Under the pieces are notes generated by a model. It did no database searches. It saw only the letters and a list, made by a program, of their open reading frames with translations, and was not told the origin of the DNA. Made by a program: the position numbers and the translations under genes. A DNA stretch of 64,000 nucleotides. Origin: Desulfobacterales bacterium (GTDB lineage: Bacteria; Desulfobacterota; Desulfobacteria; Desulfobacterales; JADGBH01). This document shows positions 1-64,000 of this stretch, piece by piece; positions within the stretch are counted from its first letter, which is position 1, and each line of letters opens with the position of its first letter. The stretch is taken from contig JADGBH010000001.1 in NCBI GenBank assembly GCA_015231595.1, positions 78,900 to 142,899 of the forward strand, written 5' to 3'.

Positions 1-686
1 CCATTAAATTTTTCAGCAAGCTCAAGACCTTTTTTAAAAGTTCTATTAGCAACTAAAATTTCGGTTACTTTATTTTTTAAGAGATGCTCAACAGCCAGTT
101 CAGCCATTTCTCCTGCGCCGATTAAAAGAATTTTTTTATCATCTAACTCTCCAAAAATTTTTTTCGCAAGTTCCACGGCAGCATAACTTATTGATACGGC
201 ATTGTCACATATTCCAGTTTCTGTTCTAACTTTTTTTGCAACTGAAAAAGTTTTATGCATCAATTTATTTAAAATTACGTTTGAAGTCTTTTTTTGGGTA
301 GCTATTCGATAAGCTTCTTTTATTTGCCCTAATATTTGAGGCTCACCAACTATCAATGAATCAAGGCTTGAAGCAACTTTGAATATATGTCTTATAGCTT
401 CACTTCCTGTGTATGTATAAAGACAATTTTCAAACTCGCAAATCGCTAAATTTTTAGTTTTGGAAATATAATTTTTTAGTATTTCCATAGAACTGTCAGG
501 AGTTTTTGTTGTTATTAACAATTCAACTCTATTGCAGGTAGATAAAAGTAAAGCTTCGTCTATGTGAGGAATTTTTATAATATCTTCCAAAGCCAACATA
601 GCTTCCTCTTTGGAAAATGCTATACGCTCCCTAATCTGCACTGGAGCAGTTTTATGGTTCAGACCTGTAAGAACTATCTCAGACAT
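1..686 (-). CDS. hemA: Glutamyl-tRNA reductase, N-terminal part. The gene runs off the left edge of the window.
   Basis: Not in the ORF track because it is open at the edge. Manual minus-strand translation from the ATG at 686-684 gives MSEIVLTGLNHKTAPVQIRERIAF..LLLSTCNRVELL..SLIVGEPQILGQIKEAY..LLIGAGEMAELAVEHL. These are the GluTR catalytic-Cys (TCNR) and NADPH-binding signatures. Confidence 0.9.
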   Translation of the reverse strand, partial: MSEIVLTGLNHKTAPVQIRERIAFSKEEAMLALEDIIKIPHIDEALLLSTCNRVELLITTKTPDSSMEILKNYISKTKNLAICEFENCLYTYTGSEAIRHIFKVASSLDSLIVGEPQILGQIKEAYRIATQKKTSNVILNKLMHKTFSVAKKVRTETGICDNAVSISYAAVELAKKIFGELDDKKILLIGAGEMAELAVEHLLKNKVTEILVANRTFKKGLELAEKFN

Positions 687-795
687 AATGAATTCAACAC
701 TTTTTATATAACAAACTTATTAATGATAATAATATCAATAAGAAGATAAAAAAATCTCTACATTTAATATTTTTAGCCTTAGACACATATAATTA

Positions 796-817
796 TTATT
801 GATAAATTTATCAATAA
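796..817. promoter_or_regulatory. Perfect 22-bp palindrome TTATTGATAAATTTATCAATAA upstream of hemA. Candidate operator with a Fur-family-like half-site (TGATAAA).
   Basis: Read directly: 796-806 is the reverse complement of 807-817. It lies 110-130 nt upstream of the hemA ATG on the minus strand. Confidence 0.3.
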
Positions 818-835
818 ATCATCATAATACTTTCT

Positions 836-1654
836 TTACCATTTAGTGAACTCTCCATGATGCCCTCCAAAAAATAGGTTCACTCCAAGAAAAGTAAAAA
901 GGACTATAATAAAGCCAATTATAGCTAAAACAGCCGTTTTTCTACCTCTCCAGCCTACTGCTAATCGTTCATGGAGAATAATAGCATAGACTATCCAAGT
1001 AATTCCTGACCATACTATTTTAGGATCGTTTATAAAAAACTTTCCCCATAATAGGTTTGAATATATGAATCCTGTAACAAGTCCTAAAGTAATCATTAAA
1101 AAACCCAGCACAATTGAGAAATACCCGCCAGTGTCAAGGATTTCAAGAGAAGGAAGTCTTTTAAAAAAAAATCCTTTTTTTTTAGTTTTTATTTGCGTCT
1201 CATGAAGAAGATAAAATATCCCTATTCCACATGCAAGTGCCATTGAGCCTTCTCCAATAAACATACTGATAATATGAGAATGCAGCCAAAAATTAGAGAT
1301 ATTTTTCTGCTCAAAAGTTTCTCCATGTGTAATGTATGCGGCAATAGTGATAATAAGCAATAAAGGCGCTGTATATATTCCCAAAATTTTAATATTAAAT
1401 TTATATTGAAACAGTAAATAGACGAAAGCAACTGCCCAACTAAACATAATAAGATTTTCATTAAGACTATTTATAGGAAGGCAACCTGATTTAAAAATTT
1501 TTATTAATATAGAAATGAGGCTGAATAAAAAGCCGCATATCACCATTAAAATTCCAGTCTTTTGAAAAATTTCCTTTTGAATAAAAAGAAAGTAAAAATA
1601 CGCTACACTTCCTATAAGGTAGAATAAAATACTAATAATAAGGAAAGAATACAT
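836..1654 (-). CDS. Cytochrome c assembly / CcsA-ResC family membrane protein (HemX-like, hemA-linked)
   Basis: Polytopic membrane protein. The C-terminal region LLWGKFFINDPKIVWSGITWIVYAIILH resembles the Trp-rich WGxxWxWDPKE heme-handling motif. Its position directly upstream of hemA matches hemA-hemX/ccsA-like pairs. Confidence 0.65.
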   Translation of the reverse strand: MYSFLIISILFYLIGSVAYFYFLFIQKEIFQKTGILMVICGFLFSLISILIKIFKSGCLPINSLNENLIMFSWAVAFVYLLFQYKFNIKILGIYTAPLLLIITIAAYITHGETFEQKNISNFWLHSHIISMFIGEGSMALACGIGIFYLLHETQIKTKKKGFFFKRLPSLEILDTGGYFSIVLGFLMITLGLVTGFIYSNLLWGKFFINDPKIVWSGITWIVYAIILHERLAVGWRGRKTAVLAIIGFIIVLFTFLGVNLFFGGHHGEFTKW

Positions 1655-1695
1655 TCATTTAAACCTTAAATTTATAGTTACGCAAAAAATAGTAT

Positions 1696-2556
1696 TCACA
1701 TTGGATTAGCGTAGCAAAAAAGGCATTTATGGTTACATGGATGTTTTCGATATGAACCTATATCATTAGAAACCATGCAGTCGCATCCTTGTTTTGTCCT
1801 TTGCCCTTTATCTTTAGCTACAGAAATATTTCCTCCAAATAATTCCATCAAAAAATTATTGGGTATGCATGAACTTTTATTTATACCAGCCTCTTTAGGT
1901 AAGCAATCCATAATTTCTTTTTCACAACAAGTATATAGATTTATATTGCTCTTTGCTGTTATACTGGCCATTTGCATTAATATTTTAATTTTTTCTTCAA
2001 TTGAGGGGAATAAAAAACAAAAATCTTTTAATTTTCCAACCCTTTTCTGAATTTTTTTATAATCATTCATAAAGCTCGTTATGAGCCTTTTTATTCCTAA
2101 TTTTCCTGAATTTAAAACAATTTTTTCAAAATCTTTAAGATTGTCATAAGAAATACCTTCATGTTGATAGAAGCATAAAGGATCAAATCTTAAATTTATT
2201 ACTTTTGCTCCAAACAATTCAGACAAATTATAAAGCTGTTCTATTCTTTCATCTAATGGAGGCACGTTTGGCTCAAGAATTTTTGATTCGGAATTAATTG
2301 TAAAATTAAAAAAAAGATTATATCCCATTTCTTTTAATTTTTTTCCATAATCATTTTCCAAAAATACATTAAAATTTTTTGACCAAAAAACAATTGTGTG
2401 GACTTTATCAGGGCTGCTTGGCACCAATGATATTTTCCCGTTATAAGGATTTTCCACTTCAAAAAATTTAGAGTCAATCCTATTCATAAACCAGTCCATG
2501 AAAAAGGCAGGAATATCTGTTCTTCGAGAAGCTGAAATTACTATTTTGTCAGGCAT
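1696..2556 (-). CDS. DUF1848 family protein
   Basis: The N-terminus MPDKIVISASRRTDIPAFFMDWFMNRI and the Cys-rich C-terminus (CDCMVSNDIGSY..CNHKCLFCYANP) are typical of DUF1848. The track start (TTG at 2562) was moved to the ATG at 2556. Confidence 0.65.
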   Translation of the reverse strand: MPDKIVISASRRTDIPAFFMDWFMNRIDSKFFEVENPYNGKISLVPSSPDKVHTIVFWSKNFNVFLENDYGKKLKEMGYNLFFNFTINSESKILEPNVPPLDERIEQLYNLSELFGAKVINLRFDPLCFYQHEGISYDNLKDFEKIVLNSGKLGIKRLITSFMNDYKKIQKRVGKLKDFCFLFPSIEEKIKILMQMASITAKSNINLYTCCEKEIMDCLPKEAGINKSSCIPNNFLMELFGGNISVAKDKGQRTKQGCDCMVSNDIGSYRKHPCNHKCLFCYANPM

Positions 2557-2564
2557 TATCAATA

Positions 2565-3215
2565 TTATCCTTTAATTCCGACAGTAAACATAGAAATTAT
2601 AGCCAATGATATATTTCCAAGGGAATGAATAATTATAGGAACAAGCAATTTTTTTTCTACTTCATAGGATACAGCAAAAATTAATCCGCCTGCTATTTGA
2701 ATTACAGGAATTATAGAAAAATTTCCATGGGCAAACGCAAAAATTAATGTTGTAAATAGGATAGCAAATATTATTCCGAATTGCCTTAAAAAACCATAAA
2801 TTATCCCTCTAAAAAAAATTTCTTCAGCAATAGGAGCAATGATGCCACCAACGGCAAAAAATAAAATAATTCCAATTTTATCATTAGGCATGTAAATTCT
2901 TATAAGGCCAAAAGGATTCATTTTCAAAAATAAAAAAATTATAATCAAGCCAAAAATCGCTATAATTCCAAAGCCAATAGACCAAATAATTCCTTGTCTA
3001 AGGCCAGAAAATAAGGTATCTTGAGAAAATCCTATCGCTTTTAAATTCGAGTTAAAAGCAAATACAACTATTAAAATTAAATTTATTTGAACAATACGAA
3101 TTATTCCAACAATAGTTAAATTACTTAAATGCTTAAAAATTACTGGAAGCAACAGTTCAGTAAGAGCAACTAATGAAATGGAAATAAAAAATGTGCTTAA
3201 TTTGATTTTATTCAA
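2565..3215 (-). CDS. CPBP family (CAAX-type) intramembrane metalloprotease
   Basis: Multi-TM protein with the motifs PIAEEIFFRG, FAFAHG and HSLGN. Confidence 0.8.
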   Translation of the reverse strand: MNKIKLSTFFISISLVALTELLLPVIFKHLSNLTIVGIIRIVQINLILIVVFAFNSNLKAIGFSQDTLFSGLRQGIIWSIGFGIIAIFGLIIIFLFLKMNPFGLIRIYMPNDKIGIILFFAVGGIIAPIAEEIFFRGIIYGFLRQFGIIFAILFTTLIFAFAHGNFSIIPVIQIAGGLIFAVSYEVEKKLLVPIIIHSLGNISLAIISMFTVGIKG

Positions 3216-3262
3216 TAGATTCTGGCTTATGTTGTATTAAGTTACCTCTTCCAGGTTAACTT

Positions 3263-3700
3263 CTACTTTTTTGATGTCAAACAATTTATGCATATCCCAT
3301 CAAGCCTTAATTCAGTTTTATCAATTATTCCTGAAAAAAATTTTTCAAAAGAATCAATATTTATGCTTATGACTTCAGGGGATAAACATTCCATATTTCC
3401 ACATTTAGTGCAATAAAAATGAGGATGATGTTGATGATTTTTATTTGGAGCAAGACCAAAACGAAAACTTCTGTCTCCAGAGCTTATTTTTTCTAAAGCT
3501 TTATGCTCAACTAAAAGTTCAAGAATACGATAGACTGTAACTGAGTTAATATTTTGAGTTCTACTTATTATTTCTAATATTTCTTTTGCATTTAGAGGCT
3601 TTGTGCTGTTTCCTATGATTTGGAGAATAAGAATACGGTTTGCATTAACTTCAAGTCCTGAGTCTTGAAGAATTTCTTCATAATTGCATAGATGGCACAT
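3263..3700 (-). CDS. zur: Fur-family metalloregulator, probably Zur
   Basis: Winged-helix region (TVYRILELLVEHKALEKI), an HHPHFYCTKCG..ECL..CINC metal-site pattern, and co-orientation with znuABC immediately upstream. Confidence 0.8.
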   Translation of the reverse strand: MCHLCNYEEILQDSGLEVNANRILILQIIGNSTKPLNAKEILEIISRTQNINSVTVYRILELLVEHKALEKISSGDRSFRFGLAPNKNHQHHPHFYCTKCGNMECLSPEVISINIDSFEKFFSGIIDKTELRLDGICINCLTSKK

Positions 3701-3705
3701 AAAAA

Positions 3706-4548
3706 TTACTCCGGAATTTCAAAAATTTTTCTATTTTTAAAGCGGTCTAATGCCAATGAAATAAAAAAAGCAATACTTGCTATCATTATTATAGTCGCTC
3801 CTGAGGTTAAATTTAAAAAAAATGAAAAGATAAGGCCGACAATTATAAAAATCCAGTTTAATACTATAGAAAAAAACATCATTTTATAAAGGGAAACGCA
3901 GTATTTTTCAGAAATATAGGGAGGAATCGTAAGGAGAGCTATAACAAGTATCAACCCTACAACACGAATGATAATTACAACAGATATTGCAATCATCATG
4001 AGAAGCAAAAAATATAAAAATCTAATAGGAACGCCTCTTACTTGAGCAAATTCGATATCATACGACATTGCTAAAAAATTATTATAAAAATACCAAACAG
4101 TTAAAGCGATAAAAATCGTTAAAATAATCATAATATAAATATCAGTTCTGGGAACAGTTATCATACTTCCAAAAAGATAACTTATAAGGTCAACATTGTA
4201 TCCGGGCTTTAAGTCCGTAAGAATTATTCCAATGGCCATGCCTATTGCCCAAAGAACTCCAATGATAGTATCAGATCTATATTTTTCTTTAATGGAAATT
4301 GCCGCCATAAAAAAAGCATAGACAATTGAAAATCCTAAAGTTCCAAGAATATAAGGGAATCCAAAATAATAAGCTATTCCTATGCCGCCGTATGCAGAAT
4401 GAGCGATACCTCCTGCAATAAAGACAATACGATTAGAAACAACTAAGCTGCCTATGATTCCACAAGCGATCCCAGCAAGTAGTCCTGCAAATAAAGCGTT
4501 ACGCATAAATTCATATTGAAAAATGTCAAGCATAATTGAGAAAGCCAT
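3706..4548 (-). CDS. znuB: Zinc/manganese ABC transporter permease
   Basis: ABC-3 family polytopic permease (FMRNALFAGLLAGIACGIIGSLVV..). The track start at 4614 overlaps znuC by 58 nt. The ATG at 4548 (MAFSIMLDIF) lies just downstream of the znuC stop. Confidence 0.85.
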   Translation of the reverse strand: MAFSIMLDIFQYEFMRNALFAGLLAGIACGIIGSLVVSNRIVFIAGGIAHSAYGGIGIAYYFGFPYILGTLGFSIVYAFFMAAISIKEKYRSDTIIGVLWAIGMAIGIILTDLKPGYNVDLISYLFGSMITVPRTDIYIMIILTIFIALTVWYFYNNFLAMSYDIEFAQVRGVPIRFLYFLLLMMIAISVVIIIRVVGLILVIALLTIPPYISEKYCVSLYKMMFFSIVLNWIFIIVGLIFSFFLNLTSGATIIMIASIAFFISLALDRFKNRKIFEIPE

Positions 4549-4556
4549 TAAATAAA

Positions 4557-5303
4557 TTAATGTTTTTGAAAAACCCTGTGAGGAACTCCGTGGGCAATTA
4601 GTTCGACAGGGCAAGGAAGTATATCAAACATTTCATTAGTAAATTCCGAATCGTCATGGTAGTGAAGACATTGATTTACACATGCAACTGATTTTACATA
4701 CGTTGACAATACCATTAAATCATGACTAACGATTATAATGATTATACTTTCATTAAGTTTTTTTAAAAGATTATACAAATAGGTTTGTCCTTTTGAATCA
4801 ATACTTGATGTTGGTTCATCTAAAAAAAGTATTTTAGGTTCAGAAACAATGGATCTAGCAATAAAAACCCTTTGTCTTTGACCTCCTGAAAGCTCTCCTA
4901 TTCGGCTGTTTCTGAAACTCCACATTTCCACTTTTTCTAAAACTTCTTGCGCAGCCATTTTATCCTGTTTGTTATACCTTGACCACTTCATATTAGGCTT
5001 TAATCTTCCCATTAAAACGACATCGAAAACAGAAATAGGAAAATCTTTATTTATACTTGATTCTTGGGGTAAATATCCAATAAGAGAAGACACTTCACCT
5101 GGAGTTTTTCCAAAAATTTTTATTGATCCTCTGTTTGGTTTTAAAAGCCCTACCATTAGCTTTAGAAGCGTTGTTTTACCTCCACCGTTAGGGCCAATTA
5201 TAGCTAAAAACCCTTTTTCACTTACTTTTAAATTAACCTCTTTCAAAATAACATGCCCATTGTAAGAAAACCAAAGATCTTTAACTTCTATTATTGAATC
5301 CAT
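4557..5303 (-). CDS. znuC: Zinc/manganese ABC transporter ATP-binding protein
   Basis: Walker A GPNGGGKTT, signature LSGGQRQR, Walker B ILFLDEP. Confidence 0.9.
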   Translation of the reverse strand: MDSIIEVKDLWFSYNGHVILKEVNLKVSEKGFLAIIGPNGGGKTTLLKLMVGLLKPNRGSIKIFGKTPGEVSSLIGYLPQESSINKDFPISVFDVVLMGRLKPNMKWSRYNKQDKMAAQEVLEKVEMWSFRNSRIGELSGGQRQRVFIARSIVSEPKILFLDEPTSSIDSKGQTYLYNLLKKLNESIIIIIVSHDLMVLSTYVKSVACVNQCLHYHDDSEFTNEMFDILPCPVELIAHGVPHRVFQKH

Positions 5304-5305
5304 AA

Positions 5306-6160
5306 TTATTTTAATGCTTCCTTAAATTTAGATGCCGCATTTTTCATATTTTCGTACCAATTAGATGAAAGAGGATCAATAAAGACAATTTGGCCGCCTA
5401 TTGAATCAGATATTGTTTTTGCGCTTTTAGCTGAAAATTGGGGCTGAACAAAAATGATTTTAATATTATGCGCTTTAGCATGCTTTATAAGTTTTATTAA
5501 TTCATTTGGCTTTGGCTCCTTACCTTCCATTTCAACCGAAATTTCTATAAGCCCGTAAGCCTTTGCAAAATAGATCCATGCAGGATGGAAAGTCATAAAT
5601 TCGGTTTTATTTTTACCTATAAAAATGCCTCTTATTTCAGAATCAATATCTAAAAGTTCGATAATGAAGTTCTTATAATTTATCTCGTAAATAGTTTTGT
5701 TTTCAGGATTTTCTTCTATGAGAGCTGAAAGAATATTTCGAGCTTGAAGCATTACCAAAGGAGGTGACAACCATATATGAGGGTCAAAGCCTTCATGATT
5801 ATCGTTTAATTTAAATTTTTCAATTCCATCGTCAGTATAAACGATTTTTAACTTCGGATTAAGGCTTTGAAATCGAGGCAACCACACTTCTTCAAAGTTA
5901 ATTCCTATTGAAAAATATATTTTTGCTTTTGATAAGTCGGCCATTTGTTTTGGTTTGGGTTCATAATTGTGGGGATTTGCTCCAGAATCAATCATAACTG
6001 AAATATCAACGAAGTTTCCTCCAATTTTTTCTACAAAATATTTTTGAGGCGGAATGCTTGTAAAAACTAAAACTTTCGAAGATGATAAGACTATTGCGGG
6101 AAAAACTAATAATTCTATTACAAAAATCATATAATAGCTTAAAATTTTGTTAAGTTGCAT
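5306..6160 (-). CDS. znuA: Periplasmic metal (Zn/Mn) substrate-binding protein, cluster A-I
   Basis: Signal peptide plus ZnuA/TroA-like motifs (NPHNYEPKP, DPHIWLSP, FHPAWIYFAKAYGL). AAGGAA RBS upstream of the ATG. Confidence 0.85.
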   Translation of the reverse strand: MQLNKILSYYMIFVIELLVFPAIVLSSSKVLVFTSIPPQKYFVEKIGGNFVDISVMIDSGANPHNYEPKPKQMADLSKAKIYFSIGINFEEVWLPRFQSLNPKLKIVYTDDGIEKFKLNDNHEGFDPHIWLSPPLVMLQARNILSALIEENPENKTIYEINYKNFIIELLDIDSEIRGIFIGKNKTEFMTFHPAWIYFAKAYGLIEISVEMEGKEPKPNELIKLIKHAKAHNIKIIFVQPQFSAKSAKTISDSIGGQIVFIDPLSSNWYENMKNAASKFKEALK

Positions 6161-6375
6161 AATTTTATTCCTTTTTTTTAATTATGCTGTAAACATAATT
6201 GCAATTTAGTTGCATATATAAAAAAAAAGTTATTATGTCAACTATAGTTAAATTGTAACGCTATACAAATATAAATAATTATGCAAATTCTTTGCGTTTA
6301 GTTTCAAGGATTTTGTGTTGAGATATAAAAAAAATTTAACTTAATAACCACCTAACATTATTCTCTCTACAAAAA

Positions 6376-6412
6376 CAAAAAGAGTTATGCTCCATTAGCA
6401 TAACTCTTTTTA
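6376..6412 (-). terminator. Rho-independent terminator after the Ig-repeat lipoprotein gene (symmetric, possibly bidirectional)
   Basis: Stem 6381-6390 AGAGTTATGC pairs with 6398-6407 GCATAACTCT around a 7-nt loop. On the minus strand the hairpin is followed by TTTTGTTTTT. Confidence 0.7.
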
Positions 6413-6438
6413 TTATCATTTATTAAAAAATTTAGTTT

Positions 6439-9400
6439 TTAATATTCCTGACCACACGTTCCAGCTTCGCACATTGCTTTTGTACACAACAATGTTGCAT
6501 CATAGAAACTTTTTACTCCTCCAGCTTCAGCAGTAATTCTTACCTTAATGTTTTGTCCTAAGGTTTGAAGATAACTCATTTGCGTCTTTGCAATACCATT
6601 TCCAGTTTCTATTTTGTTTGCTATTACTGCACCATTTACAGGATCTAAAACTCCATTACCATTAATATCTTCTCCTGCATCAAGAATTCCATTCTTATTT
6701 TTATCCTCACTTTCAGTAAACTGAATCATACCAATAACCATACAATCGCTTCCATAAGTTACAGGATAAACACCATCAAGATTAACATCTGTAGTAAACC
6801 ATGTTATGCCTAAATCATTCTTACTTTTCCTAAAGAAAGGATTACCTTTAGTATATCCTAAATTTGATGGCTTTACATTGCCTCGAGCTGAACCGTAATA
6901 TCTATTCCAGCAACCTCCTATGCCGCCACAAACTCTGACCTCAACATTAATAAGGTTATTATCCTTATCTCTCCATTCACCTGGATTTAAAATCGCAAAG
7001 CTATCATTCTGTTTGCAACTATTTTCGGTTTCGGTCGTAGCATTCAAGCATATCGCTGGATTAAGAGGATCCGGTTCACAAGGTTGGGTACTGCTAGTTA
7101 TTCCTACTGCACCATTTCTTTCTTCATCAATGATTTGATTTGATGCGTTAACTGTCCAACTTTTAATTGCTGGACGATTAACATCATCAGCAACTATTGT
7201 TCGGTATTCATCAAAAGCAATGGAACTAACTGAAAAATATACAGGAGTCCCATCTACTACTGGGTTACCATTAATGTCGGTGACTACTGCGCTCACATCC
7301 ATAACCAGATGAGCACCATCAGCAGTTACTTTTTCCAAATTTGTTCCAACTCCAATATTAGCAGGAGGACCGGCTATAGTAATTTGCACAAAAAACTTAT
7401 CTTTAAAATCCGAGGAAACAGATGCAACAACTGTAAGTCGTTCAATTAAAGTAGTTGGCAAAGTTCCAGCGATAAATTTAACAATCGCCACACCAAAGTT
7501 ATCAGTCGTAACTGCACTATTTTCTAAATATTCGCCTCCGCCAGGAGCTCCTTTTTCAATTTTAAAGAAAACTTTTTGATTAGCAACAGGCTGATCAGTA
7601 GAGTCATATACATTAGCTTTTACTTCAGCAACGCCTTTTGTAGCAACAATACTTGGATTTACGCTTAAAACAATTTTATGCGCTAATTCTCCAACAAAAG
7701 AAACTTGCACAGATGCAGTCAATGTCATACCATCAACAGTAACCATCGCATTAACGACTGCAATACCAGATTGAAAGCCCGATTTTAGAGTTGCTGTCGC
7801 AGAGCCATTATTATCTGTTACGGCTGATTCTGTAATTGTTCCCAATGTAGTACTAAAACTTATTGATTCATTGCTTTTCGCTACGCCATCCTCTAAAAGT
7901 GTAGCTGTTATCGTCGCAGAACCTGTATTAACTTTAATAATCTCAGGATTAGCTGTTAAAGAAAGCTTATATTTTGTGAAATAAACAAATATCTTCGCTG
8001 TTGCACCGTTACCAGAAGCTCTAACAGAAAGTTTACCAGAATTAGATGAAACAGAATATGTAAACTGCCCTAAAGAATCTGTAGTTACTGTTGAAGTAGT
8101 TGAACCATAACTTAAAATTTTATTGGAAATTGGTTTTGTACCTGCTGTGTCTTCCGCAAGTTCCAATGTAACGGATCCAATCACATTATCAGTAAATATA
8201 GCTCCACCATTTGCATCTAAAGGAACACTCTCTCCGATAACATCAGGATTTATGGATTTATAGTATATTAAATATCCATTCGTTATAGGAGTTCCATCAC
8301 TACTTTCAACTTTAAATTTAAAATCCTTTAAAGGATTAATCAAATTAAATATAACTCTACCTTTATTGTCAGTAATGTCTTCTTTGCGAACTTCTAAACT
8401 AACGTTAGCATTAGAAATAACTTTTCCTGCCGCATCTTTTAAAACTCCGGTAATATTAGAAGTTCCTCCTGAATAAAGACTACTTGGATTGGCTGTCAAA
8501 TTTAATTCTATTCCTGTAAAAGCAATATACACCTTTCCAATAGCACCTTGACATTCAGCAGTAATTTCTACTTTAGGTACAAGCAATCTTTCACTTGTTA
8601 TTACTGCGATTACCTGACCATTTGCATCGGTAACTCCATTATTTTTAGCTATTATACTTCCATGGCTCGATTTAAATGATACTTGAACACCTTGAACTGC
8701 TTGATTATTAGAAGTTTTAGCAGTCGCAATAATTTCCATAGTACTTAAACCATCAGCTGGAAGAATATAATCAGCTGGTTTTAATTCAATCACATCTGGA
8801 GTTAAAGCCCCGCCTTCAAATTCAACTGAAACCATATTTGTGATACTATCAACAACAGCAGTTATTTTAGCAATGCCTGGAATTTTACCTGCAATCAATG
8901 ATACAGTTATTTTTCCTGTATCATCAGGAGTACCAATATATACAGAATCATAACCATTTCTAAAGGTTCCTAATGTTGTACTAAAATTAATTGGAGTACC
9001 AGCAACCACAGGAACCCCTGCTGAATCCATGATAGTCGCAGTAATAACAGTTGAGGAAACTCCATCTGATTTAATTTTAGCAGAAGATACAGTAAGAGTT
9101 AAACTTGCTGCTACTGGACGCGTGCATTCAAATACAACCGACGCAACATTTGTTATACCATTTGAAGAAACTGTTATCTGAGCTACACCGGGATCCTTTC
9201 CAGCATGTAATGATACATCAACTTTTCCGCTTTCATCAGGAGTAGCTACTGCTATAATTGTAGATCCATTTGAAAATTTTCCTAAAGAAGTTGTAACACT
9301 AGCGGAGGTTCCTTTTGGCACAGCTTTTCCTGAAGAATCCAACATTGTAACTGTAATAGTAGTAGATGATTTCTCATCTGCTTTAATCTTAGACTGCGCT

Positions 9401-10785
9401 ACAGACAGTTTTATTGATGCTACTTCTCTACCTACATTAGTCACCTTAATTTCGCAAGTCCCTGCTGTTCCATTAGTAGTTGTCGCAGTTATTTTAGTTA
9501 TACTTTCAACATTCGGAGGAGTAAAATTTATTGTTGCTTTTCCATCAGTACACAAAACAGTTGACGATGATAAAGTACCTGATCCTTCGATAATTTTAAA
9601 TGTCAATGTTTCATTTGTACATGGATTACCCAATGAATCTGTTACAAGAGCATTAATTGTAACATTTGCTCCACCTAATGTAACCTGTTTTGAAGAAGGA
9701 GATAACACTACAGTTGATGCGCCACCAGGAATAAAATTAATTGGCTCATCTACTACATCTGTAACGCCTCCGGCAGTTGCCTGAACAGAAGCTACACCAA
9801 CATGAACTGTACTTACTAAAAATACAGTTGCAATTCCTTTTGAGGTATATGCAGTTTTTATCAACTGAATACCTTCCATATCTTCATCCAAATCACCAGC
9901 TGTAGTTGTAAAAGTAACTGGCGTTCCATCACCAACTGGTTTATCAAATTCATCATTTACATATGCATTTACCTGCACCTTTGATTTCCCATCAGCTATA
10001 ACAGAAACAGAAGAAGCTTCAACCCTAACTTTTCCAATTAAAGCTTGAATTAACATTACTTCAACTGTTGAAGTAATTCCATTAACAGACTTAGCTTTAA
10101 TAATATCTTTTCCTGAAATTGCCGAAACTGTGTATTCAACTGAAGCAATACCTATTGCAGTCAACTGTGCGGGAAGACTCAACTGACCTTTTCCAGAGAC
10201 TATTTCAAATGCAATATTTTCTCCGTCAGCCACAGCATTCCCATACTCATCCTTTACTTCAGCTCTGATTACAGCTTTGCTTGTTCCATCAGCCGTAAGA
10301 TTATTAGGAGATGCACTCAAAATAATCGATTTTATCGAACCTGGAACAAAAGCGACTGAAGTTATACTGTTTATACCGCTAACAGTCGCTGTAACATTAG
10401 CAGTTCCAACTAAAGTTGGGCTTGTTAAATAAGCAGTTGCTACACCATCTTTAGTTTTAGATGTATATGATGTTTGAACCCCATCTAAGCTAGCATCTAA
10501 ATCGCCAGCTGTAGTTACGAATACAACTTGAGTTCCATCTGAAGCATTATTACCGTCTGTGCATTTAACTGTAGCAGATAGTAAAGATTGAGATACTCCA
10601 TTTGCTACAATAGCTGCAGAACCAGATTCCAATGAAACTTGGGAAATAGGGCTTACAACGACAACTACAGGCTCCGGCGGAGTTCCTTCATTCAACTGCC
10701 CTTCCGCGCCACATCCAATAAAAGCGCAGGCTAAAAATAATGCTAAAGATACTTTATACAGCAATAATAATTTTTTATATTTCAT
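6439..10785 (-). CDS. Giant surface lipoprotein with about a dozen bacterial Ig-like (Big_1/invasin-type) repeats and a Cys-rich, Ca-binding-like C-terminal domain
   Basis: The leader MKYKKLLLLYKVSLALFLACAFIGC has a lipobox. There are repeated units of about 90-100 aa of the type ..ADGxSxxxxxAxVxDxxGNPVxDGTxVxFxTTxGxL... The C-terminus holds DKNKNGILDAGEDINGNGVLD and several Cys pairs. The start was moved from TTG 10800 to ATG 10785, which has GGAGGAG 6 nt upstream. Confidence 0.8.
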   Translation of the reverse strand: MKYKKLLLLYKVSLALFLACAFIGCGAEGQLNEGTPPEPVVVVVSPISQVSLESGSAAIVANGVSQSLLSATVKCTDGNNASDGTQVVFVTTAGDLDASLDGVQTSYTSKTKDGVATAYLTSPTLVGTANVTATVSGINSITSVAFVPGSIKSIILSASPNNLTADGTSKAVIRAEVKDEYGNAVADGENIAFEIVSGKGQLSLPAQLTAIGIASVEYTVSAISGKDIIKAKSVNGITSTVEVMLIQALIGKVRVEASSVSVIADGKSKVQVNAYVNDEFDKPVGDGTPVTFTTTAGDLDEDMEGIQLIKTAYTSKGIATVFLVSTVHVGVASVQATAGGVTDVVDEPINFIPGGASTVVLSPSSKQVTLGGANVTINALVTDSLGNPCTNETLTFKIIEGSGTLSSSTVLCTDGKATINFTPPNVESITKITATTTNGTAGTCEIKVTNVGREVASIKLSVAQSKIKADEKSSTTITVTMLDSSGKAVPKGTSASVTTSLGKFSNGSTIIAVATPDESGKVDVSLHAGKDPGVAQITVSSNGITNVASVVFECTRPVAASLTLTVSSAKIKSDGVSSTVITATIMDSAGVPVVAGTPINFSTTLGTFRNGYDSVYIGTPDDTGKITVSLIAGKIPGIAKITAVVDSITNMVSVEFEGGALTPDVIELKPADYILPADGLSTMEIIATAKTSNNQAVQGVQVSFKSSHGSIIAKNNGVTDANGQVIAVITSERLLVPKVEITAECQGAIGKVYIAFTGIELNLTANPSSLYSGGTSNITGVLKDAAGKVISNANVSLEVRKEDITDNKGRVIFNLINPLKDFKFKVESSDGTPITNGYLIYYKSINPDVIGESVPLDANGGAIFTDNVIGSVTLELAEDTAGTKPISNKILSYGSTTSTVTTDSLGQFTYSVSSNSGKLSVRASGNGATAKIFVYFTKYKLSLTANPEIIKVNTGSATITATLLEDGVAKSNESISFSTTLGTITESAVTDNNGSATATLKSGFQSGIAVVNAMVTVDGMTLTASVQVSFVGELAHKIVLSVNPSIVATKGVAEVKANVYDSTDQPVANQKVFFKIEKGAPGGGEYLENSAVTTDNFGVAIVKFIAGTLPTTLIERLTVVASVSSDFKDKFFVQITIAGPPANIGVGTNLEKVTADGAHLVMDVSAVVTDINGNPVVDGTPVYFSVSSIAFDEYRTIVADDVNRPAIKSWTVNASNQIIDEERNGAVGITSSTQPCEPDPLNPAICLNATTETENSCKQNDSFAILNPGEWRDKDNNLINVEVRVCGGIGGCWNRYYGSARGNVKPSNLGYTKGNPFFRKSKNDLGITWFTTDVNLDGVYPVTYGSDCMVIGMIQFTESEDKNKNGILDAGEDINGNGVLDPVNGAVIANKIETGNGIAKTQMSYLQTLGQNIKVRITAEAGGVKSFYDATLLCTKAMCEAGTCGQEY

Positions 10786-10849
10786 AAAAAGCTCCTCCAA
10801 TTTTTTAAACTTCCTCTCTTTTTCTCCCGTTTTTATTAAATTGCTCTAG

Positions 10850-13126
10850 TTACGATAAAGACTTCTGCTTTAGTTTTACAATTTTAGGTGTTAAAAATAT
10901 TAACAATTCTTCCTTTTCATTAGATTTTGTTTGAGATTTAAAAAGCCACCCAATAAAAGGAATTTTCGATAAATATGGCAAGCCTGCCTTGTTATTATCT
11001 TGCTTAGTTTTTAAAATTCCACCTATAACTATCGTATCTCCATTGTTTATAAGTAATTCTGTTTTAGCCTCTTTCGTAAGAAATGTAGGGAAATTACCAT
11101 AAGAAGGACCAATATCATTTTTACTTACGTCTAATGTCATCATAATTCTATCGTCGGGAGTTACTTTAGGTTTGACCTTTAATTTTAAATCAATGTTTTT
11201 TGTCAAAGATTTAGGGTCGCCTCCACCATCAACATAATTTAATATCATTTCAACGCCCTGCTTAATTTCTGCTTCTTTATTATCTAATGTCATTATCTTT
11301 GGAGAAGATACTATACGTCCCTCACCTTCAGATTCCATCGCCATTAATTTTGCGTTTAATAAAAATGGAGTCCCAGCTATACGGGTAAAGTTAATACCTA
11401 AATTTGCGTTATCAGCAATAGGATAATTTAATGCCATATTATATCCATAGGTTCCACCTAAATTGTGAAAACCTCTCTCCGGGCCACTTCCAGCTCTTGC
11501 ATCATCTCCTTGAATGCCTCCAGCCGCTTCCCATGTAACCCCTAAGCCTTTTGAAAAATTTGTATTTGCTTCAACAATCCTTGCTTCAATTATAACTTGA
11601 GGAGTAACCTTATCTATTTCTTCGATTATGCGTTTAGCTTCTTTTACTTTCGCAACAGTATCAATCATAATAATCTGGCTCGTTCGTTCATCAACGCCTA
11701 CTGAACCCCTCTCTTTTGTTAAAATCTTTTCAATATGAGGCAAAACTTCTTTTTTAGCATCCGAGTAACTCACTGAAATAAATTCTGTAACTAAAGGCTC
11801 TAAAGCTTTTTCTTGTTCTTGAGCTTTTTTCATTGCATCTAAACTATCTATCTTTAATTTTTCTTCAGCTTTTAAAGTTTCCAAAGTTGCAATTCTAATA
11901 ACATCACCATCTTCAGATTTACCAAGCTGATTCATTTTCAAAACAAGTTCAAAAATTTGATCCCATGGAACTGGCTTATCAAAAGTAAGAGACACCTTGC
12001 CTGATACATTATTATCAATAGCAAAATTTTTACCGCTAACATCTTTCAAAATTCTAAAAACATTCTTTATATCAGTTTCATAAAAATCTAAGGCTATCTT
12101 TTGTCCTGTGTATTTTTGCTTTGGAGCATCGTATCTGTCAAGTTCTGAAGTTTTAGATATAGGCGTTAATTCAACATTAGTTGTATTAAGCTCTGTAGAA
12201 GAGGCCATTGATTTTTGTTCTGTATTTGAGTCCGACTTAGAAAAATTATCTGCTAAGCTTGGAGCTTTAAGCGATGCATTTGTGGAAGAACCTGGAGAAT
12301 CAAAATTTATAAGCAAAATATTACCCATCTGCTCAATTCGATAAGAAACTAATTCTTTCATATCAAATTCTATAATAGAATCGTCATCATTATCAGGAGC
12401 TTTCATTGGGTCTATTTTGTTTATTGCGGAATCAAACCTCCCTGTTTCCAATGTTTTCTGCCTATAACCTGGAATCTGAGTTTTAAATAATCTCAGTTGA
12501 ACTTTGTTTCCAGCAGCAGTGCGAATATCATATTTTACTGGAATTGTAGTACCAACTGTTATTAAAGACTTACCCGCTTGCTCACGAGTAAAATCAACTC
12601 TATTCACCCATGCACTTTTTATCATGTCTGGTTTAATTTCTTTAATTTCCGAAGATTTTTTTTCTTCAACTACCACTACATCTTTTGATTCGGATGTTTT
12701 ATCAATAGCAACTTTTAATGTATTTCCTTCGCGTATAACATCATAAGAAGCATTATGTGATAAAATAATCTCAATTTTTGTTTTATTCCCTTCTAACGAA
12801 GTTTTTATTCCTTTGATAACATCAGTTTTAGGATTTATTTCTCCTGTTTTTAGTGTTTTTGTATCAGGAAAATAAAAAATAATCCCCGGAGGAGATACCA
12901 TCTTAAATGAAGTATACCTCAATTCTCCTGTTCCAATAATGGATACAACCGCTTTTTCGCTATCAGCTATTTCCACAATATCACTTATTGATAGCTCTGC
13001 ATCCTTACTTATTTGTCGGGCATCAGGTGCTTTTTTTATTTTTGCACACCCCCCAATTAGTAAAATTGTTACTAAAACTAACCAAAATCGCCATAAAAAA
13101 TTTGATAAAAAAGTTTTTGAATTCAT
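10850..13126 (-). CDS. pilQ: Type IV pilus secretin
   Basis: N-terminal AMIN-like regions, a secretin N-domain (ALDFYETDIKNVFRILKDVSGKNF) and a secretin core ending GLPYLSKIPFIGWLFKS..EELLIFLTPKIV. The start was set to ATG 13126, one nt after the pilP stop. Confidence 0.92.
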   Translation of the reverse strand: MNSKTFLSNFLWRFWLVLVTILLIGGCAKIKKAPDARQISKDAELSISDIVEIADSEKAVVSIIGTGELRYTSFKMVSPPGIIFYFPDTKTLKTGEINPKTDVIKGIKTSLEGNKTKIEIILSHNASYDVIREGNTLKVAIDKTSESKDVVVVEEKKSSEIKEIKPDMIKSAWVNRVDFTREQAGKSLITVGTTIPVKYDIRTAAGNKVQLRLFKTQIPGYRQKTLETGRFDSAINKIDPMKAPDNDDDSIIEFDMKELVSYRIEQMGNILLINFDSPGSSTNASLKAPSLADNFSKSDSNTEQKSMASSTELNTTNVELTPISKTSELDRYDAPKQKYTGQKIALDFYETDIKNVFRILKDVSGKNFAIDNNVSGKVSLTFDKPVPWDQIFELVLKMNQLGKSEDGDVIRIATLETLKAEEKLKIDSLDAMKKAQEQEKALEPLVTEFISVSYSDAKKEVLPHIEKILTKERGSVGVDERTSQIIMIDTVAKVKEAKRIIEEIDKVTPQVIIEARIVEANTNFSKGLGVTWEAAGGIQGDDARAGSGPERGFHNLGGTYGYNMALNYPIADNANLGINFTRIAGTPFLLNAKLMAMESEGEGRIVSSPKIMTLDNKEAEIKQGVEMILNYVDGGGDPKSLTKNIDLKLKVKPKVTPDDRIMMTLDVSKNDIGPSYGNFPTFLTKEAKTELLINNGDTIVIGGILKTKQDNNKAGLPYLSKIPFIGWLFKSQTKSNEKEELLIFLTPKIVKLKQKSLS

Positions 13127-13127
13127 A

Positions 13128-13694
13128 CTATAATTCCCCAGCAGGTTTTTGAAGTTTAAGTTCCCTTTTGACATGGGTTAGCTCACCTGTTATTTCGTTT
13201 ATATCCTCTTCCTCGACTATAATACGATCGTCCTTTATTTCTACAACCTTACCACATTGGCTTCCAATTCTAGTATTCACGCCAATAATGAAACCTTTAC
13301 CATTGGCCTGTTCCACAAGAGCTTTATTTCCAGAAGGACCTGCAATAACTCCAGTCAATTTTAACTGAGATAAGCTAACTAATTCAAGAGGACCGCTTGG
13401 ATTACATTTTTCACGTTCTGGTAGCTTGTTAGGTCGATCAGGAGGTGGTTGGTGAATTGGCGTAGCAAATGGATCAATTCTTCCGGCAGGGTTATAGCGA
13501 TCAGAAAGATCGTTTACTCCTATTTCATCTTTTTGTGCAACCAAAAAGGTTTTATCAGAAAAAGTTTTTTCAGATACACTAATAGGATAAATTTTATCTT
13601 CTGCGCATAAACCTATTCTTGATTCCAATATTACTAATCCTAACACACCAATAATAGTACACAAAAAAATCTTTTTTTTAATTTCATTAATCAT
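13128..13694 (-). CDS. pilP: Type IV pilus assembly protein PilP
   Basis: Position between pilO and pilQ, an N-terminal anchor, and a C-terminal PilP-type beta domain (LKLTGVIAGPSGNKALVE..GKVVEIKDDRIIVEE). Confidence 0.8.
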   Translation of the reverse strand: MINEIKKKIFLCTIIGVLGLVILESRIGLCAEDKIYPISVSEKTFSDKTFLVAQKDEIGVNDLSDRYNPAGRIDPFATPIHQPPPDRPNKLPEREKCNPSGPLELVSLSQLKLTGVIAGPSGNKALVEQANGKGFIIGVNTRIGSQCGKVVEIKDDRIIVEEEDINEITGELTHVKRELKLQKPAGEL

Positions 13695-13716
13695 ATTTAG
13701 TTACTATTTTCCTTTC

Positions 13717-14337
13717 TTATCTTTTTTTCTTATCTTTTTTTTCAGGCATATTTTCAACAAATTTATATGTTACAGCAGTGCATTCCATAGTTAATTTATT
13801 ATCTGCCTTAGCCTGTTTATTATTATATACTTTAATATCATTTATGTTTACTATTCGGTTTAAACGTGAAACATTATCAAAAAAAATAGTGACATTATGA
13901 TAAGAACCACTAACCGCAATCGCTACTGGAATTTCTGCATAAAACTCCTTTGGAACTTCTGGTTTTGGGTTAAATAGGGAAAAATCTAAACCAGCATCTT
14001 GTCCAGAACGAGTAATGCCTGTTAATAATTCAGGAATATCCTGCTGGTCAGGAAGCTTACTTTTAGCCTCTTTAAATTGTAATTCTTTTGATGCCTTCTC
14101 TTCTCTAAGTCCTTGAAGTTTTGCTGCTTTTGCCGTAACTAAAGATAATTCCTGTTTCGATTTTTCATATTCCGATGTCAATCTCGTAATTTTTTCTGAA
14201 ATAGGAGCGTAGAATAAATAGAAAAAACCCACCACAATAGCCACCATCGTTATACAAAATATCGCGATCCGATTTCCTTTTGAAAGAGCTCCAACCTTCT
14301 CCACTATTTGCTCAAAATCTAAACTCCCTTGACTCAT
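13717..14337 (-). CDS. pilO: Type IV pilus assembly protein PilO
   Basis: Single TM, a coiled coil, then a ferredoxin-like C-terminal domain. Operon position between pilN and pilP. Confidence 0.75.
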   Translation of the reverse strand: MSQGSLDFEQIVEKVGALSKGNRIAIFCITMVAIVVGFFYLFYAPISEKITRLTSEYEKSKQELSLVTAKAAKLQGLREEKASKELQFKEAKSKLPDQQDIPELLTGITRSGQDAGLDFSLFNPKPEVPKEFYAEIPVAIAVSGSYHNVTIFFDNVSRLNRIVNINDIKVYNNKQAKADNKLTMECTAVTYKFVENMPEKKDKKKR

Positions 14338-14414
14338 AACTCTCCTCTATTGCTTAATTTTTCTATATTCACTTCCTGCAATCTATCAATTATGTTCCTT
14401 AAGTAATATTTAAT

Positions 14415-14960
14415 TTAATTAATTTTTACGCACGCTACCTTAAATTTTTTAATAGATTCAACCTCAGGAAGCTTTTCATTTACAAGACTCTTTAAATCTA
14501 CTCCAACAAATATCTTTGTTTGCTCAAGCCGTTTCATAAAATCTGCGACTGTTTTATTGTCCATTGCATATCCATCAATGGTTACATTTTTTCCTTTTAG
14601 TTCTAAATTAGTAAACCACATTCTTTTTGCAATTACAGTTTCAGTCATTAGAGCAAAAAGTTTTACGGGTTCTTTTCGATTTCTCTCTAATGTATCAATT
14701 ACTTCTAACTTTTTATTTAATGCTTTTAAAAATTCTTCAATTTCTCCAGCTTCCTTCGCTTCTCTTTTCTTTGCTTCTAACTGGACAGTAACATTTTGCT
14801 TCTTCATTTCAAGTTCAGATACTTGATTAGCCAAATAATAATAGACGCCACTCATTAAACAGCAAACTAAAATAATTGACAAAACGAATATAGATATTTG
14901 CCTTCTTATATTTTCTTTTTTTCGGGTTTGTCTAAAAGGTAAAAGATTAATTCTTATCAT
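14415..14960 (-). CDS. pilN: Type IV pilus assembly protein PilN
   Basis: Conserved N-terminus MIRINLLPFRQ (INLLP motif), then a TM and a coiled coil. The ATG at 14960 overlaps the pilM TGA (ATGA). The track start at 14996 was rejected. Confidence 0.8.
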   Translation of the reverse strand: MIRINLLPFRQTRKKENIRRQISIFVLSIILVCCLMSGVYYYLANQVSELEMKKQNVTVQLEAKKREAKEAGEIEEFLKALNKKLEVIDTLERNRKEPVKLFALMTETVIAKRMWFTNLELKGKNVTIDGYAMDNKTVADFMKRLEQTKIFVGVDLKSLVNEKLPEVESIKKFKVACVKIN

Positions 14961-16021
14961 TTGTCGTCCACTCTTCTTGTTGCTAAACCAAGACAAATTG
15001 CAGCTTGAGATGCCACTCTTCTTATGCCAGCACCATCTAAGCGCCCTTCATCTATTGCAATTTTTTGAAAAGGATTTATAAGCTTAACTTCTGTTCCTGT
15101 TTGATCTTTCAAAAGGTCTCTAAACTCTTTAATATTCCCTCCCCCGCCACTTAAAACAACTTCTTTTATTCTATGCTCTGGATAGCTCGAGTAATAAAAT
15201 TCTAATGCTCTCCTTATCTCAGTACACCAGTCTGAAACTACGTCCGTAACGATTTCCTTCACTCTATTTCCAACCAACTTACCTTTCTGCCTACCCAGCT
15301 TTATAGCTTCCGCTTCATCAAAAGAACACTTCGCTTCAGACATTATTCTTTCATCAATTTGAGAACAGCCTAATGGAACATCTCTCATAAATACAGAATT
15401 CTTATTCCAAAGAATATTTAGTGATGTTTTACTAGCTCCAATATCAATCAATGCAATATGTTCATTTTTACCGTCAACAGTATCATAATTATGCTCATAA
15501 ACATTTTGAAGCGCAAACGCATCAACATCAACTATCATTGGAGTTAATCCTGCTTTTTCAACTACTTTTATATAAGTGCTAACAATTTCTTTTTTTGCTG
15601 CAACCAAAAGAACTTTCATTTGTCCTTGAGCTTGTCCAGCCTCACTTACTATTTGGAAATCAAGATTAACGTCGCTCATGTCAAATGGAATATATTGTTC
15701 CGCTTCTATATGAATAGTATTATGGAGTTGTTCTTCTGTCATTGTCTGAACGGTAATAGTTTTAACAATAACTGAATAACCACCAATTGCGACAGCAACA
15801 TTGGATATCTTTATCCCTGTGTTTTTAAATAACTGCCGAATACTATTTGCAACAACTTCTACATTTTTTATTCCGCTTTCGTCAATCGCTCCATGTGGTA
15901 CATCAAGCGTTCCAAATTTCTTTAGGATAAATCCTTTCGAAGTTTCTGAAGCTTCTGCTACTTTTATTATCCTTGAGCCAATATCTAATCCCGCTATTTG
16001 ATTTTTTTTACCAAGAATCAT
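14957..16021 (-). CDS. pilM: Type IV pilus assembly ATPase-fold protein PilM
   Basis: Actin/FtsA-like fold motifs (GLDIGSRIIKV, LIDIGASKTSL, VVLSGGGGNI). First gene of the pilMNOPQ order. Confidence 0.9.
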   Translation of the reverse strand: MILGKKNQIAGLDIGSRIIKVAEASETSKGFILKKFGTLDVPHGAIDESGIKNVEVVANSIRQLFKNTGIKISNVAVAIGGYSVIVKTITVQTMTEEQLHNTIHIEAEQYIPFDMSDVNLDFQIVSEAGQAQGQMKVLLVAAKKEIVSTYIKVVEKAGLTPMIVDVDAFALQNVYEHNYDTVDGKNEHIALIDIGASKTSLNILWNKNSVFMRDVPLGCSQIDERIMSEAKCSFDEAEAIKLGRQKGKLVGNRVKEIVTDVVSDWCTEIRRALEFYYSSYPEHRIKEVVLSGGGGNIKEFRDLLKDQTGTEVKLINPFQKIAIDEGRLDGAGIRRVASQAAICLGLATRRVDDK

Positions 16022-16368
16022 TTTTCGTTACTTTTTTTATTTATTAATTGTTATTAGTTTATTTTTGCGCAATTAATACATCAAAAATTCGTTAAGTCAA
16101 GAAAAAATATATTAAACACTGTAAATTAATGATGTTCAACTATAAATATATAAGCTGCAACGCCACAAAACGTCTAAGATATATGGGTTATTACTTATTC
16201 TGAAAAAACTACTGAATTCCATAAAAAACTTTATTCAACAGAAATAAATATGCGCATTTTATTTTTTTTAGTGTAATAGAAAATAAATTATAACATCTTT
16301 ATATCTATTCATAAAACTATTTTATTAAGCTAATTAAGTTTTCTTACGCTCTAAGTAATTTCTTTATC

Positions 16369-16397
16369 TTGACATACTTATTTATCTCACCTATATA
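16369..16397 (+). promoter_or_regulatory. Candidate sigma70 promoter for the mla operon
   Basis: TTGACA (16369-16374), a 17-nt spacer, then TATATA (16392-16397). It lies about 75 nt upstream of the mlaE ATG. Confidence 0.35.
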
Positions 16398-16470
16398 AAA
16401 AGTTTACTTTTGTTGTCAATATTTATTTTTATATTCAAAAACTTTGTAATCATTATATATACGCAATTAT

Positions 16471-17259
16471 ATGTTTTTTGTAAAAATTAATAGATTTGCT
16501 GAAAAAATAGGAAGCTCCTTAATAAGTTTTCTTGAAGAAGCAGGGAAAATTTTGCTTCTTTTAGTTTCGTCTATTATGTGGCTTTTTCGCCGTCCTTTTC
16601 GAATTAAAGTTATTTTAAAACAAATGGAGTTTGTAGGAGTAAATTCAATTTCAATAGTTTTGATTACAGGTGCATTTTCTGGAATGGTATTTGCTCTTCA
16701 AACATTTTATGGATTTAGGATGTTTGGGGGAGAAAGTTTAGTTGGAGCTATAGTTGCTTTAGCGCTAACAAGGGAAATTGGACCTGTATTTACGGCTCTA
16801 ATGGTTACTGGAAGAGCTGGCTCTGCAATGGCCGCCGAAATAGGAACCATGCGAGTTACTGAACAAATCGATGCATTATATACTATGTCTGTTAATCCAA
16901 TTCAATATTTAGTAACACCTCGAATCCTTGCTGGAATTATCATGCTTCCTTTACTTACGATAATAGCAGATTTTTTAGGCGTTATAGGTGGATATATAGT
17001 TGGAGTTAAGCTTATGGGGATAAATCATGGTATTTTTATGGCAAAAATTTATGCACTTGTAAATCCAAGCGATATTTATGAAGGGTTAATAAAATCTGCC
17101 TGTTTTGGTCTATTATTATCTCTAATAGGATGTTATAAAGGATTTTATACAAAAGGTGGAGCAGAAGGAGTGGGAAAAGCTACTACTGAAGCAGTTGTCC
17201 TTGCATCAGTTTGCATTTTAGTCAGCGATTATATCCTTACGGCAATAATGTTAAAATGA
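16471..17259 (+). CDS. mlaE: Phospholipid/retrograde lipid ABC transporter permease (MlaE family)
   Basis: MlaE signature region LTREIGPVFTALMVTGRAGSAMAAEIGTMRVTEQIDAL. Confidence 0.9.
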   Translation: MFFVKINRFAEKIGSSLISFLEEAGKILLLLVSSIMWLFRRPFRIKVILKQMEFVGVNSISIVLITGAFSGMVFALQTFYGFRMFGGESLVGAIVALALTREIGPVFTALMVTGRAGSAMAAEIGTMRVTEQIDALYTMSVNPIQYLVTPRILAGIIMLPLLTIIADFLGVIGGYIVGVKLMGINHGIFMAKIYALVNPSDIYEGLIKSACFGLLLSLIGCYKGFYTKGGAEGVGKATTEAVVLASVCILVSDYILTAIMLK

Positions 17260-17984
17260 TAAAGCTAAATAAAATAACAAAATTTTTTGGAAATCAAAAA
17301 GTTCTAAATGAGCTTGATCTAGAAATTGAGTCCAACAAAGTAACTGTAATTATAGGTCAAAGCGGAGGAGGAAAAAGTGTTCTCCTTAAACATATAATAG
17401 GACTAGTCAAGCCCGACTCAGGGGAAATTTTCATTGATAATGTTGATATAACTAAACTAAATGAAAAGAATCTTAATGAAGTAAGAAAAAAATTTGGAAT
17501 GCTATTTCAAGATGCTGCTCTTTTCGATTCCATGACAGTTGGTGAAAATATCGCTTTTCCACTTACGGAACACACAAAATTATCAAAAAATGAAATAGAA
17601 GATATTATAAACCAAAAGTTAGTTCAGGTAGGACTCACGAATGTAAGTCATAAGATGCCATCTCAACTTTCAGGCGGGATGCGTAAAAGAGTCGGTTTAG
17701 CGAGAGCTCTAGCTTTAGAACCCGAAATAATATTATTTGATGAACCCACTACTGGTCTTGACCCATTGATGTGCAATGCTATTGATAACTTAATTGTTCA
17801 GACTCAACGTTTAACTGGAGCTACTTGTATAGTAATTAGCCATGATATTCCTTCAACTTTTAGAATGGCTCATAAAATAGCCATGTTATACAAAGGAAAA
17901 ATTATTGAATATGGAAATCCTGAAGAAATAAGAAGAGCAGAAAATTCAATAATTAAAGAATTTATACTAGCGTCTTCAGCTTGA
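17256..17984 (+). CDS. mlaF: ABC transporter ATP-binding protein (MlaF family)
   Basis: Walker A GQSGGGKS, signature LSGGMRKR, Walker B ILFDEPTTGLD. The ATG at 17256 overlaps the mlaE stop (ATGA). The track start at 17211 was rejected. Confidence 0.9.
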   Translation: MIKLNKITKFFGNQKVLNELDLEIESNKVTVIIGQSGGGKSVLLKHIIGLVKPDSGEIFIDNVDITKLNEKNLNEVRKKFGMLFQDAALFDSMTVGENIAFPLTEHTKLSKNEIEDIINQKLVQVGLTNVSHKMPSQLSGGMRKRVGLARALALEPEIILFDEPTTGLDPLMCNAIDNLIVQTQRLTGATCIVISHDIPSTFRMAHKIAMLYKGKIIEYGNPEEIRRAENSIIKEFILASSA

Positions 17985-18029
17985 ATTAATAATTCTATTA
18001 TTTACAATTAGTTTAAAAAAAAGGTATTT

Positions 18030-19628
18030 ATGAATCGCTTTAGTGTTGAAGCAAAAGTTGGTTTTTTTGTTATAATCGCAATTTTAACTTTAAGCTATAT
18101 GTCCATTAAAGTAGGCAAAAGTAAAATAAATTATGATAAAGGATATGAAATTTTTGCCCTGTTTGATTCAGCATCAGGGCTATCATTTGAAGCTCCAGTT
18201 GAAATAGCCGGAGTTGAAATAGGACGAGTTAGCAAAATAAGCCTTGAAAATGGAAGAGCTCTTATTTCCATGATTATAGACTCATCGATTCAACTCAATC
18301 GAGATTCAGAGGGTTTCATTCGTTCTAAAGGCATATTGGGCGATAAATATATTGAAATTGTACCAGGCAAAACCAGTGCTCCTTTAATCCAGACAGGAGA
18401 AAGGATTTCATACACATCTCCGACAACAAATATGGATTCTTTAATGAATACTATAGGAAGCATATCAGTGGATATAAAAAAAATGACAGGGGCTTTGTCC
18501 GAATTTATAGCTAAAGAAGATGGAGACGCTCCACTTAAATCGATTATTAATAATTTAGATGAAATGCTTAAAACTTTAAATGATGCCGTTCAAAAAAATA
18601 ATGATGATATAACTAAAATTATTGGAAATATTGCAGGATTTTCTGGTCGATTAAAGGAAATAGGAGATGAGAACTCAAACAATATCAATTTAACTGTTAC
18701 AAATCTTAAAAATGCATCTGACCAGCTTAAAGACATTTTATTAAGTGTCAATGATATTACAAAAAAAATCAATGAGGGACAAGGAACTATTGGAAGACTC
18801 ATTAATGATGATGAAACCATAATAAAGCTAAATGATGCATTAGTTCTTTTAAAAGAAATTACAGAAAAAATAAATAACGGCACAGGAACAATCGGAAAGC
18901 TCATTAATGACGATACAATAGTAGCAAATGTTACTTCTGCAACGGAATCATTAAAGGACATATCCGCCAAAATAAATAACGGAGATGGATCTATTGGCAA
19001 GCTTGTTAATGATGATGAAACAGTTGATAATATAAATAATGCTTTAAGTGGAATAAATGAGTTCATTCAAAAGCAAAACAAATTTAGAACCTATTTAGAT
19101 TATTGGGGAGAATATCGTTTCAATGGTAATGAGGCAAAATCTTATTTAAATATTAAAATTCAACCTAAGGAAGATAAATTTTATATTTTAGGTCTTGTTT
19201 CTGACCCTGCTGGCAAAGAAACAACTAAAGATACATATACTACCATTGATGGAGTTTCCAGTGTTGAGCATAAAATCGAAATTGACAAAGATGAATTCAA
19301 AATTTCAGCTCAAATTGCAAAAAGATATTATGATTTCTGCTTAAGGGGCGGGCTTTTTGAATCAACTGGAGGATTAGGCGTAGACTATTATTTATTTAAC
19401 GATAAATTAAGCCTTTCTTTAGAAGCTTTTGATTTTGACCCTGATAGGAGAGCACATTTAAAATTTAAAGCTAATTTTACCCCATATAACCATATTTATT
19501 TATCATCCGGCTTTGATAATTTTATAAGTGACGATGGAAAGGAATCTTTCTTTTTAGGTGGAGGTCTGAGCTTTTCAGAAGAAGACATCAAATCACTTAT
19601 TTTTAGTATTCCTCTTCCAAAGAACTAA
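18030..19628 (+). CDS. MCE/MlaD-family protein with an extended helical repeat region and a beta-rich C-terminal domain
   Basis: N-terminal TM plus an MCE domain (VEIAGVEIGRVSKISLENGRALISM). There are three INxGxGTIGKLINDDE-type repeats. A C-terminal region of about 190 aa shows an alternating beta-strand-like pattern. Confidence 0.8.
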   Translation: MNRFSVEAKVGFFVIIAILTLSYMSIKVGKSKINYDKGYEIFALFDSASGLSFEAPVEIAGVEIGRVSKISLENGRALISMIIDSSIQLNRDSEGFIRSKGILGDKYIEIVPGKTSAPLIQTGERISYTSPTTNMDSLMNTIGSISVDIKKMTGALSEFIAKEDGDAPLKSIINNLDEMLKTLNDAVQKNNDDITKIIGNIAGFSGRLKEIGDENSNNINLTVTNLKNASDQLKDILLSVNDITKKINEGQGTIGRLINDDETIIKLNDALVLLKEITEKINNGTGTIGKLINDDTIVANVTSATESLKDISAKINNGDGSIGKLVNDDETVDNINNALSGINEFIQKQNKFRTYLDYWGEYRFNGNEAKSYLNIKIQPKEDKFYILGLVSDPAGKETTKDTYTTIDGVSSVEHKIEIDKDEFKISAQIAKRYYDFCLRGGLFESTGGLGVDYYLFNDKLSLSLEAFDFDPDRRAHLKFKANFTPYNHIYLSSGFDNFISDDGKESFFLGGGLSFSEEDIKSLIFSIPLPKN

Positions 19629-19640
19629 TAAATCACTATT

Positions 19641-21005
19641 ATGACTATTGCTAAGTCCGAAAAAATAAAACCATTTAGACTTGTAAATTATTTTAGCTTT
19701 ACAAGCCTTTTTGTAATATTAATCGGAGGAATAGTTCTTTCTACATTAAATTCAAGATTTGCAAGGACAATTCTTCTCCAAAAAACCGAAGAGTATGGAT
19801 TACTTTTAATCGAAAGCTTAAATTACCAAATTTTTACTCAACTTATTACTCCTAATACGTTAAATGATCGTTTTGATTTGGCAAATGAATCCCAATTCAA
19901 CAAAATGGATAGAATCGTAAAAACTACCTTACACAGTTTTAAAGTTGATATGCTTAATATATATAATGTTAATGAAACCATTTCATATAGTTCGGAAAAA
20001 AAAACCATCGGTAAAAGATATAGCGGAGGGTTTGGATATAAAAGAGCAGTATTAGGAAATCATATATCTTTTATGGTTCAAAGCGGAAGTTTTTGGGAAC
20101 TCGTCATGGGTTTTCCAAAAGAAAGTAAAATAATTACTTTTGCACCCATTAGAGTTGAAAATCATTTATCAGAATCATCCTCAAATAATGTGGTTATTGG
20201 AGTTGTTGAAATTATGAGGGATCTATCCGACGAATATCAAACTGTTTTTAAATTACAAATTAGAGTTATCGAAACATGTGCTATTGTGATGGGACTTCTC
20301 TTTATAGCTCTTCGTTATCTTGTAGAAAGAGGCGAAAGAATTATACAAAAAAAAACATACGAAAAAGTTGATTTCATTGAAAACGAAGTAAATGCACGAT
20401 ACGCTTACTATATAAGCAATGTTAGAATTGGATTATATAATGATGTATCTCAAGTTTTAGATAAAATAGCTGAATCATCTGAACTTTTAAAATCAAGGAT
20501 AGCTATTTTAGATGTTTCAAACACAATTCCCAATGATATATACGATTATTCAAAAAAATTAAAATCGAATTTTCAAGATATTTTATACTTTTATAATAAC
20601 TTAATTCCTAAATTAGAAGTATGCTGCATAAATGATGTAATTGAAAAAAGCATTAATAACATTTTATCTGATAATATAAGTATCAATACGCAATATGATC
20701 AAAAGCCTCATTATATAATGGGAGATTTTGATATGCTCGTTTATGCTTTTCAAAAACTGATTATTACTTCTAAAAATTCTAAGGTTAGCTGTGAAAATAT
20801 TACAATACGAACTCTACTTTATGATAATATCGTCACCATCATGATTGAAGACAATGGATCTTCAATTAATGAGTACAATTTAAGTCTTGACGTAAAAATA
20901 GCGGAAAATATATTTATAAGTCATAAGGGAAAAATTTTCATAGAAGATAGAATAGTAGAGGGAAAACTCACAACAATAGAATTTCCCCTCTTTTGCGAAC
21001 GATAA
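19641..21005 (+). CDS. Membrane sensor histidine-kinase-like protein, apparently degenerate (pseudokinase)
   Basis: N-terminal TM, a second TM, then a DHp-like helix YYISNVRIGLYNDV in place of an xxSHELRTPL H-box (no His). The C-terminal HATPase-like segment MIEDNGSSI..HKGKIFIED..GKLTTIEFPL has weak N/G boxes. Confidence 0.5.
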   Translation: MTIAKSEKIKPFRLVNYFSFTSLFVILIGGIVLSTLNSRFARTILLQKTEEYGLLLIESLNYQIFTQLITPNTLNDRFDLANESQFNKMDRIVKTTLHSFKVDMLNIYNVNETISYSSEKKTIGKRYSGGFGYKRAVLGNHISFMVQSGSFWELVMGFPKESKIITFAPIRVENHLSESSSNNVVIGVVEIMRDLSDEYQTVFKLQIRVIETCAIVMGLLFIALRYLVERGERIIQKKTYEKVDFIENEVNARYAYYISNVRIGLYNDVSQVLDKIAESSELLKSRIAILDVSNTIPNDIYDYSKKLKSNFQDILYFYNNLIPKLEVCCINDVIEKSINNILSDNISINTQYDQKPHYIMGDFDMLVYAFQKLIITSKNSKVSCENITIRTLLYDNIVTIMIEDNGSSINEYNLSLDVKIAENIFISHKGKIFIEDRIVEGKLTTIEFPLFCER

Positions 21006-21025
21006 TATAAACGCCTTTAAGATAT

Positions 21026-21709
21026 CTAAATAGCGGTTTTTTCTTTTACAATGTTTATATAAATAGAATCAGGATAATCTGATAAAATCTTTTTGAAAGC
21101 ATTTGCGCTTTTATCGTTTTGACCCAGCCTAGAATAAATAATTCCCATATTATACCAAACATCTGAATTGATAAGGCTATTCTTGTCATTAGACAAAATT
21201 TCAAAATATTTTAACGATTTCTCATAATCTTTTTTAGCCATATATGAATAGCCTAAATTTTTTATAATAAGCTGGTGAGTAAAGGAATCGGCTTTAAAAT
21301 TTTTCATTGATTCCTCATATAAGGACAAAGCTTTATCATAATCAGCGTTTTCATAGCACATATTTGCCCAATAAAGCTTTGCATATTTACTTGATGACGT
21401 CCCAGAATATTTGTCAATAATAACTTTAAAATCAGTTTCACAGTCTGTGTAGGCTTTTTTGGGATCAGTATCTTTTATTGATGCATATTTATTCATAGCT
21501 TTACCAAGAAGGCTACTGCTATTATTTTCCTTCATATTACTATAAGCTCTAAGGGAAATAACAAATATAAATAGCAATAAGATGATACCTATAGATCCAA
21601 GAATTTGTGTTTTATTTTCATGCCAATAAATAATTGAATCATTAACGAATTGTAAAAATTTATCAGGTTCCTTTAATTCCTTTTTCTTATTTTTTTGATT
21701 AATAGCCAT
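21026..21709 (-). CDS. Membrane-anchored tetratricopeptide-repeat protein (YfgM-like architecture)
   Basis: Lys-rich N-terminus, one TM (ILGSIGIILLLFIFVISL), then TPR-like repeats (YWANMCYENADYDKALSLYEE, GYSYMAKKDYEKSLKYFE, NMGIIYSRLGQNDKSANAFKK). Confidence 0.7.
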   Translation of the reverse strand: MAINQKNKKKELKEPDKFLQFVNDSIIYWHENKTQILGSIGIILLLFIFVISLRAYSNMKENNSSSLLGKAMNKYASIKDTDPKKAYTDCETDFKVIIDKYSGTSSSKYAKLYWANMCYENADYDKALSLYEESMKNFKADSFTHQLIIKNLGYSYMAKKDYEKSLKYFEILSNDKNSLINSDVWYNMGIIYSRLGQNDKSANAFKKILSDYPDSIYINIVKEKTAI

Positions 21710-21747
21710 TTTATTGTCTCCTTTTCGTTTATAAATTTAAATATTTT

Positions 21748-22008
21748 GGGTGTGTCCCATCTTTTACACATAACAGGAATGACACGTCAGATGTACAGTA
21801 TTTTGGATTTATCGTCATTCCGGGGAAAGTCAGAAAATCGTTTAGATTTTCTGACTTTAACCCGGAATCCAGAGAATATGACGACGTTATTCTGGATTCC
21901 GGACTAAAATTGAAAAATATTCATTTTTCAATTTTTTCCGGAATGACGTCCTACGACGTTTAGTTCCTAAAAAATTTTATGCCTTTGTGTAAAAGGTGGG
22001 ACACACCC
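21748..22008. mobile_element. MITE-like, non-coding 261-bp element with 23-bp terminal inverted repeats and nested hairpins
   Basis: Left end GGGTGTGTCCCATCTTTTACACA (21748-21770) matches the reverse complement of the right end TGTGTAAAAGGTGGGACACACCC (21986-22008) at 22 of 23 positions. Internal perfect stems: 21827-21840/21846-21859 (14 bp), 21862-21873/21891-21902 (12 bp) and 21906-21918/21923-21935 (13 bp). The CCGGAAT / ATTCCGG module is repeated. Confidence 0.6.
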
Positions 22009-23004
22009 TTATTTTACCATTTGAGAAACAGCATCTTTAATTTTTATCCACCTATCGTCAGGAATGCTCGCGCCTATTGTCCTGCAAACTTCATAACCGC
22101 AAATTGAACCAATGTTTCCACATATTTCTAATGGATAACCATTTACAAGTCCAAACAAAAATCCAGACGCCCATAAATCACCTGCTCCAGTTGTATCGAC
22201 TACATCTTGACCTAATTGCGGTTCAATTTTAATAACTTGATTTGAATTTGAAATATAACTGCCTTTTTTTCCAACTTTAAGAATTGCAATTTCAACGTCT
22301 TCACTTAATTTTTTTAAAGCTGCGTCATCATCAGAAACACCTGTGTAAACTCCAGCTTCATCCTCATTTGCTATAAGAATATCCACATAATCATGAATAA
22401 TTGTCTTTAAAAAATCCCTTGATGATTCAACTACATTAAAGCTCGCAAGATCTAAAGATATAAATGCTCCAGCTTCTTTTGCTGATTTAAGAGCTGAAAT
22501 TATTAAATCCTGATTAAATACTAAATATCCTTCAATATGAACTATAGCTGCATTTTCAAAACAAGTTTTTGTAAGTTCGTCTGGAGAAGTTTCAGAAGAT
22601 GCCCCCAAAAACGTAAACATAGTCCGTTGAGCATCCGGTGTAATTACTGAAAGGACTTTACCTGTTGGGGATTTAGATCTAAAAAGGATTGGAGTTACAT
22701 TATTGGTTTTAAGATACTCTTCTATATAGTTCCCTAACTTGTCTTCACCTCTTTTGCCAACAAACGAAGAAATACCTCCTAATTTGGATATTCCCATAGA
22801 TGTATTACATGCTGATCCTCCTGGAACATAAGAAGGAGAGCTTTTTACTTCTGAAAGAAGTTTTTCAATGTAATCAATATCAACAAGAGTCATGCTCCCT
22901 TTTTTTTGACCTGTTTTTTCAATAAAAGAATTACTCTCATGGATTAGGATATCTACTAGTGCAGACCCTACTCCTATAATTTTGTTTTTTTCTTTAAACT
23001 TCAT
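22009..23004 (-). CDS. PfkB-family carbohydrate/nucleoside kinase
   Basis: N-terminal GVGSALVDIL, and the C-terminal PfkB signature DTTGAGDLWASGFLFGL. The start was set at ATG 23004 (MKFKEKNKIIG) to avoid overlap with the upstream gene. Confidence 0.85.
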   Translation of the reverse strand: MKFKEKNKIIGVGSALVDILIHESNSFIEKTGQKKGSMTLVDIDYIEKLLSEVKSSPSYVPGGSACNTSMGISKLGGISSFVGKRGEDKLGNYIEEYLKTNNVTPILFRSKSPTGKVLSVITPDAQRTMFTFLGASSETSPDELTKTCFENAAIVHIEGYLVFNQDLIISALKSAKEAGAFISLDLASFNVVESSRDFLKTIIHDYVDILIANEDEAGVYTGVSDDDAALKKLSEDVEIAILKVGKKGSYISNSNQVIKIEPQLGQDVVDTTGAGDLWASGFLFGLVNGYPLEICGNIGSICGYEVCRTIGASIPDDRWIKIKDAVSQMVK

Positions 23005-23032
23005 CGTTGTTAATCTTTCATGTTTTTTAAAT

Positions 23033-23668
23033 TTATATGCTATAAAATTTAAGTGCTGGTAATTCAATACAAGTTAGTTTATTTCCATAGACAGCACCAG
23101 TATCTATACCTATTTTATTTGACATCACAAATGGTTGCATAAAAGGTGTATGGCCAAATATTATTCTTCTTCCGAAATTAAATTCCGACTGAATAAAACC
23201 TTTTCGTATCCAAAGTAAATCATCAAGGGTTTGATTTTCAAGGGAAACATTTTCCCGCAATCCAGCGTGAACGAATAAATAGTCTTTTGTTTCAAAATAT
23301 GGAACAAGGGATTTAAAAAAATTATAATGTTCAACTGGAAGCGAAAACTCCGTATCCGGAAAAGATACAGGTGCATAACTTTCTATCGTATGGATTCCTC
23401 CATTAGAGATATAAGTCATTTTATCCGTCCCTAAAAGGTAATTTTCTAACATCAGTTCATGGTTGCCTTTAAGAAAAACTATATTGCTATATTTCCTTTT
23501 TAGATCTATTAAAAACTCAATCACGTTAAATGAAGAATCGCCTCTATCGATATAGTCTCCCAAAAATATTAAACGATCACGCTCAAAATCAATCTCCACT
23601 TTTTCAAGTAACAGTTTTAGCTTATCAAAACAACCATGTACATCTCCTATTGCAAAATATCTTTCCAT
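23033..23668 (-). CDS. Calcineurin-like metallophosphoesterase (PPP / ApaH-PrpE-type phosphatase)
   Basis: Motifs GDVHGC, GDYIDRG, GNHE and HAG..GHT appear in the canonical order. Confidence 0.85.
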   Translation of the reverse strand: MERYFAIGDVHGCFDKLKLLLEKVEIDFERDRLIFLGDYIDRGDSSFNVIEFLIDLKRKYSNIVFLKGNHELMLENYLLGTDKMTYISNGGIHTIESYAPVSFPDTEFSLPVEHYNFFKSLVPYFETKDYLFVHAGLRENVSLENQTLDDLLWIRKGFIQSEFNFGRRIIFGHTPFMQPFVMSNKIGIDTGAVYGNKLTCIELPALKFYSI

Positions 23669-23708
23669 TTCAATAAAAATACTTTTATTTTCTAACTTGT
23701 TGGTTGGA

Positions 23709-24575
23709 CTAATATTTCAAAGCATTTAATAAATACTGGCCATAACCGCTTGACATAAGACCTTTAGCGAGTTTTTCAAGTTGAGAAGCATTAATATAGC
23801 CTTTTCTATAAGCTATTTCCTCAATGCACGCTACTTTAAGACCCTGTCTTTGTTCGATTGTGGCAATAAAATTTGCAGCCTGCATTAAGCTTTCATGGGT
23901 TCCTGTATCAAGCCACGCTATACCTCTTCCAAGTTTTTGAACATATAACTTTCCCATAGAAAGATAAGCCTTATTTACATCTGTTATTTCATATTCTCCA
24001 CGAGCTGAAGGCTTTAAGTTTGCAGCTATATCAATCACTTGATTGTCATAAAAATAAAGTCCAGTTAATGCCCAATTAGATTTAGGATTTTTAGGCTTTT
24101 CTTCAAGCTCATTAGCTATACCCTTTTCATTAAAGGACACTACTCCATATCTTTCAGGATCCTTTACCCAATAGGCGTAAACTATCGCTCCGTCCTTAAT
24201 GCTTGTTGAGTTAACAATCTTATCAGGCAATCCATGCCCATAAAATATATTATCTCCAAGTATAAGACAAACGCTATCTTTACCAATAAAATTTCGTCCA
24301 ATAGTGAATGCTTGAGCCAGCCCTTCTGGCTTTGGTTGAGGCTCATAATAAATAGAAAGCCCCCATTCTGAGCCATCCCCTAATAAATTTTTGTAAAGAG
24401 GCAAATCAACAGGAGTTGAAATTATAAGAATTTCCCTTATTCCGGCGAGCATTAACACTGAAAGAGGGTAATATATCATTGGTTTGTCATAAACAGGAAG
24501 AAGCTGTTTACTTACAACTCTTGTTATTGGATATAACCTTGTCCCTGAGCCTCCAGCAAGAATAATTCCTTTCAT
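23709..24575 (-). CDS. rfbA: Glucose-1-phosphate thymidylyltransferase
   Basis: Near-canonical RmlA N-terminus [55 protein letters not shown], and the C-terminal [15 protein letters not shown]. Confidence 0.93.
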
Positions 24576-24701
24576 TTTCTACTATTCCTTAAATTATTAT
24601 GGGGTTATCAATATCTTCTAAATTTCTAATAAAAACGTTCAATTTAATTTTTTAAAAGCTTATATGTTTTTTCAAATTCAATTGCAACTAACTCAATTCA
24701 C

Positions 24702-25829
24702 CTAATCGCCCATCAATAATATCCTCCAGGGTTGGTCAATAAATTGGCGCTGCGTTGTAAGGGTATATTCGTGCGAGCCTGTACATCCGTTTCGGTCTGT
24801 GGCGGTGACTGAGAACGTAAACGAACCGATCGCAGTCGGTGTGCTTGATATAACGCCTGTTTCGGTATTGAACAACAACCCAGTGGGCAGCAACCCGATG
24901 ATGCTGAATGTATACGGTGCTCTTCCCCCACTAGCATCGATGTCCTGGTTATAGACAACTCCCACTGTTCCTTGCGGAAGCTGCTGCGGCGTAAGCGTAA
25001 TGAGCGGACAGGGAAAGGTTACAGCGTCGGAATCGAGCGTAACCTGGGTTTGCGCCAGCGCTCTGCCGTTCAATACTGCGCCGGTTCGCAAGATAATCTG
25101 CTTTGCACTCAATATAGTTCCATTGAAGGTGGAGTACGTTCCGAGAGTTGCACCGCTAACACCTCCGACCTGCCAAAAGATATTCGAGGCTAGGGCTCCA
25201 CCGGTTAGTACTACCTTAATACCGGTAGCGACGCTGCCAGATGATGCGATATCAAGATTTCCAGCTATTTGGAATATCCAAACATCGTTTGCACCGCCCG
25301 AGAGAGTAACGTTTGTGTTTATTAAAACGTCGTTGCTCCATTTGTAGAGTCCAGGGGCTATTGTCAGTCCGCTGATATCTCCAGCACCCAGTCCGATGAC
25401 AGGAGCAGGGCTTACTATCCCAGCAGCGCTATTGTATGCAGTTAGCATATCGCCTACCGCGGTATCCACTAAGGTCTTGTTAGCAAGAGGCGGATTACCG
25501 GCAAAACATGTTATAGTGCCATTACCTGTATATGCTGCATCAACACCGTAGATGGTTCCAGTGATTTGCGAACACCATATTCCATCCATCTGCGCAGCAG
25601 AGCCAGGACTATTGCCAATATCCCCAGTGATAGCAGAAGTATGGCTTCCGGTCTCTGTGATCCCTGTTTCTGCCAGAATCACGAAATTACCTGCTGACAA
25701 AAGATCGACTGGGTCAGGGCCGGCCGCGAGCGCTGTAATTGCCCCAATGAAACCGAGCGCAACAAGCCCCACGCTAAGCAAAAGACTCCATCTTGTCCTC
25801 CGGTTAAAGATTTTTTTTATTTTAAACAT
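24702..25829 (-). CDS. Secreted DUF3494 (ice-binding-like) beta-solenoid protein with a C-terminal Ig-like (He_PIG-type) domain. The gene is compositionally foreign.
   Basis: Signal peptide (RRTRWSLLLSVGLVALGFIGAITALAAG). DUF3494 hallmarks: LLSAGNFVILAETGIT..ITGDIGNSPG, ..TAYNSAAG.., LTIAPGLYKWSN, DVWIFQIAGNLDIAS, NIFWQVGG, FNGTILSAKQIILRTGAVLNGRALAQTQVTLD. The tail reads GGRAPYTFSIIGLLPTGLLFNTETGVISSTPTAIGSFTFSVTATD. GGGAGAA RBS upstream of the second ATG (25829). Confidence 0.85.
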   Translation of the reverse strand: MFKIKKIFNRRTRWSLLLSVGLVALGFIGAITALAAGPDPVDLLSAGNFVILAETGITETGSHTSAITGDIGNSPGSAAQMDGIWCSQITGTIYGVDAAYTGNGTITCFAGNPPLANKTLVDTAVGDMLTAYNSAAGIVSPAPVIGLGAGDISGLTIAPGLYKWSNDVLINTNVTLSGGANDVWIFQIAGNLDIASSGSVATGIKVVLTGGALASNIFWQVGGVSGATLGTYSTFNGTILSAKQIILRTGAVLNGRALAQTQVTLDSDAVTFPCPLITLTPQQLPQGTVGVVYNQDIDASGGRAPYTFSIIGLLPTGLLFNTETGVISSTPTAIGSFTFSVTATDRNGCTGSHEYTLTTQRQFIDQPWRILLMGD

Positions 25830-26047
25830 TTTTGATTCTCCCATTAATTTTTCTTCGAATTGTTGAAAATTCCTAATACTGCAGCATCATAATTATCTAT
25901 TTATTCAATAATTCATTCCTTTGCAATAATTTTAGTTGAAAGCCGCTATTTATTGATATTTAGATCGATATATCAGTAGAATCAATGCTCTTAAAATAAC
26001 ATTTTGATTTAATCAAAAAAATGGGATTTCCTATACTATTAAATTTG

Positions 26048-26081
26048 TTTTAATATATTCTTAAAAAAGAATATATTAAAA
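26048..26081. repeat. Perfect AT-rich palindrome (15-bp arms, 4-nt spacer) sharing 13-bp arms with the palindrome at 40882-40913
   Basis: TTTTAATATATTCTT-AAAA-AAGAATATATTAAAA read directly. It lies between the GT2 stop (26163) and the DUF3494 start (25829). Confidence 0.8.
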
Positions 26082-26162
26082 ACAATAAAATACGACTAAG
26101 GCCAAAAATAATAAAGACTCAAATTTTTAGTATTTTTATATATCTCATTTTTAGAATATACT

Positions 26163-27035
26163 CTACTTCTCATTTGCATTTAAAAATTTCAAAGAAAGCA
26201 CAAACAATCCTCTAATGAAAAGAAAAAAAAGAACAATTGGATTTAACATAAAAAGCCATGATGGAGAATATTTATTAAAATAGTAATAAACACTTTTATG
26301 AAACTCATAGTTTGCTTTAATTTTATCTTTTTTGCTGCTCATACCAACATAATGATAGACTATAGGTTTTGGATAATAAACGACCCTCCACCCCATTTTT
26401 TTTAGCCTTTTACATAAATCAGCATCTTCCCAATACATAAAAAAGCCTTCATCAAATCCTCCTGTCTGTTCAAAAACGTCTCTTCTTAAAATCATGCAAG
26501 CTCCTGAAACCCAATCAACGTTCATTGGAGAATATTCATCTAAAGTAAGAAGGCTCATCAAATTTTTTTTTGTGATTTTATTATTAGGAAAAATCTTTGA
26601 CAAATACGAGGCTCGGCCAAAAAACGATGTAAGAAGATTTGGGAATGATCTTGCAGAATTTTGCAATTTCCCATCAATATCGAGAATTTTAGGACCCATG
26701 GCCCCTATATCAGGATTTTCAATCATAAAATCTAACACATCTTTTAAAAAAGATGGAGATACGATTGTATCAGGATTCAAAATCATTATAAATTTGCTTA
26801 CACCAATATTAGCAGACTTATTAACAGCTTTTCCAAATCCCAAATTTTTATTGTTGTAAGAAACAAACGATTCTGGAAAAACCTTTTTTATAATTTCAGG
26901 ATTATCTTTAGATGCGTTATCTTCAATGTATAAATCATATGGTATTTCATTTAAAATTGAAGATTTTTTCAAAGACCTAATACAATTCAAAAGAAATTTT
27001 GTAGAATTATAATTAACTATGATTATATCAATCAT
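26163..27035 (-). CDS. Family 2 glycosyltransferase
   Basis: N-terminus MIDIIIVNYNSTKFLLNCIRSL, EDNASKD, a DxD-like NPDT, and YWEDADLCKR (typical of rhamnosyltransferase-like GT2). Confidence 0.85.
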   Translation of the reverse strand: MIDIIIVNYNSTKFLLNCIRSLKKSSILNEIPYDLYIEDNASKDNPEIIKKVFPESFVSYNNKNLGFGKAVNKSANIGVSKFIMILNPDTIVSPSFLKDVLDFMIENPDIGAMGPKILDIDGKLQNSARSFPNLLTSFFGRASYLSKIFPNNKITKKNLMSLLTLDEYSPMNVDWVSGACMILRRDVFEQTGGFDEGFFMYWEDADLCKRLKKMGWRVVYYPKPIVYHYVGMSSKKDKIKANYEFHKSVYYYFNKYSPSWLFMLNPIVLFFLFIRGLFVLSLKFLNANEK

Positions 27036-28008
27036 TTTTTCTTATTCGCCTTATTAATCTATCAAAAAAAATTTCTTTTTGAAACAAGCTCCAGATATAA
27101 TCATCCCCTACCCTCTTTTCTTTTTGAATTAATCTTCGTTTTTTTAAAATCTTATTTAAGCCTTTAATTGAATCTATTTTAGCTTTCAAGAAAACAAAGC
27201 CTTTTCCTTTTATGAGAAAATATAAAAACGATGCAAAATCATAAATTATATGGGGAATAATTGTTCTATATAATAAGTTTTTAGGCATATTTTTTATATA
27301 TGTCCATTCAAGATTTCTGTGGCTATAATATACAGAAATCCAACTATCATTACCGATACTCATGCTTGATTTATGATAGACAAACGCATCTGGAACATAA
27401 ATGCATTTGTATCCTTTAAGCTGAAACCTAAAGCTTAAATCTACATCTTCATAAAGCAAAAAAAAGTCTTCATCAAATAGCCCAATTTTATCTAATATTT
27501 TCTTTCGGTATAAAGCTGAACCAGCGCACGCTCCAAAAATCCATTCTTTTTTATTGTAACAAGAATAGGATAATCCTCTTCCTCTTAAACTTCCAGTTCC
27601 AGCTTGAGTATAAGCATCTCCAGCTCTATCTATGACTTTTGGATTATCAAAAAAAAGCATTTTAGATGCGGCAAAAGCAGCTGAAGGATTATTATCGAGA
27701 GTTTCAATTAATTTTTTCAACCAAATTTTATCGGCAACAGCATCATTATTCAATAAGGCTACATATTCTGTATTTACAACTTTTAATGCAATATTATTAG
27801 CTATTGCAAAACCAAAATTTTTATCAAGTTTTATTAGCTTAAAATTCTTATATTTTCTTTCGATCAATTCTACAGAATTATCAGAAGACGCATTATCAAC
27901 AATGATGACTGAAAAAGCTTTAAATTCTTGATTATTTAAAGAATCAAGGCATTTCTCAATAAATTTTGCTCCATTAAAATTTACAATAATTACAGTAGCT
28001 CTATTCAG
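27028..28008 (-). CDS. Family 2 glycosyltransferase. The conserved N-terminus is encoded upstream of the first canonical start, so a CTG or ATT start is proposed.
   Basis: The track ORF starts at TTG 27867. The same frame stays open upstream to 28025 and encodes LNRATVIIVNFNGAKFIEKCLDSLNNQEFKAFSVIIVDNASSDNSVE, the GT2 Rossmann start plus DNxSxD. GAGGA lies 7 nt upstream of the CTG at 28008. YEDVDLSFR is present later in the protein. Confidence 0.75.
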   Translation of the reverse strand: MNRATVIIVNFNGAKFIEKCLDSLNNQEFKAFSVIIVDNASSDNSVELIERKYKNFKLIKLDKNFGFAIANNIALKVVNTEYVALLNNDAVADKIWLKKLIETLDNNPSAAFAASKMLFFDNPKVIDRAGDAYTQAGTGSLRGRGLSYSCYNKKEWIFGACAGSALYRKKILDKIGLFDEDFFLLYEDVDLSFRFQLKGYKCIYVPDAFVYHKSSMSIGNDSWISVYYSHRNLEWTYIKNMPKNLLYRTIIPHIIYDFASFLYFLIKGKGFVFLKAKIDSIKGLNKILKKRRLIQKEKRVGDDYIWSLFQKEIFFDRLIRRIRKND

Positions 28009-28048
28009 AATTAAATCCTCAATAATTAAAAAAATTTAGCTATTTTTT

Positions 28049-28066
28049 GGCGACCATCAGGTCGCC
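28049..28066. repeat. G+C-rich REP-like hairpin GGCGACC-ATCA-GGTCGCC
   Basis: Read directly, in the intergenic region between the GlmS-like gene and GT2. Same family as 47476-47493, with a shared downstream context (GGTCGCCyCTAyA..ATAAAAA). Confidence 0.7.
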
Positions 28067-28122
28067 CCTACAGATAAAAATTCATTAACGTAATGGAATT
28101 AGTTTTAAAATCCAAATTTTTA

Positions 28123-31100
28123 CTATGCTTTCTTCACAATTCCTTCCGCTATTTTTTCTGCTGAATTACCAAATAATTCGTCCATTTGAATAAATTCAAT
28201 CAAATCATCTTTCCATTGAATGTTTTCTTGAACTAGACTTTTTATTCTTTCATATTTTCCACCGAGAGCCTTTATTTTAAAACTTAAAGAAACATTAATT
28301 TTAAACTCTATTTCAACAAGAAGTAAATATTCTATTACGTTAGGAGTATCAGGAGACGCTGAAATAATAGGTATAACAATCATTTTCCTGCCATCTCGCC
28401 TGCCTTTACCTATATAAACATTTCCTTCTCTTACAATTATTTTTTTAGTTCCTTTTAAAGTCTTATCTTTTTCAACTCTTGATACTAAGCCTTTAGATGA
28501 GCCTCTTTTATCTATAACTTCTATGGATGCATCGTCTGTTGGTTCTCCAAGAAGATTCAATCCTGAAATTTTATATAATGTTGACCCTTTTATTTCGGAT
28601 ATAATTGTTTGGATATTTTTAAGCACAATTACATTTTTATTAATAAGCTGAGATGTGCTAAAATTATAATCGGTTAATACGTCAAAAAGTATCCCTTCCA
28701 TTTTTTCGACAATTCGGCTCGTTCCTACTGTTACAGTTTTTGCTTGATGTTTTATGGCATCGATAGGCCTTGCCATATATGTAACAGCTTCACCAACACA
28801 GTCAAAAAGCTTATTAAGCATATTTAAAGGAGTTCCTTTTACGCCAAAATCAAGCTCAAAATCAGATACAGGAAGCCTTCCATAAAGGTACTTTAACAAA
28901 AGTGTAAGATCTGAAGCATCATATTTTCCCCAAAAAGCCGGGAAATGATTATTAGTTTTTTTATCCCTAAAAACACGATAAAATCTCAAAATTGTTTCTT
29001 TAAACGATTTTTCAAGTATACTTTCAAAAATATCAAGGCCTTCTTTTGTAAATTTATCAATGGTTAATTTAAGCTCATTTCTAAATCTATAAAATAATTC
29101 AGAATTTTGATTAATTGCAAGCGCCGCATAATATCCCCATAAATGACCTACCAGTGTATTTAAAATTGAAGAAAGGTGTTCTTTAACGACTGGAATTTTA
29201 AATACAGCTGCGGCATATTTATCAAATCTGTCCTCATCCTCATTTGTAATTACGATGGGAACCGCCTTATGAGCCTGAAAAATTGCAGTATCTTTAATTA
29301 AATCGTAAGTTACTCCTTCGCGCGCGCCAGCAGCACATATAATTATTAAAGGCTCTGCAGAAAGATCTATATGCTTTTTATCTTCAATGTAGTCAGATGA
29401 AATTGTTTTATAACATAATTCACTTAATTTTATTCTTATTTCATCGGAGGAGGCTTTATTTGGCCCACTTCCAGCAGCAGCCCAATAAGTTCTTGTTAAG
29501 GCATATTTTTTAGCAGATTCCTCTATTTCTTCGCTCATATTAAGGATTTTTCGCATGTGGCATGGAATTTTAATAAGTTCAGCCATTTCTGACGTAATAA
29601 AATCATCATTTCTAGTACCCGTTATTTGAGCAATATAAAGACCTAATATAGTTCCAGCAATAATTTGAGAATAAAAAGCCTTTGTTGAAGCGACTGACAT
29701 TTCAATATCTCTTCCGCTGCTTGTATAAATAACTCCATGAACTTTAAATGTAATATCTGATTCTCTTCGATTTACTATAGCAAGAGTGTAAGCACCATTT
29801 GTATTCGCCATATCAATTGTTTTATTAGTATCTGTAGTTGTTCCTGATTGAGTTATAGCTATTACAAGATTATCTTGCATACTTTTAATTTCTGAATCTT
29901 TTGACTCGCTTATTTTACCGCTTAACTCTGAAGCTTTTAAAGCAGATATATTTATACCAGAACCTGCCATATAATAATTTAAAATATCCGAACAAACAAG
30001 AGCCGCAACTCCTGCTGTTCCTTGGCCAATAAAATAAACATTTTTAATTTTTTTCTCTGTAAGGGCTGCAACTAAAGGTTTAGGAAAATTTTTCTCATTA
30101 AGTTTTATTTCAATTTTGCCTGTATCGAGTTTTGTTTTCCATCGGTTAAAAAGAGTTTTTTCTACAGAAGATGGGCTTTCAGATATTTCTTTAAAAAAAT
30201 AATGGGAAAAAGTTTGTCTATCTATATCCCTTGAAGTAATTTCAGATTTTTTTATATCCTTTATTTCCATGTTAAAAGGCGTTCCATCATACCACATGGA
30301 TTTTACGCTGCCTTCTTGAGCAAAAGGCTTTTCATCCAATATCACTATTTGGCCTTGAATACTGCCATTTTGCCCTTCAAAAAGTTTTTCTCCTTCTAAT
30401 TTAAAAAAATAGGGAGTTTCTTCGACAAATCCATAAACTTCAGATGTAGGAATATAATGGTCATCAGCTACACCAACGAAAATAGCTTGTCCGCTGCCTC
30501 TTTGGGCTAAAAAAAGTTTACCGGGCGCAATATCTGTTTGCATAAAAATAGCGTGGGAACCTTTAAAAGCATTAACAGCCATTCTAAAAGACTCTTCTAT
30601 TGAATTTCCTTGATTTAAATATTTTTCTATTTGAAGAGGGATAATCTTTGTATCAGTAGTGATTTCAGAATCTATCCTGATTCCTTCCTCTTCTAACGAA
30701 GCTTTTAAGTCTTGATAATTATCGATATCCCCATTTAAAGATACATGGATAATATTGCTGTGAAGAGATGCTCCTTTATTGAAATCATTATCCATAGGAT
30801 GGCAATTTTCTTCAGAAATATTTCCAACCGATGCCCACCTTGTATGGGCGGCAATATTATAATGAAGATTATTACAATTTATAATAATATTAAATATTTC
30901 ATCATTTTTAATTTGATTTCTAAGAAAAGAAATATTATCGCCAAGCTTTCCTACTTCAGCTGAAACCTTATAAGTAAATGAAATGCATTTTAAAGATTCT
31001 GTTTCTTTAATTAAATTACTTAGGGATATGCTTCCATTAAGTAGAATATTATAATTCATTCGTTTATCAAAAACATCTATTAAACCCTTTTCTGTAATAA

Positions 31101-31875
31101 TATTTTGAAATTTTTCAAATTCAGCTTCTTTAATCCAAAAAAATATTGAAATGCCTGCGGAATCTCTACCTCTAACTTCAAGACGATCAATGCTATTTAA
31201 AACAGAATTAAGTCTTTTCAATATTTTTAATGACAATGGAGACACAAATTCCTTTGCGTCAAAATATAAATCATTTATTCTTTTGATATTTTCGTATAAC
31301 TCTTTTGAAAGAGCCCATTGAATATCTTTTAATAATTCAATTTTTTGATTTATTTTATTAACACTCACAGTGTTTAAAATTCCACTATTGATCGAAAGAA
31401 AGGCTTCACAACTTTGAATTGCGTTAAAAAGCATTGCCGAAACGTTTATAATTTCGTCTGATAATTCTTTATTAGGAAATATTTTTATAAAAGAATATTC
31501 TTTTTTTAATGAAAGGATAAATTCAAATAAGGTATCAAGTAAAGAGTTATCTCCTAAAAAATGATCCGAAAGATTAAAATTATCTTTAATAAATTCGTCT
31601 AATATAAGGTTTTCGCTCTGTTCATAGAGTTTACGAGCCGTCTGAATTAAAAAATTTATATCGATGGATTCATCGTGTTTTGTAGCCTGATGTTTTACGG
31701 CAATTATTCCGGCAAGACCGCAATAAAAAATATTATTGCATACAGGGAAAAAAATTATAGATTTCTCAGATACAGACTTTATATTTTTTCCTATAAAAAT
31801 TTGATAATTAAAAAATGATAATTTGTCAAAACTCCTTCGTAGAAAACTAAACATGCTATTTTTTTTTGTTTTCAT
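28123..31875 (-). CDS. Giant GlmS-like glutamine amidotransferase (class II) / tandem-SIS sugar-phosphate isomerase family protein, 1250 aa
   Basis: GATase-II motifs: CGLAGIIAV (Cys at residue 52), RLEVRGRDSAGISI, AHTRWASVG, NGDIDNY. SIS motifs: GQGTAGVAALV, VIAITQSGTTTDT. The GlmS isomerase-site equivalents EDKKH and HQAKTVTVG are present. It is about twice the length of the canonical GlmS, which is about 610 aa. Confidence 0.75.
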   Translation of the reverse strand: MKTKKNSMFSFLRRSFDKLSFFNYQIFIGKNIKSVSEKSIIFFPVCNNIFYCGLAGIIAVKHQATKHDESIDINFLIQTARKLYEQSENLILDEFIKDNFNLSDHFLGDNSLLDTLFEFILSLKKEYSFIKIFPNKELSDEIINVSAMLFNAIQSCEAFLSINSGILNTVSVNKINQKIELLKDIQWALSKELYENIKRINDLYFDAKEFVSPLSLKILKRLNSVLNSIDRLEVRGRDSAGISIFFWIKEAEFEKFQNIITEKGLIDVFDKRMNYNILLNGSISLSNLIKETESLKCISFTYKVSAEVGKLGDNISFLRNQIKNDEIFNIIINCNNLHYNIAAHTRWASVGNISEENCHPMDNDFNKGASLHSNIIHVSLNGDIDNYQDLKASLEEEGIRIDSEITTDTKIIPLQIEKYLNQGNSIEESFRMAVNAFKGSHAIFMQTDIAPGKLFLAQRGSGQAIFVGVADDHYIPTSEVYGFVEETPYFFKLEGEKLFEGQNGSIQGQIVILDEKPFAQEGSVKSMWYDGTPFNMEIKDIKKSEITSRDIDRQTFSHYFFKEISESPSSVEKTLFNRWKTKLDTGKIEIKLNEKNFPKPLVAALTEKKIKNVYFIGQGTAGVAALVCSDILNYYMAGSGINISALKASELSGKISESKDSEIKSMQDNLVIAITQSGTTTDTNKTIDMANTNGAYTLAIVNRRESDITFKVHGVIYTSSGRDIEMSVASTKAFYSQIIAGTILGLYIAQITGTRNDDFITSEMAELIKIPCHMRKILNMSEEIEESAKKYALTRTYWAAAGSGPNKASSDEIRIKLSELCYKTISSDYIEDKKHIDLSAEPLIIICAAGAREGVTYDLIKDTAIFQAHKAVPIVITNEDEDRFDKYAAAVFKIPVVKEHLSSILNTLVGHLWGYYAALAINQNSELFYRFRNELKLTIDKFTKEGLDIFESILEKSFKETILRFYRVFRDKKTNNHFPAFWGKYDASDLTLLLKYLYGRLPVSDFELDFGVKGTPLNMLNKLFDCVGEAVTYMARPIDAIKHQAKTVTVGTSRIVEKMEGILFDVLTDYNFSTSQLINKNVIVLKNIQTIISEIKGSTLYKISGLNLLGEPTDDASIEVIDKRGSSKGLVSRVEKDKTLKGTKKIIVREGNVYIGKGRRDGRKMIVIPIISASPDTPNVIEYLLLVEIEFKINVSLSFKIKALGGKYERIKSLVQENIQWKDDLIEFIQMDELFGNSAEKIAEGIVKKA

Positions 31876-31929
31876 ATAAAAAATCCTTCTGTAGTTTCGT
31901 GGTTACACAAAATTTTTTATGATGTCCAT

Positions 31930-33270
31930 TTAATTTTGATTAGAAAAAAATTCTTTTATAATCATGCGAGCATACTGGCCAGCCTTAACACCAATATATT
32001 TTTCATGGGCAACAAGAACTGAGAGAGCTATCGTATTAGTTCCATCCTTTTTTTCTGCAAAACCAACAAACCAGTCATACCTTATTGAATCGTATTTACT
32101 ATCATTTATGGAACCAGTTTTACCGCCTATAACAAGCTGAGAAAGTATTTTATCTTTACGATATCCTCTAAATATTTTTCTGCATGTTCCAGAATTTATT
32201 GTTGCAATCATTAATTTTTTTAATTTTTGAGCACTATCATTACTTATTGGCTTATTTATATTTGTTTTATGGAATTCATAAATAACATCATTATTTTCGT
32301 TAGTTATCTTGTTAATAAACGCTGGCTCAACCATAATACCAGAATTAGCTACTGATGAACTCAAAAGAACTCCATGTAGAGGAGATATAACTGTTTTTTT
32401 ATTAAAACCGCTGGCTATTTCAGCTAAAGCAAATGTAGAATCAGATATATCTACAGTACTATTTGGAACAGGAAGATCAAAACGAATAGGGCTGTTAAAG
32501 CCAAATTTTTTTGCATATAATTCAAGATTATCTTTACCTACCTTCAAAGAACCTATCTTTCCAAAAACAGGATTTATCGATTTTGCAAATGCGTTCATAA
32601 AAGAAACAGAATAGGTGTATTTATTCTTTTTTTCATTTAATTGGGATTTATAAAGGGTATATTTTCTTCCGTTATAGAATAATTCGGAATCAGGATCTAA
32701 TCGACATTTTTCTATTGCAGCGGCGGCTGTAATTATCTTAAATAAGCTTGCCGCTGGAAAAATATTTGCAATACACGGATTTTCAATTTCATCTGTTTTG
32801 CTAAACCCTGACATTAAAAAAATCTTTCCAGTGATCGGATCCATTCCAACAATTGCAATATATTTTGCTGTAGCAGTATCTAACTTTTTTAAAGCATAAT
32901 TTTGAAGATTAACATCAATATTAGTTTCTAATACATATTTCTTATCCTGAAATGTAACTGCCAAATTTTTTTCTGTTATATTTAAAAAATTCTGGCCATT
33001 TAAGATGTTGTGTATTTCTGTTTTTTTTATTTTGATGATATCAAGCTGATTATCATTCTTAATCGAAAGGATTTCTTCATTTCTTTTATTTTCCTTTATG
33101 ACATTATCAACTTCATTTTCTGAGTCATCAAAATGCCAAATAATAAGGACAGTTAATAATAACAATACATAAAGCCCTATCCTGTTATTTGGTTTTTCTT
33201 TAACTCTTGATTTACTAAGTAAATCTTGATAATCACGCCAATTATTTATATTTTTTCCAGAATACGCCAC
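31930..33270 (-). CDS. Membrane-anchored penicillin-binding-protein-like transpeptidase (short, 446 aa)
   Basis: N-terminal TM. SxxK (ASLFK), SxN (ASGFN) and KTG (GKTGS) appear in the right order. GTG start. Confidence 0.75.
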   Translation of the reverse strand: MAYSGKNINNWRDYQDLLSKSRVKEKPNNRIGLYVLLLLTVLIIWHFDDSENEVDNVIKENKRNEEILSIKNDNQLDIIKIKKTEIHNILNGQNFLNITEKNLAVTFQDKKYVLETNIDVNLQNYALKKLDTATAKYIAIVGMDPITGKIFLMSGFSKTDEIENPCIANIFPAASLFKIITAAAAIEKCRLDPDSELFYNGRKYTLYKSQLNEKKNKYTYSVSFMNAFAKSINPVFGKIGSLKVGKDNLELYAKKFGFNSPIRFDLPVPNSTVDISDSTFALAEIASGFNKKTVISPLHGVLLSSSVANSGIMVEPAFINKITNENNDVIYEFHKTNINKPISNDSAQKLKKLMIATINSGTCRKIFRGYRKDKILSQLVIGGKTGSINDSKYDSIRYDWFVGFAEKKDGTNTIALSVLVAHEKYIGVKAGQYARMIIKEFFSNQN

Positions 33271-33311
33271 AATAATCCTTAAATTTTAATTGTCGTCGGA
33301 AAATAAATTTA

Positions 33312-33335
33312 GCATTCCCGCGAATGCGGGAATGC
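33312..33335. repeat. G+C-rich hairpin GCATTCCCGC-GAAT-GCGGGAATGC (ATTCCC-N8-GGGAAT type). Possibly also a terminator for the metG block.
   Basis: 10-bp perfect stem read directly. On the minus strand it is followed by TAAATTTATTTT. It shares the GGAAT/ATTCC module with the element at 21748-22008. Confidence 0.6.
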
Positions 33336-33396
33336 CGTGCTACACTATCTTAGAACTTTAAAAATAAATAAAGTCTTGCTTGGAAATCACCTATAT

Positions 33397-35325
33397 TTAT
33401 TTTAACGGAACTCCATTTTTTATTTTTTTATCAAGTGTAGCAATAGACAAACCAGAATCATCGGTTGCGGCAAGGAGCATTCCATTAGATAAAACACCCA
33501 TCAACTTTGTCGGCTTCAAATTAGCGATAATTATAATCTGTTTTCCAATAAGACTTTGGGCATCATAATGTTCAGCGATACCTGACACTATTGTTCTTAC
33601 ATCTCCAGCATCAACCTCAATTTTCAAAAGTTTTTTAGCTCTTGGAATGTTTTCAACACTAATTATAGTACCTACGCGCAAGTCAATTTTAGAGAAATCT
33701 TCTATTGTTATTTCAGGCTTTATAGGAATTTCAGGGGCTTTTTGATGAGTCATAGACGTTTCAGACTCATCATTTTTAGCAGATTCAACTCGAGGAAATA
33801 AGGATACAGATTTTGGCAAAACCGTGCCAGCTTTTAATTTTTGCTCTTTGTTTTTTATATTATTGAGTAAAAAATAATCAGAAGTAGGCTCTATACCCAA
33901 ATGCTTTTGCATTTTCTTTGAAGTTGAAGGCATAAATGGATACAATAAAATCGATATATTTCTTAAACCTTCAAGTAAATTATAAATAACACTTTCAAGC
34001 TGTTTTTGCGCAGATTTTTGGGAAGCGAGTGTCCATGGAGCAGTTATATCCACATATTTATTCATATAGCTTATTAATTCCCATACTGCGATAAGAGCCT
34101 TATGAAAGGCAAAATTTTCCATTGCATCTTTAAATTCTGATATAGTTTTTACTGTTTGATTTTCTAAATCCAATTGAAGTTCTTTTTCAATATCAGGAGT
34201 TACATCTGGAACAACTCCCTTAAAATATTTATGGCTCATTGCAAGAACCCTTGAAAAAAGATTTCCAAGATCATTAGCTAAATCAGAATTAATCCTATTA
34301 ATAAGAGATTCTTCAGAAAAATTGGAATCCAGTCCGAAAGCCATTTCTCTCATTAAAAAATATCGAAATGCATCCAAACCGTAAATATTTTTTAATTGAA
34401 GTGGATCAATGACATTACCAAGACTTTTAGACATTTTATTTTGCTCCACATTCCAATAGCCATGAACATTAAGATTTTTAAAAATAGGTATTTCTGCTGA
34501 TTTAAGAATTATAGGCCAGTATATTCCATGGGGTTTTAAAATATCTTTCGCGATTAGATGCTGTGAATAAGGCCAAAATTTATTGAAAAGATCTCCATTG
34601 GGATATGATAAAGCTGAAATATAATTAAGTAACGCGTCAAACCAAACATAAGTTACATAATTATCATCGAAAGGAAGAGATATTCCCCATTTTAAACGAG
34701 ATTTAGGACGTGATATGCATAAATCTTCAAGGGGTTCTGATAAAAATCCTAAAACTTCGTTAGCATAACGTTCTGGCCTAATAAAGCCTGGATTTGACTT
34801 AATATGATCAATGAGCCAATCTTGATATTTACTCATTTTAAAAAAATAATTCGCCTCTTTTATTAATTCAGGCTCAGTTTTATGATCAGGACATTTGCCA
34901 TCAACAAGTTCTTTGTCTGTATAAAACCTTTCACATCCAAAGCAATAACGTCCTTCATATTCGCTAAAATAAATATCACCTTTGTCATATATTTTTTGTA
35001 ATATTTGCTCAACGATTTTTATATGTTCAAGATCCGTTGTTCTAACAAAATAATTATATTCAATATCAATTTCTGGCCATAAATTTTTAAAAAGACCACT
35101 TATCATATCAACATAAACTCGTGGACTCATGTTTTCTTTTTTTGCGGCTTTTATTATTTTATCTCCGTGTTCATCCGTACCAGTTAAAAAAAAAGTTTCC
35201 GTTCCTTTCATGGAATGGTAACGAGTTACTACATCCGCAACTATAGTTGTATAAGCATGGCCTAAATGTGGCCTTGCGTTAACATAGTAAATTGGAGTTG
35301 TAATAAAAAATGGATTTGGTTTCAT
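33397..35325 (-). CDS. metG: Methionyl-tRNA synthetase with a C-terminal tRNA-binding (Trbp111/EMAP-like) domain
   Basis: HIGH (PHLGHAYTT), KMSKSLGN, a zinc knuckle (CFGCERF..CPDH), and the C-terminal DLRVGTIISVENIP..LLKIEVDAG. Confidence 0.95.
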   Translation of the reverse strand: MKPNPFFITTPIYYVNARPHLGHAYTTIVADVVTRYHSMKGTETFFLTGTDEHGDKIIKAAKKENMSPRVYVDMISGLFKNLWPEIDIEYNYFVRTTDLEHIKIVEQILQKIYDKGDIYFSEYEGRYCFGCERFYTDKELVDGKCPDHKTEPELIKEANYFFKMSKYQDWLIDHIKSNPGFIRPERYANEVLGFLSEPLEDLCISRPKSRLKWGISLPFDDNYVTYVWFDALLNYISALSYPNGDLFNKFWPYSQHLIAKDILKPHGIYWPIILKSAEIPIFKNLNVHGYWNVEQNKMSKSLGNVIDPLQLKNIYGLDAFRYFLMREMAFGLDSNFSEESLINRINSDLANDLGNLFSRVLAMSHKYFKGVVPDVTPDIEKELQLDLENQTVKTISEFKDAMENFAFHKALIAVWELISYMNKYVDITAPWTLASQKSAQKQLESVIYNLLEGLRNISILLYPFMPSTSKKMQKHLGIEPTSDYFLLNNIKNKEQKLKAGTVLPKSVSLFPRVESAKNDESETSMTHQKAPEIPIKPEITIEDFSKIDLRVGTIISVENIPRAKKLLKIEVDAGDVRTIVSGIAEHYDAQSLIGKQIIIIANLKPTKLMGVLSNGMLLAATDDSGLSIATLDKKIKNGVPLK

Positions 35326-36119
35326 TCTTCTTCTCCTATGATATCATCGATCTCTATTTCAATTTCTTTATCATCTTCTGTTTTTATACATATTCGGTTA
35401 GATACGACATTATGCCTTATTACTACACCTTTTAGTTTTTCAGTAATTATAGTTGTACCAATTTTGGGCATATTTTCTTTAATATTTTGGTAGGTATAAT
35501 TCTCAAAATTAAGACAACACATTAGCCTTCCACAAAGACCTGAAATTTTTGTAGGATTTAAAGATAAGCCCTGCTCTTTTGCCATTTTTATAGATACCGG
35601 ATCAAATTTATCAATATAAGATGAACAGCATATTGTTCGACCGCATCTTCCTATACCTCCACACATTCGGGCTTTATTTCTTATACCCACTTGCCTCATT
35701 TCAATTCTAACTCTAAATTCCTTAACTAATTGTTTTACAAGGTTTCTAAAGTCTATTCTTCCTTCGGCGGTAAAATAAAATGTTAATTTAGTTCCATCCA
35801 ATGCGCTTTCAACATAGAATAAATTCATTTTAAGTCCAGCCTCTTGTATTTTTTCAATACAAAATTTTTTAGCATACACTTCTTTTTCTATATTACTATC
35901 TTTAAGTTTAATATCTTCTTCAATAGCAATTCTAACAACTTTTTTTAATGGCATAGTTATTTCTTCATGGGGTATAGATGTCCTTGAAATCATTCCAATA
36001 GACACTCCTTCTTCAGTTTCAACAATAACTTTATCCCCTTTTTTTAATTCAAGTTCTCCGCCATCAAAAAAGTACGTTTTTCCCTCAGCTTTAAATTTTA
36101 CTCCAACAGTTACGCCCAT
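35322..36119 (-). CDS. ricT: PSP1 domain protein (RicT/YaaT family)
   Basis: PSP1 C-terminal Cys cluster (MCGGIGRCGRTICCSSY..GLCGRLMCCLNFE). Conserved holB-yaaT synteny. Confidence 0.85.
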   Translation of the reverse strand: MGVTVGVKFKAEGKTYFFDGGELELKKGDKVIVETEEGVSIGMISRTSIPHEEITMPLKKVVRIAIEEDIKLKDSNIEKEVYAKKFCIEKIQEAGLKMNLFYVESALDGTKLTFYFTAEGRIDFRNLVKQLVKEFRVRIEMRQVGIRNKARMCGGIGRCGRTICCSSYIDKFDPVSIKMAKEQGLSLNPTKISGLCGRLMCCLNFENYTYQNIKENMPKIGTTIITEKLKGVVIRHNVVSNRICIKTEDDKEIEIEIDDIIGEEE

Positions 36120-36122
36120 ATT

Positions 36123-37133
36123 TTACTTTCGTGCAAGATTAAAAAGCATTGATTCAATGTTTAATCGTAAGTTGATACTTGATGATAAATTTCTCTTTAA
36201 AACCAAAATTTTTTCCAATTTATTAAGAAGGCCTTCAATCTTTTCATTTTCGTATAAACTTATAAGCTTATTCTCAATATCCTTATTAATAATTTTTTCC
36301 CTTGAATATCTTATTATTATCAAATCCCTAATCCAAGAGGATAGTATATCTAAAGCATAAGCAACATGTTTTTTATTTTTTGATACAGACTCAGCAAATG
36401 AAAGTATGTAGCCTATTTTTTCAAAATTAAATTCATGTAACTGCTCAAGAAAAAAAGCTCTAAAGTTTATAAAATTATTTTTCATCATTTCCAATGCAGT
36501 AGATATACTGCCATCACACATAATAGAAATTAAAAAGGCTGAATTTTCATCAATATCATAGTTTTTTAAAAGAAAATCTTGTATTTTTTTATTATCAATT
36601 GGGTTAAATCGTATATGCCTGCATCTTGAAACTATAGTTGGAAGAAGTAAGGAAGAAGAATGAGCGCAAAGAATAAAAAATGTGCTTGGAGGCGGTTCTT
36701 CAAGGGATTTTAATAAAACATTGCTTGCTTGAGGATTCATATAATGTGCATCCTCTATAATAATAACCCTAAACTTACCTTCAAATGGCTTTAATTCAAT
36801 TACGCTACAAATATCCCTTATTTTATCGACTCTAATAGAAAAAGAGTCAGGACTACTCGGAGAAGGCTCAGGTTCGACAGTAATAATATCCGGATGATTG
36901 CCTGACTGAATCTTTTTGCATGATTTACAATTACAGCAGGGTGTATACTCTTGTTCCAAACAATTGCAGGCCATAGAAATTAATTTTGCAACAGTAGATT
37001 TTCCAATGCCTTTTTTTCCTGTGAAAAGAAAGGCATTGGGAATAGCTTTCTTTTTTAAAATTGACCGAATAATCCATGAAGCTCTATCTTGGCCTATTAA
37101 CGAATCAAAGTCAAATACCACTTTAGTAATCAA
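36123..37133 (-). CDS. holB: DNA polymerase III delta-prime subunit
   Basis: P-loop-like FTGKKGIGKST, zinc module CNCLE..CCNCKSCKK, SRC motif (TIVSRCRHIRF). TTG start overlapping the upstream gene by 11 nt. Confidence 0.85.
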   Translation of the reverse strand: MITKVVFDFDSLIGQDRASWIIRSILKKKAIPNAFLFTGKKGIGKSTVAKLISMACNCLEQEYTPCCNCKSCKKIQSGNHPDIITVEPEPSPSSPDSFSIRVDKIRDICSVIELKPFEGKFRVIIIEDAHYMNPQASNVLLKSLEEPPPSTFFILCAHSSSLLLPTIVSRCRHIRFNPIDNKKIQDFLLKNYDIDENSAFLISIMCDGSISTALEMMKNNFINFRAFFLEQLHEFNFEKIGYILSFAESVSKNKKHVAYALDILSSWIRDLIIIRYSREKIINKDIENKLISLYENEKIEGLLNKLEKILVLKRNLSSSINLRLNIESMLFNLARK

Positions 37134-37398
37134 CTCTTTCCCTTAATTCTTTACCGCATTTAAAAAAAGGTAATTTTTTTGCTTTAATATGGACTTTGTC
37201 CCCTGTTTTTGGATTCCTACCTGTGTAGCTTTTATATTTTTTTATATAAAAACTACATAAACCTCTTATCTCAACTCTTTCTTTTTTACCTAAAGCATTA
37301 GATATTGTTTCAAAGAAAGTTTCTACAACCACTGTAGCATCACTTTTCGAAATATCCGCTTGATTTTTAAGTTCAGTAATTAACTCTAATTTATTCAT
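37123..37398 (-). CDS. HU/IHF-family DNA-bending protein (IHF-beta-like)
   Basis: 91 aa with MNKLELITELK.., RVEIRGLCSF.. and RNPKTGDKVHIKAKKLPFFKCGKELRERV (beta-arm). Confidence 0.85.
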   Translation of the reverse strand: MNKLELITELKNQADISKSDATVVVETFFETISNALGKKERVEIRGLCSFYIKKYKSYTGRNPKTGDKVHIKAKKLPFFKCGKELRERVDY

Positions 37399-37519
37399 AT
37401 TAGGTTCTCCATTTATTATTTAATTATTAATTGATGATTCAAGATATTATAGTTTCTATTTTAAGTTTTCAACATTTTTATTTTTCTTTCCTTAGTCATT
37501 ATTCACTATTAGTTATTAC

Positions 37520-39715
37520 TTAAAGCTGAGGAGCTCCAGCTCCAACACCTCCAAGACCTTCAAGATAAACAAAGATTGAAAATCTTTTATCTTCTAAATC
37601 AGATTTATAAGTTGTAGTTACCGCCCAACACTTAGACTTATATGTCAATCCGACCCCCCATTTAAGGGTTTTAGAATCAAGCATATTTAATTCATGATAA
37701 AACTCCGAACTAATTTGCTCAGATAGTGCTAAAATAAGACGATTATTAAGAGATTCACTATACTCTTTTGTATATCTATATTCTGTAATAAGCTTATTGT
37801 CTCTTTCATCCTGCATTATAAAAGAAGTATTATGGGAAATCAATCCATCGCCATAAATTGACCAAGAAGCGTCAGATGATACAGATAACAACTGGTTAAA
37901 AGCGAATAAAAGTTCAAAATAAAGAGGGGAAAATCTTTCATCATCTTCAACTGTATCTATATCATATTCCTGCTTAAATTTAAATGTAAGAAACTGATTA
38001 TAATAAAAATCAGGAAGCTTTGTATCATCTGAAGTTATTGAATCAAAAGAAGCATTCCTATATTTTGAAATTAATATATTTGATAAAGAATAGGCAATTT
38101 TATTTTTTCTATATAGTACATCAGTATAATCAAGTTCAGGATGAACTTCATTTTTTATTTTAGGGCTATAATAATATGTAATTTCAGGCTTAATCAAATG
38201 TTTAATAGCATCTGACTTATTTCCTTTATAAATTTTAAAAAAATTTGTATTCGCTGTTATTCCAAAATCAATTATTTCCCTATGTAACTTATTTTCTTGA
38301 AATGCGTCATTATAATCTTGTTCTATATACCAAGCAGTTTCCCTTAAACTGACCGAAGGCTCAACAGTCAAATAATGCTTAAATTTAATTGGAGCATAAA
38401 AAACTGGGTTAATATCAATCCTTTGAACGTTTACGTCATCTTTTATATAAAAAAATGTATAGTCTGAATTTAGCCTTACATAAAGGCTGTTAAATAATTT
38501 TTGATTTATGGCGTTATATTTTATGGAAGGAAGTTTATATATAGAAGAAAGCGCATCACTTTGATTTTTTTCATAATAATTATCGAACCATATCGACTCA
38601 ATATTTAAAACGGATTTTTCAAAATTTTTAGTAATTGTAATTCCATTATTTCTGAAGGGATCATCATAGCAGGCAAGCCCCCTTCCAAAATTTTTTATAA
38701 ATGTTTGCTCAGTTTTATCAAAACCACTTTCTCCGTCTCTAAATTCATGGAGATAATCCTGGTCGCTCACAAAGTCAATATCAAATCTACCTAAAAAATC
38801 CAAAGGTAATCCAATATCTCCCTTTGCTCTAAACCATTGTCTATTAGAATTGGTTCTTAAAACATCATCGTCAGTGTATCCCCACTTATCAGAATTATTA
38901 TTATCTATTTTTTTATCATGCAAAAAATCAAATAAAAATATAGTTTTTGAGTCTTTTGCAAAAAAATTTCTATATTCAAGTCCAATTTTATTACCTCTTT
39001 CGCTCATATATTCTTCATATATTGTTGCGTCGGAATTTTTATTTATAGCCACAAATAAAGGAATAGAAAATTCAATACCGTTCCTATCAGAGTATCCAAA
39101 ATTAGGAGATAATAGACCTGTCTGTCTTTCCACTTTTACAGGGAAAAAAATCAACGGAGAATAAAAAATAGGAATATGCTTAACCCATAAAGCCCCATGA
39201 GTAACAAATCCATAGCCTTCTATTGTAACACTTACCTCTTTACCTGTTATTTCCCAATCTGGATGTTCACCTTCGCATGATGATATTCTCGCTTTTTGTA
39301 TTTCATAACTTTGTTTTCCAGTCTTAAGAATTTTATCACCTTTAATAACAAAATTATCTGGTTTAAGTATAATATTCCCAGAAAAAATTGTGCCTGTTTC
39401 TGTTTTAAGGTCAAATTCCATTGACTCCCCTGTAAGAACATCATCCTTAAAAGATATTAGAACATTTCCTTTTGCTGTAGCTATTTTTGTTACATTATTA
39501 AAGCAAATATAATCTGCCTTGAAAATCAAATCCGTTTTGCTTATTGTTACATTTCCATTTGCTATATAGTCATCACTGTTAAGGTTATAACTTATGTTAT
39601 CAGCAGAAATATGCCACGATTCAAGGATTTTTCCATCCATTATAAGTGGCTCAGCAAAAACAAGTTTTGATATACCTATGAAAACAAAAAAAAATATTAT
39701 ATATTTTTTTAACAT
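37520..39715 (-). CDS. lptD: LPS-assembly outer-membrane protein LptD
   Basis: Signal peptide, an OstA-like N-terminal beta-jellyroll (repeated ..GNV.I....L.AD... pattern) and a large C-terminal beta-barrel rich in aromatic-terminated strands. Confidence 0.8.
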   Translation of the reverse strand: MLKKYIIFFFVFIGISKLVFAEPLIMDGKILESWHISADNISYNLNSDDYIANGNVTISKTDLIFKADYICFNNVTKIATAKGNVLISFKDDVLTGESMEFDLKTETGTIFSGNIILKPDNFVIKGDKILKTGKQSYEIQKARISSCEGEHPDWEITGKEVSVTIEGYGFVTHGALWVKHIPIFYSPLIFFPVKVERQTGLLSPNFGYSDRNGIEFSIPLFVAINKNSDATIYEEYMSERGNKIGLEYRNFFAKDSKTIFLFDFLHDKKIDNNNSDKWGYTDDDVLRTNSNRQWFRAKGDIGLPLDFLGRFDIDFVSDQDYLHEFRDGESGFDKTEQTFIKNFGRGLACYDDPFRNNGITITKNFEKSVLNIESIWFDNYYEKNQSDALSSIYKLPSIKYNAINQKLFNSLYVRLNSDYTFFYIKDDVNVQRIDINPVFYAPIKFKHYLTVEPSVSLRETAWYIEQDYNDAFQENKLHREIIDFGITANTNFFKIYKGNKSDAIKHLIKPEITYYYSPKIKNEVHPELDYTDVLYRKNKIAYSLSNILISKYRNASFDSITSDDTKLPDFYYNQFLTFKFKQEYDIDTVEDDERFSPLYFELLFAFNQLLSVSSDASWSIYGDGLISHNTSFIMQDERDNKLITEYRYTKEYSESLNNRLILALSEQISSEFYHELNMLDSKTLKWGVGLTYKSKCWAVTTTYKSDLEDKRFSIFVYLEGLGGVGAGAPQL

Positions 39716-39852
39716 AAATAATCCTTTAATAACTTAATAACTTCTATCTTGATGAATTGTGAGCAATGTGCAAATATTAGTTGAAAATTTTTATACTATT
39801 TAAGCCATAATTCTAATTGAGTAAACGAATATTTTTAAAGTGTCAAAAATTT

Positions 39853-40794
39853 ATGAAAACTATTTTTATCAAAAATATTAATTTAGGTGAATTTATTGAT
39901 GATATTTTCTTTTTATCAGAAAGAAAAATATCCCAAAAAAAAGATGGTAATAATTATGCAACCCTTACACTGTCTGATAAAACAGGCAATATTAAAGGAG
40001 TAATCTGGGAAAACTCTGAAACAATTCTCAATGGAATAAACGCAGGTTCTGTTGTCAATGTAAAAGGAAGTGTAAGTGAATATTCAGGATCTCTTCAAAT
40101 AATAGTTAAATCCCTTGAAAAAATTCCTATAGAATCTGCTAACCCTTATGATTATCTGCCTGTAACAAATAAAAATATTGACGGAATGTTTGAAAGAATA
40201 CTAAAGCTTATTGGAACAATACAAAATGAATATTTATCTAAACTTTTAAATTCTTTTTTTTCTAATCATGATTTTGCATCAAAATTTAAAACAGCTCCAG
40301 CAGCAAAAAAAATGCACCATGCTTATCTTGGGGGCCTACTTGAACATTCCCTTTCTACAGCTATGCTTGTTGATAAAATAGGCGTTCATTATAATGGCAT
40401 AGATCGAGACCTTTTGCTTACAGGTGCTATACTTCATGATATTGGCAAAGTAAGGGAGTTTGAATACAAATTCAACATAGACTATTCTGATGAAGGCAGA
40501 CTTCTTAGCCATATAGTAATAGGTTTAGAAATAGTTAGTGACAAAATAAAAGAGATTCAAAATTTTCCGTCCGAACTTGCTACAAAACTTAAACATCTAA
40601 TTATAAGCCATCATGGTCATAAAGAATTTGGATCCCCTGAACCTCCAAAAACACTTGAAGCCCTTCTACTTTACTATCTTGATGAAATTGATTCAAAAAT
40701 AAATGGAGTACGCGAATTTATAGCATCAGAAGATTCAAATGAAAAATGGACTTCTTATCATAGGCTTATGGATAGATATTTTTATAAAAAATAA
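39853..40794 (+). CDS. OB-fold + HD-domain 3'-5' exoribonuclease (YhaM-like)
   Basis: OB-fold N-terminus (ATLTLSDKTGNIKGVIWE) and HD-domain motifs HHAYLGGLLEHS, LHDIGK, ISHHG. The start was moved from TTG 39817 to ATG 39853. Confidence 0.8.
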   Translation: MKTIFIKNINLGEFIDDIFFLSERKISQKKDGNNYATLTLSDKTGNIKGVIWENSETILNGINAGSVVNVKGSVSEYSGSLQIIVKSLEKIPIESANPYDYLPVTNKNIDGMFERILKLIGTIQNEYLSKLLNSFFSNHDFASKFKTAPAAKKMHHAYLGGLLEHSLSTAMLVDKIGVHYNGIDRDLLLTGAILHDIGKVREFEYKFNIDYSDEGRLLSHIVIGLEIVSDKIKEIQNFPSELATKLKHLIISHHGHKEFGSPEPPKTLEALLLYYLDEIDSKINGVREFIASEDSNEKWTSYHRLMDRYFYKK

Positions 40795-40800
40795 AGAAGG

Positions 40801-40832
40801 GTATATATTCTCAATATGGAATATACTTTTTT
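40801..40832 (+). terminator. Weak AT-rich hairpin plus T-run after the yhaM-like gene (candidate terminator)
   Basis: GTATATATTC-TCAATATG-GAATATAC (imperfect stem) followed by TTTTTT. Confidence 0.3.
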
Positions 40833-40841
40833 ATCAAAATT

Positions 40842-40913
40842 CGACTAAGGCTAAAATTACTAAAGATAGCAATTTTATTATTTTAATATATTCTATTATA
40901 AGAATATATTAAA
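40842..40913. repeat. Intergenic module made of the motif CGACTAAGGCTAAAATTACTAAAGAT plus the palindrome TTTAATATATTCT-N6-AGAATATATTAAA
   Basis: The 13-bp palindrome arms are identical to those at 26048-26081. The motif has near-identical copies at 26093-26118 (+) and 761-784 (-). Confidence 0.7.
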
Positions 40914-40953
40914 TTTAAGTTTTATTTAATTTTTTACAATAGAAAGGTAAAAT

Positions 40954-41622
40954 ATGTTTATAACACTTGAAGGGATAGAAGGTTCAGGAAAGACTACGCA
41001 AGTTAAAAATATACTTGAATTTATGTCTATGAAAGGCATAGAAGCGATAAGAACTCAGGAACCTGGAGGAACAAACATTGGAGGAAAAATTAGAACTCTT
41101 CTCCTTGACCCTGAGAATAAAGATATACATCCAATGACTGAGTTATTATTGTATTTTGCTGATAGAACCCAGCATTACACAGAATTTATTAAGCCTTTGC
41201 TTCAAAAAGGAAAAGCAGTTGTTTGTGACAGATTCTTTGAATCTACGCTCGCATATCAGGGGTATGCAAGGGGTATGGATATAGACTTGATTAAATATTT
41301 ACATAAAATTATATTTGGAGGCATAAAGCCAGACATTACATTACTTTTTGATCTTCCAGCTGAAATAGGTTTAACAAGAGCATTAAATGACATCAAAGCT
41401 GGGAATAGACCAAAAAATGAAGCTCGTTTTGAAAAAGAGAATATTTTATTCCACGAAAAAGTTAGAAATGGTTATCTCGAAATATCAAGGCTTGAGCCAG
41501 ATAGAATTAAAGTAATTAACGCTTTATTAGATAAAAATAAGGTAAAAGACGAAATTTTTAATGTATTATCTTTAAAATTAGATACTAACAATGACGGCAC
41601 TAAAAAGAAAAAAAATAATTAG
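40954..41622 (+). CDS. tmk: Thymidylate kinase
   Basis: MFITLEGIEGSGKTTQ P-loop, a DRF.ST.AYQG motif and a LID region. Confidence 0.93.
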   Translation: MFITLEGIEGSGKTTQVKNILEFMSMKGIEAIRTQEPGGTNIGGKIRTLLLDPENKDIHPMTELLLYFADRTQHYTEFIKPLLQKGKAVVCDRFFESTLAYQGYARGMDIDLIKYLHKIIFGGIKPDITLLFDLPAEIGLTRALNDIKAGNRPKNEARFEKENILFHEKVRNGYLEISRLEPDRIKVINALLDKNKVKDEIFNVLSLKLDTNNDGTKKKKNN

Positions 41623-41632
41623 GACAAAAAAA

Positions 41633-43903
41633 ATGAAAAAATCTCTTTTAGACCATATTGGTAATACTCCACTTATAGAAATAAAAAAACTTAATCCAAA
41701 TCCAAATGTGAAAATATTTGCTAAATTAGAATATTTTAATCCTGGAGGTTCAATAAAAGACAGAGCTGCCATGTACATGATTGATGATGGTGAAAAAGCA
41801 GGTAAATTAACTCATAAAAAAATTGTGCTTGAAGCTACAAGTGGAAATACAGGAATAGGTCTTGCTCTTGTATGCTCGATAAAAGGCTATAAAATGCTTT
41901 TCGCCATGTCAGAATCTGCAAGCATTGAGCGACAAAAAATATTAAAAGCAAGGGGATCTGAAATTCTGCTAACTCCGGGGCATCTTGGTACGGACGGAGC
42001 GATTGAAGAAGTATATAGACTTGCAAGGGAATACCCTGATACATATTTCATGACCGATCAATATAATAATGAAGCTAATTGGAAAGCTCACTATTATGGA
42101 ACAGCAGAAGAAATATGGGCTCAAACAAATGGAACGGTTTCAATGATAATTGCAACAATGGGAACAACAGGAACCATAATGGGTCTTTCAAGAAGGTTTA
42201 AAGAATACAATCCAGATATAAAAATAATAGGAGTTGAACCTTATCTTGGCCATAAAATACAAGGCCTTAAAAACATGAAAGAAGCTTACTGTCCAGGTCT
42301 TTATAATAAAAAATATCTTGATGAAAAAATCAATATTGAAGATGAAAATGCTTTTGAAATGACAAGGCGTCTTGCTAAAGAAGAAGGCATTTTTGTAGGA
42401 ATGAGCAGCGGAGCTGCTATGTTCATAGCTGCTAAACAAGCCGAACAATTAGATAGTGGCGTTATTGTTACAATATTTCCAGACAGCGGAGAACGATATT
42501 TAAGCACCACCCTTTTTACTGAAAAAACCAAAGCTGAAATAAAAATTCAAAATACGCTTACACGAAATAAAGAACCTTTTCATCCAATTATACCTGGAAA
42601 AGTTTCAGTTTATTCCTGCGGGCCTACAGCTCACGCAAGAATGAATCCTGGAGAATGCAGAAGAATAGTATTTTCAGACATTTTGTGCAGATATCTTGAA
42701 TATAGAGGGTATTCAGTCAATCAAATAATGAATATAACTGATGTCGATGATAAAACAATTTTAGGATCAGAAAAGGAAGGTCTAAGCCTTTCTGAATTCA
42801 CTGAAAAAAATATAGAAACATTTAAAAAAGATTTAGCACTATTAAACATTAAACAAGCCTCAAAATATCCTAAAACAAGCGAACATATAGATGCTATGGT
42901 TTCTTTGGCTGAAAAGCTATTTGAAAAAGGTTTTGCTTATGAAAAACTTCATTCCCTTTATTTCAATATTTCCAAATTTCAAGAATATGGCAAATTATCC
43001 GGAATTGATTTAAACAAAATAAAATCAGGATTAACAATAGACTTAGACGAATATGAAAAAGATAACCCCAAAGATTTTACTCTTCTTAAAAGATCAAAAT
43101 TATCAGAACTTAAACGGGGTATCTATACAAAAACAAAATGGGGCAATGTTAGGGCTTCATGGCATATTCAATGTGTTGCCATGTCAATGCAGTACCTTGG
43201 AGAAACATTCGATATTCATACAAGCGCAAGAAAACTTATATTTCCCCACAATGAGAATGAAATAGCAATAGCTAAAGCTGTTACAGGAAAGCCTCTTGCT
43301 AAATACTGGATGCATTGCGATAGTGTATTAATACCTGATGAAAACCAAAATATAACTTTAGATGACCTTATTCAAAAAGGATATTCCGCAAAAACAATCA
43401 GATATTGGCTGCTTTCAACCCATTATAGCAAATCAATGACTTTTTCCTTAGATAGAATAGAAAGCTCCCAAAATGCCCTTGAAAGAATTAATACTTGCAT
43501 AAAAAGGCTAAAAAGCATAAAAACTACAGCTTCAAATTTTTCTGAGCTTAATCAACTGATTTATGACATAAAACAGGGATTTATTTTATCAATGGATGAT
43601 GATTTAAATATTTCTGGAGCTTTGGCTTCAACATTTAAGTCCATAAAAACAATAAACGCCTTGATAACAAAGCAAAAACTAAGCTGCAATGATGCAGATA
43701 AACTTATAGATTGTTTTAAAAGTATAGACTCTGTTTTAAATGTATTTTCTTTTGAAGAAGAAATATCTGATAACAAAACTCTCGAATTAATAAAACAAAG
43801 AAATAAAGCAAGGGCAAATAAAAATTGGGAACTTGCAGATAAAATAAAAGATGAACTAACACTACTTGGGATAAAAATTCATGACAAAAAAACGAGTGAA
43901 TGA
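41633..43903 (+). CDS. Fusion protein: an N-terminal PLP-dependent cysteine synthase (CysK/CysM family) joined to a C-terminal CysRS-like domain with degenerate HIGH and KMSKS motifs
   Basis: CysK part: NPGGSIKDRAA (PLP Lys), TSGNTGIGLA, GTTGTIMG, SSGAAM, FPDSGERYLST.LF. CysRS part starts at IKIQNTLTRNKEPF..VYSCGPT and is colinear with E. coli CysRS through WHIQC, FPHNENE and the C-terminal DDLNISGAL and QRNKARANKNWELADKIKDEL. AGGA RBS upstream of ATG 41633. Confidence 0.8.
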   Translation: MKKSLLDHIGNTPLIEIKKLNPNPNVKIFAKLEYFNPGGSIKDRAAMYMIDDGEKAGKLTHKKIVLEATSGNTGIGLALVCSIKGYKMLFAMSESASIERQKILKARGSEILLTPGHLGTDGAIEEVYRLAREYPDTYFMTDQYNNEANWKAHYYGTAEEIWAQTNGTVSMIIATMGTTGTIMGLSRRFKEYNPDIKIIGVEPYLGHKIQGLKNMKEAYCPGLYNKKYLDEKINIEDENAFEMTRRLAKEEGIFVGMSSGAAMFIAAKQAEQLDSGVIVTIFPDSGERYLSTTLFTEKTKAEIKIQNTLTRNKEPFHPIIPGKVSVYSCGPTAHARMNPGECRRIVFSDILCRYLEYRGYSVNQIMNITDVDDKTILGSEKEGLSLSEFTEKNIETFKKDLALLNIKQASKYPKTSEHIDAMVSLAEKLFEKGFAYEKLHSLYFNISKFQEYGKLSGIDLNKIKSGLTIDLDEYEKDNPKDFTLLKRSKLSELKRGIYTKTKWGNVRASWHIQCVAMSMQYLGETFDIHTSARKLIFPHNENEIAIAKAVTGKPLAKYWMHCDSVLIPDENQNITLDDLIQKGYSAKTIRYWLLSTHYSKSMTFSLDRIESSQNALERINTCIKRLKSIKTTASNFSELNQLIYDIKQGFILSMDDDLNISGALASTFKSIKTINALITKQKLSCNDADKLIDCFKSIDSVLNVFSFEEEISDNKTLELIKQRNKARANKNWELADKIKDELTLLGIKIHDKKTSE

Positions 43904-43915
43904 GGTAATTACTTT

Positions 43916-44911
43916 ATGATGCCAGTTTATTTTCCATTTACAACGATTTCAAACTATTCTTTAAAGCTTCTTTTATCAGCATTTAAAAAAGTGATGGTCT
44001 ATCAGCCTTCTAAAAATATACCTGAACCTCTTTTAAATCTTGAAAAACAAGGATATTTATACTTAAAAATCCCATTTAGCGGAGATGAAAAACAACTTGA
44101 TATAGCTGAAAAAGATTTTAAATTCTGGTTAAACTCCCACAAAGGAACAGATACAAATCTTCTAAAAAACATAAAAAATAGTCAGCCATTTGTTGGTGAA
44201 TCTTCAGCTTTATCTATAAAAAACCTAATTTCACATTATGATAAAAAAGCTGATAAAACACAAACAGCAACATCTGAAATTGCTCTATTCTATCCGAGAC
44301 TTTTTCTTAAAATAACTCAAGATTTCGATATAAACATGGACGAAATTAATAATAAACTTATTCTCTATAACAAAATGGAACAAGATATTATTCACGATAT
44401 TACCTTTGAGAAGGACGATCTAAAAACTATCCCTGATTTATCTCTTATTCCGGATAATTCTAAAGATTTTATGATAAAAGAACGGATAGAAGCATTAAGC
44501 TCATTAATTATGAATGATTCTGATTTGAGCGGTATCTATATTACAACAAGCAAAAATGCTTTGGAATACATACTTGATAAATTTCCAGATGCTGAAAAAA
44601 TTTTTAAAATAACGAATCTTCCTGTATATACAGACACCAATGATGAACTTATTTCATGGCAAAATTCTTTACACGAATACCTTGAAAAGGTATCAAATTC
44701 GGAGGACATAAAAAGCGTAAAAAAATTTATACTGCAACCGCCCAAATCTAAAGCTGCTTCCAATTTTTCTTTAACTTCTTATGTTATTCCAAATAATAAC
44801 CCTTATTATGTTTTCGAAAAATTTACCCCAACTCGTGATAAACAACCAAATAATGAAAAAATAAGAAATACTATAATATGCCTTTTAGATTTAAACAAAG
44901 ATTCAATATAG
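43916..44911 (+). CDS. Hypothetical protein (no domain recognised)
   Basis: 331-aa ORF, 12 nt after the fusion gene and 15 nt before the exporter gene. Coding-like composition, and no motif that I can name. Confidence 0.55.
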   Translation: MMPVYFPFTTISNYSLKLLLSAFKKVMVYQPSKNIPEPLLNLEKQGYLYLKIPFSGDEKQLDIAEKDFKFWLNSHKGTDTNLLKNIKNSQPFVGESSALSIKNLISHYDKKADKTQTATSEIALFYPRLFLKITQDFDINMDEINNKLILYNKMEQDIIHDITFEKDDLKTIPDLSLIPDNSKDFMIKERIEALSSLIMNDSDLSGIYITTSKNALEYILDKFPDAEKIFKITNLPVYTDTNDELISWQNSLHEYLEKVSNSEDIKSVKKFILQPPKSKAASNFSLTSYVIPNNNPYYVFEKFTPTRDKQPNNEKIRNTIICLLDLNKDSI

Positions 44912-44926
44912 TGAGGTAAATAAAAA

Positions 44927-47437
44927 ATGAATAAAAAAATTTTCATCAGTAACTTTATAATTCTTATTCTTATGTTCATTTCATTTAACTACTCTGGCGT
45001 TATGGCTCAAAGCCTAACATCTCAGATCTCAAATGAAAAAAAAATACAATTTGAAATTGAGGATTCTGATAAAGACAAAAAAGACTTATATGAAAACATA
45101 CAAGAAGGATATTCTGCTAAGGATAAAGAAACATATAAAGAAAAAATAAAAGATGTAAAAATAGAAGGTAAAGCGCCTGAAAAAGAAAATTTAAGCAATG
45201 TAGAAAAAATTTTATCAGGGGAATTTCCAGAATCAATATCAAAGGAACTCACCCAATACGGTTATGACTTTTTTTCTAAAGATAAGTCCGATTTTCAAAC
45301 ATTAACATATATTCCAGTTGGAGACGACTATATAGTCGGTCCTGGAGATCAATTTGTAATATATTTATGGGGCAAAGCTGAAAAGAACTATGATGTTGAA
45401 GTAAATAGAGATGGCTCAATAATCCTTCCAAGAGTAGGTTCTATAAATGTAAATGGGTTGACTTATAAAGAACTGACTGGGATTCTTTCAAATAAACTTA
45501 GAGATTATTATCCTGACACCAAAATGAGCTTAACAATGGGGAAACTACGATCAATTCAAATATTTATAATCGGCGAAGCTAGCAAACCAGGAACTTATAC
45601 AGTAAGTTCTCTATCTACAGTTGTTTCGGCCTTATATGATGCTGGAGGAGTAAAAAAAAATGGAAGCTTAAGAAATATTCAACTAGTACGAAATGGAGCT
45701 ACAATTTCAAATATAGATTTATATAACTTTTTTATAAAAGGTATAAAAAAAAATGACATATTCTTACAATCGGGTGATACAATTTTTATACCTCTTATAG
45801 GGTCTGTTGTAGGGATATCTGGAAATGTAAAACGACCAGCAATATATGAAGTAAAAAAAGATGAAAAACTTGATGATATAATTAAAATATCAGGAGGAAT
45901 ACTGCCTACAGGTTATGCTCAAAGCATAGCTGTTGAAAGAATTAAAGATAATAAAAGAAGGGTTGTGCGGACTTTTAATGTTGACCCTTTTGAAACCAAG
46001 CTCTACAGTCTTAATACGCCCCTTGAAGATTTTGATTTAATTAAAATTTATCCGATTTCAGGGATAATTAGAAGCGTAGTATATCTTCAAGGCCATGTAA
46101 AGTATCCTATGGAATATGAATATAGACCAGGTATGAAGATTTCAGACATTATTTCTTCATTTGATTCATTGCTTCCTAACCCGCACCTTAATAGAGCAGA
46201 CATACTCCGCAAGGTACCGCCAACTATGCATGAAGAAATTATAGAATTCAATCTGGGCGCCCTTCTCTCTGGTGATCAAACTCAAAATTTAGCACTAAAA
46301 GAACTCGATACTGTAACAGTTTACAGTTTAGAAGATAAAGAAGAAGTGCCGATAGTTACAATTAATGGTTCTGTTCGTGAGCCAGGTACTTACAAACTTT
46401 ACAAAAATATGCAGATAAGTGACTTAATATTTCAAGCTGGAGGACTTTTAAAAATGGCGTATCTTCAGCATGGAAGATTAACAAGAATGGTATTTGAAAA
46501 TAATGCCGCAAAAACTGAAGAATTAACTTTTTCAACCCAAAATGCCATAGAAAATATCCCTTCAGATAATCTTCAACTTAAACCAAATGACGTTGTAGTT
46601 ATTCCTGAAATACCTCGCTATCGACAAATTTTAACTCAAAAAATTGAACTTGTGGGAGAATTTATGTTCCCAGGAACATATACATTTTCTGAAGGAGAAA
46701 AACTTGATTCTGTCATTAAACGGGCAGGAGGATTAACCAAATTCGCATTTACAAAGGGAGCCTCATTTGAAAGGGAATCTGTAAAAAAAATGCAGCAATA
46801 CAGATTAGCTGTATATGCAAGCAAACTTGAGGAAGAAATATATACCTTAAACGCCCAAGCTTCCGCCGGTTCAGCTGAACAAGAAGATATCGCTCTTTTA
46901 AAAAGCTCCCTTGAAGCAAAAAAGAAACTTCTTGATAAAATGAAGACAGCCCAACCAACAGGAAGAATGGTCATTCAACTTGAAGATATTATAGAAAAAC
47001 CTTCTTCTTCCTATAATTTCGTATTAGAGCCTGGTGACAAACTTGAAATTTCCCAAGCACCGAGCTTTGTTACAATTATAGGAGAAGTTTATAATCCTTC
47101 TTCACTATTTGCCGAAGAGCTAAAAAGTGTAGGATATTATTTGAATAATGTTGGTGGTGTTACAGAAGATGCCGATAAAGGACAAGTATATTTAGTAAAA
47201 GCTAATGGAACAGTTAGCAGCAAACAGCAAGACAGTTTCTGGGGTCTTTTTAGATGGGATCCAATAAAACAGAAAAAAACATTCGGAGGCTTTACCTCCC
47301 TGCTTGTCGAACCAGGAGATACTATAATAGTTCCCAAAAAGATGGAAACTTACCAAGGTATGAAGATTGCTAAAGATACTTCCCAAATTCTCTATCAATT
47401 AGCAATAACAACTAAGGTAATAAGTTCAGCACTATAA
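44927..47437 (+). CDS. Polysaccharide export protein with a Poly_export domain and multiple SLBB domains (Wza/KpsD-like, long form)
   Basis: Signal peptide. Poly_export motif YIVGPGDQFVIYLWGK..VNRDGSIILPRVGSINVNGLTYKEL. Several repeats of (I/V)xV.G.V..PG.Y (SLBB). Confidence 0.85.
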   Translation: MNKKIFISNFIILILMFISFNYSGVMAQSLTSQISNEKKIQFEIEDSDKDKKDLYENIQEGYSAKDKETYKEKIKDVKIEGKAPEKENLSNVEKILSGEFPESISKELTQYGYDFFSKDKSDFQTLTYIPVGDDYIVGPGDQFVIYLWGKAEKNYDVEVNRDGSIILPRVGSINVNGLTYKELTGILSNKLRDYYPDTKMSLTMGKLRSIQIFIIGEASKPGTYTVSSLSTVVSALYDAGGVKKNGSLRNIQLVRNGATISNIDLYNFFIKGIKKNDIFLQSGDTIFIPLIGSVVGISGNVKRPAIYEVKKDEKLDDIIKISGGILPTGYAQSIAVERIKDNKRRVVRTFNVDPFETKLYSLNTPLEDFDLIKIYPISGIIRSVVYLQGHVKYPMEYEYRPGMKISDIISSFDSLLPNPHLNRADILRKVPPTMHEEIIEFNLGALLSGDQTQNLALKELDTVTVYSLEDKEEVPIVTINGSVREPGTYKLYKNMQISDLIFQAGGLLKMAYLQHGRLTRMVFENNAAKTEELTFSTQNAIENIPSDNLQLKPNDVVVIPEIPRYRQILTQKIELVGEFMFPGTYTFSEGEKLDSVIKRAGGLTKFAFTKGASFERESVKKMQQYRLAVYASKLEEEIYTLNAQASAGSAEQEDIALLKSSLEAKKKLLDKMKTAQPTGRMVIQLEDIIEKPSSSYNFVLEPGDKLEISQAPSFVTIIGEVYNPSSLFAEELKSVGYYLNNVGGVTEDADKGQVYLVKANGTVSSKQQDSFWGLFRWDPIKQKKTFGGFTSLLVEPGDTIIVPKKMETYQGMKIAKDTSQILYQLAITTKVISSAL

Positions 47438-47475
47438 ATATTATATTCTTGTAAATAAGCAATGATTTTCAACGG

Positions 47476-47493
47476 GGCGGCCAGCTGGTCGCC
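47476..47493. repeat. G+C-rich REP-like hairpin GGCGGCC-AGCT-GGTCGCC between convergent genes
   Basis: Read directly (one G-T mismatch). Same family and orientation as 28049-28066. Confidence 0.65.
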
Positions 47494-47545
47494 TCTATAA
47501 AAAAATTAGGATATTATTATCTTATTATATTATTTCCTTAATAAT

Positions 47546-48604
<1,059 letters not shown>

Positions 48605-48620
48605 TCATCTTTATAATTAA

Positions 48621-49004
48621 TTATTTTTTCTTCCACCTATCAATCTTTTCAAAAGCTAGCGCTGCACTTTTAAGAAGAGATGCTAAATCTACCGGTTTTT
48701 TAAAATAATCATCAAAACCAGCTTCACGGCAATCGGCAAGCTCAAAAAGAGAAGCATATCCTGTAACAGCATAAATTAATGCAACAGGATTATCTTTCCT
48801 TGCAATTCGGCACAATTCAATGCCATCCATGCCAGGAAGATTTAAATCTAAAAACATAAGAGGAAATTTTTCATTTTTCATTATATCTAAAGCTTCTTCA
48901 GCACTTTCAGCTAATGCAACAGAATATCCATTAGTGATAAAAGCTTTTTTCAGCATCTCCCGTATACTTTCTTCATCATCTACAAATAAAACTCTTTTTT
49001 CCAT
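48621..49004 (-). CDS. cheY: CheY-like single-domain response regulator
   Basis: 127 aa with LFVDDEE, FLDLNLPGMDG and YFKKP. Confidence 0.85.
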   Translation of the reverse strand: MEKRVLFVDDEESIREMLKKAFITNGYSVALAESAEEALDIMKNEKFPLMFLDLNLPGMDGIELCRIARKDNPVALIYAVTGYASLFELADCREAGFDDYFKKPVDLASLLKSAALAFEKIDRWKKK

Positions 49005-49018
49005 AAAAAATTCCTTAA

Positions 49019-51187
49019 TTACTTAGTTGCGACTTCAAATAAACCAGCTATATCAAGTATAAGACTTACCTTGCCATCGCCTAAAATAGCCCCCCCAGCA
49101 AGTCCTTTTACGTTTTTAAAGCATTCCCCAAGACTTTTTATTACAATTTCTTCTTTGCAGATAAGTTCATCTACTAAAACCGCTTTTTGATCTTTATTGT
49201 GTTCCACTGTTACAACTATCCCTTCCCATGGATTTTTAGCATCAGTATCAATGCCGAATAATTTATCAAGGCGTATAAGGGGAAGCAGACCACCTCTTAT
49301 CATAACCATTTCACCTTTATTTTCGATACTGTAACAATCATCTTCTTTTGGTTTAACTGATTCAATTGTAGCCATTGTCGGAATAATATATTTTTCGTTT
49401 CCAACTCTAACAACCATACCGTCAATAACAGCAAGTGTTAATGGAAAACTAATTGTAAATACAGTTCCTTTACCTTCATGGGAAGCAATTTCAATATTTC
49501 CTCTAAGTTTTTCAATGGCTCTTTTAACCACATCCATTCCAACGCCCCTTCCTGATATATCAGTTATTTTTTCAGCAGTTGAAAACCCTGGATGAAAAAT
49601 AAGGTTATATATTTCCGATTCAGACAAATTAGCGTCTTTTTTTATTAAATTAAGATTTAACGCCTTTTCAACTATACGATTTTTATTAATGCCTCTTCCA
49701 TCGTCTTTTATGTCTATGATAAACTTGCCACCTTTATGATAGGCACATAGTTGAATAGTTCCATTTAAGTCTTTTGAAACTTTTTTTCTTTCAGACGGAG
49801 GTTCAATTCCATGGTCAATTGAATTGCGAATCATATGAACCAAAGGCTCATATAATTCATCTACAACATTTCTATCAATTTCTGTTTCCTCTCCAAACAT
49901 TTCAAGATTAACGTCTTTGCCTGAATTTTTGGAAAGGTCTCTTACCAATCTCACCATTTTTTGAAAAGTATTTTTTATTGGTATCATTCTAAGGGTCATG
50001 GATAGTCTCTGTAAAACAGATACTATTCTACCAAGCTCATTCATATTTTGGTTAAGTTTTTGATCATTAATTTTTTGTGCCAGAACATTTTGTTTCACCA
50101 TAGATTGAGTTATAACAAGTTCTCCTGTTAGATCTACTAAGTTATCCAATTTATTTATATCAACTTTAACTTGAAGTTCGGCAATTTTGCCGGATTTTTT
50201 TTGTTCAGAAACAGCATTAAAAATGGCTGTTGGCTCAATTAAATCTTCATCTATAAGTATTTGACCTATTTTTTTATGGGGATCTCTTTTTTGAAGATTA
50301 AGTCCTTTTTCAAGACTTTTTTCCGATATATAACCCTTTTCAAGAAGAATTTCACCTATAAGACGTCCTCCCCTTGTAAAAGGAACTTTTTTTAAATTTT
50401 CAATTTTTAATAAAAGCGGCTCAACATCAATGTTTCCTTCAAGAATTTGAAGGCTTTTTTCAAGGCTATCGTCAATGTTTCGGATAATTGTTTTTATCAT
50501 GTCTGCTGATTCAAGAACAATATCAGTCACATCTAAATTTAGTTCAATTTCTTCCTTTCTTACGCTATCAAGTATATTTTCCGTACTGTGGGCAAGTTTA
50601 TGAATTTTATTAAAATTTAAAAAACCTGAAACCCCCTTAATTGTATGAAATGATCTGAAAATAGAATTTATTACGTCTTTATCATAAGTATTTTTTTCAA
50701 GACCTATAAGGCTAACTTCTATGTGTTCGAAATGTTCCCCTGCTTCTAAAATAAAATCTTGTATTATTTGGATATCTTCTTCCGTATAAACTTTAGTTTT
50801 AGCCAACTCTTGTTCCTGTTTCTTTAATTCATTCTCTGCGTTTTGATTCAGCGAAGGCTTTTCTTCTTTAATTCCAAAACGGTTGAAAAAATTTTCAATA
50901 TCAATGGAATATTCCTGCCCATTGTCTATATGCCTCCATATATCTTGAAGAATGGTTACGCCTTCTTCTAAAAGAGCGTAATCACTTACTTCATTCATAA
51001 TTAATTTTTGAGTATATTGAGCAAGACCATCAATAACTTTTAAAAATAAAGCATTATTAAAATCCTTTGCACTTTTTGAAAGTTCTGAAAAAAAATTAAG
51101 CAGCCTTCCAAGGGACGGAATATCATCTTTTTCAAGAGTAACTAATGTTAATGCTATGCTTTCGATTATTTTATTAATATCGTTCAT
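49019..51187 (-). CDS. cheA: Chemotaxis histidine kinase CheA with an N-terminal extension and an MshEN/T2SSE_N-like insert in place of P2
   Basis: Hpt FRSFHTIKGVSGF (His at about residue 181), a dimerisation region, HATPase (HMIRNSIDHGIE, DDGRGI, GRGVGMDVV) and a CheW-like P5 domain. Residues about 272-330 read RGGRLIGEILLEKGYISEKSLEKGLNLQKRDPHKKIGQILIDEDLIEPTAIFNAVSEQ. Confidence 0.9.
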   Translation of the reverse strand: MNDINKIIESIALTLVTLEKDDIPSLGRLLNFFSELSKSAKDFNNALFLKVIDGLAQYTQKLIMNEVSDYALLEEGVTILQDIWRHIDNGQEYSIDIENFFNRFGIKEEKPSLNQNAENELKKQEQELAKTKVYTEEDIQIIQDFILEAGEHFEHIEVSLIGLEKNTYDKDVINSIFRSFHTIKGVSGFLNFNKIHKLAHSTENILDSVRKEEIELNLDVTDIVLESADMIKTIIRNIDDSLEKSLQILEGNIDVEPLLLKIENLKKVPFTRGGRLIGEILLEKGYISEKSLEKGLNLQKRDPHKKIGQILIDEDLIEPTAIFNAVSEQKKSGKIAELQVKVDINKLDNLVDLTGELVITQSMVKQNVLAQKINDQKLNQNMNELGRIVSVLQRLSMTLRMIPIKNTFQKMVRLVRDLSKNSGKDVNLEMFGEETEIDRNVVDELYEPLVHMIRNSIDHGIEPPSERKKVSKDLNGTIQLCAYHKGGKFIIDIKDDGRGINKNRIVEKALNLNLIKKDANLSESEIYNLIFHPGFSTAEKITDISGRGVGMDVVKRAIEKLRGNIEIASHEGKGTVFTISFPLTLAVIDGMVVRVGNEKYIIPTMATIESVKPKEDDCYSIENKGEMVMIRGGLLPLIRLDKLFGIDTDAKNPWEGIVVTVEHNKDQKAVLVDELICKEEIVIKSLGECFKNVKGLAGGAILGDGKVSLILDIAGLFEVATK

Positions 51188-51210
51188 ATTTGATTATTTC
51201 CTTATTATGT

Positions 51211-52053
51211 TCAGCTCAAAGATTTAAAATATACCGCTGGTTTAATATATTTATATTTATGATTAAGACCCATAAGACTTTCCGAATGACCTACAAAAAG
51301 GAAACCATTATCATTAAGACAATTATAAAACTTATTAACAAGTCTTTCTTGAATTTCTTTATCAAAATATATCATCACATTTCTACAAAAAATAAAATTA
51401 AATTTCTCATTAAAAGGAAACGTATCCATTAAGTTAAAACGCCTAAAAGAAATATTCTGTTTTAAATTTTCTTTAACTCTAAAACAACCATCCCATTGTC
51501 CCTGTCCTTTTTGAAAATATTTTCTTAAAATATTAGACGGAATTTTAGCAATTTGCGATGTTCCATAAATACCGTCCATAGCTTTTTGTAAAACCTTTGT
51601 TGAAATATCAGTTGCTAAAACCTTTGTATTTAATGGAAGAACATTTTCAGAGTATTCATTAAGAGATATAGCTATAGAATAAGCTTCTTCTCCACTTGAA
51701 CACCCAGCACTCCAAACTTTAATTAATTGATTTCTATTTTTAGCAATAATAGATGGAAGGGCTTCTTTTATAAGAAAATCAAAATGCTTTTCTTCTCTAA
51801 AAAAACTTGTAAGATTTGTTGATATAGCATTGATAAACTCAACAATTTCTTTTCCGCTGGAATCATTTATTAGGTAACTGTAATAATCTTTAAAATTTTT
51901 TAATGAAAGTTCCCTCAAACGTTTTCCAAGCCTTGCTTTAATAAGCTCTTTTTTTCCTGAACTTATGGATATTCCACATTTGTCATAGATAAAAGAGCTG
52001 AAACAGCTAAAATCATTATCTGAAAGATCAAAACTACACATAGATTCTATCAT
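51211..52053 (-). CDS. cheR: Chemotaxis protein methyltransferase
   Basis: CheR N-terminal helical domain plus the SAM-binding VWSAGCSSGEEAYS and IFCRNVMIYF. Confidence 0.92.
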   Translation of the reverse strand: MIESMCSFDLSDNDFSCFSSFIYDKCGISISSGKKELIKARLGKRLRELSLKNFKDYYSYLINDSSGKEIVEFINAISTNLTSFFREEKHFDFLIKEALPSIIAKNRNQLIKVWSAGCSSGEEAYSIAISLNEYSENVLPLNTKVLATDISTKVLQKAMDGIYGTSQIAKIPSNILRKYFQKGQGQWDGCFRVKENLKQNISFRRFNLMDTFPFNEKFNFIFCRNVMIYFDKEIQERLVNKFYNCLNDNGFLFVGHSESLMGLNHKYKYIKPAVYFKSLS

Positions 52054-52562
52054 CGCTTTTGATTATAGGGGAACCAGTCTAATTGCCTAAGCTTTTCTAC
52101 CTTCGCTACAGCAACTTCATTTGTAGCTGTATTGAAAACAACCTTCCTGCCTCTTTCTCCTCCAACATCTTCAGAAACAATATGAATTCTTTTCTTACTT
52201 AGTATTTTTCTTGCTATAGTTATATTGTCTAATCCTATGTTATTTTTACAAATTAAAGGATTATGGGCGCCTCCAAAAAGTTGAACTTCCAGATCTTGAA
52301 TTTTTGAGCCTGAATCAACCATAAAGTTTATAAGAGCTAAAACAGCTACATTCCCATATCTGGCAGTAGCTTTATCTTTATCCAAAATATATGGAAATAA
52401 AAAATGATTCATACCTCCAGTCCTTCTTTTCTTATCATACATGCAAATAGAAACACATGAACCTAACACCGTTGAAATTAAAGTAGGCTCAGAAGGAATA
52501 TAAATACATCCTGGATGAAGAAAATAACTATTTTTTACAAGATCTTGATTTTCATCATTCAC
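52050..52562 (-). CDS. cheD: Chemoreceptor glutamine deamidase
   Basis: CheD motifs LGSCVSICMYD, GGMNHFLFP and GGERGRKV. Confidence 0.9.
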   Translation of the reverse strand: MNDENQDLVKNSYFLHPGCIYIPSEPTLISTVLGSCVSICMYDKKRRTGGMNHFLFPYILDKDKATARYGNVAVLALINFMVDSGSKIQDLEVQLFGGAHNPLICKNNIGLDNITIARKILSKKRIHIVSEDVGGERGRKVVFNTATNEVAVAKVEKLRQLDWFPYNQKR

Positions 52563-52674
52563 AGTAATTCTCCTAAATAAAGGAATATATTTTTTAATAG
52601 TTTTTTTTAGCTCAGAAAGATATAATACTTCTACTTAAATTTTAAATTATTTAACCTTTAATTTTATAGAACTC

Positions 52675-55116
52675 ATGGAAAAAGAACAATACTTAATAGA
52701 AATTGCCCCTGATGCTCCAATTTTTGGAACGTTTACTTATATTGTCCCAGACAACCTTATACCTCAAATACTTCCAGGAAAAAGGGTTCTTATACCTTTT
52801 AATAAGCGTCGAATTACAGGATACATATTAGGATGTGCTCAACCCCAAGAAAAATATGAATTAAAACAAATCCTTGATATTCTTGATGACACTCCTATAT
52901 TTCCAGAAGATATGATACCATTCTTTAAATGGATTGCTGATTATTACATTTATCCCCTTGGGGAAGTAATAAATTCAGCCATGCCAAAAGGATTAAATTA
53001 CTATGAATCAAAAGAAATAGTTTTAACTGAAGATGGAAAAACAGCTACCAACAACACGCTATTAACTCCTTTAGAAAAAACCATTATAGAAAATTTATAT
53101 AAAAAGTCTTTTACTATAAAAGAGCTTTCTAAAAAAATCAATTACGATATTCCTTTGTTTATAATAAACTCCCTTAAAAAAAGAAACATTATTTCCATTG
53201 AAAGCACCCTAAGAGGCGGAAAAACTAAAATCAAATTAGAAAAATATTTAGTGTATAAAGAAACAAATTATCAATCTAATTCCTCTTCCCCGAAAAAACA
53301 AAAAATTTTTGAATATATAAAAGAAAAAGAACAAGTATCTTTAAAAAAAATAAATAAGTCCTTTAAAAATTCTTCAAAGATTATTCAAAACCTTATTGAT
53401 GAAGGATTAATATCCTCAGTTCAACAAAAAATATACAGAGACCCATTTGGATACGACATTGAGCCTGAAATAAAACCAAAAATGACTAAAGACCAAGAAT
53501 CTGTAGTTAATACTGTAATTAATTCATTAGACAATGGTTTTACAACTTTTCTTCTTGCTGGCGTTACTGGAAGCGGCAAAACAGAAGTATATATGAGGAT
53601 AGCTGAAGAAGTAATAAAAAAAGGTAAATTCGTAATAGTCCTTGTTCCTGAAATCGCTTTAATTTCTCAAATTGAAAGAAGGTTTAGATCTCGTTTTGGA
53701 GAATGCATAGCTATTTTACACAGCAATCTTTCTCCCGGCGAAAAATTAGATCAGTGGCTACGCATATTAGAAAAAGAAGTTAAAATAGCTATTGGTCCAA
53801 GATCAGCAATTTTTGCCCCATTTGATGATATTGGGCTTATTATAGTTGATGAAGAACATGATGCTTCATACAAGCAGGAAACATCTTTTCTATATAACGC
53901 AAAAGACGCGGCTATAGTCAGAGCTAAACTCAAGAATTGTCCTATATTGCTTGGATCAGCAACACCATCACTCCAATCCTACTATCATACAAAATCAAAA
54001 AAATTTTTCGAGCTAAATCTTGAAAAAAGAATTAATGAACAACCTCTTCCTGAAGTAGAAATAATTGATTTACGGCAATTCAAAGAATTAAAGGGCATGA
54101 GTAGACATATTACTGAACCGTTAATTAATGAAATGAAAACAACCCTTGAGCGTGGAGAGCAAGTACTTCTTTTTTTAAACAGAAGGGGTTTTGCAAACTT
54201 TCCGATATGTGGTGATTGTGAAGCTCCAGTAAAATGTAAACACTGCGATATTACCCTTACTTTGCATCAGTCTATCAATGCTTTAAAATGTCATTTTTGT
54301 GGATATACGAAATATGCCTTTTCAAAATGCGATATTTGCGGTTCTTCAAAAATAAGACTTTTAGGCTTAGGCACTGAAAAAATTGAAGCCGCCGTAAAAA
54401 TCCTTTTTCCAAGAGCAAGAATAGCAAGGATGGACAGGGATACTACAGCAAAAAAAGGCAGTCTCATAAAAATACTAAAAGACCTTAAAGATAGAAATAT
54501 TGATATACTAATAGGAACTCAAATGGTTGTAAAAGGCCACGACTTTCCGTATATCACCCTTGTGGGGATAATATGCGCTGATCTTTCATTAAACTTTCCT
54601 GATTTTAGGGCTTGCGAACAGACATTCCAACTTTTAGCTCAAGCCGCAGGAAGAGCTGGCAGAGGAAATCTTCCAGGCAAAGTAATTTTGCAAACGTATA
54701 ATCCTGAACATTTTTCCATAATATCGGCAAAATCTCAAGATTTCCAAGCTTTTTACAATGAAGAAATAAAATTCAGAAATATGCTGTTATATCCTCCATT
54801 TTCAAGGCTATCTCAAATTAAAATTTCAGGAATGGACAAAGAAAAGACAGCCGATTTTGTTAAACAAACAGGAGATATTTTGCAGCAAACTCGTTCCAAT
54901 GAAAAATATTTTAAGGAAGATATAGAAATATTAGGGCCAATTGAATCTCCGATTTCCAAAATAGCTAAGCATTATAGATGGCATATTCTTCTTAAAGGAA
55001 AAACCCCCTTTGCTATTCAAAAATTTTTATTATCCGTAATGGCTAAAAATAAAAAACTATTTAATGATAAAAGCTCAAAATTAATTATTGATATCGACCC
55101 ATTTTATATGATGTAA
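52675..55116 (+). CDS. priA: Primosomal replication-restart helicase PriA
   Basis: Walker A GVTGSGKTEV, DEEHD, and a Cys-rich zinc insertion (CGDCEAPVKCKHCD..CHFCGY..CDICGS). Confidence 0.95.
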   Translation: MEKEQYLIEIAPDAPIFGTFTYIVPDNLIPQILPGKRVLIPFNKRRITGYILGCAQPQEKYELKQILDILDDTPIFPEDMIPFFKWIADYYIYPLGEVINSAMPKGLNYYESKEIVLTEDGKTATNNTLLTPLEKTIIENLYKKSFTIKELSKKINYDIPLFIINSLKKRNIISIESTLRGGKTKIKLEKYLVYKETNYQSNSSSPKKQKIFEYIKEKEQVSLKKINKSFKNSSKIIQNLIDEGLISSVQQKIYRDPFGYDIEPEIKPKMTKDQESVVNTVINSLDNGFTTFLLAGVTGSGKTEVYMRIAEEVIKKGKFVIVLVPEIALISQIERRFRSRFGECIAILHSNLSPGEKLDQWLRILEKEVKIAIGPRSAIFAPFDDIGLIIVDEEHDASYKQETSFLYNAKDAAIVRAKLKNCPILLGSATPSLQSYYHTKSKKFFELNLEKRINEQPLPEVEIIDLRQFKELKGMSRHITEPLINEMKTTLERGEQVLLFLNRRGFANFPICGDCEAPVKCKHCDITLTLHQSINALKCHFCGYTKYAFSKCDICGSSKIRLLGLGTEKIEAAVKILFPRARIARMDRDTTAKKGSLIKILKDLKDRNIDILIGTQMVVKGHDFPYITLVGIICADLSLNFPDFRACEQTFQLLAQAAGRAGRGNLPGKVILQTYNPEHFSIISAKSQDFQAFYNEEIKFRNMLLYPPFSRLSQIKISGMDKEKTADFVKQTGDILQQTRSNEKYFKEDIEILGPIESPISKIAKHYRWHILLKGKTPFAIQKFLLSVMAKNKKLFNDKSSKLIIDIDPFYMM

Positions 55117-55187
55117 CAGACTTATTGATAGATATATTGATAGATATATTAATAAGCCTATCCTAGGTGGCCAATGCTAAAGATGTT

Positions 55188-55832
55188 TTACTTAATAACA
55201 ACGGACATTGGTCTGCCAAGCAAAAAATCCAATTTATCTGCCCATTTTTCTAATCTCAAAGAAATTACTTCCCTCAAGTTTTTATCATAATTAATCATGT
55301 CATTGATTTCTGAATTGAGTTCTATTGTAAATTCATTTTTAAAAAATTGCTTATTATTACGGCCGGCTTTAAAAAATTCGTTTAGTTTTTCATAGGAGCA
55401 TTTATTTTGATGGTCATTGACTAATTCCCAAATGTCTTTCATGGGTTTTAAGACATCTTTTCTTTCAAGCCTATCTTTTGAGTATATTTTTTCTATTTCA
55501 AGTGTATCCCAGCATTTTAAGGCTTTACATTCTATAGGCCGAATATTATAAATTGAACACCCTATTTTTTCATTATAAAAAATACAGGTAGAACTATTTT
55601 TTTCAGACTTAATTTTAATTAAGTCTGAAAGAGCTGTTGTTATAATACCTTTTACATTTTCAAAAACTGGCTCGCCTTTTCTGATTGTATAAATGTATTT
55701 CAGCAAAAGCTTACCCTGTTCTAAAAGGTATTTATCTTCTTTATGCAGAGATGGGCCGCCTTTTTTACAGCATATGCCACATCGTCTGCATTCATTTATT
55801 TCACAATTATCTGTATTGTCTTCTAATTTCAA
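55188..55832 (-). CDS. YkgJ-family (UPF0153) cysteine-cluster protein
   Basis: N-terminal CRRCGICCKKGGP motif and later Cys residues (C..C..C). It overlaps the upstream acyl-CoA ligase gene by 26 nt. Confidence 0.7.
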   Translation of the reverse strand: MKLEDNTDNCEINECRRCGICCKKGGPSLHKEDKYLLEQGKLLLKYIYTIRKGEPVFENVKGIITTALSDLIKIKSEKNSSTCIFYNEKIGCSIYNIRPIECKALKCWDTLEIEKIYSKDRLERKDVLKPMKDIWELVNDHQNKCSYEKLNEFFKAGRNNKQFFKNEFTIELNSEINDMINYDKNLREVISLRLEKWADKLDFLLGRPMSVVIK

Positions 55833-57453
55833 CTTTATTTATTTTCCCAACGCCTGTTTTTGGTATAAAGTCAACTATGTAAAGTTTGCTTGGTATTCCA
55901 TATTTAGGAATAAGCCCTTCGTCAACAAATTTATTATAAAATTCTTTAAGTTCCTCACTCGTTACTTTACCTTTATATTCCTCTTTTAATACTACTAATA
56001 AAACAGGCCTTTCTCCCCATTTTTCATCTTTGACTCCAATAGCAGCAGATTCGCTGACTGCTTTGTGCTGGCTTATTATATCTTCTAAACTAATGGAAGA
56101 AACCCATTCTCCTCCTGATTTTATTACATCTTTGATTCTGTCAGTGATTTGAATATAGCCTTCAGTATCAATAGTTCCTACATCTCCTGTATGAAGCCAT
56201 CCACCTCTCCATAATTCTTCGCTCTTTTCTGGTTCTTTAAGATAGCCTTGCGTTAACCAAGGACTTCTGGCAATTATTTCGCCTGAGCTGGATCCGTCAT
56301 GGGGAAGGTCATTTCCATCCATATCTACAATTCTAATATCAACCATTGGAGCTGGAAGGCCTGTTTTACACCTTACATCAACCTGCTTATCCATATCCCA
56401 ATCAAGCATATGGGGTTTTAAGTTTGCAACAGAAAGAAGAGGACAGGTTTCAGACATTCCATAAGCTGTATAAATATTGATGCCATGTTCTAATGCAGCT
56501 TTGCATAAACCTTTAGGCAAAGCTGAACCTCCAATGACAACCTTCCATCCTGAAAGATTAACTTTTTTTATAGCAGGGCTATTCACAAGCATATGCATTA
56601 TAGTAGGAACACAATGGGAAAAAGTTACTTTTTCAGATAATATAAGCTTTAATAAAGTTTCAGGCTCATATCTTCCAGGATAGACTTGTTTTGCCCCTAA
56701 CAATGTAAACAAATAAGGCATCCCCCATGCATGGACATGAAACATAGGAGTAATAGGCATATAAACATCACTTGAATTTATCATTGATTGAGTTTTATAA
56801 ACGCAAAGACCGGACATAAGTCCATAAGTATGGAGAACTATCTGCCTATGACTAAAAAACACACCTTTAGGAAGACCTGTTGTTCCTGTAGTATAAAATG
56901 TTGTCGCCATAGCATTTTCATTAAAGTCAGGGAAAGTATATTCTTCAGAAGCGTCTGCTAAAATACTTTCATATTCACCATGAATCTCAAGGCTTGTTGT
57001 AGGCATAGTTGGAGAATCAGTCAGGAGTATTATCTTTTTAACTGAAGTAAATTTATCTTTTATACTTTCAAGAACAGGTATAAAATCAGAGTTTACAAGT
57101 AAAATATCATCTTCTGCATGATTAATGGTATATAATATTTGTTCTGGTGAAAGCCTTATATTTATGGTATGAAGCACTGCTCCCATCATTGGGACTGCAA
57201 AAAAATTTTCAAGATATCTATGACTATCCCAGTCCATAACAGCTACTGTGCTTCCTTGCTTTACTCCTATTTTTTCAAGGGCTGACGCAAGTTTATTTAC
57301 TCTTTTAAATAAGGTTTCATAGTCATATCTAATCTTGTCTCTATATATTATTTCTTGCTTTGGGGAATATATAAGAGGCGTTTTTAATAAATTTTTTATT
57401 AACAATGGGAAATTGAAAGCTGAATTTGTTGGTTCAATTAGACGGATACTCAT
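55807..57453 (-). CDS. AMP-dependent acyl-CoA synthetase (fatty-acid--CoA ligase family)
   Basis: AMP-binding motif YTTGTTGLPKGV, YGMSE, GWLHTGD, and a C-terminal GKI.K. The start was moved to ATG 57453 (MSIRL), preceded by AGGAAG. Confidence 0.9.
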   Translation of the reverse strand: MSIRLIEPTNSAFNFPLLIKNLLKTPLIYSPKQEIIYRDKIRYDYETLFKRVNKLASALEKIGVKQGSTVAVMDWDSHRYLENFFAVPMMGAVLHTINIRLSPEQILYTINHAEDDILLVNSDFIPVLESIKDKFTSVKKIILLTDSPTMPTTSLEIHGEYESILADASEEYTFPDFNENAMATTFYTTGTTGLPKGVFFSHRQIVLHTYGLMSGLCVYKTQSMINSSDVYMPITPMFHVHAWGMPYLFTLLGAKQVYPGRYEPETLLKLILSEKVTFSHCVPTIMHMLVNSPAIKKVNLSGWKVVIGGSALPKGLCKAALEHGINIYTAYGMSETCPLLSVANLKPHMLDWDMDKQVDVRCKTGLPAPMVDIRIVDMDGNDLPHDGSSSGEIIARSPWLTQGYLKEPEKSEELWRGGWLHTGDVGTIDTEGYIQITDRIKDVIKSGGEWVSSISLEDIISQHKAVSESAAIGVKDEKWGERPVLLVVLKEEYKGKVTSEELKEFYNKFVDEGLIPKYGIPSKLYIVDFIPKTGVGKINKVEIRRQYR

Positions 57454-57650
57454 GTTTGCTCTTCCTTTCATTTTTTTAGATTATAAAATTATTTTTAAAA
57501 TTAAAATAAATTGCCTATTGACATAAATATTTTATTAATTAATCTTGTTAAACTTTTTTATATTTTTTAAAATTCTTTTTTCAAGATTGAATTTAAATAA
57601 AATAAAAAAAACCATATCCTACTCAAAAAAATATTAAAAGGAAAATAATT

Positions 57651-58169
57651 ATGAAACAAAAATATTTAATAACAAAAAATGATTTTAATACAGAGTACTA
57701 TATAAAAGAACTCAGTGAGCTTGAAAAAGAAAACTATGGACTCATAGCTGAAGAATCCTATGATGTGGAATCTCTATCAAATGCAATTAATCAAGGAAAA
57801 GAATCTACGATAAATAGAATAAGAACTTTAAATTTTTATCCTCCTTTCCATTGCGCTGAAAAAATTGCGGATGCAATCATAGAATTATTTAAATCTGAAA
57901 GCCAAAAACTATCTGAAGTTTTTATTGATGATGGGGAACTTATAGCAAGATATAGAGAAATTCTTGGTATAGAGGCTGAAATAAAAGAAACAATTGGAGC
58001 TGCTCTATATGAGGATGAAGCTGCTCCAGAATTTGATGAAATACTTGCAGGCGAGATAGATGAAGAAAATTATGTTGAACCTGATGAAATTTCAGATATT
58101 TCTCCTTCCTCACCCCTATCAACAAAAATAGCTGATGAAGATGCACTGGATGTTGATGGCGAAGAATAA
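57651..58169 (+). CDS. Hypothetical acidic protein
   Basis: 172-aa ORF with AAAGGAAAA upstream and a strongly acidic, probably disordered C-terminal half. No recognisable domain. Confidence 0.5.
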   Translation: MKQKYLITKNDFNTEYYIKELSELEKENYGLIAEESYDVESLSNAINQGKESTINRIRTLNFYPPFHCAEKIADAIIELFKSESQKLSEVFIDDGELIARYREILGIEAEIKETIGAALYEDEAAPEFDEILAGEIDEENYVEPDEISDISPSSPLSTKIADEDALDVDGEE

Positions 58170-58197
58170 TTTATATCTATAAAAAAACGGAAAATTT

Positions 58198-59853
58198 ATG
58201 AAACAATTATTACAAAATATGATTTTTGATTCTATACGAAAAGCATACGGAAATATTTCGTATAATACTAATAAAGTCGAAATATTTGAAAATAAAGTAA
58301 AAGCCCATGGAGATTTTTCTACTAATATTGCTATGATACTTGCTTCAGCAAAAAAAATGCCCCCAAGAAAAATAGCTGATGATATTATAAAAAATTTAGA
58401 TGATAAGGATAAAGTGATTGAAAAAATTGAAATAGCAGGCCCAGGCTTTATAAATTTCTTTTTTTTACAAACATCCTTTTATCCTGTTTTAAGTAAAATC
58501 CATGATGAAGATTTAAAATATGGTGCATCAAATATTGGAAACGGAAAAAAAATACAGGTAGAATTTGTTAGCGCTAATCCTACTGGACCTTTGCACGTAG
58601 GACATGGTAGAGGCGCAGTTGTAGGAGATACAATAGCCAATATACTTTCTTTTGTCGGCTATAATGTTACAAAAGAATATTATATAAACGATTCAGGCAG
58701 GCAGATAGACACTTTAGGAAGATCTGTATTTTTAAGATATAAAGAACTTTTAGGAGAAAAAATTGATCTACCTGAAAATTACTATCAAGGTGAATATATA
58801 ATCTCTATAGCAAAAAGCATAATCAACCTAAAAAACGATGAGATTCTTAATAAAGAAGAAAAATCAGCTGTAATGTTTTGTGCTAAATTCGCGGCTGATG
58901 ATATCCTTAATGGTATAAACAAAGATTTAATAGATTTCGGAGTGAATTTTGATGTATGGTATAGTGAACAAAGTCTTTATGATTCATCAAAAGTTGATGA
59001 GTCCATAAACAAATTTAAAACACAGAATTTAATATATGAAAAAGATGGCGCATTATGGTTTAAAACAGCTGAATACGGCGATGAAAAAGACAGAGTCGTA
59101 GTAAGAAGCAACGGACAAACTACTTATTTCGCATCTGATATAGCCTATCATATTGATAAATTTAACAGGGGTTTTGACAAGGTCATTGATGTATGGGGGG
59201 CAGATCACCATGGATATATTCCAAGAATTTCATCTTTTCTTAAAGCCTGTGATATTGAAGAATCAAGGTTTAACGTCGTTCTTATTCATCTTGTTAATCT
59301 TCTTAGGGATAAACAACCAGTTGCCATGTCAACGCGGACTGGAGAATTTGTTACATTAAAAGAAGTAGTTGATGAAGTAGGCTGTGATGCCGCAAGATTT
59401 ATATTTCTTACGCGCCATTATGAAAGTCCCCTTGATTTTGATATTGAATTAGCAAAGAAAAAAACTAATGATAATCCTGTATATTATGTTCAATATGTTC
59501 ATGCAAGAATATCAAGTATTATCAGAAAAGGAAAAGAAGAAAAAAATATAAGTTTAGACTTAAATAAAAATAATTTAGAGCTTTTAAAAGAGCCTGAAGA
59601 AATTGAAATAATAAAGCTGTTATCGAAATATCCTGAAATTGTTGCATCAAGCGCAGAATATCTTGAACCCCATAGAATTACCTATTATCTTATTGACCTT
59701 GCATCAAATTTTCATGCTTACTATAATAAGCATAAAGTATTAACTGATGAAGAACAATTAACTAAAAGCCGTATTTACTTAATTCAGGCAGTCCAAAAAG
59801 TAATTCGCAATGGCCTTAATTTATTAGGTGTCTCTGCCCCTGAAAAGATGTAA
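58198..59853 (+). CDS. argS: Arginyl-tRNA synthetase
   Basis: SANPTGPLHVGHGRG (HIGH), the MSTRTGE (KMSK-equivalent) region and a DALR anticodon-binding C-terminus. Confidence 0.95.
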   Translation: MKQLLQNMIFDSIRKAYGNISYNTNKVEIFENKVKAHGDFSTNIAMILASAKKMPPRKIADDIIKNLDDKDKVIEKIEIAGPGFINFFFLQTSFYPVLSKIHDEDLKYGASNIGNGKKIQVEFVSANPTGPLHVGHGRGAVVGDTIANILSFVGYNVTKEYYINDSGRQIDTLGRSVFLRYKELLGEKIDLPENYYQGEYIISIAKSIINLKNDEILNKEEKSAVMFCAKFAADDILNGINKDLIDFGVNFDVWYSEQSLYDSSKVDESINKFKTQNLIYEKDGALWFKTAEYGDEKDRVVVRSNGQTTYFASDIAYHIDKFNRGFDKVIDVWGADHHGYIPRISSFLKACDIEESRFNVVLIHLVNLLRDKQPVAMSTRTGEFVTLKEVVDEVGCDAARFIFLTRHYESPLDFDIELAKKKTNDNPVYYVQYVHARISSIIRKGKEEKNISLDLNKNNLELLKEPEEIEIIKLLSKYPEIVASSAEYLEPHRITYYLIDLASNFHAYYNKHKVLTDEEQLTKSRIYLIQAVQKVIRNGLNLLGVSAPEKM

Positions 59854-59868
59854 TATAATATAATAATA

Positions 59869-60582
59869 ATGAAAAAAGAAAAAAAAACTGAACCTCCAAA
59901 AAAAATATCTGAAAAAAAAGAGCCAAATATTTTTATAAAGCATATATCTATATTCTTTATATGCTCATGGATTTTTTTTGTTGGAGTTTTAGTTGGGCGG
60001 GGGTTTTCACCCGTTAAATTCGATATAAATAGACTTAGACAAGATTTAATAACTCTTCAAAAGAAAATGCTCGAATCTGAACATAGTCAAATGAAATCAG
60101 AAAAAGATTCGGAAATACCAAATAATATTGATTTCTATGAAGAGTTAAAAAAAACAGAAACAGAGACAAGTATAAAAACAGATATTCCTATTCAAAAAAG
60201 AAAACCTATTTCAGCAGAAGATGTATTAAAAAAAGAAGAAAAACCGTCTGAAAAAATCGATAAGGCTGAAAAACCTGAAAAAATAGATATCAAAAAAAAT
60301 ACATCTGTTGAATTGAATAACAAAATAAACGAAAAAGCTATTGATAAAAAAATTTATGCTGTTCAAATAGCGTCAGTGAATGATTCTGATGCCGCTGATA
60401 AGCTTATTGAAAAACTTAAAAAAAAAGGTTATTCTGCTTACCGTATAGAAGCAAAATCGGATAATAAAACATGGTATAGAGTAAGAATAGGCCCTTTTGA
60501 AGATAAAATGGATGCAGAAAAAAATTTTAATTCTCTTAAAGATGATAAATATAATCCATTATTAATAACTATAACAAAATAG
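59869..60582 (+). CDS. SPOR-domain peptidoglycan-binding protein (FtsN-like architecture)
   Basis: Basic N-terminus, a TM, a Lys/Glu-rich linker and a C-terminal SPOR domain (YAVQIASVNDSDAADKLIEKLKKKGYSAYRIE..WYRVRIGPFEDKMDAE). Confidence 0.85.
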   Translation: MKKEKKTEPPKKISEKKEPNIFIKHISIFFICSWIFFVGVLVGRGFSPVKFDINRLRQDLITLQKKMLESEHSQMKSEKDSEIPNNIDFYEELKKTETETSIKTDIPIQKRKPISAEDVLKKEEKPSEKIDKAEKPEKIDIKKNTSVELNNKINEKAIDKKIYAVQIASVNDSDAADKLIEKLKKKGYSAYRIEAKSDNKTWYRVRIGPFEDKMDAEKNFNSLKDDKYNPLLITITK

Positions 60583-60611
60583 GCATTACTTTTATGGAGA
60601 TCCTCACAAAA

Positions 60612-60899
60612 ATGAAAATTACAAAAAATGAAGTAATTAATGTATCAAAGCTTGCAAGGCTTGATTTATCGACTGAATTGATAGATAAATTTGCCGATCA
60701 AGTTGGAAACATATTAGATTACGTTGATACCCTTAAACAGGTAGATACAACTAATATTTCTCCAACTTCTCATTCTATTTTTCTCATTAATGCTTTTAGA
60801 GACGATATACAGCATGACCATTTAGATAGAACATTAGCATTAAAAAATGCTCCCCAAGAAGAAGATGGATATTTTGTTGTTCCGAAAATAATAAACTAA
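60612..60899 (+). CDS. gatC: Asp/Glu-tRNA amidotransferase subunit C
   Basis: MKITKNEVINVSKLARLDL is a typical GatC start. The track ATG at 60594 is possible but has no RBS. Confidence 0.85.
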   Translation: MKITKNEVINVSKLARLDLSTELIDKFADQVGNILDYVDTLKQVDTTNISPTSHSIFLINAFRDDIQHDHLDRTLALKNAPQEEDGYFVVPKIIN

Positions 60900-60953
60900 T
60901 GATGAAATTAACTCTGACAGAATGATAATAATGCAAAAGGACGAATTATTTTT

Positions 60954-62417
60954 ATGAAACTATATGATCTTACAATACATGAAGCCCATAAGCTCCTTTT
61001 AGATAAAAAAATATCATCAAAAGAAATTACTAAAGCTGTAATTGATCGTATTAAAAAAGTTGAAGGTAAAATAGATGCTTATCTTACAATATCTGAAGAG
61101 GAAGCTTTCTCTCAAGCAGAAATTGCTGATAAACGAATATCTGAAGGAAATAATATTACTACAATTACTGGAATTCCTTTATCAATAAAAGATGTTTTAT
61201 GCACAAAAAATATAAGAACTACTTGCGCATCAAAAATTCTTGAAAATTTTATCCCTCCTTATGATGCTACAGTGATACAGAAACTTAAGCAAGCGGGTGC
61301 TGTTATTGTCGGCAAAGTTAATATGGATGAATTTGCTATGGGCTCATCCACAGAAAATTCAGCATTTAAAATAACAAAAAATCCTTGGAACTTAAAAAAA
61401 ATACCAGGAGGATCGAGTGGCGGTTCCGCCGCATCAGTTGCTGCTGACATGTGCATTGCATCATTAGGCTCAGATACTGGAGGTTCAATCAGGCAGCCAG
61501 CTTCCCACTGTGGAGTTGTAGGTATGAAACCAACTTATGGCAGAGTATCAAGATTTGGATTAGTGGCTTTTGCATCGTCCCTTGACCAAGTAGGCCCTTT
61601 AACTAAGGATGTTACAGATTGCGCGCTTCTTATGAATTACATTTCTGGCTATGACAATAGAGACTCAACATCTGTGCCAAAAGATGTGCCTGATTATAGT
61701 TTATCATTAACCGAAGGACTTTCAGGACTTACTATTGGAATTCCAAAAGAATATTGCGCTACAGAAGGAATATCAAGCGATGTAATGGAGGCTTTTAATA
61801 CTTCAGTTGAAACTATAAAAAAACTTGGAGCTAAATGTATTGATATTTCTCTTCCCCATACAAAATACGGAGTTGCAACCTATTACGTTATAGCTCCTTC
61901 GGAAGCAAGTTCTAATCTTGCACGATATGACGGTGTAAAATACGGTTATAGGGATAAAGAACAAACAGATATTATTGAAATGTTTAAATCTACCCGTTCT
62001 AAAGGATTTGGATCTGAAGTTCAAAGAAGAATTATAATAGGAACTTATGCTTTATCATCAGGATATTATGATGCCTATTATGGAAAAGCGTCCCAAGTAC
62101 GAACACTTATAATAGAAGATTTTAAAAAGGCTTTTCAATCCTGTGATGCTATCATTTCTCCTGTTTCACCAACACCTGCTTTTGATATAGGTTCGGTATC
62201 AGATGACCCTCTGACTATGTATTTATCAGATATATTTACAATTTCGGCTAATTTAGCTGGGATTCCTGGCATTTCAATTCCATGCGGTTTTTCAAAAGAC
62301 AGCTTGCCAATAGGGCTACAAATAATGGGAACACATTTTAACGAAGAAATGATTTTAAAAATAGCTTTTAATTTTGAAAAAACAACAAATTTTCACAAAC
62401 AAAAACCAAATTTATAA
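60954..62417 (+). CDS. gatA: Asp/Glu-tRNA amidotransferase subunit A
   Basis: Amidase signature [13 protein letters not shown] and [11 protein letters not shown]. Confidence 0.95.
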
Positions 62418-62438
62418 TTAAAAAAATAAGGAGATATC

Positions 62439-62630
62439 ATGACTCAAGGAGTACAAGAAGGTGAAGCTATAAGAAAAGCAATAAAACGGGTAAGTGAACA
62501 AAGACTGTGTAATCCTAATATATCAATAATGACTTGCGTTGACAAAGCTTGTCTCGAACTTAACCTCGCTCCAAAAGACGCAGAGTTTTTATATAGAGTT
62601 TTTTCTGAACAAAACTCAAAATCGGAATAA
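62439..62630 (+). CDS. Small hypothetical protein (63 aa)
   Basis: Strong RBS AAGGAG 6 nt upstream of the ATG. Tightly packed between gatA and mutL. No recognisable motif. Confidence 0.5.
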   Translation: MTQGVQEGEAIRKAIKRVSEQRLCNPNISIMTCVDKACLELNLAPKDAEFLYRVFSEQNSKSE

Positions 62631-62641
62631 AACTTTTAAAA

Positions 62642-64000
62642 ATGATAAAAATTCTTCCAGATATATTAGCAAATAAAATCGCAGCAGGTGAAGTAGTCGA
62701 AAGGCCTTCATCTGTTGTAAAAGAATTACTAGAAAATTCTATTGACGCTGAAAGCTCAAAAATAATAATCGAAGCTGAACAAGGCGGAAGGTCGCTTATT
62801 CAAATTGCGGATGATGGAATCGGAATGAACCGTGATGATGCCCTTCTTTCAATTGAGCGCCACGCTACAAGCAAACTATTCAATGATGACGACCTTTTTG
62901 GCATAAAAACTTTAGGTTTTAGAGGGGAAGCTCTCCCAAGTATAGCTGCTGTTTCTATATTTACAATGATAACTAAAGATACCGATTCTCAGACAGGCAT
63001 AAAAATAGAAATCAGCGGAGGAAAAATATTCAATGTTTCGGAAATTGGCGCTCCAAAAGGCACATTAATAAGTATAAAAGATATTTTTTTTAATGTTCCT
63101 GCAAGAAAAAAATTTTTAAAAACAATAAATACAGAGTTAGGCCGAATTTTAGATATTATTTCCAGCACAGCCATTAGTTTTCCATCAATTCAATTCAAAT
63201 TCATTCACAATGGAAAGGAAGTAAAAAATTTTTTAAAAGCTCAAAATCCTCTTGAAAGAATTACGGATGTTCTTGGTAATGATGTAAAAAATAATCTTCA
63301 TCCAATTAATATAATGTCTAATGATATTTCCGTTTCAGGATGGATAGCTTCTCCAGAATTAAGCAGAAGCACATCAGATGGAATATATCTCTACATAAAT
63401 GAAAGATCTATTAGGGATAAAATAATACAAAAAGCTATTTTTGAAGGTTACGATGGAAGATTGATGAAAGGCAGATACCCTGTTGCTGTTGTTTTTATTA
63501 AAATGCCTTATGATAAAGTTGATGTCAATGTACATCCGGCAAAGAGTGAAGTCAGGTTTGCTTCACAGCATTTAGTTTATGATGCTGTAAAAAACGCAGT
63601 CAATAAAGTATTTCAAAAAATTAATGTCCCAAAATGGACACCACCTGATATTCATTATGATGAACCAAAACGACCTAAAATTAATACTCCTGTATTTTTT
63701 CCTGAAAAAAAAGTAGCTGAAGATTATTTTCCATACGAATCAAAATTAAAAGAGCATTTTGAAGCGGAATTTAAAACAGAGATCAAAACAAAACCTGAAA
63801 CAATTCCCGAAACAAGACGCGACAATCAAGTTAATGAGCAAAATACTACAATCGACAAAGCTAATTCCTATGAGCAAACGACATTAGGGGAAAAAAAAGG
63901 AAAATTTTCATCTTTACGACTAATAGGACAATTCAATAATACTTATATTTTATGCGAATCTGACGAAGGTTTAATCATAATTGACCAGCACGCATCCCAT
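62642..64000 (+). CDS. mutL: DNA mismatch repair protein MutL, N-terminal part. The gene runs off the right edge of the window.
   Basis: Manual translation from ATG 62642 gives MIKILPDILANKIAAGEVVERPSSVVKELLENSIDA..IADDGIGM..RHATSKL (GHKL ATPase motifs). The frame is still open at 64000. Confidence 0.93.
   Translation, partial: MIKILPDILANKIAAGEVVERPSSVVKELLENSIDAESSKIIIEAEQGGRSLIQIADDGIGMNRDDALLSIERHATSKLFNDDDLFGIKTLGFRGEALPSIAAVSIFTMITKDTDSQTGIKIEISGGKIFNVSEIGAPKGTLISIKDIFFNVPARKKFLKTINTELGRILDIISSTAISFPSIQFKFIHNGKEVKNFLKAQNPLERITDVLGNDVKNNLHPINIMSNDISVSGWIASPELSRSTSDGIYLYINERSIRDKIIQKAIFEGYDGRLMKGRYPVAVVFIKMPYDKVDVNVHPAKSEVRFASQHLVYDAVKNAVNKVFQKINVPKWTPPDIHYDEPKRPKINTPVFFPEKKVAEDYFPYESKLKEHFEAEFKTEIKTKPETIPETRRDNQVNEQNTTIDKANSYEQTTLGEKKGKFSSLRLIGQFNNTYILCESDEGLIIIDQHASH

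Follow-up and report, generated by a model that had tools for sequence, protein, structure and literature searches.

A single G+C-rich gene for a secreted DUF3494 protein, probably of foreign origin, in an AT-rich Desulfobacterales chromosome

Within the 64-kb stretch of DNA analysed here (the window), one gene on the minus strand encodes a secreted DUF3494 protein and lies between two co-oriented host genes (Table 1). Its coding sequence is intact as one ORF, with the ATG at 25829 and the stop codon TAG at 24702-24704, and its product is identical to NCBI MBF0223898.1 (P0001, 100% match), which comes from a metagenome-assembled genome. A longer ORF starting from an ATG at 25844 was rejected, because the strong Shine-Dalgarno sequence serves the ATG at 25829, which is also the start annotated by NCBI.

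Table 1 Features of the DUF3494 gene and its surroundings in the window.
Feature	Position	Strand	Basis
Probable foreign segment, ~1183 bp	24691..25873	-	extent of nucleotide homology with sister locus L001
CDS, 375-aa secreted DUF3494/He_PIG protein	24702..25829	-	ORF list, Pfam, AF2 model
Shine-Dalgarno GGAG, 8 nt upstream of ATG	25838..25841	-	sequence and alignments; kept in L001 and L165
Sec-type signal peptide, residues 1-35 (MFKIKKIFNRRTRW-LLLSVGLVALGFIGAITALA, then AGP)	25725..25829	-	predicted helix 5-28, conserved leader
DUF3494/IBP-1 beta-solenoid, residues 36-272, braced by long alpha-helix	25014..25724	-	PF11999, Foldseek
Single He_PIG (cadherin-like Ig) domain, residues 278-359	24753..24998	-	PF05345, E 1.5e-12, 48.2 bits vs cutoff 24
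16-residue C-terminal tail (LTTQRQFIDQPWRILLMGD region)	24705..24752	-	replaces extra He_PIG repeats and IPTL-CTERM of long forms
AT-rich host-type spacer between upstream GT2 gene and insert, GC ~0.21	25874..26162	.	composition like other window intergenic regions
AT-rich host-type spacer between insert and rfbA	24576..24690	.	L001 homology ends 11 nt past stop
GT2 glycosyltransferase, host gene, co-oriented, upstream	26163..27035	-	Pfam; host-like GC3 0.234
RfbA-like glucose-1-phosphate thymidylyltransferase, host gene, co-oriented, downstream	23709..24575	-	PF00483, E 6.5e-72; host-like GC3 0.242

The original prediction placed the gene inside a glycan locus. This holds only loosely. The nearest upstream genes are two of the GT2 type and those downstream encode RfbA and PfkB, but the chromosome around them is of housekeeping character. 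The best named homologs of the flanking GT2 are from Desulfonema, Desulfococcus and Desulfobacteraceae at no more than 56% identity, and three contigs carrying such homologs (the Desulfonema limicola genome and two ENA contigs), read for an empty insertion site, show no synteny. On its minus strand, the upstream spacer contains promoter-like hexamers. An AT-only hairpin (inverted repeat I1) lies at 26037-26092 in the same spacer, which has no homology with the flanks of the donor-type loci. In the downstream spacer, neither a terminator-like site nor an attC-like structure was found (RNA fold z = 0.11).

GC content of 24702-25829 is 0.498, compared with a window mean of 0.316 (sd of 0.033 for size-matched windows). 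It is the maximum among size-matched windows, making this gene the strongest compositional outlier in the 64 kb, and GC steps sharply at both gene ends on the 200-nt and 30-nt scales alike. The tetranucleotide distance is also the top value in the window, at 0.0586 where the mean is 0.0249 (sd 0.0064). GC1, GC2, and GC3 of the insert are.511,.511, and.473, respectively, versus.418,.319, and.206 in 44 other window ORFs (sd.051,.040, and.027). Those ORFs reach a GC3 of.256 at most, so that a check for similarly G+C-rich native genes found none within the 64 kb, nor was a second DUF3494 copy found there. The single-gene G+C-rich island described originally, from hand counts that all proved exact (35/60, 20/60, and 8/60), is therefore borne out, as GC, GC3, and tetranucleotide distance are all extreme in the window. 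The overlapping shadow ORFs were seen as well, four of them across the gene.

A native gene could be GC-rich without any transfer, either through a Gly/Ala/Thr/Pro-rich beta-solenoid or through expression selection, and its high GC2 (.511) is in keeping with this. When the same protein was resampled with host codon usage, its amino-acid composition by itself lifted the expected GC to.405 ±.007, although GC3 was only.213 ±.019 (maximum.269 in 2000 draws). The observed GC3 of.473 is more than 13 sd over this expectation. Because the host-codon version has such a low GC3, the anomaly is one of foreign codon usage, to which the Gly/Ala/Thr-rich protein contributes only a part; amino-acid composition and foreign synonymous codon choice account for roughly equal shares of the GC excess. 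As a native control, the Gly/Thr-rich gene of a 1453-aa Big_1/invasin adhesin has a GC2 of.447, yet it holds GC3 at.175. A genome of ~49% GC, on the other hand, carries a copy that is 87% identical in nucleotide sequence. Native origin is thus refuted by the codon-resampling control, and we give it next to no weight.

This sister copy lies at locus L001, where blastn aligned window positions 25873..24691 with positions 41..1229 at 86.7% identity over 1198 columns. It is homologous over the full length (87% nucleotide and 81% amino-acid identity), and its GC3 of.54 matches that of its neighbours (.51-.56) on the ~49% GC contig. The product of one neighbour gene shares 89% identity with a Desulfamplus sp. 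protein and 74-82% with Desulfobacteraceae proteins, and the contig appears to be Desulfamplus-like, judging by this single neighbouring gene. Three more loci (L002, L165, and L166) have ~80% nucleotide identity to the window gene, all on ~50% GC contigs. L165 is from a Desulfosalsimonadaceae metagenome-assembled genome, and Usp-IBP synteny is conserved in L002 and L165. Together with L001, these contigs are of Desulfobacteraceae and Desulfosalsimonadaceae type. No database sequence was closer than 87% in nucleotides to the window copy; none closer than 59% was found in GTDB representative genomes and none closer than 68% in JGI metagenomes, the family being phylogenetically scattered. Thus, the homolog search proposed for finding the source lineage did lead to a foreign genome of matching composition, with a copy at 87% identity.

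The upstream end of homology is common to three loci, being at 25873 against L001 and L165 and at 25872 against L002. In the 40-nt comparisons on which this junction rests (L001 extends only 40 nt past it), 37 of the 40 nt inside are identical to L001, whereas outside the window retains 20-25 of 40 (25 against L001), a background level, and L001 and L165 still share 32 of 40. At the 3′ side, homology to L001 stops 11 nt past the stop codon. The segment accordingly consists of ~45 nt of 5′ UTR, the CDS, and these 11 nt. The L002 upstream region is not clearly homologous to that of L001 or L165.

The gene body was previously thought to have recombined in-frame behind a resident leader, meaning that a foreign DUF3494 sequence became fused to an AT-rich leader or signal-peptide start encoded by the host. 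The first ~8 codons and the ribosome-binding site are indeed AT-rich and host-looking, with the GC-rich block beginning only at ~25805. However, L001 and L165, with their ~50% GC backgrounds, have almost the same sequence over these codons, the Shine-Dalgarno sequence, and the ~45 nt before it (37/40 in L001), and L002 has them also. Homology is continuous through the ATG. P0004-P0009 and P0013 retain the leader, and conservation of the signal peptide over its full length extends across the homolog clade. The leader therefore arrived with the gene, and this element of the original prediction has to be dropped, as a host-derived leader is barely credible. The leader is AT-rich because it encodes Lys, Ile, Phe, and Asn of the signal-peptide n-region and sits at the translation start; a foreign gene can thus have an AT-rich 5′ end that is not of host origin. 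Tat export was considered separately and rejected, because homologs do not retain the RR pair of the n-region and its context does not match the Tat consensus.

Substitutions were polarised on the two branches. There were 25 GC→AT and 8 AT→GC changes on the window branch, compared with 9 and 12 on the L001 branch, and these small counts gave Fisher p = 0.021 and binomial p = 0.0046. The excess of GC→AT changes on the window branch argues for residence in an AT-rich genome. Meanwhile, dN/dS is about 0.43-0.45, the frame is intact, every indel consists of whole codons, and the N:S counts of the window and sister branches are 25:17 and 19:10, respectively. This suggests moderate purifying selection on the gene since its arrival. 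Codon usage, the 87%-identical copy in a compositionally matching genome, and this amelioration signature together bear out horizontal acquisition, which is strongly supported. Calling it recent, as was done originally, needs qualifying, because the two copies have diverged by a dS of 0.24 and ~20% of the difference in GC3 is already gone.

The same substitutions bear on the possibility of an assembly or binning error, in which DNA of a co-occurring organism of ~50% GC was joined into an AT-rich contig. The source is a metagenome-assembled genome, and related ~50% GC Desulfobacteraceae have a near-identical leader and UTR, as such an artefact would have it. However, the excess of 25:8 in the window copy, absent in the sister, is expected only with replication in an AT-rich genome. 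An artefact also requires two precise mis-joins 1.18 kb apart, leading back into the same contig and a co-oriented string of genes, at borders that share no repeat. Furthermore, the closest database sequence has only 87% nucleotide identity, so the supposed contaminant would itself be an unknown one. We consider an artefact very improbable.

A mobile element or cassette (insertion sequence, transposon, integron cassette, prophage, or tRNA-targeted island) was rejected for lack of its hallmarks. No convincing flanking direct or inverted repeats were found, only short AT-rich repeats at chance level, and there are no tRNA genes in the 64 kb. No integrase- or transposase-type neighbours were found, the neighbouring genes being of housekeeping or glycan type. 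A phage search returned Ig-domain matches only, viral contigs returned nothing, and relatives on plasmids are distant family members with at most 37% identity.

Overall, it is highly likely that a ~1.18-kb one-gene foreign segment, encoding an unanchored IBP-like product, came from a related sulfate-reducer lineage of ~50% GC and brought along its ribosome-binding site and signal peptide. It would have been inserted between the GT2 gene and rfbA, in the orientation of its neighbours, in the core chromosome of a Desulfobacterales bacterium of 31.6% GC. Because no mobile-element hallmarks are present, integration was probably by illegitimate recombination. The source would be a clade of DUF3494 plus He_PIG surface proteins. 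Members of this clade reside in Desulfobacteraceae and Desulfosalsimonadaceae genomes of ~50% GC, so donor and recipient most likely belonged to the same order while differing greatly in base composition. The Shine-Dalgarno sequence, the AT-rich start region, and the Sec signal peptide would all have come with the segment, whereas the native promoter was probably left behind, so that transcripts would start in the host spacer or extend from the GT2 genes by read-through. After arrival, it would have drifted toward AT, closing ~20% of the GC3 gap, while its frame was kept under moderate purifying selection. The case could serve as a teaching or benchmark example of one-gene transfer, with both junctions located to a few nucleotides, a donor-type sister copy, and an early amelioration signal.

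The predicted architecture of a signal peptide, a DUF3494 beta-solenoid, and an Ig-like domain was found in the product. The PF11999 match, proposed as a check, covers residues 51-271 and is full-length over model positions 1-208 (E 1.3e-55, 188.7 bits against a cutoff of 28.7). On the other hand, NCBIfam NF045625 IBP_CFB scores 201.1 bits, below the equivalog cutoff of 400, so the protein is not an equivalog of the Bacteroidota-type IBP. The AF2 model has a pLDDT of 88.3 with the bracing helix at 115-137, and Foldseek matched it to 30 IBP structures at E<1e-9. The He_PIG domain matches SraP cadherin-like modules, dystroglycan, and cadherins in structure, and more than 50,000 proteins, mostly giant adhesins, contain repeats of this type. 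The protein would be exported by Sec and probably cleaved after Ala35 at an A-x-A site, and chains of solved homologs start at the aligned AGP. The mature protein would then consist of the IBP-1 beta-solenoid with a capping head stabilised by a predicted disulfide, one cadherin-like Ig domain, and the short tail.

FfIBP of Flavobacterium frigoris PS1 (4nu2) and ColAFP of Colwellia sp. SLW05 (3wp9) have the same IBP-1 fold, with TM scores of 0.95 and 0.93, respectively, rmsd of 1.6-1.7 Å (1.7 Å for 4nu2), and 46% identity. They likewise have a signal peptide and a mature N-terminus at the aligned AGP, and their cysteines align with C86 and C108 of the capping head, which are at least 90% conserved in 51 homologs. 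A C86-C108 capping-head disulfide, the mark of the FfIBP/ColAFP-type subgroup, is thus predicted. FfIBP and ColAFP are single-domain proteins of sea-ice psychrophiles with measured antifreeze activity, whereas the window protein, a putative ice-binding protein, adds He_PIG and the tail and comes from an uncultured AT-rich Desulfobacterales bacterium. The top identity among solved structures is to the IBPs of Candidatus Cryosericum odellii (9lhs, 9lhn, and 9li0), 51-53% over residues 36-271 with 53% for 9lhs in Foldseek, although these lack the capping-head cysteines, the ~14-residue insertions of the window protein, and an Ig domain.

The relatives are surface proteins sorted by exosortase (IPTL-CTERM) with several He_PIG, and an EpsH exosortase gene adjoins the L166 copy. 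Among them, the long forms P0002, P0003, P0004, and P0006 (DUF3494, 2-3 He_PIG, and IPTL-CTERM) are 68-74% identical to the window protein with the same leader, solenoid, and first He_PIG. They carry extra He_PIG and IPTL-CTERM, whereas the window protein, P0005 (L001), and P0013 (L003) end in the short tail. The tails are of the same type, ending in ...QPW..LL..D, and that of the window protein is modelled at low confidence (pLDDT 55-68). An anchored-to-unanchored switch of architecture is thereby documented inside one clade. TIGR04174 IPTL-CTERM has no match in the window protein, compared with 30.6 bits in P0003 (cutoff 20.5) and a borderline 20.3 in P0002. After the signal peptide, no recognisable anchor, such as a transmembrane segment or a sorting signal, was found, and the product probably leaves the cell or stays only loosely attached to it. 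The gene was originally put forward as a possible adaptive surface factor; the cell-anchoring signal of the relatives is missing from this copy.

That the tail might be a degenerate IPTL-CTERM is no more than speculation, because its similarity to the L166 anchor DNA is not significant (33% of shuffles were at least as similar) and the protein resemblance is weak. In an exhaustive search with He_PIG plus tail, giant multi-repeat adhesins dominated and the tail residues were never within a match. The tail is common to the window protein, its Desulfamplus-like sister, and a 59%-identical protein in a Gammaproteobacteria metagenome-assembled genome.

We also conceived that the tail (...F-I-D-Q-P-W-R-I-L-L-M-G-D) might be an undescribed C-terminal signal that converts an exosortase-anchored protein to a shed form and gives the recipient a diffusible factor, which is an unlikely reading. 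Such a signal could be, for instance, a release, processing, or partner-docking motif. If so, an AT-rich sediment sulfate reducer would have gained a diffusible factor modifying ice or matrix.

Ice binding is plausible from the 46-53% identity to validated IBPs and the same predicted capping disulfide. However, ice-binding faces are poorly conserved in the DUF3494 family, so sequence cannot decide the matter, and PF11999 also takes in substrate-binding proteins of non-icy habitats (PMC12337378). We judge the chance as even or slightly better that the product binds ice crystals via the flat solenoid face, for recrystallisation inhibition or local ice shaping. If it does, freeze-related selection in sediment anaerobes would be indicated.

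With the same origin, the product could instead be an adhesin or matrix protein, secreted or bound loosely to the cell, that acts on another ordered surface, a serious possibility that we put somewhat short of even. Candidate targets in anoxic sediment are mineral, polysaccharide/EPS, or another cell. The cadherin-like domain and the position beside glycosyltransferase genes fit such a role, although neighbourhood after random insertion says little on function. He_PIG repeats are typical of giant adhesins, distant DUF3494 members lie on plasmids of mesophilic plant-associated bacteria, and the exosortase/IPTL-CTERM sorting of the relatives is a system linked to EPS-producing bacteria (PMC9957290). 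On the other hand, the solenoid is 46-53% identical to three crystallised proteins described as ice-binding or antifreeze, with the capping-head disulfide cysteines in common, and a DUF3494 family scan returned many psychrophile genes. If the protein does not bind ice, the case for many DUF3494 proteins being general binders of surfaces would be strengthened.

SfIBP_1 of Shewanella frigidimarina (6bg8), a proposed ice adhesin with DUF3494 and tandem Ig-like Big domains, likewise combines a signal peptide, DUF3494, and a beta-sandwich, and the Ig-type domains of such proteins have been proposed as a tether (PMC9957290, PMC11645318). However, identity is only 28%, and the domain order and the Ig family (Big versus He_PIG) differ. 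An ice adhesin of the SfIBP_1/MpIBP type needs a cell anchor, which the window protein does not have.

DUF3494 genes have been repeatedly transferred horizontally, and their accessory domains include Ig-like and PEP-CTERM ones (PMC9957290, PMC6892780, PMC7783341, PMC11912409). With this spread already known, current views are not overturned whether or not the product binds ice, but the reach of DUF3494 transfer is extended to anaerobic sulfate-reducing Desulfobacterales. Documented transfers, from bacteria to algae, fungi, rotifers, and cyanobacteria, likewise involve a single gene in an unrelated background (PMC6892780, PMC7783341, PMC11912409, PMC9957290). Here, in contrast, the transfer is from bacterium to bacterium in one order, with junctions placed within a few nucleotides and measurable amelioration.

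The G+C-rich island of the original prediction is real and lies where it was placed. It is one intact ORF with a GC of 0.498 against a window mean of 0.316, the highest among size-matched sliding windows (sd 0.033), and GC steps abruptly at both borders. Three accompanying hand counts of G+C were exact on recount, and four of the shadow ORFs described over the gene are in the ORF list. A Shine-Dalgarno GGAG lies 8 nt upstream of the start codon, and a second in-frame ATG is at 25844.

Features in the window, in the DUF3494 protein and on related contigs
Feature	Location	Strand	Details
DUF3494 gene, one intact ORF	24702-25829	minus	375 aa, ATG at 25829
PF11999 Ice_binding	residues 51-271		Pfam E 1.3e-55
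PF05345 He_PIG	residues 278-359		Pfam E 1.5e-12
AT-only hairpin, GT2-insert spacer	26037-26092		26-nt arms, 85% complementary, 4-nt loop
Big_1 / Invasin_D3 repeat adhesin	6439-10800	minus	1453 aa; native-composition control
Type IV pilus secretin operon pilMNOPQ	10850-16021
ORF	19641-21005	plus	454 aa
GlmS-like ORF	28123-31875	minus	1250 aa; GATase_6 342-475, SIS 611-744
PALP-CysRS ORF	41591-43903	plus	770 aa; PALP (cysteine-synthase-like) 20-298, CysRS catalytic 330-627, DALR_2
ORF	43916-44911	plus	331 aa
Second DUF3494 gene of the sister contig	L001 3441-6209		922 aa; Big_5 repeats, Ice_binding
End of P0008 gene	L002 10740-10777		runs out at contig edge
Long-form IPTL-CTERM homolog	L166 8336-11704		~520 nt downstream of Exosortase_EpsH gene and small unknown ORF
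Plasmid DUF3494 gene, Curtobacterium flaccumfaciens	L167 3884-5137		pCfp2-type

GC1/GC2/GC3 of the gene are.511/.511/.473, against.418/.319/.206 for the 44 other window ORFs, whose GC3 has an sd of.027 and a maximum of.256. When the same amino-acid sequence was re-encoded 2000 times by host codon frequencies, it reached only GC.405 ±.007 and GC3.213 ±.019 (highest GC3,.269), so amino-acid content accounts for about half of the GC excess and synonymous codon choice alien to the host for the other half. Ile ATC is used at.42 (host,.08), Thr ACC at.30 (.08) and Pro CCG at.38 (.07). Foreign codon choice and a Gly/Ala/Thr-rich protein both make up the composition and are separable. The native adhesin gene, with a similarly high GC2 of.447 yet a GC3 of.175, agrees with foreign codon choice in the window gene; it lies directly downstream of pilMNOPQ. 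By tetranucleotide distance from the window average, the segment is the most deviant part of the window (0.0586 versus 0.0249 ± 0.0064).

The gene is of foreign origin. Its product is identical to NCBI MBF0223898.1 of a 'Desulfobacterales bacterium' MAG (176-kb contig). The best named matches of the flanking GT2 gene (Desulfonema limicola, Desulfococcus, Desulfobacteraceae, Desulfosalsimonadaceae) agree with the Desulfobacterales label, and because none exceeds 56% identity the host lineage is isolated. The nearest relative of the DUF3494 protein is P0005 on contig L001, with 81% amino-acid identity over the full length (86.7% at the nucleotide level over 1198 columns). L001 has a GC of 48.5% outside its DUF3494 gene, whose GC3 of.54 matches that of neighbouring genes (.51-.56), and one neighbour shares 89% identity with a Desulfamplus sp. 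protein and 74-82% with Desulfobacteraceae proteins. The next relatives, on L002, L165 (a Desulfosalsimonadaceae MAG) and L166, are ~80% identical to the window gene in nucleotides and all on ~50% GC contigs; a Usp gene lies upstream in both L002 and L165, so these two copies look like resident loci. The most economical reading of these relationships is that a ~50% GC lineage of the order Desulfobacterales passed the gene to this ~32% GC lineage of the same order. Members of the wider family turn up in Patescibacteria, Gammaproteobacteria, archaea, Ca. Cryosericum and classical psychrophiles (such as Shewanella frigidimarina, Psychromonas, Colwellia), a spread that agrees with published accounts of frequent DUF3494 gene transfer (PMC9957290, PMC6892780, PMC7783341, PMC11912409). 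A second DUF3494 gene, of unrelated architecture, follows 2 kb downstream on L001, which means several IBP paralogs in the donor-type genome. The C-terminus of P0008 is probably artefactual, as its ending ...EIGRASCRERV is presumably a translated sequencing adapter.

Nucleotide homology to L001 covers window positions 25873 to 24691, which sets the extent of the insert. The upstream end falls at 25873 against L001 and L165 and at 25872 against L002. In the 40 nt inside this junction the window and L001 are identical at 37 positions; in the 40 nt outside, the window matches L001 at 25 and L165 at 20, the background for AT-rich DNA, whereas L001 and L165 still share 32 across a block that resembles a promoter (AAATATATA...TGTAATCTAT). 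At the downstream border, the window and L001 agree at every position of the stop codon and of the 11 nt after it, beyond which similarity stops. The common segment thus takes in ~45 nt of 5′ UTR, the Shine-Dalgarno and the AT-rich first 8 codons, and the whole signal peptide MFKIKKIFNRR...LLLSVGLVALGF...ALAAGP is kept in P0004-P0009 and in P0013, from a Gammaproteobacteria MAG. Since all these parts are common to the relatives, the proposal of a foreign body recombined in frame behind a resident, host-encoded leader is refuted; the ~50% GC relatives, too, have an AT-rich leader, because Lys/Ile/Phe/Asn are encoded at the translation start. The native promoter was probably left behind in the transfer. 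Promoter-like hexamers are present in the host AT-rich spacer upstream of the insert, and the gene runs in the same direction as the upstream GT2 genes. The hairpin in this spacer may be the terminator of the GT2 operon in an AT-rich genome.

A chimeric assembly, or a contaminating fragment spliced into the host contig, would be another source of such a segment. Substitutions were polarised by treating the window and L001 copies as a sister pair rooted by L002, L165 and L166, and only sites without disagreement among these three outgroups were counted. On the window branch, 25 changes are GC→AT and 8 AT→GC (binomial p = 0.0046 for 25/33); on the L001 branch the counts are 9 and 12 (Fisher p = 0.021, two branches compared). 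A contaminating fragment would not give this excess, whereas a GC-rich gene that replicates under AT-biased mutation should; the excess points to AT-ward drift. A chimera would further require a pair of precise mis-joins, 1.18 kb from each other and both back into the same co-oriented host gene string, at borders without any common repeat. With residence in the host, GC3 would have moved from ~.54 (sister) to.473, closing roughly 20% of the gap to the host level of ~.21. Codon usage, the donor-type sister locus and the AT-ward drift all favour the horizontal acquisition originally proposed; its 'recent' date holds in evolutionary terms, but a dS of 0.24 to the sister copy means that it is not brand new. 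The gene is maintained, with a dN/dS of 0.43, polarised nonsynonymous:synonymous changes of 25:17 (window branch) and 19:10 (sister branch; difference not significant), and all 8 indel codons in frame.

No terminal inverted repeats or target duplication were found at the insert borders, nor any integrase, transposase or tRNA (the last searched across the 64-kb window). Structures of attC or terminator type were also absent, the 3′ flank folding no better than its shuffles (z = 0.11). No close relative was found on plasmids, phages or viral contigs. By default, a short piece of incoming DNA is presumed to have integrated by illegitimate recombination. Two GT2 genes lie upstream of the insert and RfbA downstream, but the term 'glycan locus' is only loosely apt, as the surroundings are core chromosome: metallophosphoesterase, PfkB, the GlmS-like giant, PBP, MetRS, DNA Pol III delta′, LptD, Tmk, CysRS, chemotaxis genes, PriA, ArgRS, PilMNOPQ, Mla and Znu.

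The predicted product architecture of signal peptide, DUF3494 and Ig-like domain was borne out by Pfam, including the suggested PF11999 search, by the structural model and by leader conservation. The AlphaFold model (51-sequence alignment) has a mean pLDDT of 88.3, and over residues 36-272 it superposes on the bacterial ice-binding proteins FfIBP (4nu2; TM 0.95, rmsd 1.7 Å, 46% identity) and ColAFP (3wp9; TM 0.93, rmsd 1.6 Å, 46%). It also superposes on the Ca. Cryosericum odellii IBPs (9lhs/9lhn), at 51-53% identity. Cys86 and Cys108, kept in at least 90% of the 51 homologs, line up with cysteines of the ColAFP and FfIBP capping head, where their disulfide stabilises the ice-binding site (PMC10853241). 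By HMM, modelled fold and predicted capping disulfide, the product is a bona fide DUF3494/IBP-1 family member with a He_PIG accessory domain. The latter is modelled as a cadherin-like Ig module, with structural matches to SraP, dystroglycan and cadherins; He_PIG-type modules occur in >50,000 proteins, mostly giant adhesins.

Long forms (P0002, P0003, P0004, P0006, P0009, P0012) have 2-3 He_PIG repeats and the C-terminus IPTLSEWGMII...YYLRRR, an IPTL-CTERM sorting signal (TIGR04174; P0003, 30.6 bits, cutoff 20.5). An EpsH exosortase gene adjoins the L166 copy, and the two may form a sorting pair dedicated to this IBP clade. The short forms are the window protein, its sister P0005 and P0013 (59% identical); they carry a single He_PIG, end in a short ...QPW..LL..D tail and have lost the anchor relative to the long forms. 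Comparison gave no support for derivation of this tail from IPTL-CTERM, and sequence search did not find it on other proteins. Without a sorting signal the window protein is no member of the set sorted by IPTL-CTERM, nor does it have the anchor that an SfIBP_1-type ice adhesin needs.

Sec export would end in cleavage after Ala35, given the A-L-A motif and the start of solved homologs at the aligned AGP, and the mature protein would be released or only loosely attached to the cell. We lean slightly toward ice binding via the flat solenoid face, by which it would inhibit recrystallisation or shape the ice structure locally. Binding of another ordered surface or polymer, the main functional rival, is a serious possibility, rated a little below even: the NCBIfam IBP equivalog cutoff is missed (201 < 400 bits), and distant DUF3494 members on plasmids of mesophilic plant-associated bacteria argue that many family members have non-ice roles. 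Such genes, at most 37% identical, were seen on 122 plasmids, mostly of mesophilic plant- or soil-associated genera (Cronobacter, Ensifer, Streptomyces, Curtobacterium, Rhizobium). As horizontal DUF3494 transfer is already well documented, the finding adds to a known pattern; its value lies in the cleanly mapped junctions, the sister locus of donor type, the evidence of amelioration and the corrected 'resident leader' inference.

Among other window ORFs, those of 454 and 331 aa have host-like composition and no Pfam match at E ≤ 1e-5. The GlmS-like ORF has ~340 N-terminal and ~500 C-terminal residues without a Pfam match, and the 770-aa ORF looks like a CysK-like/cysteinyl-tRNA synthetase fusion.

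Follow-up and report, generated by a model that had tools for sequence, protein, structure and literature searches.

In a 64,000-nt stretch of DNA from a sulfate-reducing Desulfobacterales bacterium (GCA_015231595.1, JADGBH010000001.1:78900-142899; hereafter, the window), one gene encodes a protein whose database name is cysteine–tRNA ligase (NCBI protein P0001, 756 aa, 100% identity), although its first 296 residues resemble a cysteine synthase. The locus raises the question of whether the CysRS-like remainder can still activate cysteine and, if not, what it does at the end of a cysteine-making enzyme.

A cysteine synthase joined to a CysRS-like body

The protein consists of a pyridoxal phosphate (PLP)-dependent cysteine synthase (residues 1–296), a joint of ~6 residues and a full-length CysRS-like body, which begins at I303 (IKIQNTL, from nt 42539), the equivalent of residue 2 of E. 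coli CysRS. Domain limits were taken from Pfam, family scores were compared with the NCBIfam cut-offs, and motifs were placed by HMM alignment to solved CysRS structures (Table 1); the domain E-values (Pfam/NCBIfam) are too low for chance matches. The original prediction, made from the sequence by eye, had described a complete-looking CysK/CysM-type domain joined to a full-length CysRS-like body, and the limits of the Pfam PALP, tRNA-synt_1e, and DALR_2 matches bear this out; each of the motifs it quoted was found where it had been located. Translation probably starts at the ATG at 41633, with AGGA 8 nt before it.

Table 1. Features of the fusion gene and its neighbours (nt positions in the window)
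Feature	Position	Strand	Residues	Basis or remark
tmk (thymidylate kinase)	40954–41622	+		Pfam Thymidylate_kin, E 5e-51; stop 10 nt before the fusion start
Fusion gene, CysM-type cysteine synthase + CysRS-derived putative pseudo-synthetase	41633–43903	+	756 codons
PALP domain, fold-type II	41648–42484	+	6–284	Pfam PALP, E 5e-70
PLP lysine	41756–41758	+	K42	within GGSIKDRAA, 41744–41770
TSGNTG substrate (Asn) loop	41837–41866 (TSGNTGIGLA)	+	69–74	motif present
GTTGT glycine-rich phosphate loop, CysM-like	42161–42175	+	177–181	motif present
SSGA, Ser contacting the pyridine N	42404–42421 (SSGAAM)	+	258–261	motif present
Linker EKTKAE	42521–42538	+	about 297–302	alignments
CysRS-like Rossmann catalytic domain with CP1 insertion	42578–43471	+	316–613	Pfam tRNA-synt_1e, E 5e-75
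Zn ligand, Cys28 of E. coli CysRS	42617–42619	+	C329	HMM alignment
HIGH remnant NPGE	42644–42655	+	N338-P-G-E341	opposite HLGH/HIGH of solved CysRS
Zn ligand, Cys209	43172–43174	+	C514	in WHIQC, 43160–43174
Adenosine-pocket region, HTSARKLIFPHNENE	43217–43261	+		canonical H-GGG-x-D replaced; family consensus H-TSS-R-E
Zn ligands, His234 and Glu238	43241–43261 (FPHNENE)	+	H539, E543	alignment
Lost KMSKS loop	43340–43351	+	E570-N-Q-N573, then 5-residue deletion	MAFFT alignment
DALR_2 and C-terminal anticodon-binding domain	43580–43894	+	650–705 and 718–754	Pfam DALR_2, CysS_C
orfX, 331 aa	43916–44911	+		conserved partner gene; true start probably the second ATG, 43919

The PLP domain carries the four motifs of CysM and CysK, i.e. 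the PLP lysine, TSGNTG, GTTGT, and SSGA. It scores above the NCBIfam cysKM subfamily cut-off (354.7 versus 344.15 bits) and below the equivalog cut-offs for cysM (351.1 versus 394.2) and cysK (309.5 versus 350.95). Its nearest solved structures are a cysteine synthase (9nld) and E. coli CysM (2bht), the latter matching at E 3e-69, and this part of the AlphaFold model superposes on O-acetylserine sulfhydrylases with TM scores of 0.84–0.86. Judged by these motifs and matches, residues 1–296 form a PLP-dependent cysteine synthase of the CysM type with its catalytic equipment complete. CysM and CysK have a free C-terminus, whereas this protein continues for another 460 residues.

The fold of the whole protein looks intact in the AlphaFold model (pLDDT 83). 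Residues 287–301 have pLDDT values below 50, and the linker is the least conserved stretch, with none of its eight columns invariant in 82 orthologues. The model gives no confident inter-domain geometry (pTM 0.59, no confident domain contact).

Split PALP and CysRS-like genes, 2–4 nt apart, exist in other lineages, and an assembly error or frameshift could in principle have joined such a pair here. This possibility is practically negligible, as the same in-frame layout with a short linker recurs in 82 independent loci, one of them on the complete chromosome of Desulfonema magnum, and in >120 protein clusters of varied source. The ORF is intact in each of the 82 orthologues examined; the fusion is genuine and conserved.

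Loss of the ATP site and retention of the zinc pocket and tRNA-binding modules

The CysRS-like part follows the canonical order of Rossmann domain, CP1, SC fold, helical bundle, and C-terminal anticodon domain seen in E. coli CysRS (1LI5/1U0B) and the archaeal-type enzyme 8QHP. It shares 33–35% identity with canonical CysRS, and its model matches 8qhp and 1li5 with a TM score of 0.89 (Foldseek). Against the cysS equivalog TIGR00435 (NCBIfam), the whole protein obtains 348.9 bits, marginally above the cut-off of 340, and it is because this cut-off is just passed that databases name the protein cysteine–tRNA ligase. It differs from canonical CysRS in lacking HIGH, GGG-x-D, KMSKS, and E208, in belonging to a separate clade, and in being tied to a cysteine synthase.

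Family statistics are based on 120 fusions, canonical comparisons on 75 CysRS, and ORF and selection analyses on the 82 orthologues. The HIGH signature (H-I/L-G-H/N) is absent, and HMM alignment to the solved structures confirmed the predicted placement of NPGE at this position. The family consensus here is H-x-G-E followed by a conserved C-R-R: position 40 is Glu in 118 of the 120 fusions, and position 37 is His in 98, Asp in 16, and Asn in three, with Gln also occurring. Most members keep the first His of the signature, and the protein in the window is a more degenerate member. In the adenosine pocket, residues 225–229 (E. coli numbering) read T-S-S-R-E in the family, and canonical Glu208 is replaced by Gln within W510-H-I-Q-C. 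The KMSKS loop has been lost, as the original prediction held, but not at LIPDE (residues 566–570), where it had been placed; it aligns four to five residues further on, either with N571–T575 (phmmer) or with N571–N573 plus a 5-residue deletion (MAFFT), and no KMSKS-like sequence is found either way. Residues 266–270 have the consensus K-V-D-E-Q in the 120 fusions and are variable, with indels; relative to the 75 canonical CysRS, constraint has been lost exactly at the KMSKS loop, M267, S270, and N273. Neither the HMM nor the MAFFT alignment shows an intact HIGH or KMSKS motif merely shifted by an indel. Because the second His of HIGH has become Glu, GGG-x-D has become T-S-S-R-E, and the KMSKS loop has been replaced by variable sequence, the CysRS-like part is, as far as its residues tell, no longer able to activate cysteine with ATP.

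We considered it quite improbable that the protein is nevertheless a working CysRS with unorthodox catalytic residues, i.e. a bifunctional cysteine synthase/CysRS and perhaps the sole CysRS of these bacteria. The TIGR00435 score, strong purifying selection (see below), the clustering of the gene with the housekeeping genes metG, holB, and tmk, and the existence of relatives with HIGN/HIGL and KMSRS, which look potentially active, are all consistent with such an enzyme. So is the outcome of a search for a further cysS, which found none in the window or ~1.2 Mb of flanking sequence but is uninformative genome-wide. However, the positions that stabilize the adenylation transition state in class I synthetases are changed and unconstrained (residue 37 being H, D, N, or Q), the KMSKS loop is variable, with indels, and carries the 5-residue deletion in the protein studied here, Glu at position 40 would repel the phosphates of ATP, and the Zn cysteines, too, are gone from a related fusion of Desulfovibrio ferrophilus. 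Moreover, Mukai et al. refer to an 'additional' cysS copy in Desulfobacterales (PMC5389517), which implies the presence of an ordinary one and counts against this explanation.

The amino-acid site has had a different fate. As predicted, C329, C514, H539, and E543 stand opposite the residues of E. coli CysRS that hold zinc and cysteine (C28, C209, H234, and E238), and these four positions are kept in 120, 118, 120, and 106 of the 120 fusions, respectively. G29, T68, W205, and H206 are invariant in the same set, the cysteine pocket being formed by Gly29, Thr68, and Trp205. The C-terminal anticodon-binding helices are likewise retained, as had been suggested: DALR_2 lies above its Pfam cut-off, CysS_C reaches 22.4 bits, just below its cut-off of 23, and is recorded in most homologues, and canonical CysRS and the family have the conserved residues R423, D436, R439, G446, and D451 in common (E. 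coli numbering). The motif R..AR..K.W..AD.I...L...GI...D at the C-terminus is kept even in the most decayed fusions. By these alignments, a complete Zn/cysteine pocket, the CP1 insertion, and the anticodon-binding domain are retained.

Selection, clade and gene neighbourhood

A scan of GTDB species genomes yielded 443 matching stretches, and the 80 examined were all from Desulfobacterales-type genomes, in keeping with the Desulfobacterota suggested by the original prediction; the number of related species with the fusion is no less than 80 and probably runs to several hundred. The PLP domain has a dN/dS ratio of 0.090, the two halves of the Rossmann domain have ratios of 0.100 and 0.090, and CP1 has one of 0.078, so that the dead catalytic core (0.08–0.10) is on a par with the PLP domain (0.09). 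Per ~100 residues, 46–59 columns are invariant in the Rossmann-N and CP1 segments. These values, the essentially invariant Zn ligands, and the 82 intact ORFs all speak against a decaying relic without ligand-related function that persists merely for folding or oligomerization of the synthase, an explanation to which the lost catalytic motifs and their further decay in relatives might point and which we regard as very improbable.

Selection on the Rossmann core as strong as that on an active enzyme would also fit some other catalytic role. The remodelled pocket (E40, C41, R42-R43, and T-S-S-R-E) could bind a partner other than ATP, and Zn-bound cysteine or Cys-tRNA-Cys could be used to build or cleave a cysteine conjugate, in the manner of an MshC-like or cyclodipeptide-synthase-like transferase or by release of cysteine from a sulfur-carrier adduct, as in a CysO/CysM-type pathway. 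Cyclodipeptide synthases have class-I-like folds without ATP motifs and use aminoacyl-tRNA. Together with MshC (PMC2922099), they provide precedents; further points in favour are the enzyme-like dN/dS of the core, the non-random nature of the ATP-site replacements, which are conserved in their own right, and a ThiF-family gene directly downstream of the split-type locus L085. Such new catalysis at the Zn/cysteine site still seems unlikely: position 41 is C, L, I, or Y across the wider clade, the ThiF neighbour occurs at only one of five split loci and never beside the Desulfobacterales fusions examined, decayed relatives lose the Zn ligands and yet stay fused, and the MshC model is matched at only 135 versus 485 bits.

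The CysRS-like part of the fusion falls into a separate clade of CysRS paralogues (NJ bootstrap 80/100), within which the motifs of the ATP site vary between seemingly intact and completely decayed. Every clade member examined is either fused to a PALP gene or located directly downstream of one, including four of four stand-alone members, which lie directly behind the PALP gene, and seven of seven further members from metagenomes, which are fused; of 73 loci with a canonical cysS, only one had a PALP gene next to it. Where decay has gone furthest, in the relatives P0127, P0128, and P0130, identity falls to 20–33% in the Rossmann halves, compared with 40–48% in CP1, 32–41% in the C-terminal anticodon domain, and 57–61% in the PLP domain, suggesting that the putative RNA-contacting modules outlast the catalytic site. 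These relatives lack the Zn ligands and have kept the fusion. Cysteine sensing is therefore not the common function of the whole clade, whereas tRNA binding could be.

A fusion of a fully canonical CysRS with a cysteine synthase has arisen independently in a Nanoarchaeota MAG (P0124), which suggests that selection has brought the two activities together on more than one occasion. This case, and an intact cysteine pocket only ~6 residues from the synthase, would be compatible with a channelling or buffering scaffold, in which the Zn site captures newly made cysteine and passes it to a consumer (the housekeeping CysRS or a cysteine desulfurase) or the dead synthetase holds down the level of free cysteine in a cell rich in sulfide and metals. 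We assign a small likelihood to this scheme, given that a single stoichiometric binding site is a poor buffer, that no partner was identified, and that it leaves the retention of CP1 and the anticodon domain despite decay of the Zn site unexplained.

The gene is packed behind tmk, as originally noted, and among the 75 loci with room upstream, 66 have tmk as the immediate, co-oriented neighbour. What had been taken for an orphan ORF on the other side is a conserved partner, orfX, which directly follows in the same orientation at 58 of 65 loci and is also present behind the KMSKS-less fusions in L089, L091, and L098. Its product shares 31% identity (E 2e-52) with that of the Desulfonema magnum neighbour, has a strongly conserved N-terminus (MKPIYFPFTYIS in the family), and has no match in Pfam, NCBIfam, or PDB. 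The tmk–fusion–orfX intervals contain no terminator and no Rfam element. The polysaccharide exporter that had also been cited as context lies near the fusion in only one of 82 loci and is thus not conserved.

Possible functions and relation to known systems

We tentatively propose that the protein is a cysteine synthase whose CysRS-derived module is non-catalytic and serves to sense or dock cysteine and/or tRNA-Cys, a reading that draws on sequence and on analogy. The PLP domain would make free cysteine, and the dead synthetase would bind cysteine and/or tRNA-Cys and thereby couple cysteine synthesis to their status, by feedback or demand sensing, as in HisZ–HisG or GCN2. The product of orfX, presumably co-transcribed, would probably work together with the fusion, and a separate housekeeping CysRS would supply the Cys-tRNA-Cys needed for translation. 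Points against this proposal are the score still just above the cysS equivalog cut-off, the lack of confident inter-domain geometry in the model, and the fact that searches of DNA from genomes with the fusion revealed no canonical cysS.

A more specific version, to which we attach a lower probability, is that the module docks tRNA-Cys through CP1 and the anticodon domain, either as a charging sensor that gates the synthase or as the core of a second, SepCysS-independent coupling of thiol chemistry to tRNA-Cys, with the orfX protein as a third component. If true, a tRNA-Cys charging sensor at the synthase would do in bacteria what GCN2 or T-box logic does elsewhere by other means.

For the possible mode of action of the fusion, the nearest analogue is HisZ, a HisRS paralogue without adenylation activity that mediates histidine feedback on HisG (PMC9437257). 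In each case a synthetase paralogue, non-adenylating in HisZ and putatively so here, is physically joined to the enzyme that makes its own amino acid, and the fusion has the corresponding traits: adenylation motifs lost, amino-acid pocket kept, and a physical tie to the biosynthetic enzyme. In contrast, HisZ is of class II, forms a separate subunit, and has no anticodon-binding domain, whereas the CysRS-like module is of class I, is covalently attached, and keeps its tRNA-binding modules. Another parallel is the HisRS-like domain of GCN2, which resembles a synthetase, is inactive, binds tRNA, and exerts control over the enzyme attached to it. This domain is found in eukaryotes, acts on a kinase, and recognizes uncharged tRNAs in general, and tRNA-dependent regulation is suggested for the fusion solely by analogy.

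Two other groups of CysRS derivatives also have roles outside standard Cys-tRNA-Cys synthesis, and neither is fused to a cysteine synthase. MshC is an ATP-dependent CysRS paralogue of ~410 aa with another acceptor and no anticodon-binding domain (PMC2922099); the fusion has this domain and scores 135.2 bits against an MshC cut-off of 485.1 (TIGR03447). CysRS* of Desulfobacterales, an opal-suppressor CysRS, also lacks the anticodon-binding domain (PMC5389517; PMC9437257) and is encoded downstream of selC*/selB* and not beside a PALP gene (PMC5389517), whereas the fusion is flanked by tmk and orfX, and no tRNA gene was found in the window or in the 26 loci scanned. The fusion was accordingly identified as neither.

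The original prediction had offered two speculative readings, on-tRNA chemistry reminiscent of SepCysS and a cysteine-sensing or channelling module. SepRS/SepCysS is similar in that cysteine formation is linked to a PLP enzyme and to tRNA-Cys. The PLP enzyme SepCysS, however, has fold-type I and works on the Sep-tRNA-Cys supplied by the class II enzyme SepRS, whereas the PLP domain here is a PALP domain of fold-type II, and no SepRS was found in the window or in the 26 loci scanned; identity with SepCysS was therefore rejected. In O-acetylserine sulfhydrylases, moreover, the TSGNTG loop binds the free alpha-carboxylate of the substrate. Since the PLP domain is of fold-type II and keeps this loop, on-tRNA SepCysS-like chemistry is disfavoured, and the sensing or channelling module appears, from these features, the more plausible of the two.

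In a broader form of tRNA-scaffolded thiol chemistry, the CysRS-like body would dock tRNA-Cys while the PLP domain acts on the aminoacyl moiety, e.g. converting Sep- or Ser-tRNA-Cys to Cys-tRNA-Cys, like SepCysS, or persulfidating Cys-tRNA-Cys, like the reported persulfide synthase CARS. The anticodon-binding and CP1 modules are kept throughout the clade, tRNA-dependent cysteine synthesis occurs in bacteria (PMC5424206), and CARS has been reported to make cysteine persulfide with PLP, with a requirement for K73, K76, K266, and K269 (PMC10655014). Of these four lysines, however, K73 alone is kept in the fusion, the PLP domain scores as an ordinary CysK/CysM, the AlphaFold model shows no confident contact between the domains, and neither SepRS nor a tRNA gene was detected in the loci scanned. 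We thus regard this chemistry as distinctly unlikely.

The original prediction knew of no characterized example, and no description of a cysteine synthase–pseudo-CysRS fusion was found in the literature; we know of no earlier case in which a synthetase paralogue is fused to a biosynthetic enzyme with its tRNA-binding modules kept. Synthetase paralogues that serve the metabolism of their own amino acid after giving up aminoacylation are few (HisZ and AsnA) and mechanistically instructive, and the fusion would be a class I, CysRS-derived case. The family is common in Desulfobacterales, the main complete-oxidizing sulfate reducers of marine sediments. Its graded series, from the split operon through fusions with intact motifs and with a dead ATP site to fusions with a dead Zn site, is ideal for dissecting the change from synthetase to pseudo-enzyme.

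The cysteine–tRNA ligase annotation can mislead metabolic reconstruction. TIGR00435 is also used as a single-copy marker, and marker-gene counting could be affected in genomes in which the fusion passes its cut-off.

Domain structure and distribution of the fusion protein

Translation of the fusion (P0001, 756 aa) is likely to start at ATG 41633, which is preceded by AGGA at 8 nt and by the tmk stop codon at 10 nt, in agreement with the deposited protein. The PALP, tRNA-synt_1e and DALR_2 domains, whose models the original prediction had named for checking, were all delimited by Pfam profiles, and every motif quoted there was found at its place in the sequence. NCBIfam assigns the N-terminal part to the cysKM subfamily with 354.7 bits, over a cut-off of 344, and it resembles CysM more closely than CysK. 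For the C-terminal part, the score lies slightly over the cut-off of the cysS equivalog (348.9 vs. 340 bits) and well under that of the MshC model (135 vs. 485 bits), and MshC membership was rejected on this score. Solved CysRS structures were matched by phmmer with E-values of 5e-92 (8qhp) and 3e-69 (E. coli, 1li5). In these alignments, NPGE (residues 338-341) lies opposite HLGH/HIGH, and C329, C514, H539 and E543 lie opposite the Zn ligands, both as predicted. The loss of KMSKS was also upheld, no KMSKS-like sequence being present, but LIPDE is not its counterpart: phmmer places N571-T575 there, and MAFFT sets KMSKS opposite N571-N573, after which 5 residues are missing.

An AlphaFold2 model, for which 66 sequences were used, reached a mean pLDDT of 83 (~90 in the CysRS-like body). 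Values are low in the linker (residues 287-301) and in the mobile PLP-domain loop (206-223), and the pTM of 0.59 does not fix how the domains are oriented towards each other. In Foldseek comparisons, the model matched the CysRS structures 8qhp and 1li5 (TM 0.89, rmsd 2.7-3.1 Å) and O-acetylserine sulfhydrylases (TM 0.84-0.86), and both folds are thus predicted to be intact.

Each of the best 120 database matches is a fusion (757-774 aa) with an identical domain set and 66-70% identity to the window protein. They derive from Desulfobacterales, Desulfococcaceae and Desulfonema magnum; those that are named are all called 'cysteine--tRNA ligase' or 'cysteinyl-tRNA synthetase'. In a scan of GTDB with one genome per species, 443 stretches encode a relative. 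The best 80, which were looked at, come from Desulfobacterales-type genomes, including the complete chromosome of D. magnum (CP061800.1), D. limicola, Desulfosudis oleivorans, Desulfatirhabdium, strain N47 and Eth-SRB1/2. The MAG chromosomes CP070768.1 and CP070652.1 also carry the fusion. The ORF is intact in all 82 orthologous genes taken from the loci, which rules out, to a negligible residual chance, an assembly artefact or the frameshift joining two genes that the original prediction had named as a pitfall. In the MAG AB_1215_Bin_118, the fusion occurs at two distinct loci (L017 and L021), which could represent a duplication or a mixed bin. The G+C content of the window (31.6%) is low for Desulfobacterales, and with only 70% identity between the fusion and its closest relative, the source is apparently a divergent lineage of low G+C.

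Coordinates of the fusion, its domains, neighbouring genes and related loci (window positions unless residues or a locus are given)
Feature	Position	Strand	Description
Fusion ORF	41591/41633-43903	+	Single, uninterrupted
PALP	Residues 6-284		Pfam, E 5e-70
tRNA-synt_1e	Residues 316-613		Pfam, E 5e-75
DALR_2	Residues 650-705		Pfam
CysS_C anticodon domain	Residues 718-754		Pfam, near threshold
orfX	43916-44911	+	331 aa; conserved N-terminal MKPIYFPFTYIS-like motif
HD-OB protein gene	39817-40794	+	Upstream of tmk; OB-fold (tRNA_anti-codon) and HD domains
GlmS-like protein gene	28123-31875	-	1250 aa, ~2x usual length; glutamine-amidotransferase and SIS domains
Ice_binding-like protein gene	24702-25844	-	With He_PIG Ig domain; beside two family-2 glycosyltransferases
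Fusion, Desulfovibrio ferrophilus (AP017378.1)	L169, 8001-10334		777 aa
Fusion P0124, Nanoarchaeota MAG	L170, 8001-10307		Fully canonical: HIGN, KMSKS
ThiF-family (E1-like) gene	L085, 6553-7293		Directly after split PALP/CysRS-like pair; one locus only

Residue changes and selection in the CysRS-like part

Residues kept in the family (E. coli numbering) are C28 (120/120), G29, T31, T68, D69, W205, H206, C209 (118/120), H224, H234, H235, E236, N237 and E238 (106/120), which include the Zn- and cysteine-coordinating residues C28, C209, H234 and E238 whose retention had been predicted. The anticodon-binding part is likewise kept, as anticipated, with DALR_2 found and R423, D436, R439, G446 and D451 conserved in the C-terminal domain. 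The Zn/cysteine site might have been turned to a new kind of catalysis, a possibility that we consider unlikely.

HIGH- and KMSKS-type elements of class I synthetases hold ATP and stabilise adenylate formation. Position 40, the second His/Asn of HIGH, is Glu in 118/120 fusions and is followed by C41-R42-R43; G225-G226-G227-x-D229 is replaced by T-S-S-R-E in the family, and further conserved replacements are G201 to V, G204 to S, E208 to Q and Q241 to I. Position 37 has been freed from constraint (H in 98, D in 16 and N in 3 of the 120 fusions), as has the entire KMSKS loop (consensus K-V-D-E-Q, with indels). The window protein represents the degenerate end of the family, with N at both 37 and 235 and a shortened loop. 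With position 40, GGG-x-D and KMSKS changed or released, the elements holding ATP and stabilising adenylate formation have been lost. The amino-acid pocket is untouched. As judged from its residues, the fusion unites a complete CysM-type active site with a CysRS-like domain in which the cysteine pocket is intact and the ATP-site signatures are absent; that this domain is a still-active, unorthodox CysRS is highly improbable. In a tblastn search of the window and 82 loci with E. coli CysRS, the fusion was the sole match. Among 20 canonical CysRS representatives, cluster look-ups named only one deltaproteobacterial sequence (P0226), and a protein search seeded with it returned only Syntrophales-type CysRS, none on a fusion-bearing contig.

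The dN/dS values (Nei-Gojobori; 60 pairs at 80-97% identity) are 0.090 for the PLP domain, 0.100 and 0.090 for the N- and C-terminal Rossmann halves, respectively, 0.078 for CP1, and 0.16-0.24 for the SC fold, helical and C-terminal domains. The 'dead' Rossmann/CP1 core is therefore constrained as much as the live PLP domain, which makes it very unlikely that the CysRS-like part is a decaying relic.

Related proteins and gene neighbourhood

An exhaustive search at the level of 50%-identity representatives yielded just a handful of additional full-length fusion clusters. P0121 has QLGE and Ser in place of C209; P0122 and P0280, from Deltaproteobacteria MAGs, carry intact-looking motifs (HLGN/HIGL and KMSRS); C28, C209 and KMSKS are all gone from P0127 (Desulfovibrio ferrophilus), P0128 and P0130; and P0124, from a Nanoarchaeota MAG, is fully canonical. 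The clade marks, namely R42-R43, H-T-S-G and the CP1 motif DNPxDFTLLKR...WGNVRP, recur in stand-alone relatives, and all four of these whose context was viewed (P0144, P0287, P0142 and P0147) directly follow a PALP gene. In a metagenome scan of 80 CysRS loci serving as a control, all 7 loci with clade marks encode a PLP-domain fusion, whereas a single one among the 73 canonical loci has an adjoining PALP gene. An NJ tree, a method open to long-branch effects, unites the PALP-linked sequences in a clade (bootstrap 80/100) that is separate from canonical CysRS. The Nanoarchaeota fusion groups among the canonical enzymes in this tree and therefore represents an independent fusion event. Its existence favours a channelling or buffering scaffold, a reading to which we assign a low likelihood.

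Identities between the window protein and the most decayed fusions are 57-61% in the PLP domain, 40-48% in CP1, 32-41% in the C-terminal anticodon domain and only 20-33% in the Rossmann halves; the longest-surviving parts are the synthase and the two tRNA-contacting modules of CysRS. The D. ferrophilus protein, annotated merely as 'cysteine synthase', lacks even the Zn cysteines; its gene is solitary, without tmk or orfX.

The recurring gene order is surE/HD-OB protein/tmk/fusion/orfX, with lptD, holB, a PSP1 gene and metG on the opposite strand; a homologue of the HD-OB protein is present in 60/82 loci. The tmk gene predicted upstream adjoins the fusion in 66/75 loci and the presumed orphan ORF proved to be a conserved gene, orfX (58/65 loci), but the polysaccharide exporter noted downstream is not conserved. 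The tmk, fusion and orfX genes look co-transcribed, since they are separated by gaps of 10-15 nt containing no terminator-like site or Rfam element. No linked tRNA, riboswitch or T-box was found, and the 64-kb window contains zero tRNA genes and zero Rfam matches. The orfX product had no match in Pfam, NCBIfam, PDB (profile search of PDB sequences) or a word-index search, and its single-sequence AlphaFold model has a pLDDT of 37. Among metagenome loci, orfX lies beside three KMSKS-less fusions (L089, L091 and L098); it is not beside the KMSKS-less L092, split or motif-intact forms, or the D. ferrophilus gene.

Relation to known systems and possible function

The fusion is real, conserved and undescribed: the original prediction knew of no characterised example, and a full-text literature search found none, nor any description of the PALP-linked CysRS clade. 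A 2022 review of synthetase paralogues gives only CysRS* and MshC for CysRS (PMC9437257). The CysRS* of Desulfobacterales, which is without an anticodon domain and adjoins selB*/selC* (PMC5389517), is a protein distinct from the fusion, whose assignment to CysRS* was rejected as it has this domain. The PLP-dependent persulfide synthase site reported for CARS needs K73, K76, K266 and K269 (PMC10655014); such a site was also rejected, three of the four lysines being missing and only K73 kept in the fusions. The fusion is best filed as a putative pseudo-enzyme that derives from an aminoacyl-tRNA synthetase and is joined to the enzyme making that synthetase's own amino acid.

The synthase and the CysRS-like part are in obligate genetic linkage and under strong selection, with the tRNA-contacting modules retained. 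The PLP domain would make free cysteine. Its TSGNTG loop is carboxylate-binding, which argues for a free amino acid rather than an aminoacyl-tRNA as substrate and speaks against tRNA-scaffolded thiol chemistry, a decidedly unlikely reading. We tentatively favour the pseudo-synthetase as a possible binding module for cysteine and/or tRNA-Cys that would tie the activity of the synthase to supply or demand. A precedent for such coupling is HisZ, which has no adenylation activity and passes histidine feedback to HisG (PMC9437257).

Separately, the ThiF-family gene at L085 may point to a link with a sulfur carrier (CysO/CysM-type) in that lineage.

What the first reader, a model, noticed from the sequence alone, without database searches (positions are those of the whole stretch)
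50198..50374. CheA carries a tandem MshEN/T2SSE_N-like motif where the P2 domain should be
Between the Hpt domain (His in FRSFHTIKG) and the dimerisation domain, the protein reads RGGRLIGEILLEKGYISEKSLEKGLNLQ-KRDPHK-KIGQILIDEDLIEPTAIFNAVSEQ. Both halves fit most positions of the MshEN c-di-GMP-binding motif as I recall it: RLGxx(L/V/I)(L/V/I)xxG(L/V/I)(L/V/I)xxxxLxxxLxxQ, twice, with a short spacer. The first half has the G, LL, G, I, L, L and Q positions. The second half has G, LI, LI, I, V and Q but carries D at the second conserved G position. The Arg of the first half is offset by one residue. This would place second-messenger input directly on the chemotaxis kinase. The CheA also has an N-terminal extension of about 140 aa that looks like a His-less Hpt. 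The cheD-R-A-Y-B cluster contains no cheW or MCP gene.
Basis: partly seen in the sequence, partly recalled or inferred. Interest (0 to 1): 0.55.

Follow-up and report, generated by a model that had tools for sequence, protein, structure and literature searches.

The report
CheA kinase with built-in c-di-GMP sensor
[quoted passage not shown] This fusion was already listed in a 2016 survey and is common in sulfate-reducing Desulfobacterales, but nobody has tested what it does.

Summary
On the minus strand, 50198-50374 encodes aa 272-330 of a 722-aa CheA (49019-51187). These residues form a complete MshEN_N (GSPII N-subdomain) module.

- The curated NCBIfam model NF053729 "c-di-GMP_motif, MshE-related" matches end to end, at 47.6 bits against a cutoff of 38.
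- The AlphaFold model superposes on V. cholerae MshE bound to c-di-GMP (5HTL) at 0.9 A.
- Pfam T2SSE_N finds nothing. I read this as a false negative.
- The N-terminal half is predicted all-helical, so there is no P2 domain.
- The "offset Arg" is not a defect. Leu at motif position 1 fits the experimentally extended consensus (R/K/L)LG.

The architecture is not unique. One peptide pattern found relatives in 210 GTDB species genomes. The best 80 loci are nearly all named Desulfobacterales or relatives, and the Gly and Gln ligand-contact positions of both motifs are invariant in the 79 with a detectable domain. The connectors to P1 and P3 are short and of fixed length.

Wang et al. 2016 already listed MshEN-CheA fusions, in a version that retains P2. 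I found no experimental follow-up.

The most likely function is a c-di-GMP receptor that gates the P1 domain of CheA. Binding and the gating effect are inferred, not shown. I file it as a new member of a known but uncharacterised kind, of moderate interest.

The parts
49019..51187 (-). cheA, 722 aa: N-terminal extension, P1 (Hpt), MshEN_N, P3, P4, P5. No P2 domain.
   Evidence: ORF; Pfam domains; NCBIfam CheA and NF053729
50879..51187 (-). N-terminal extension, aa 1-103. It is a conserved helical domain (helices 2-16, 23-43, 46-63, 71-88, 98-103) of unknown function with no conserved His. A low-confidence linker, aa 104-135, follows it.
   Evidence: AF2 pLDDT above 90; conserved in 67 homologues; hhalign against Hpt gives E 2e-4 or 0.058; no Pfam or PDB sequence match
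50387..50782 (-). P1 (Hpt) domain, aa 136-267. The phospho-accepting His181 is encoded at 50645-50647.
   Evidence: Pfam Hpt E 1e-11; Foldseek hits to CheA P1 structures 1I5N and 1TQG; H181 invariant
50291..50362 (-). MshEN motif 1, aa 276-299: LIGEILLEKGYISEKSLEKGLNLQ
50273..50290 (-). Six-residue spacer, aa 300-305 (KRDPHK). The spacer is 6 residues in all 80 domains examined (79 relatives plus the window).
50201..50272 (-). MshEN motif 2, aa 306-329: KIGQILIDEDLIEPTAIFNAVSEQ
49994..50170 (-). P3 dimerisation domain, aa 340-398. Its P3 motif starts 11 residues after Gln329 of the MshEN module.
   Evidence: Pfam; linker statistics
49436..49849 (-). P4 HATPase_c kinase domain, aa 447-584
49034..49420 (-). 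P5 CheW-like domain, aa 590-718
52050..52562 (-). cheD
   Evidence: Pfam CheD
51211..52053 (-). cheR
   Evidence: Pfam CheR_N and CheR
48621..49004 (-). cheY (single REC domain)
47546..48586 (-). cheB (REC plus methylesterase)

Best explanation
Residues 276-329 of this CheA form a genuine MshEN_N (GSPII N-subdomain) four-helix bundle. This is the 53-54-residue module that binds one c-di-GMP molecule in MshE, PilF and NfrB. In this CheA it sits in the P1-P3 connection of a kinase that has no P2 domain, joined by short connectors of fixed length: about 9 residues from the fifth P1 helix and about 10 residues to the first P3 helix.

The most likely function is that the module binds c-di-GMP and changes how the tethered P1 domain (His181) reaches the P4 ATP site or hands its phosphate to CheY and CheB. 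The cellular c-di-GMP level would then be read directly by the chemosensory kinase.

Shown here: the domain identity, the predicted fold, the conservation of ligand-contact positions, the absence of P2, and the fixed tethers. Inferred: c-di-GMP binding by this particular protein, and the direction and mechanism of its effect on kinase output.
For: - NF053729 matches at 47.6 bits (cutoff 38) across the full model. All 26 family members tested also match it.
- phmmer hits the c-di-GMP-binding PilF GSPII-B and GSPII-C domains and MshE, while the non-binding GSPII-A domain scores weakest.
- The AF2 core has pLDDT above 90. The top 16 PDB Foldseek hits are all MshE, PilF or PilB N-domains. The best is 5HTL (MshE with c-di-GMP) at rmsd 0.9 A over 57 columns.
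- In 79 genomic relatives the equivalents of G11, Q32, G40 and Q61 are invariant, and the equivalents of L10, L25, L29, L39, L54 and L58 are always L, I, V, M or F. These are the ligand contacts defined in Wang et al. 2016.
- None of the substitutions that inactivate XpsE (G11V, I19R, L29R, R38G, G40L, L54H, L58C, Q61V) is present.
- Leu at motif position 1 is tolerated. PilF K167L binds c-di-GMP with KD 2 nM, and the consensus has been extended to (R/K/L)LG (PMC11731258).
- Gly273-Gly274 precede the motif and the model starts helix alpha1 at residue 277. This is consistent with the short alpha1 that binding requires.
- The tethers have fixed lengths: His to Gly is 95-98 residues in 74 of 76 relatives, and Gln to P3 is 10-13 residues in 79 of 79. 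Related CheAs that lack MshEN have variable Ala/Pro-rich linkers instead.
Against: - No binding data exist for any MshEN-CheA.
- A perfect consensus is not sufficient for binding, as PilF GSPII-A with a restored consensus shows (PMC12002112).
- The second turn glycine (the G47 equivalent) is Asp315 here, and Lys in most relatives.
- The spacer is 6 residues, not 5.
- The window holds no GGDEF or EAL gene among the 41 of 49 ORFs of at least 120 aa that were scanned with Pfam. It also has no MCP or CheW gene, so the upstream and downstream partners are unknown.
- Pfam T2SSE_N does not match.
Confidence: 0.6

Rival explanations
1. The MshEN-like bundle is a protein-docking pad rather than a nucleotide sensor. 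It would replace P2 by recruiting CheY or CheB, or it would bind another partner, for example the HDOD protein co-encoded in most relatives or a PilZ-type adaptor.
For: - Foldseek also matches the Xanthomonas PilB N-domain in complex with PilZ (7LKM, 7LKN, 7LKO), a non-binding MshEN-like domain used for protein contact.
- PilF GSPII-A is proposed to be a 'landing pad'.
- The domain sits exactly where P2 normally lies.
- An HDOD gene is present in 52 of 80 related loci.
Against: - The Gly and Gln ligand-contact positions are invariant and the hydrophobic triads are kept in 79 relatives. That pattern is lost in the known non-binders XpsE and GSPII-A.
- The window lacks the HDOD gene.
- Docking and nucleotide binding are not mutually exclusive.
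Confidence: 0.2
2. The module is a degenerate, ligand-free structural spacer. It would be a compact rigid replacement for the flexible P1-P3 linker, with no signalling input.
For: - P2 is dispensable in E. coli CheA (my own recollection of the literature).
- Related CheAs have only low-complexity linkers at this position.
- This protein deviates at two consensus positions (L276, D315).
Against: - A spacer would not need invariant Gly and Gln at the four ligand-contact positions across at least 79 species.
- L276 fits the extended consensus.
- The segment scores above the curated cutoff of a model built for c-di-GMP binders.
Confidence: 0.1
3. The module senses a different cyclic dinucleotide, such as 3'3'-cGAMP, rather than c-di-GMP.
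For: - V. cholerae MshEN binds cGAMP weakly, with KD about 0.33 mM.
- Some Desulfobacterota-related lineages use cGAMP signalling (my own knowledge).
- The family has its own position-1 Pro and a 6-residue spacer.
Against: - Both half-sites keep the Gly-X backbone amides that read guanine O6 and N7.
- No MshEN domain is known to prefer cGAMP.
Confidence: 0.07

Closest known systems
[quoted passage not shown] 2016, PMC5013675)
   Same: Both have two tandem 24-residue motifs forming a four-helix bundle. The Gly at motif position 3, the Gln at position 24 and the hydrophobic triads are conserved. The predicted fold superposes at 0.9 A.
   Different: Here the module has no MshEN_C subdomain and no secretion ATPase. 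Position 1 of motif 1 is Leu rather than Arg, the spacer is 6 residues rather than 5, and the second turn Gly is Asp. The host protein is a CheA kinase.
Thermus thermophilus PilF GSPII-B (8PDK; K167L variant 8PE0; PMC11731258)
   Same: It is the closest solved sequence relative. It uses Lys or Leu rather than Arg at motif position 1, as this CheA does (L276, K306). The K167L variant binds c-di-GMP at 2 nM.
   Different: PilF is a pilus ATPase with three GSPII domains, each carrying a C-terminal subdomain.
[quoted passage not shown] 2016, Supplementary Table 4)
   Same: MshEN_N is inserted directly upstream of the P3 domain of a CheA. That paper predicted this to link c-di-GMP to chemotaxis.
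   Different: The published example keeps P2, and its first motif has no Arg. The window protein and its Desulfobacterales relatives have no P2, and most of them carry an extra conserved N-terminal helical domain. Neither protein has been tested experimentally.
E. coli NfrB C-terminal MshEN domain (c-di-GMP-activated glycosyltransferase)
   Same: An isolated MshEN_N module is fused to an unrelated enzyme, which it activates allosterically. The NCBIfam NfrB model also hits this segment.
   Different: The output domain is a glycosyltransferase, not a histidine kinase.
Other routes from c-di-GMP to chemotaxis or motility: YcgR and other PilZ brakes, MapZ-CheR1, Cle CheY-like proteins, PilZ-tailed chemoreceptors, and CckA as a c-di-GMP-binding kinase (own knowledge; MapZ is cited)
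   Same: They reach the same physiological end: second-messenger control of motility signalling.
   Different: All of them act on the motor, the methyltransferase, receptors or response regulators, or on a non-chemotaxis kinase. None places the receptor domain inside CheA itself.

Membership tests
MshEN_N / GSPII c-di-GMP-binding domain (NCBIfam NF053729) | Scores above the curated cutoff of the family HMM across the full model | tested here: met
   47.6 bits against a cutoff of 38, model positions 2-53 of 53. The isolated segment scores 53.3 bits. 26 of 26 relatives also match.
MshEN_N / GSPII c-di-GMP-binding domain (NCBIfam NF053729) | Two tandem 24-residue motifs separated by a short spacer | tested here: met
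   Motifs at aa 276-299 and 306-329. The spacer is 6 residues (5 in MshE) and is 6 in all 80 domains examined, 79 relatives plus the window.
MshEN_N / GSPII c-di-GMP-binding domain (NCBIfam NF053729) | Gly at motif position 3 and Gln at position 24 in both motifs (backbone and side-chain contacts to the ligand) | tested here: met
   G278, Q299, G308 and Q329 are present. These positions are invariant in 79 of 79 relatives. Their role is defined.
MshEN_N / GSPII c-di-GMP-binding domain (NCBIfam NF053729) | Hydrophobic triads that stack on the guanines (equivalents of L10/L54/L58 and L39/L25/L29) | tested here: met
   I277/I322/V326 and I307/L292/L296. These are conservative substitutions.
MshEN_N / GSPII c-di-GMP-binding domain (NCBIfam NF053729) | R, K or L at motif position 1 (extended consensus) | tested here: met
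   L276 and K306. The consensus was extended to (R/K/L)LG by the PilF K167L data. Position 1 fails the 2016 relaxed set [RKPN].
MshEN_N / GSPII c-di-GMP-binding domain (NCBIfam NF053729) | Turn glycines (equivalents of G18 and G47) | tested here: inconclusive
   G285 is present. The second position is D315, and Lys in 46 of 79 relatives. AF2 still models the turn with high confidence.
MshEN_N / GSPII c-di-GMP-binding domain (NCBIfam NF053729) | Four-helix-bundle fold like 5HTL | tested here: met
   Predicted model only: rmsd 0.9 A over 57 columns to 5HTL_B, and the top 16 hits are all MshE, PilF or PilB N-domains.
MshEN_N / GSPII c-di-GMP-binding domain (NCBIfam NF053729) | Specific c-di-GMP binding | not testable with these tools
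   This needs ITC, DRaCALA or a thermal-shift assay. The sequence consensus alone is not sufficient.
Pfam T2SSE_N (PF05157) | Match to the Pfam HMM | tested here: not met
   No hit even at E up to 10, on the whole protein or the isolated segment. None of the other MshEN-CheAs shows it either. The MshEN_C half of the MshE N-domain is absent here.
CheA histidine kinase | P1 Hpt with a phospho-accepting His, P3 dimerisation, P4 HATPase_c and P5 CheW-like domains | tested here: met
   All four Pfam domains score above their cutoffs. H181 is invariant.
CheA histidine kinase | P2 CheY/CheB-binding domain (present in E. coli-type CheA, not universal) | tested here: not met
   No PF07194 hit. The aa 1-345 model is all-helical with no strands. 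Only about 9 residues lie between the last P1 helix and the MshEN module.
Hpt domain (tested for the N-terminal extension, aa 1-103) | Hpt HMM match and a conserved phospho-accepting His on helix B | tested here: not met
   No Pfam hit and no PDB sequence hit. The position that aligns with His181 is Ser and is not conserved.
Hpt domain (tested for the N-terminal extension, aa 1-103) | Remote profile similarity or four-helix topology like P1 | tested here: inconclusive

The most novel reading that the evidence does not exclude
In this Desulfobacterales CheA lineage, the MshEN module may have taken over the P1-P3 tether as a ligand-operated latch. Binding of c-di-GMP would stiffen or re-orient a connector of fixed length and so switch P1 between productive and non-productive positions relative to P4. 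The conserved N-terminal His-less helical domain would act as a decoy or docking partner. If so, this would be the first case of a second messenger acting directly and allosterically on a chemotaxis kinase, a regulatory layer missing from current chemotaxis models.
Probability: 0.3. Interest if true: 0.7.

Novelty: new member of a known kind. Interest (0 to 1): 0.4.

Why it matters
c-di-GMP governs the switch between motile and sessile life. So far it is known to reach chemotaxis only indirectly, through motor brakes, CheR adaptors, CheY-like proteins or receptor tails. A receptor domain built into CheA would let the kinase combine chemoreceptor state and second-messenger level in one molecule.

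The fusion was noted in a supplementary table in 2016 and appears never to have been tested. This analysis adds several points:
- It is a large, well-conserved family found in at least 210 species genomes. One of the top-80 loci is labelled with the cultured strain Desulfocicer vacuolatum DSM 3385, and others carry the species names Desulforapulum autotrophicum and Desulfosudis oleivorans.
- In this lineage the domain occupies the P2 position, with rigidly conserved tether lengths.
- The ligand-contact residues are invariant.
- Pfam-based annotation does not detect the domain.

Together these give a concrete, cheap biochemical experiment with clear point-mutant controls. The window protein itself is an ordinary member of the family.

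Tried and rejected
- Pfam T2SSE_N/PF05157, on the whole protein and the isolated segment at E up to 10, gave no hit. I judged this a false negative, because NCBIfam, the PDB sequence search and the fold search all agree on an MshEN_N identity.
- The weak Pfam hits on the segment (DUF4388 at E 0.037, FumaraseC_C at E 0.2) were dismissed as noise.
- A single-protein scan of genome contigs found no relative. The repeat with an alignment of the MshEN-P3 junction worked.
- The N-terminal extension gave nothing significant against Pfam per member or as a profile against PDB sequences. The hhalign similarity to Hpt weakened from E 2e-4 to 0.058 when more sequences were added. 'His-less Hpt' is therefore left open.
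- I looked for Pfam P2 in MshEN-CheAs that have a long gap between Hpt and MshEN (P0077, P0096). There was no PF07194 hit, so I cannot say what the extra 110-130 residues are.
- A look-up of the source contig through the 100%-identical ArgRS found nothing on record.
- Literature searches for experimental work on MshEN-CheA found nothing beyond the 2016 survey.
- phmmer with MCP, CheW, HDOD, CheX and CheZ-like seeds against all six frames of the window hit nothing. As expected, the CheY seed hit only cheY and the cheB receiver domain.
- I considered and rejected the idea that the 140-aa extension comes from a mis-called start codon. It is conserved and confidently folded in relatives.
Full report
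**1. The observation**

Translating 50198-50374(-) gives RGGRLIGEILLEKGYISEKSLEKGLNLQKRDPHKKIGQILIDEDLIEPTAIFNAVSEQK. This is aa 272-330 of a 722-aa ORF at 49019-51187(-).

Pfam finds Hpt (aa 140-222, with His181 in FRSFHTIKG), H-kinase_dim (340-398), HATPase_c (447-584) and CheW (590-718). The protein is therefore a CheA, and the segment fills the P1-P3 gap.

The neighbours on the same strand are cheD, cheR, cheA, cheY and cheB. The cluster is embedded among housekeeping genes such as priA, tRNA synthetases and lptD, and sits next to a Wza-like polysaccharide export gene.

No MCP, CheW, HDOD or CheX gene was found in the 64 kb. This was checked by Pfam scans of 41 of the 49 ORFs of at least 120 aa, and by phmmer against all six frames.

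**2. What the segment is**

- Pfam T2SSE_N does not match, even on the isolated segment at E up to 10.
- The curated NCBIfam domain model NF053729 ('cyclic di-GMP-binding domain-containing protein, MshE-related') matches aa 277-329 over model positions 2-53 of 53. It scores 47.6 bits against a cutoff of 38 (E 1e-12). The MshEN region of the NfrB model also hits.
- phmmer against PDB sequences finds Thermus PilF (E 1.2e-12). [quoted passage not shown] V. cholerae MshE is also found (E 4.8e-5).
- An AlphaFold model of aa 262-340, built on a 51-sequence alignment, has a four-helix core with pLDDT above 90.
- Its 16 best PDB Foldseek matches are all MshE, PilF or PilB N-domains. The best is 5HTL, MshE with c-di-GMP, at rmsd 0.9 A over 57 columns.
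- A model of aa 1-345 (pLDDT 89) is entirely helical. It shows an N-terminal domain (helices 2-16, 23-43, 46-63, 71-88, 98-103), a disordered linker, P1 (136-244 plus helix 256-267), and then the MshEN bundle (277-284, 289-301, 307-313, 319-333). There are no strands, so there is no P2.

The Pfam result is a false negative, not a refutation. No MshEN-CheA examined here gets a Pfam T2SSE_N hit. The likely reason is that the Pfam model covers the longer MshEN_N plus MshEN_C unit (my own knowledge).

**3. Does it look like a functional binding site?**

Wang et al. 2016 defined the contacts:
- The residue at motif position 1 stacks on a guanine.
- The backbone amides of the Gly at position 3 and the next residue read guanine O6 and N7.
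- Three Leu residues form a CH-pi platform under each base.
- The terminal Gln binds the ribose-phosphate.
- Two further Gly residues make the helix turns.

The window protein has the following at those positions:

| Role | Motif 1 | Motif 2 |
|---|---|---|
| Position 1 | L276 | K306 |
| Position 2 | I277 | I307 |
| Position 3 (Gly) | G278 | G308 |
| Turn Gly | G285 | D315 |
| Leu platform | L292, L296 | I322, V326 |
| Terminal Gln | Q299 | Q329 |

None of the substitutions that inactivate XpsE is present.

In PilF GSPII-B the K167L variant binds c-di-GMP with KD 2 nM, against 6 nM for wild type and 150 nM for K167R. It was crystallised with the ligand (8PE0), and the authors extended the consensus to (R/K/L)LG (PMC11731258).

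The only real deviation is Asp315 at the second turn. That position is Lys in most relatives, so it is a family trait and not decay in this one gene.

One caveat matters. PilF GSPII-A with a fully restored consensus still fails to bind, because an N-capped, elongated helix alpha1 blocks the site (PMC12002112). Here Gly273-Gly274 precede the motif, most relatives have Pro at position 1, and the model starts alpha1 at residue 277. All of this argues against such a block, but it does not prove binding.

**4. Relatives**

- Of the 117 proteins retrieved with the N-terminal half, 56 carry the same module between Hpt and P3.
- A single peptide pattern from the MshEN-P3 junction found relatives in 210 GTDB species genomes.
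- The best 80 loci are nearly all named Desulfobacterales, Desulfobacteraceae, Desulfatiglandales or the broader Deltaproteobacteria or Thermodesulfobacteriota. They include loci labelled Desulfosudis oleivorans, Desulforapulum autotrophicum and Desulfocicer vacuolatum.
- 78 of these 80 loci have the MshEN module detectable. With one locus fetched through protein P0001, this gives the set of 79 relatives analysed below.
- Most encode a 720-760-aa CheA with the module at about aa 275-360. This is the same architecture as in the window, including the N-terminal extension.
- Across those 79 relatives the four Gly and Gln contact positions are invariant. The hydrophobic positions are always aliphatic, Met or Phe, and the spacer is always 6 residues.
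- His to Gly (motif position 3) is 95-98 residues in 74 of 76 relatives. Gln to P3 is 10-13 residues in 79 of 79.
- Related CheAs without the module have variable Ala/Pro-rich linkers, and a few have Pfam P2.
- A profile search of 1.84 billion cluster representatives gave 12,005 hits at E up to 1e-3. Most of the best-scoring ones are other MshEN proteins.
- Of the 145 new proteins among the top 150, 43 are CheAs with MshEN directly before P3. These include 950-1090-aa forms with two Hpt domains and tandem MshEN modules.
- The fusion also occurs outside Desulfobacterota, for example in Oceanotoga teriensis and in an Elusimicrobia MAG.

**5. Gene context**

In relatives the usual operon is MCP-CheW-CheA-CheD-HDOD-CheY-CheX-CheB-CheR. 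HDOD is present in 52 of 80 loci and CheX in 39 of 80. The window has a reduced set, cheD-cheR-cheA-cheY-cheB.

The source is a deep-branching Desulfobacterales MAG. Its ArgRS is 100% identical to an NCBI 'MAG: Desulfobacterales bacterium' protein on a 176-kb contig, and the next-best hit is 66% identical. GC content is about 31%.

**6. Mechanism**

Shown:
- The module is a bona fide MshEN_N.
- Its ligand-contact positions are under strong constraint.
- It is inserted between P1 and P3 by short connectors of fixed length.
- The kinase lacks P2.

Inferred:
- It binds c-di-GMP.
- Because P1 must swing to P4 for autophosphorylation and then present His181-P to CheY and CheB, a ligand-induced change in the only structured element of the tether would gate one or both of these steps.

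The sign of the effect cannot be predicted. The rivals are a protein-docking pad (a P2 surrogate or an HDOD or PilZ partner), an inert rigid spacer, and a sensor of another cyclic dinucleotide. Each is weighed in the structured fields.

**7. The N-terminal extension**

Residues 1-103 form a conserved, confidently modelled helical domain with no Pfam or PDB sequence relative. hhalign aligns it to the family's own Hpt domain in a consistent register over about 100 columns, with Ser opposite His181. Significance is marginal and falls as more sequences are added (E 2e-4, then 0.058). 'Degenerate P1 duplicate' is a reasonable hypothesis, not a finding.

**8. Comparison with what is known, and novelty**

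Wang et al. [quoted passage not shown] NCBI's domain model recognises the module.

I found no experimental study of any MshEN-CheA.

The window protein differs from the published example in lacking P2 and in having the extra N-terminal domain, but it is a typical member of a large Desulfobacterales family.

Verdict: the feature is real and correctly interpreted, and it is a new member of a known but untested kind. It is of moderate interest, mainly because it makes direct c-di-GMP control of a chemotaxis kinase easy to test.

Noticed in passing
L009:11967-12848 and 51 other related loci; absent from the window: An HDOD-domain protein gene lies between cheD and cheY in 52 of 80 operons that encode an MshEN-CheA. 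CheX follows cheY in 39 of 80. HDOD has no established function, so this tight linkage to a putative c-di-GMP-sensing CheA may be a lead.
   Followed up: partly
P0142, P0158, P0172, P0184, P0188, P0211, P0217: These are CheA proteins of about 950-1090 aa with two Hpt motifs and two tandem MshEN modules directly upstream of P3. They are a more elaborate version of the same fusion.
   Followed up: partly
window 10850-16021 (-) and 6439-10800 (-): A type IV pilus assembly cluster is present (PilM 14957-16021, PilO 13717-14337, PilQ secretin 10850-13174). Immediately downstream lies a 1453-aa protein made of Big_1 and invasin-D3 repeats, a possible adhesin. Type IV pili are a candidate output for a chemosensory system that has no flagellar genes nearby.
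   Followed up: no
window 41591-43903 (+): A single 770-aa ORF fuses a PALP (cysteine-synthase-like, PLP-dependent) domain to a complete cysteinyl-tRNA synthetase. This is an unusual-looking fusion of cysteine synthesis and cysteine charging.
   Followed up: no
window 28123-31875 (-): A 1250-aa protein carries glutamine amidotransferase and SIS domains. It resembles GlmS but is about twice the usual length, and its roughly 340-aa N-terminal region has no Pfam match.
   Followed up: no
window 24702-25844 (-): This ORF encodes a protein with an ice-binding-like domain plus a putative Ig domain. It may hint at a cold habitat for the source organism.
   Followed up: no
window 43916-44911 (+) and 44927-47437 (+): A 331-aa ORF with no Pfam match sits directly upstream of an 836-aa Wza-like polysaccharide export protein (Poly_export plus multiple SLBB domains). 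The pair is convergent with the che cluster.
   Followed up: no
whole window; The window's ArgRS is 100% identical to an NCBI 'MAG: Desulfobacterales bacterium' protein on a 176-kb contig, and the next-best hit is only 66% identical. The CheA itself was not returned by the protein search (best hit 47% identity). GC content is about 31%, which I believe is low for the order.
   Followed up: partly
all MshEN-CheA proteins examined: Pfam does not report T2SSE_N for any of these proteins, so the MshEN module is invisible to Pfam-only annotation. Only the NCBIfam domain model detects it.
   Followed up: yes
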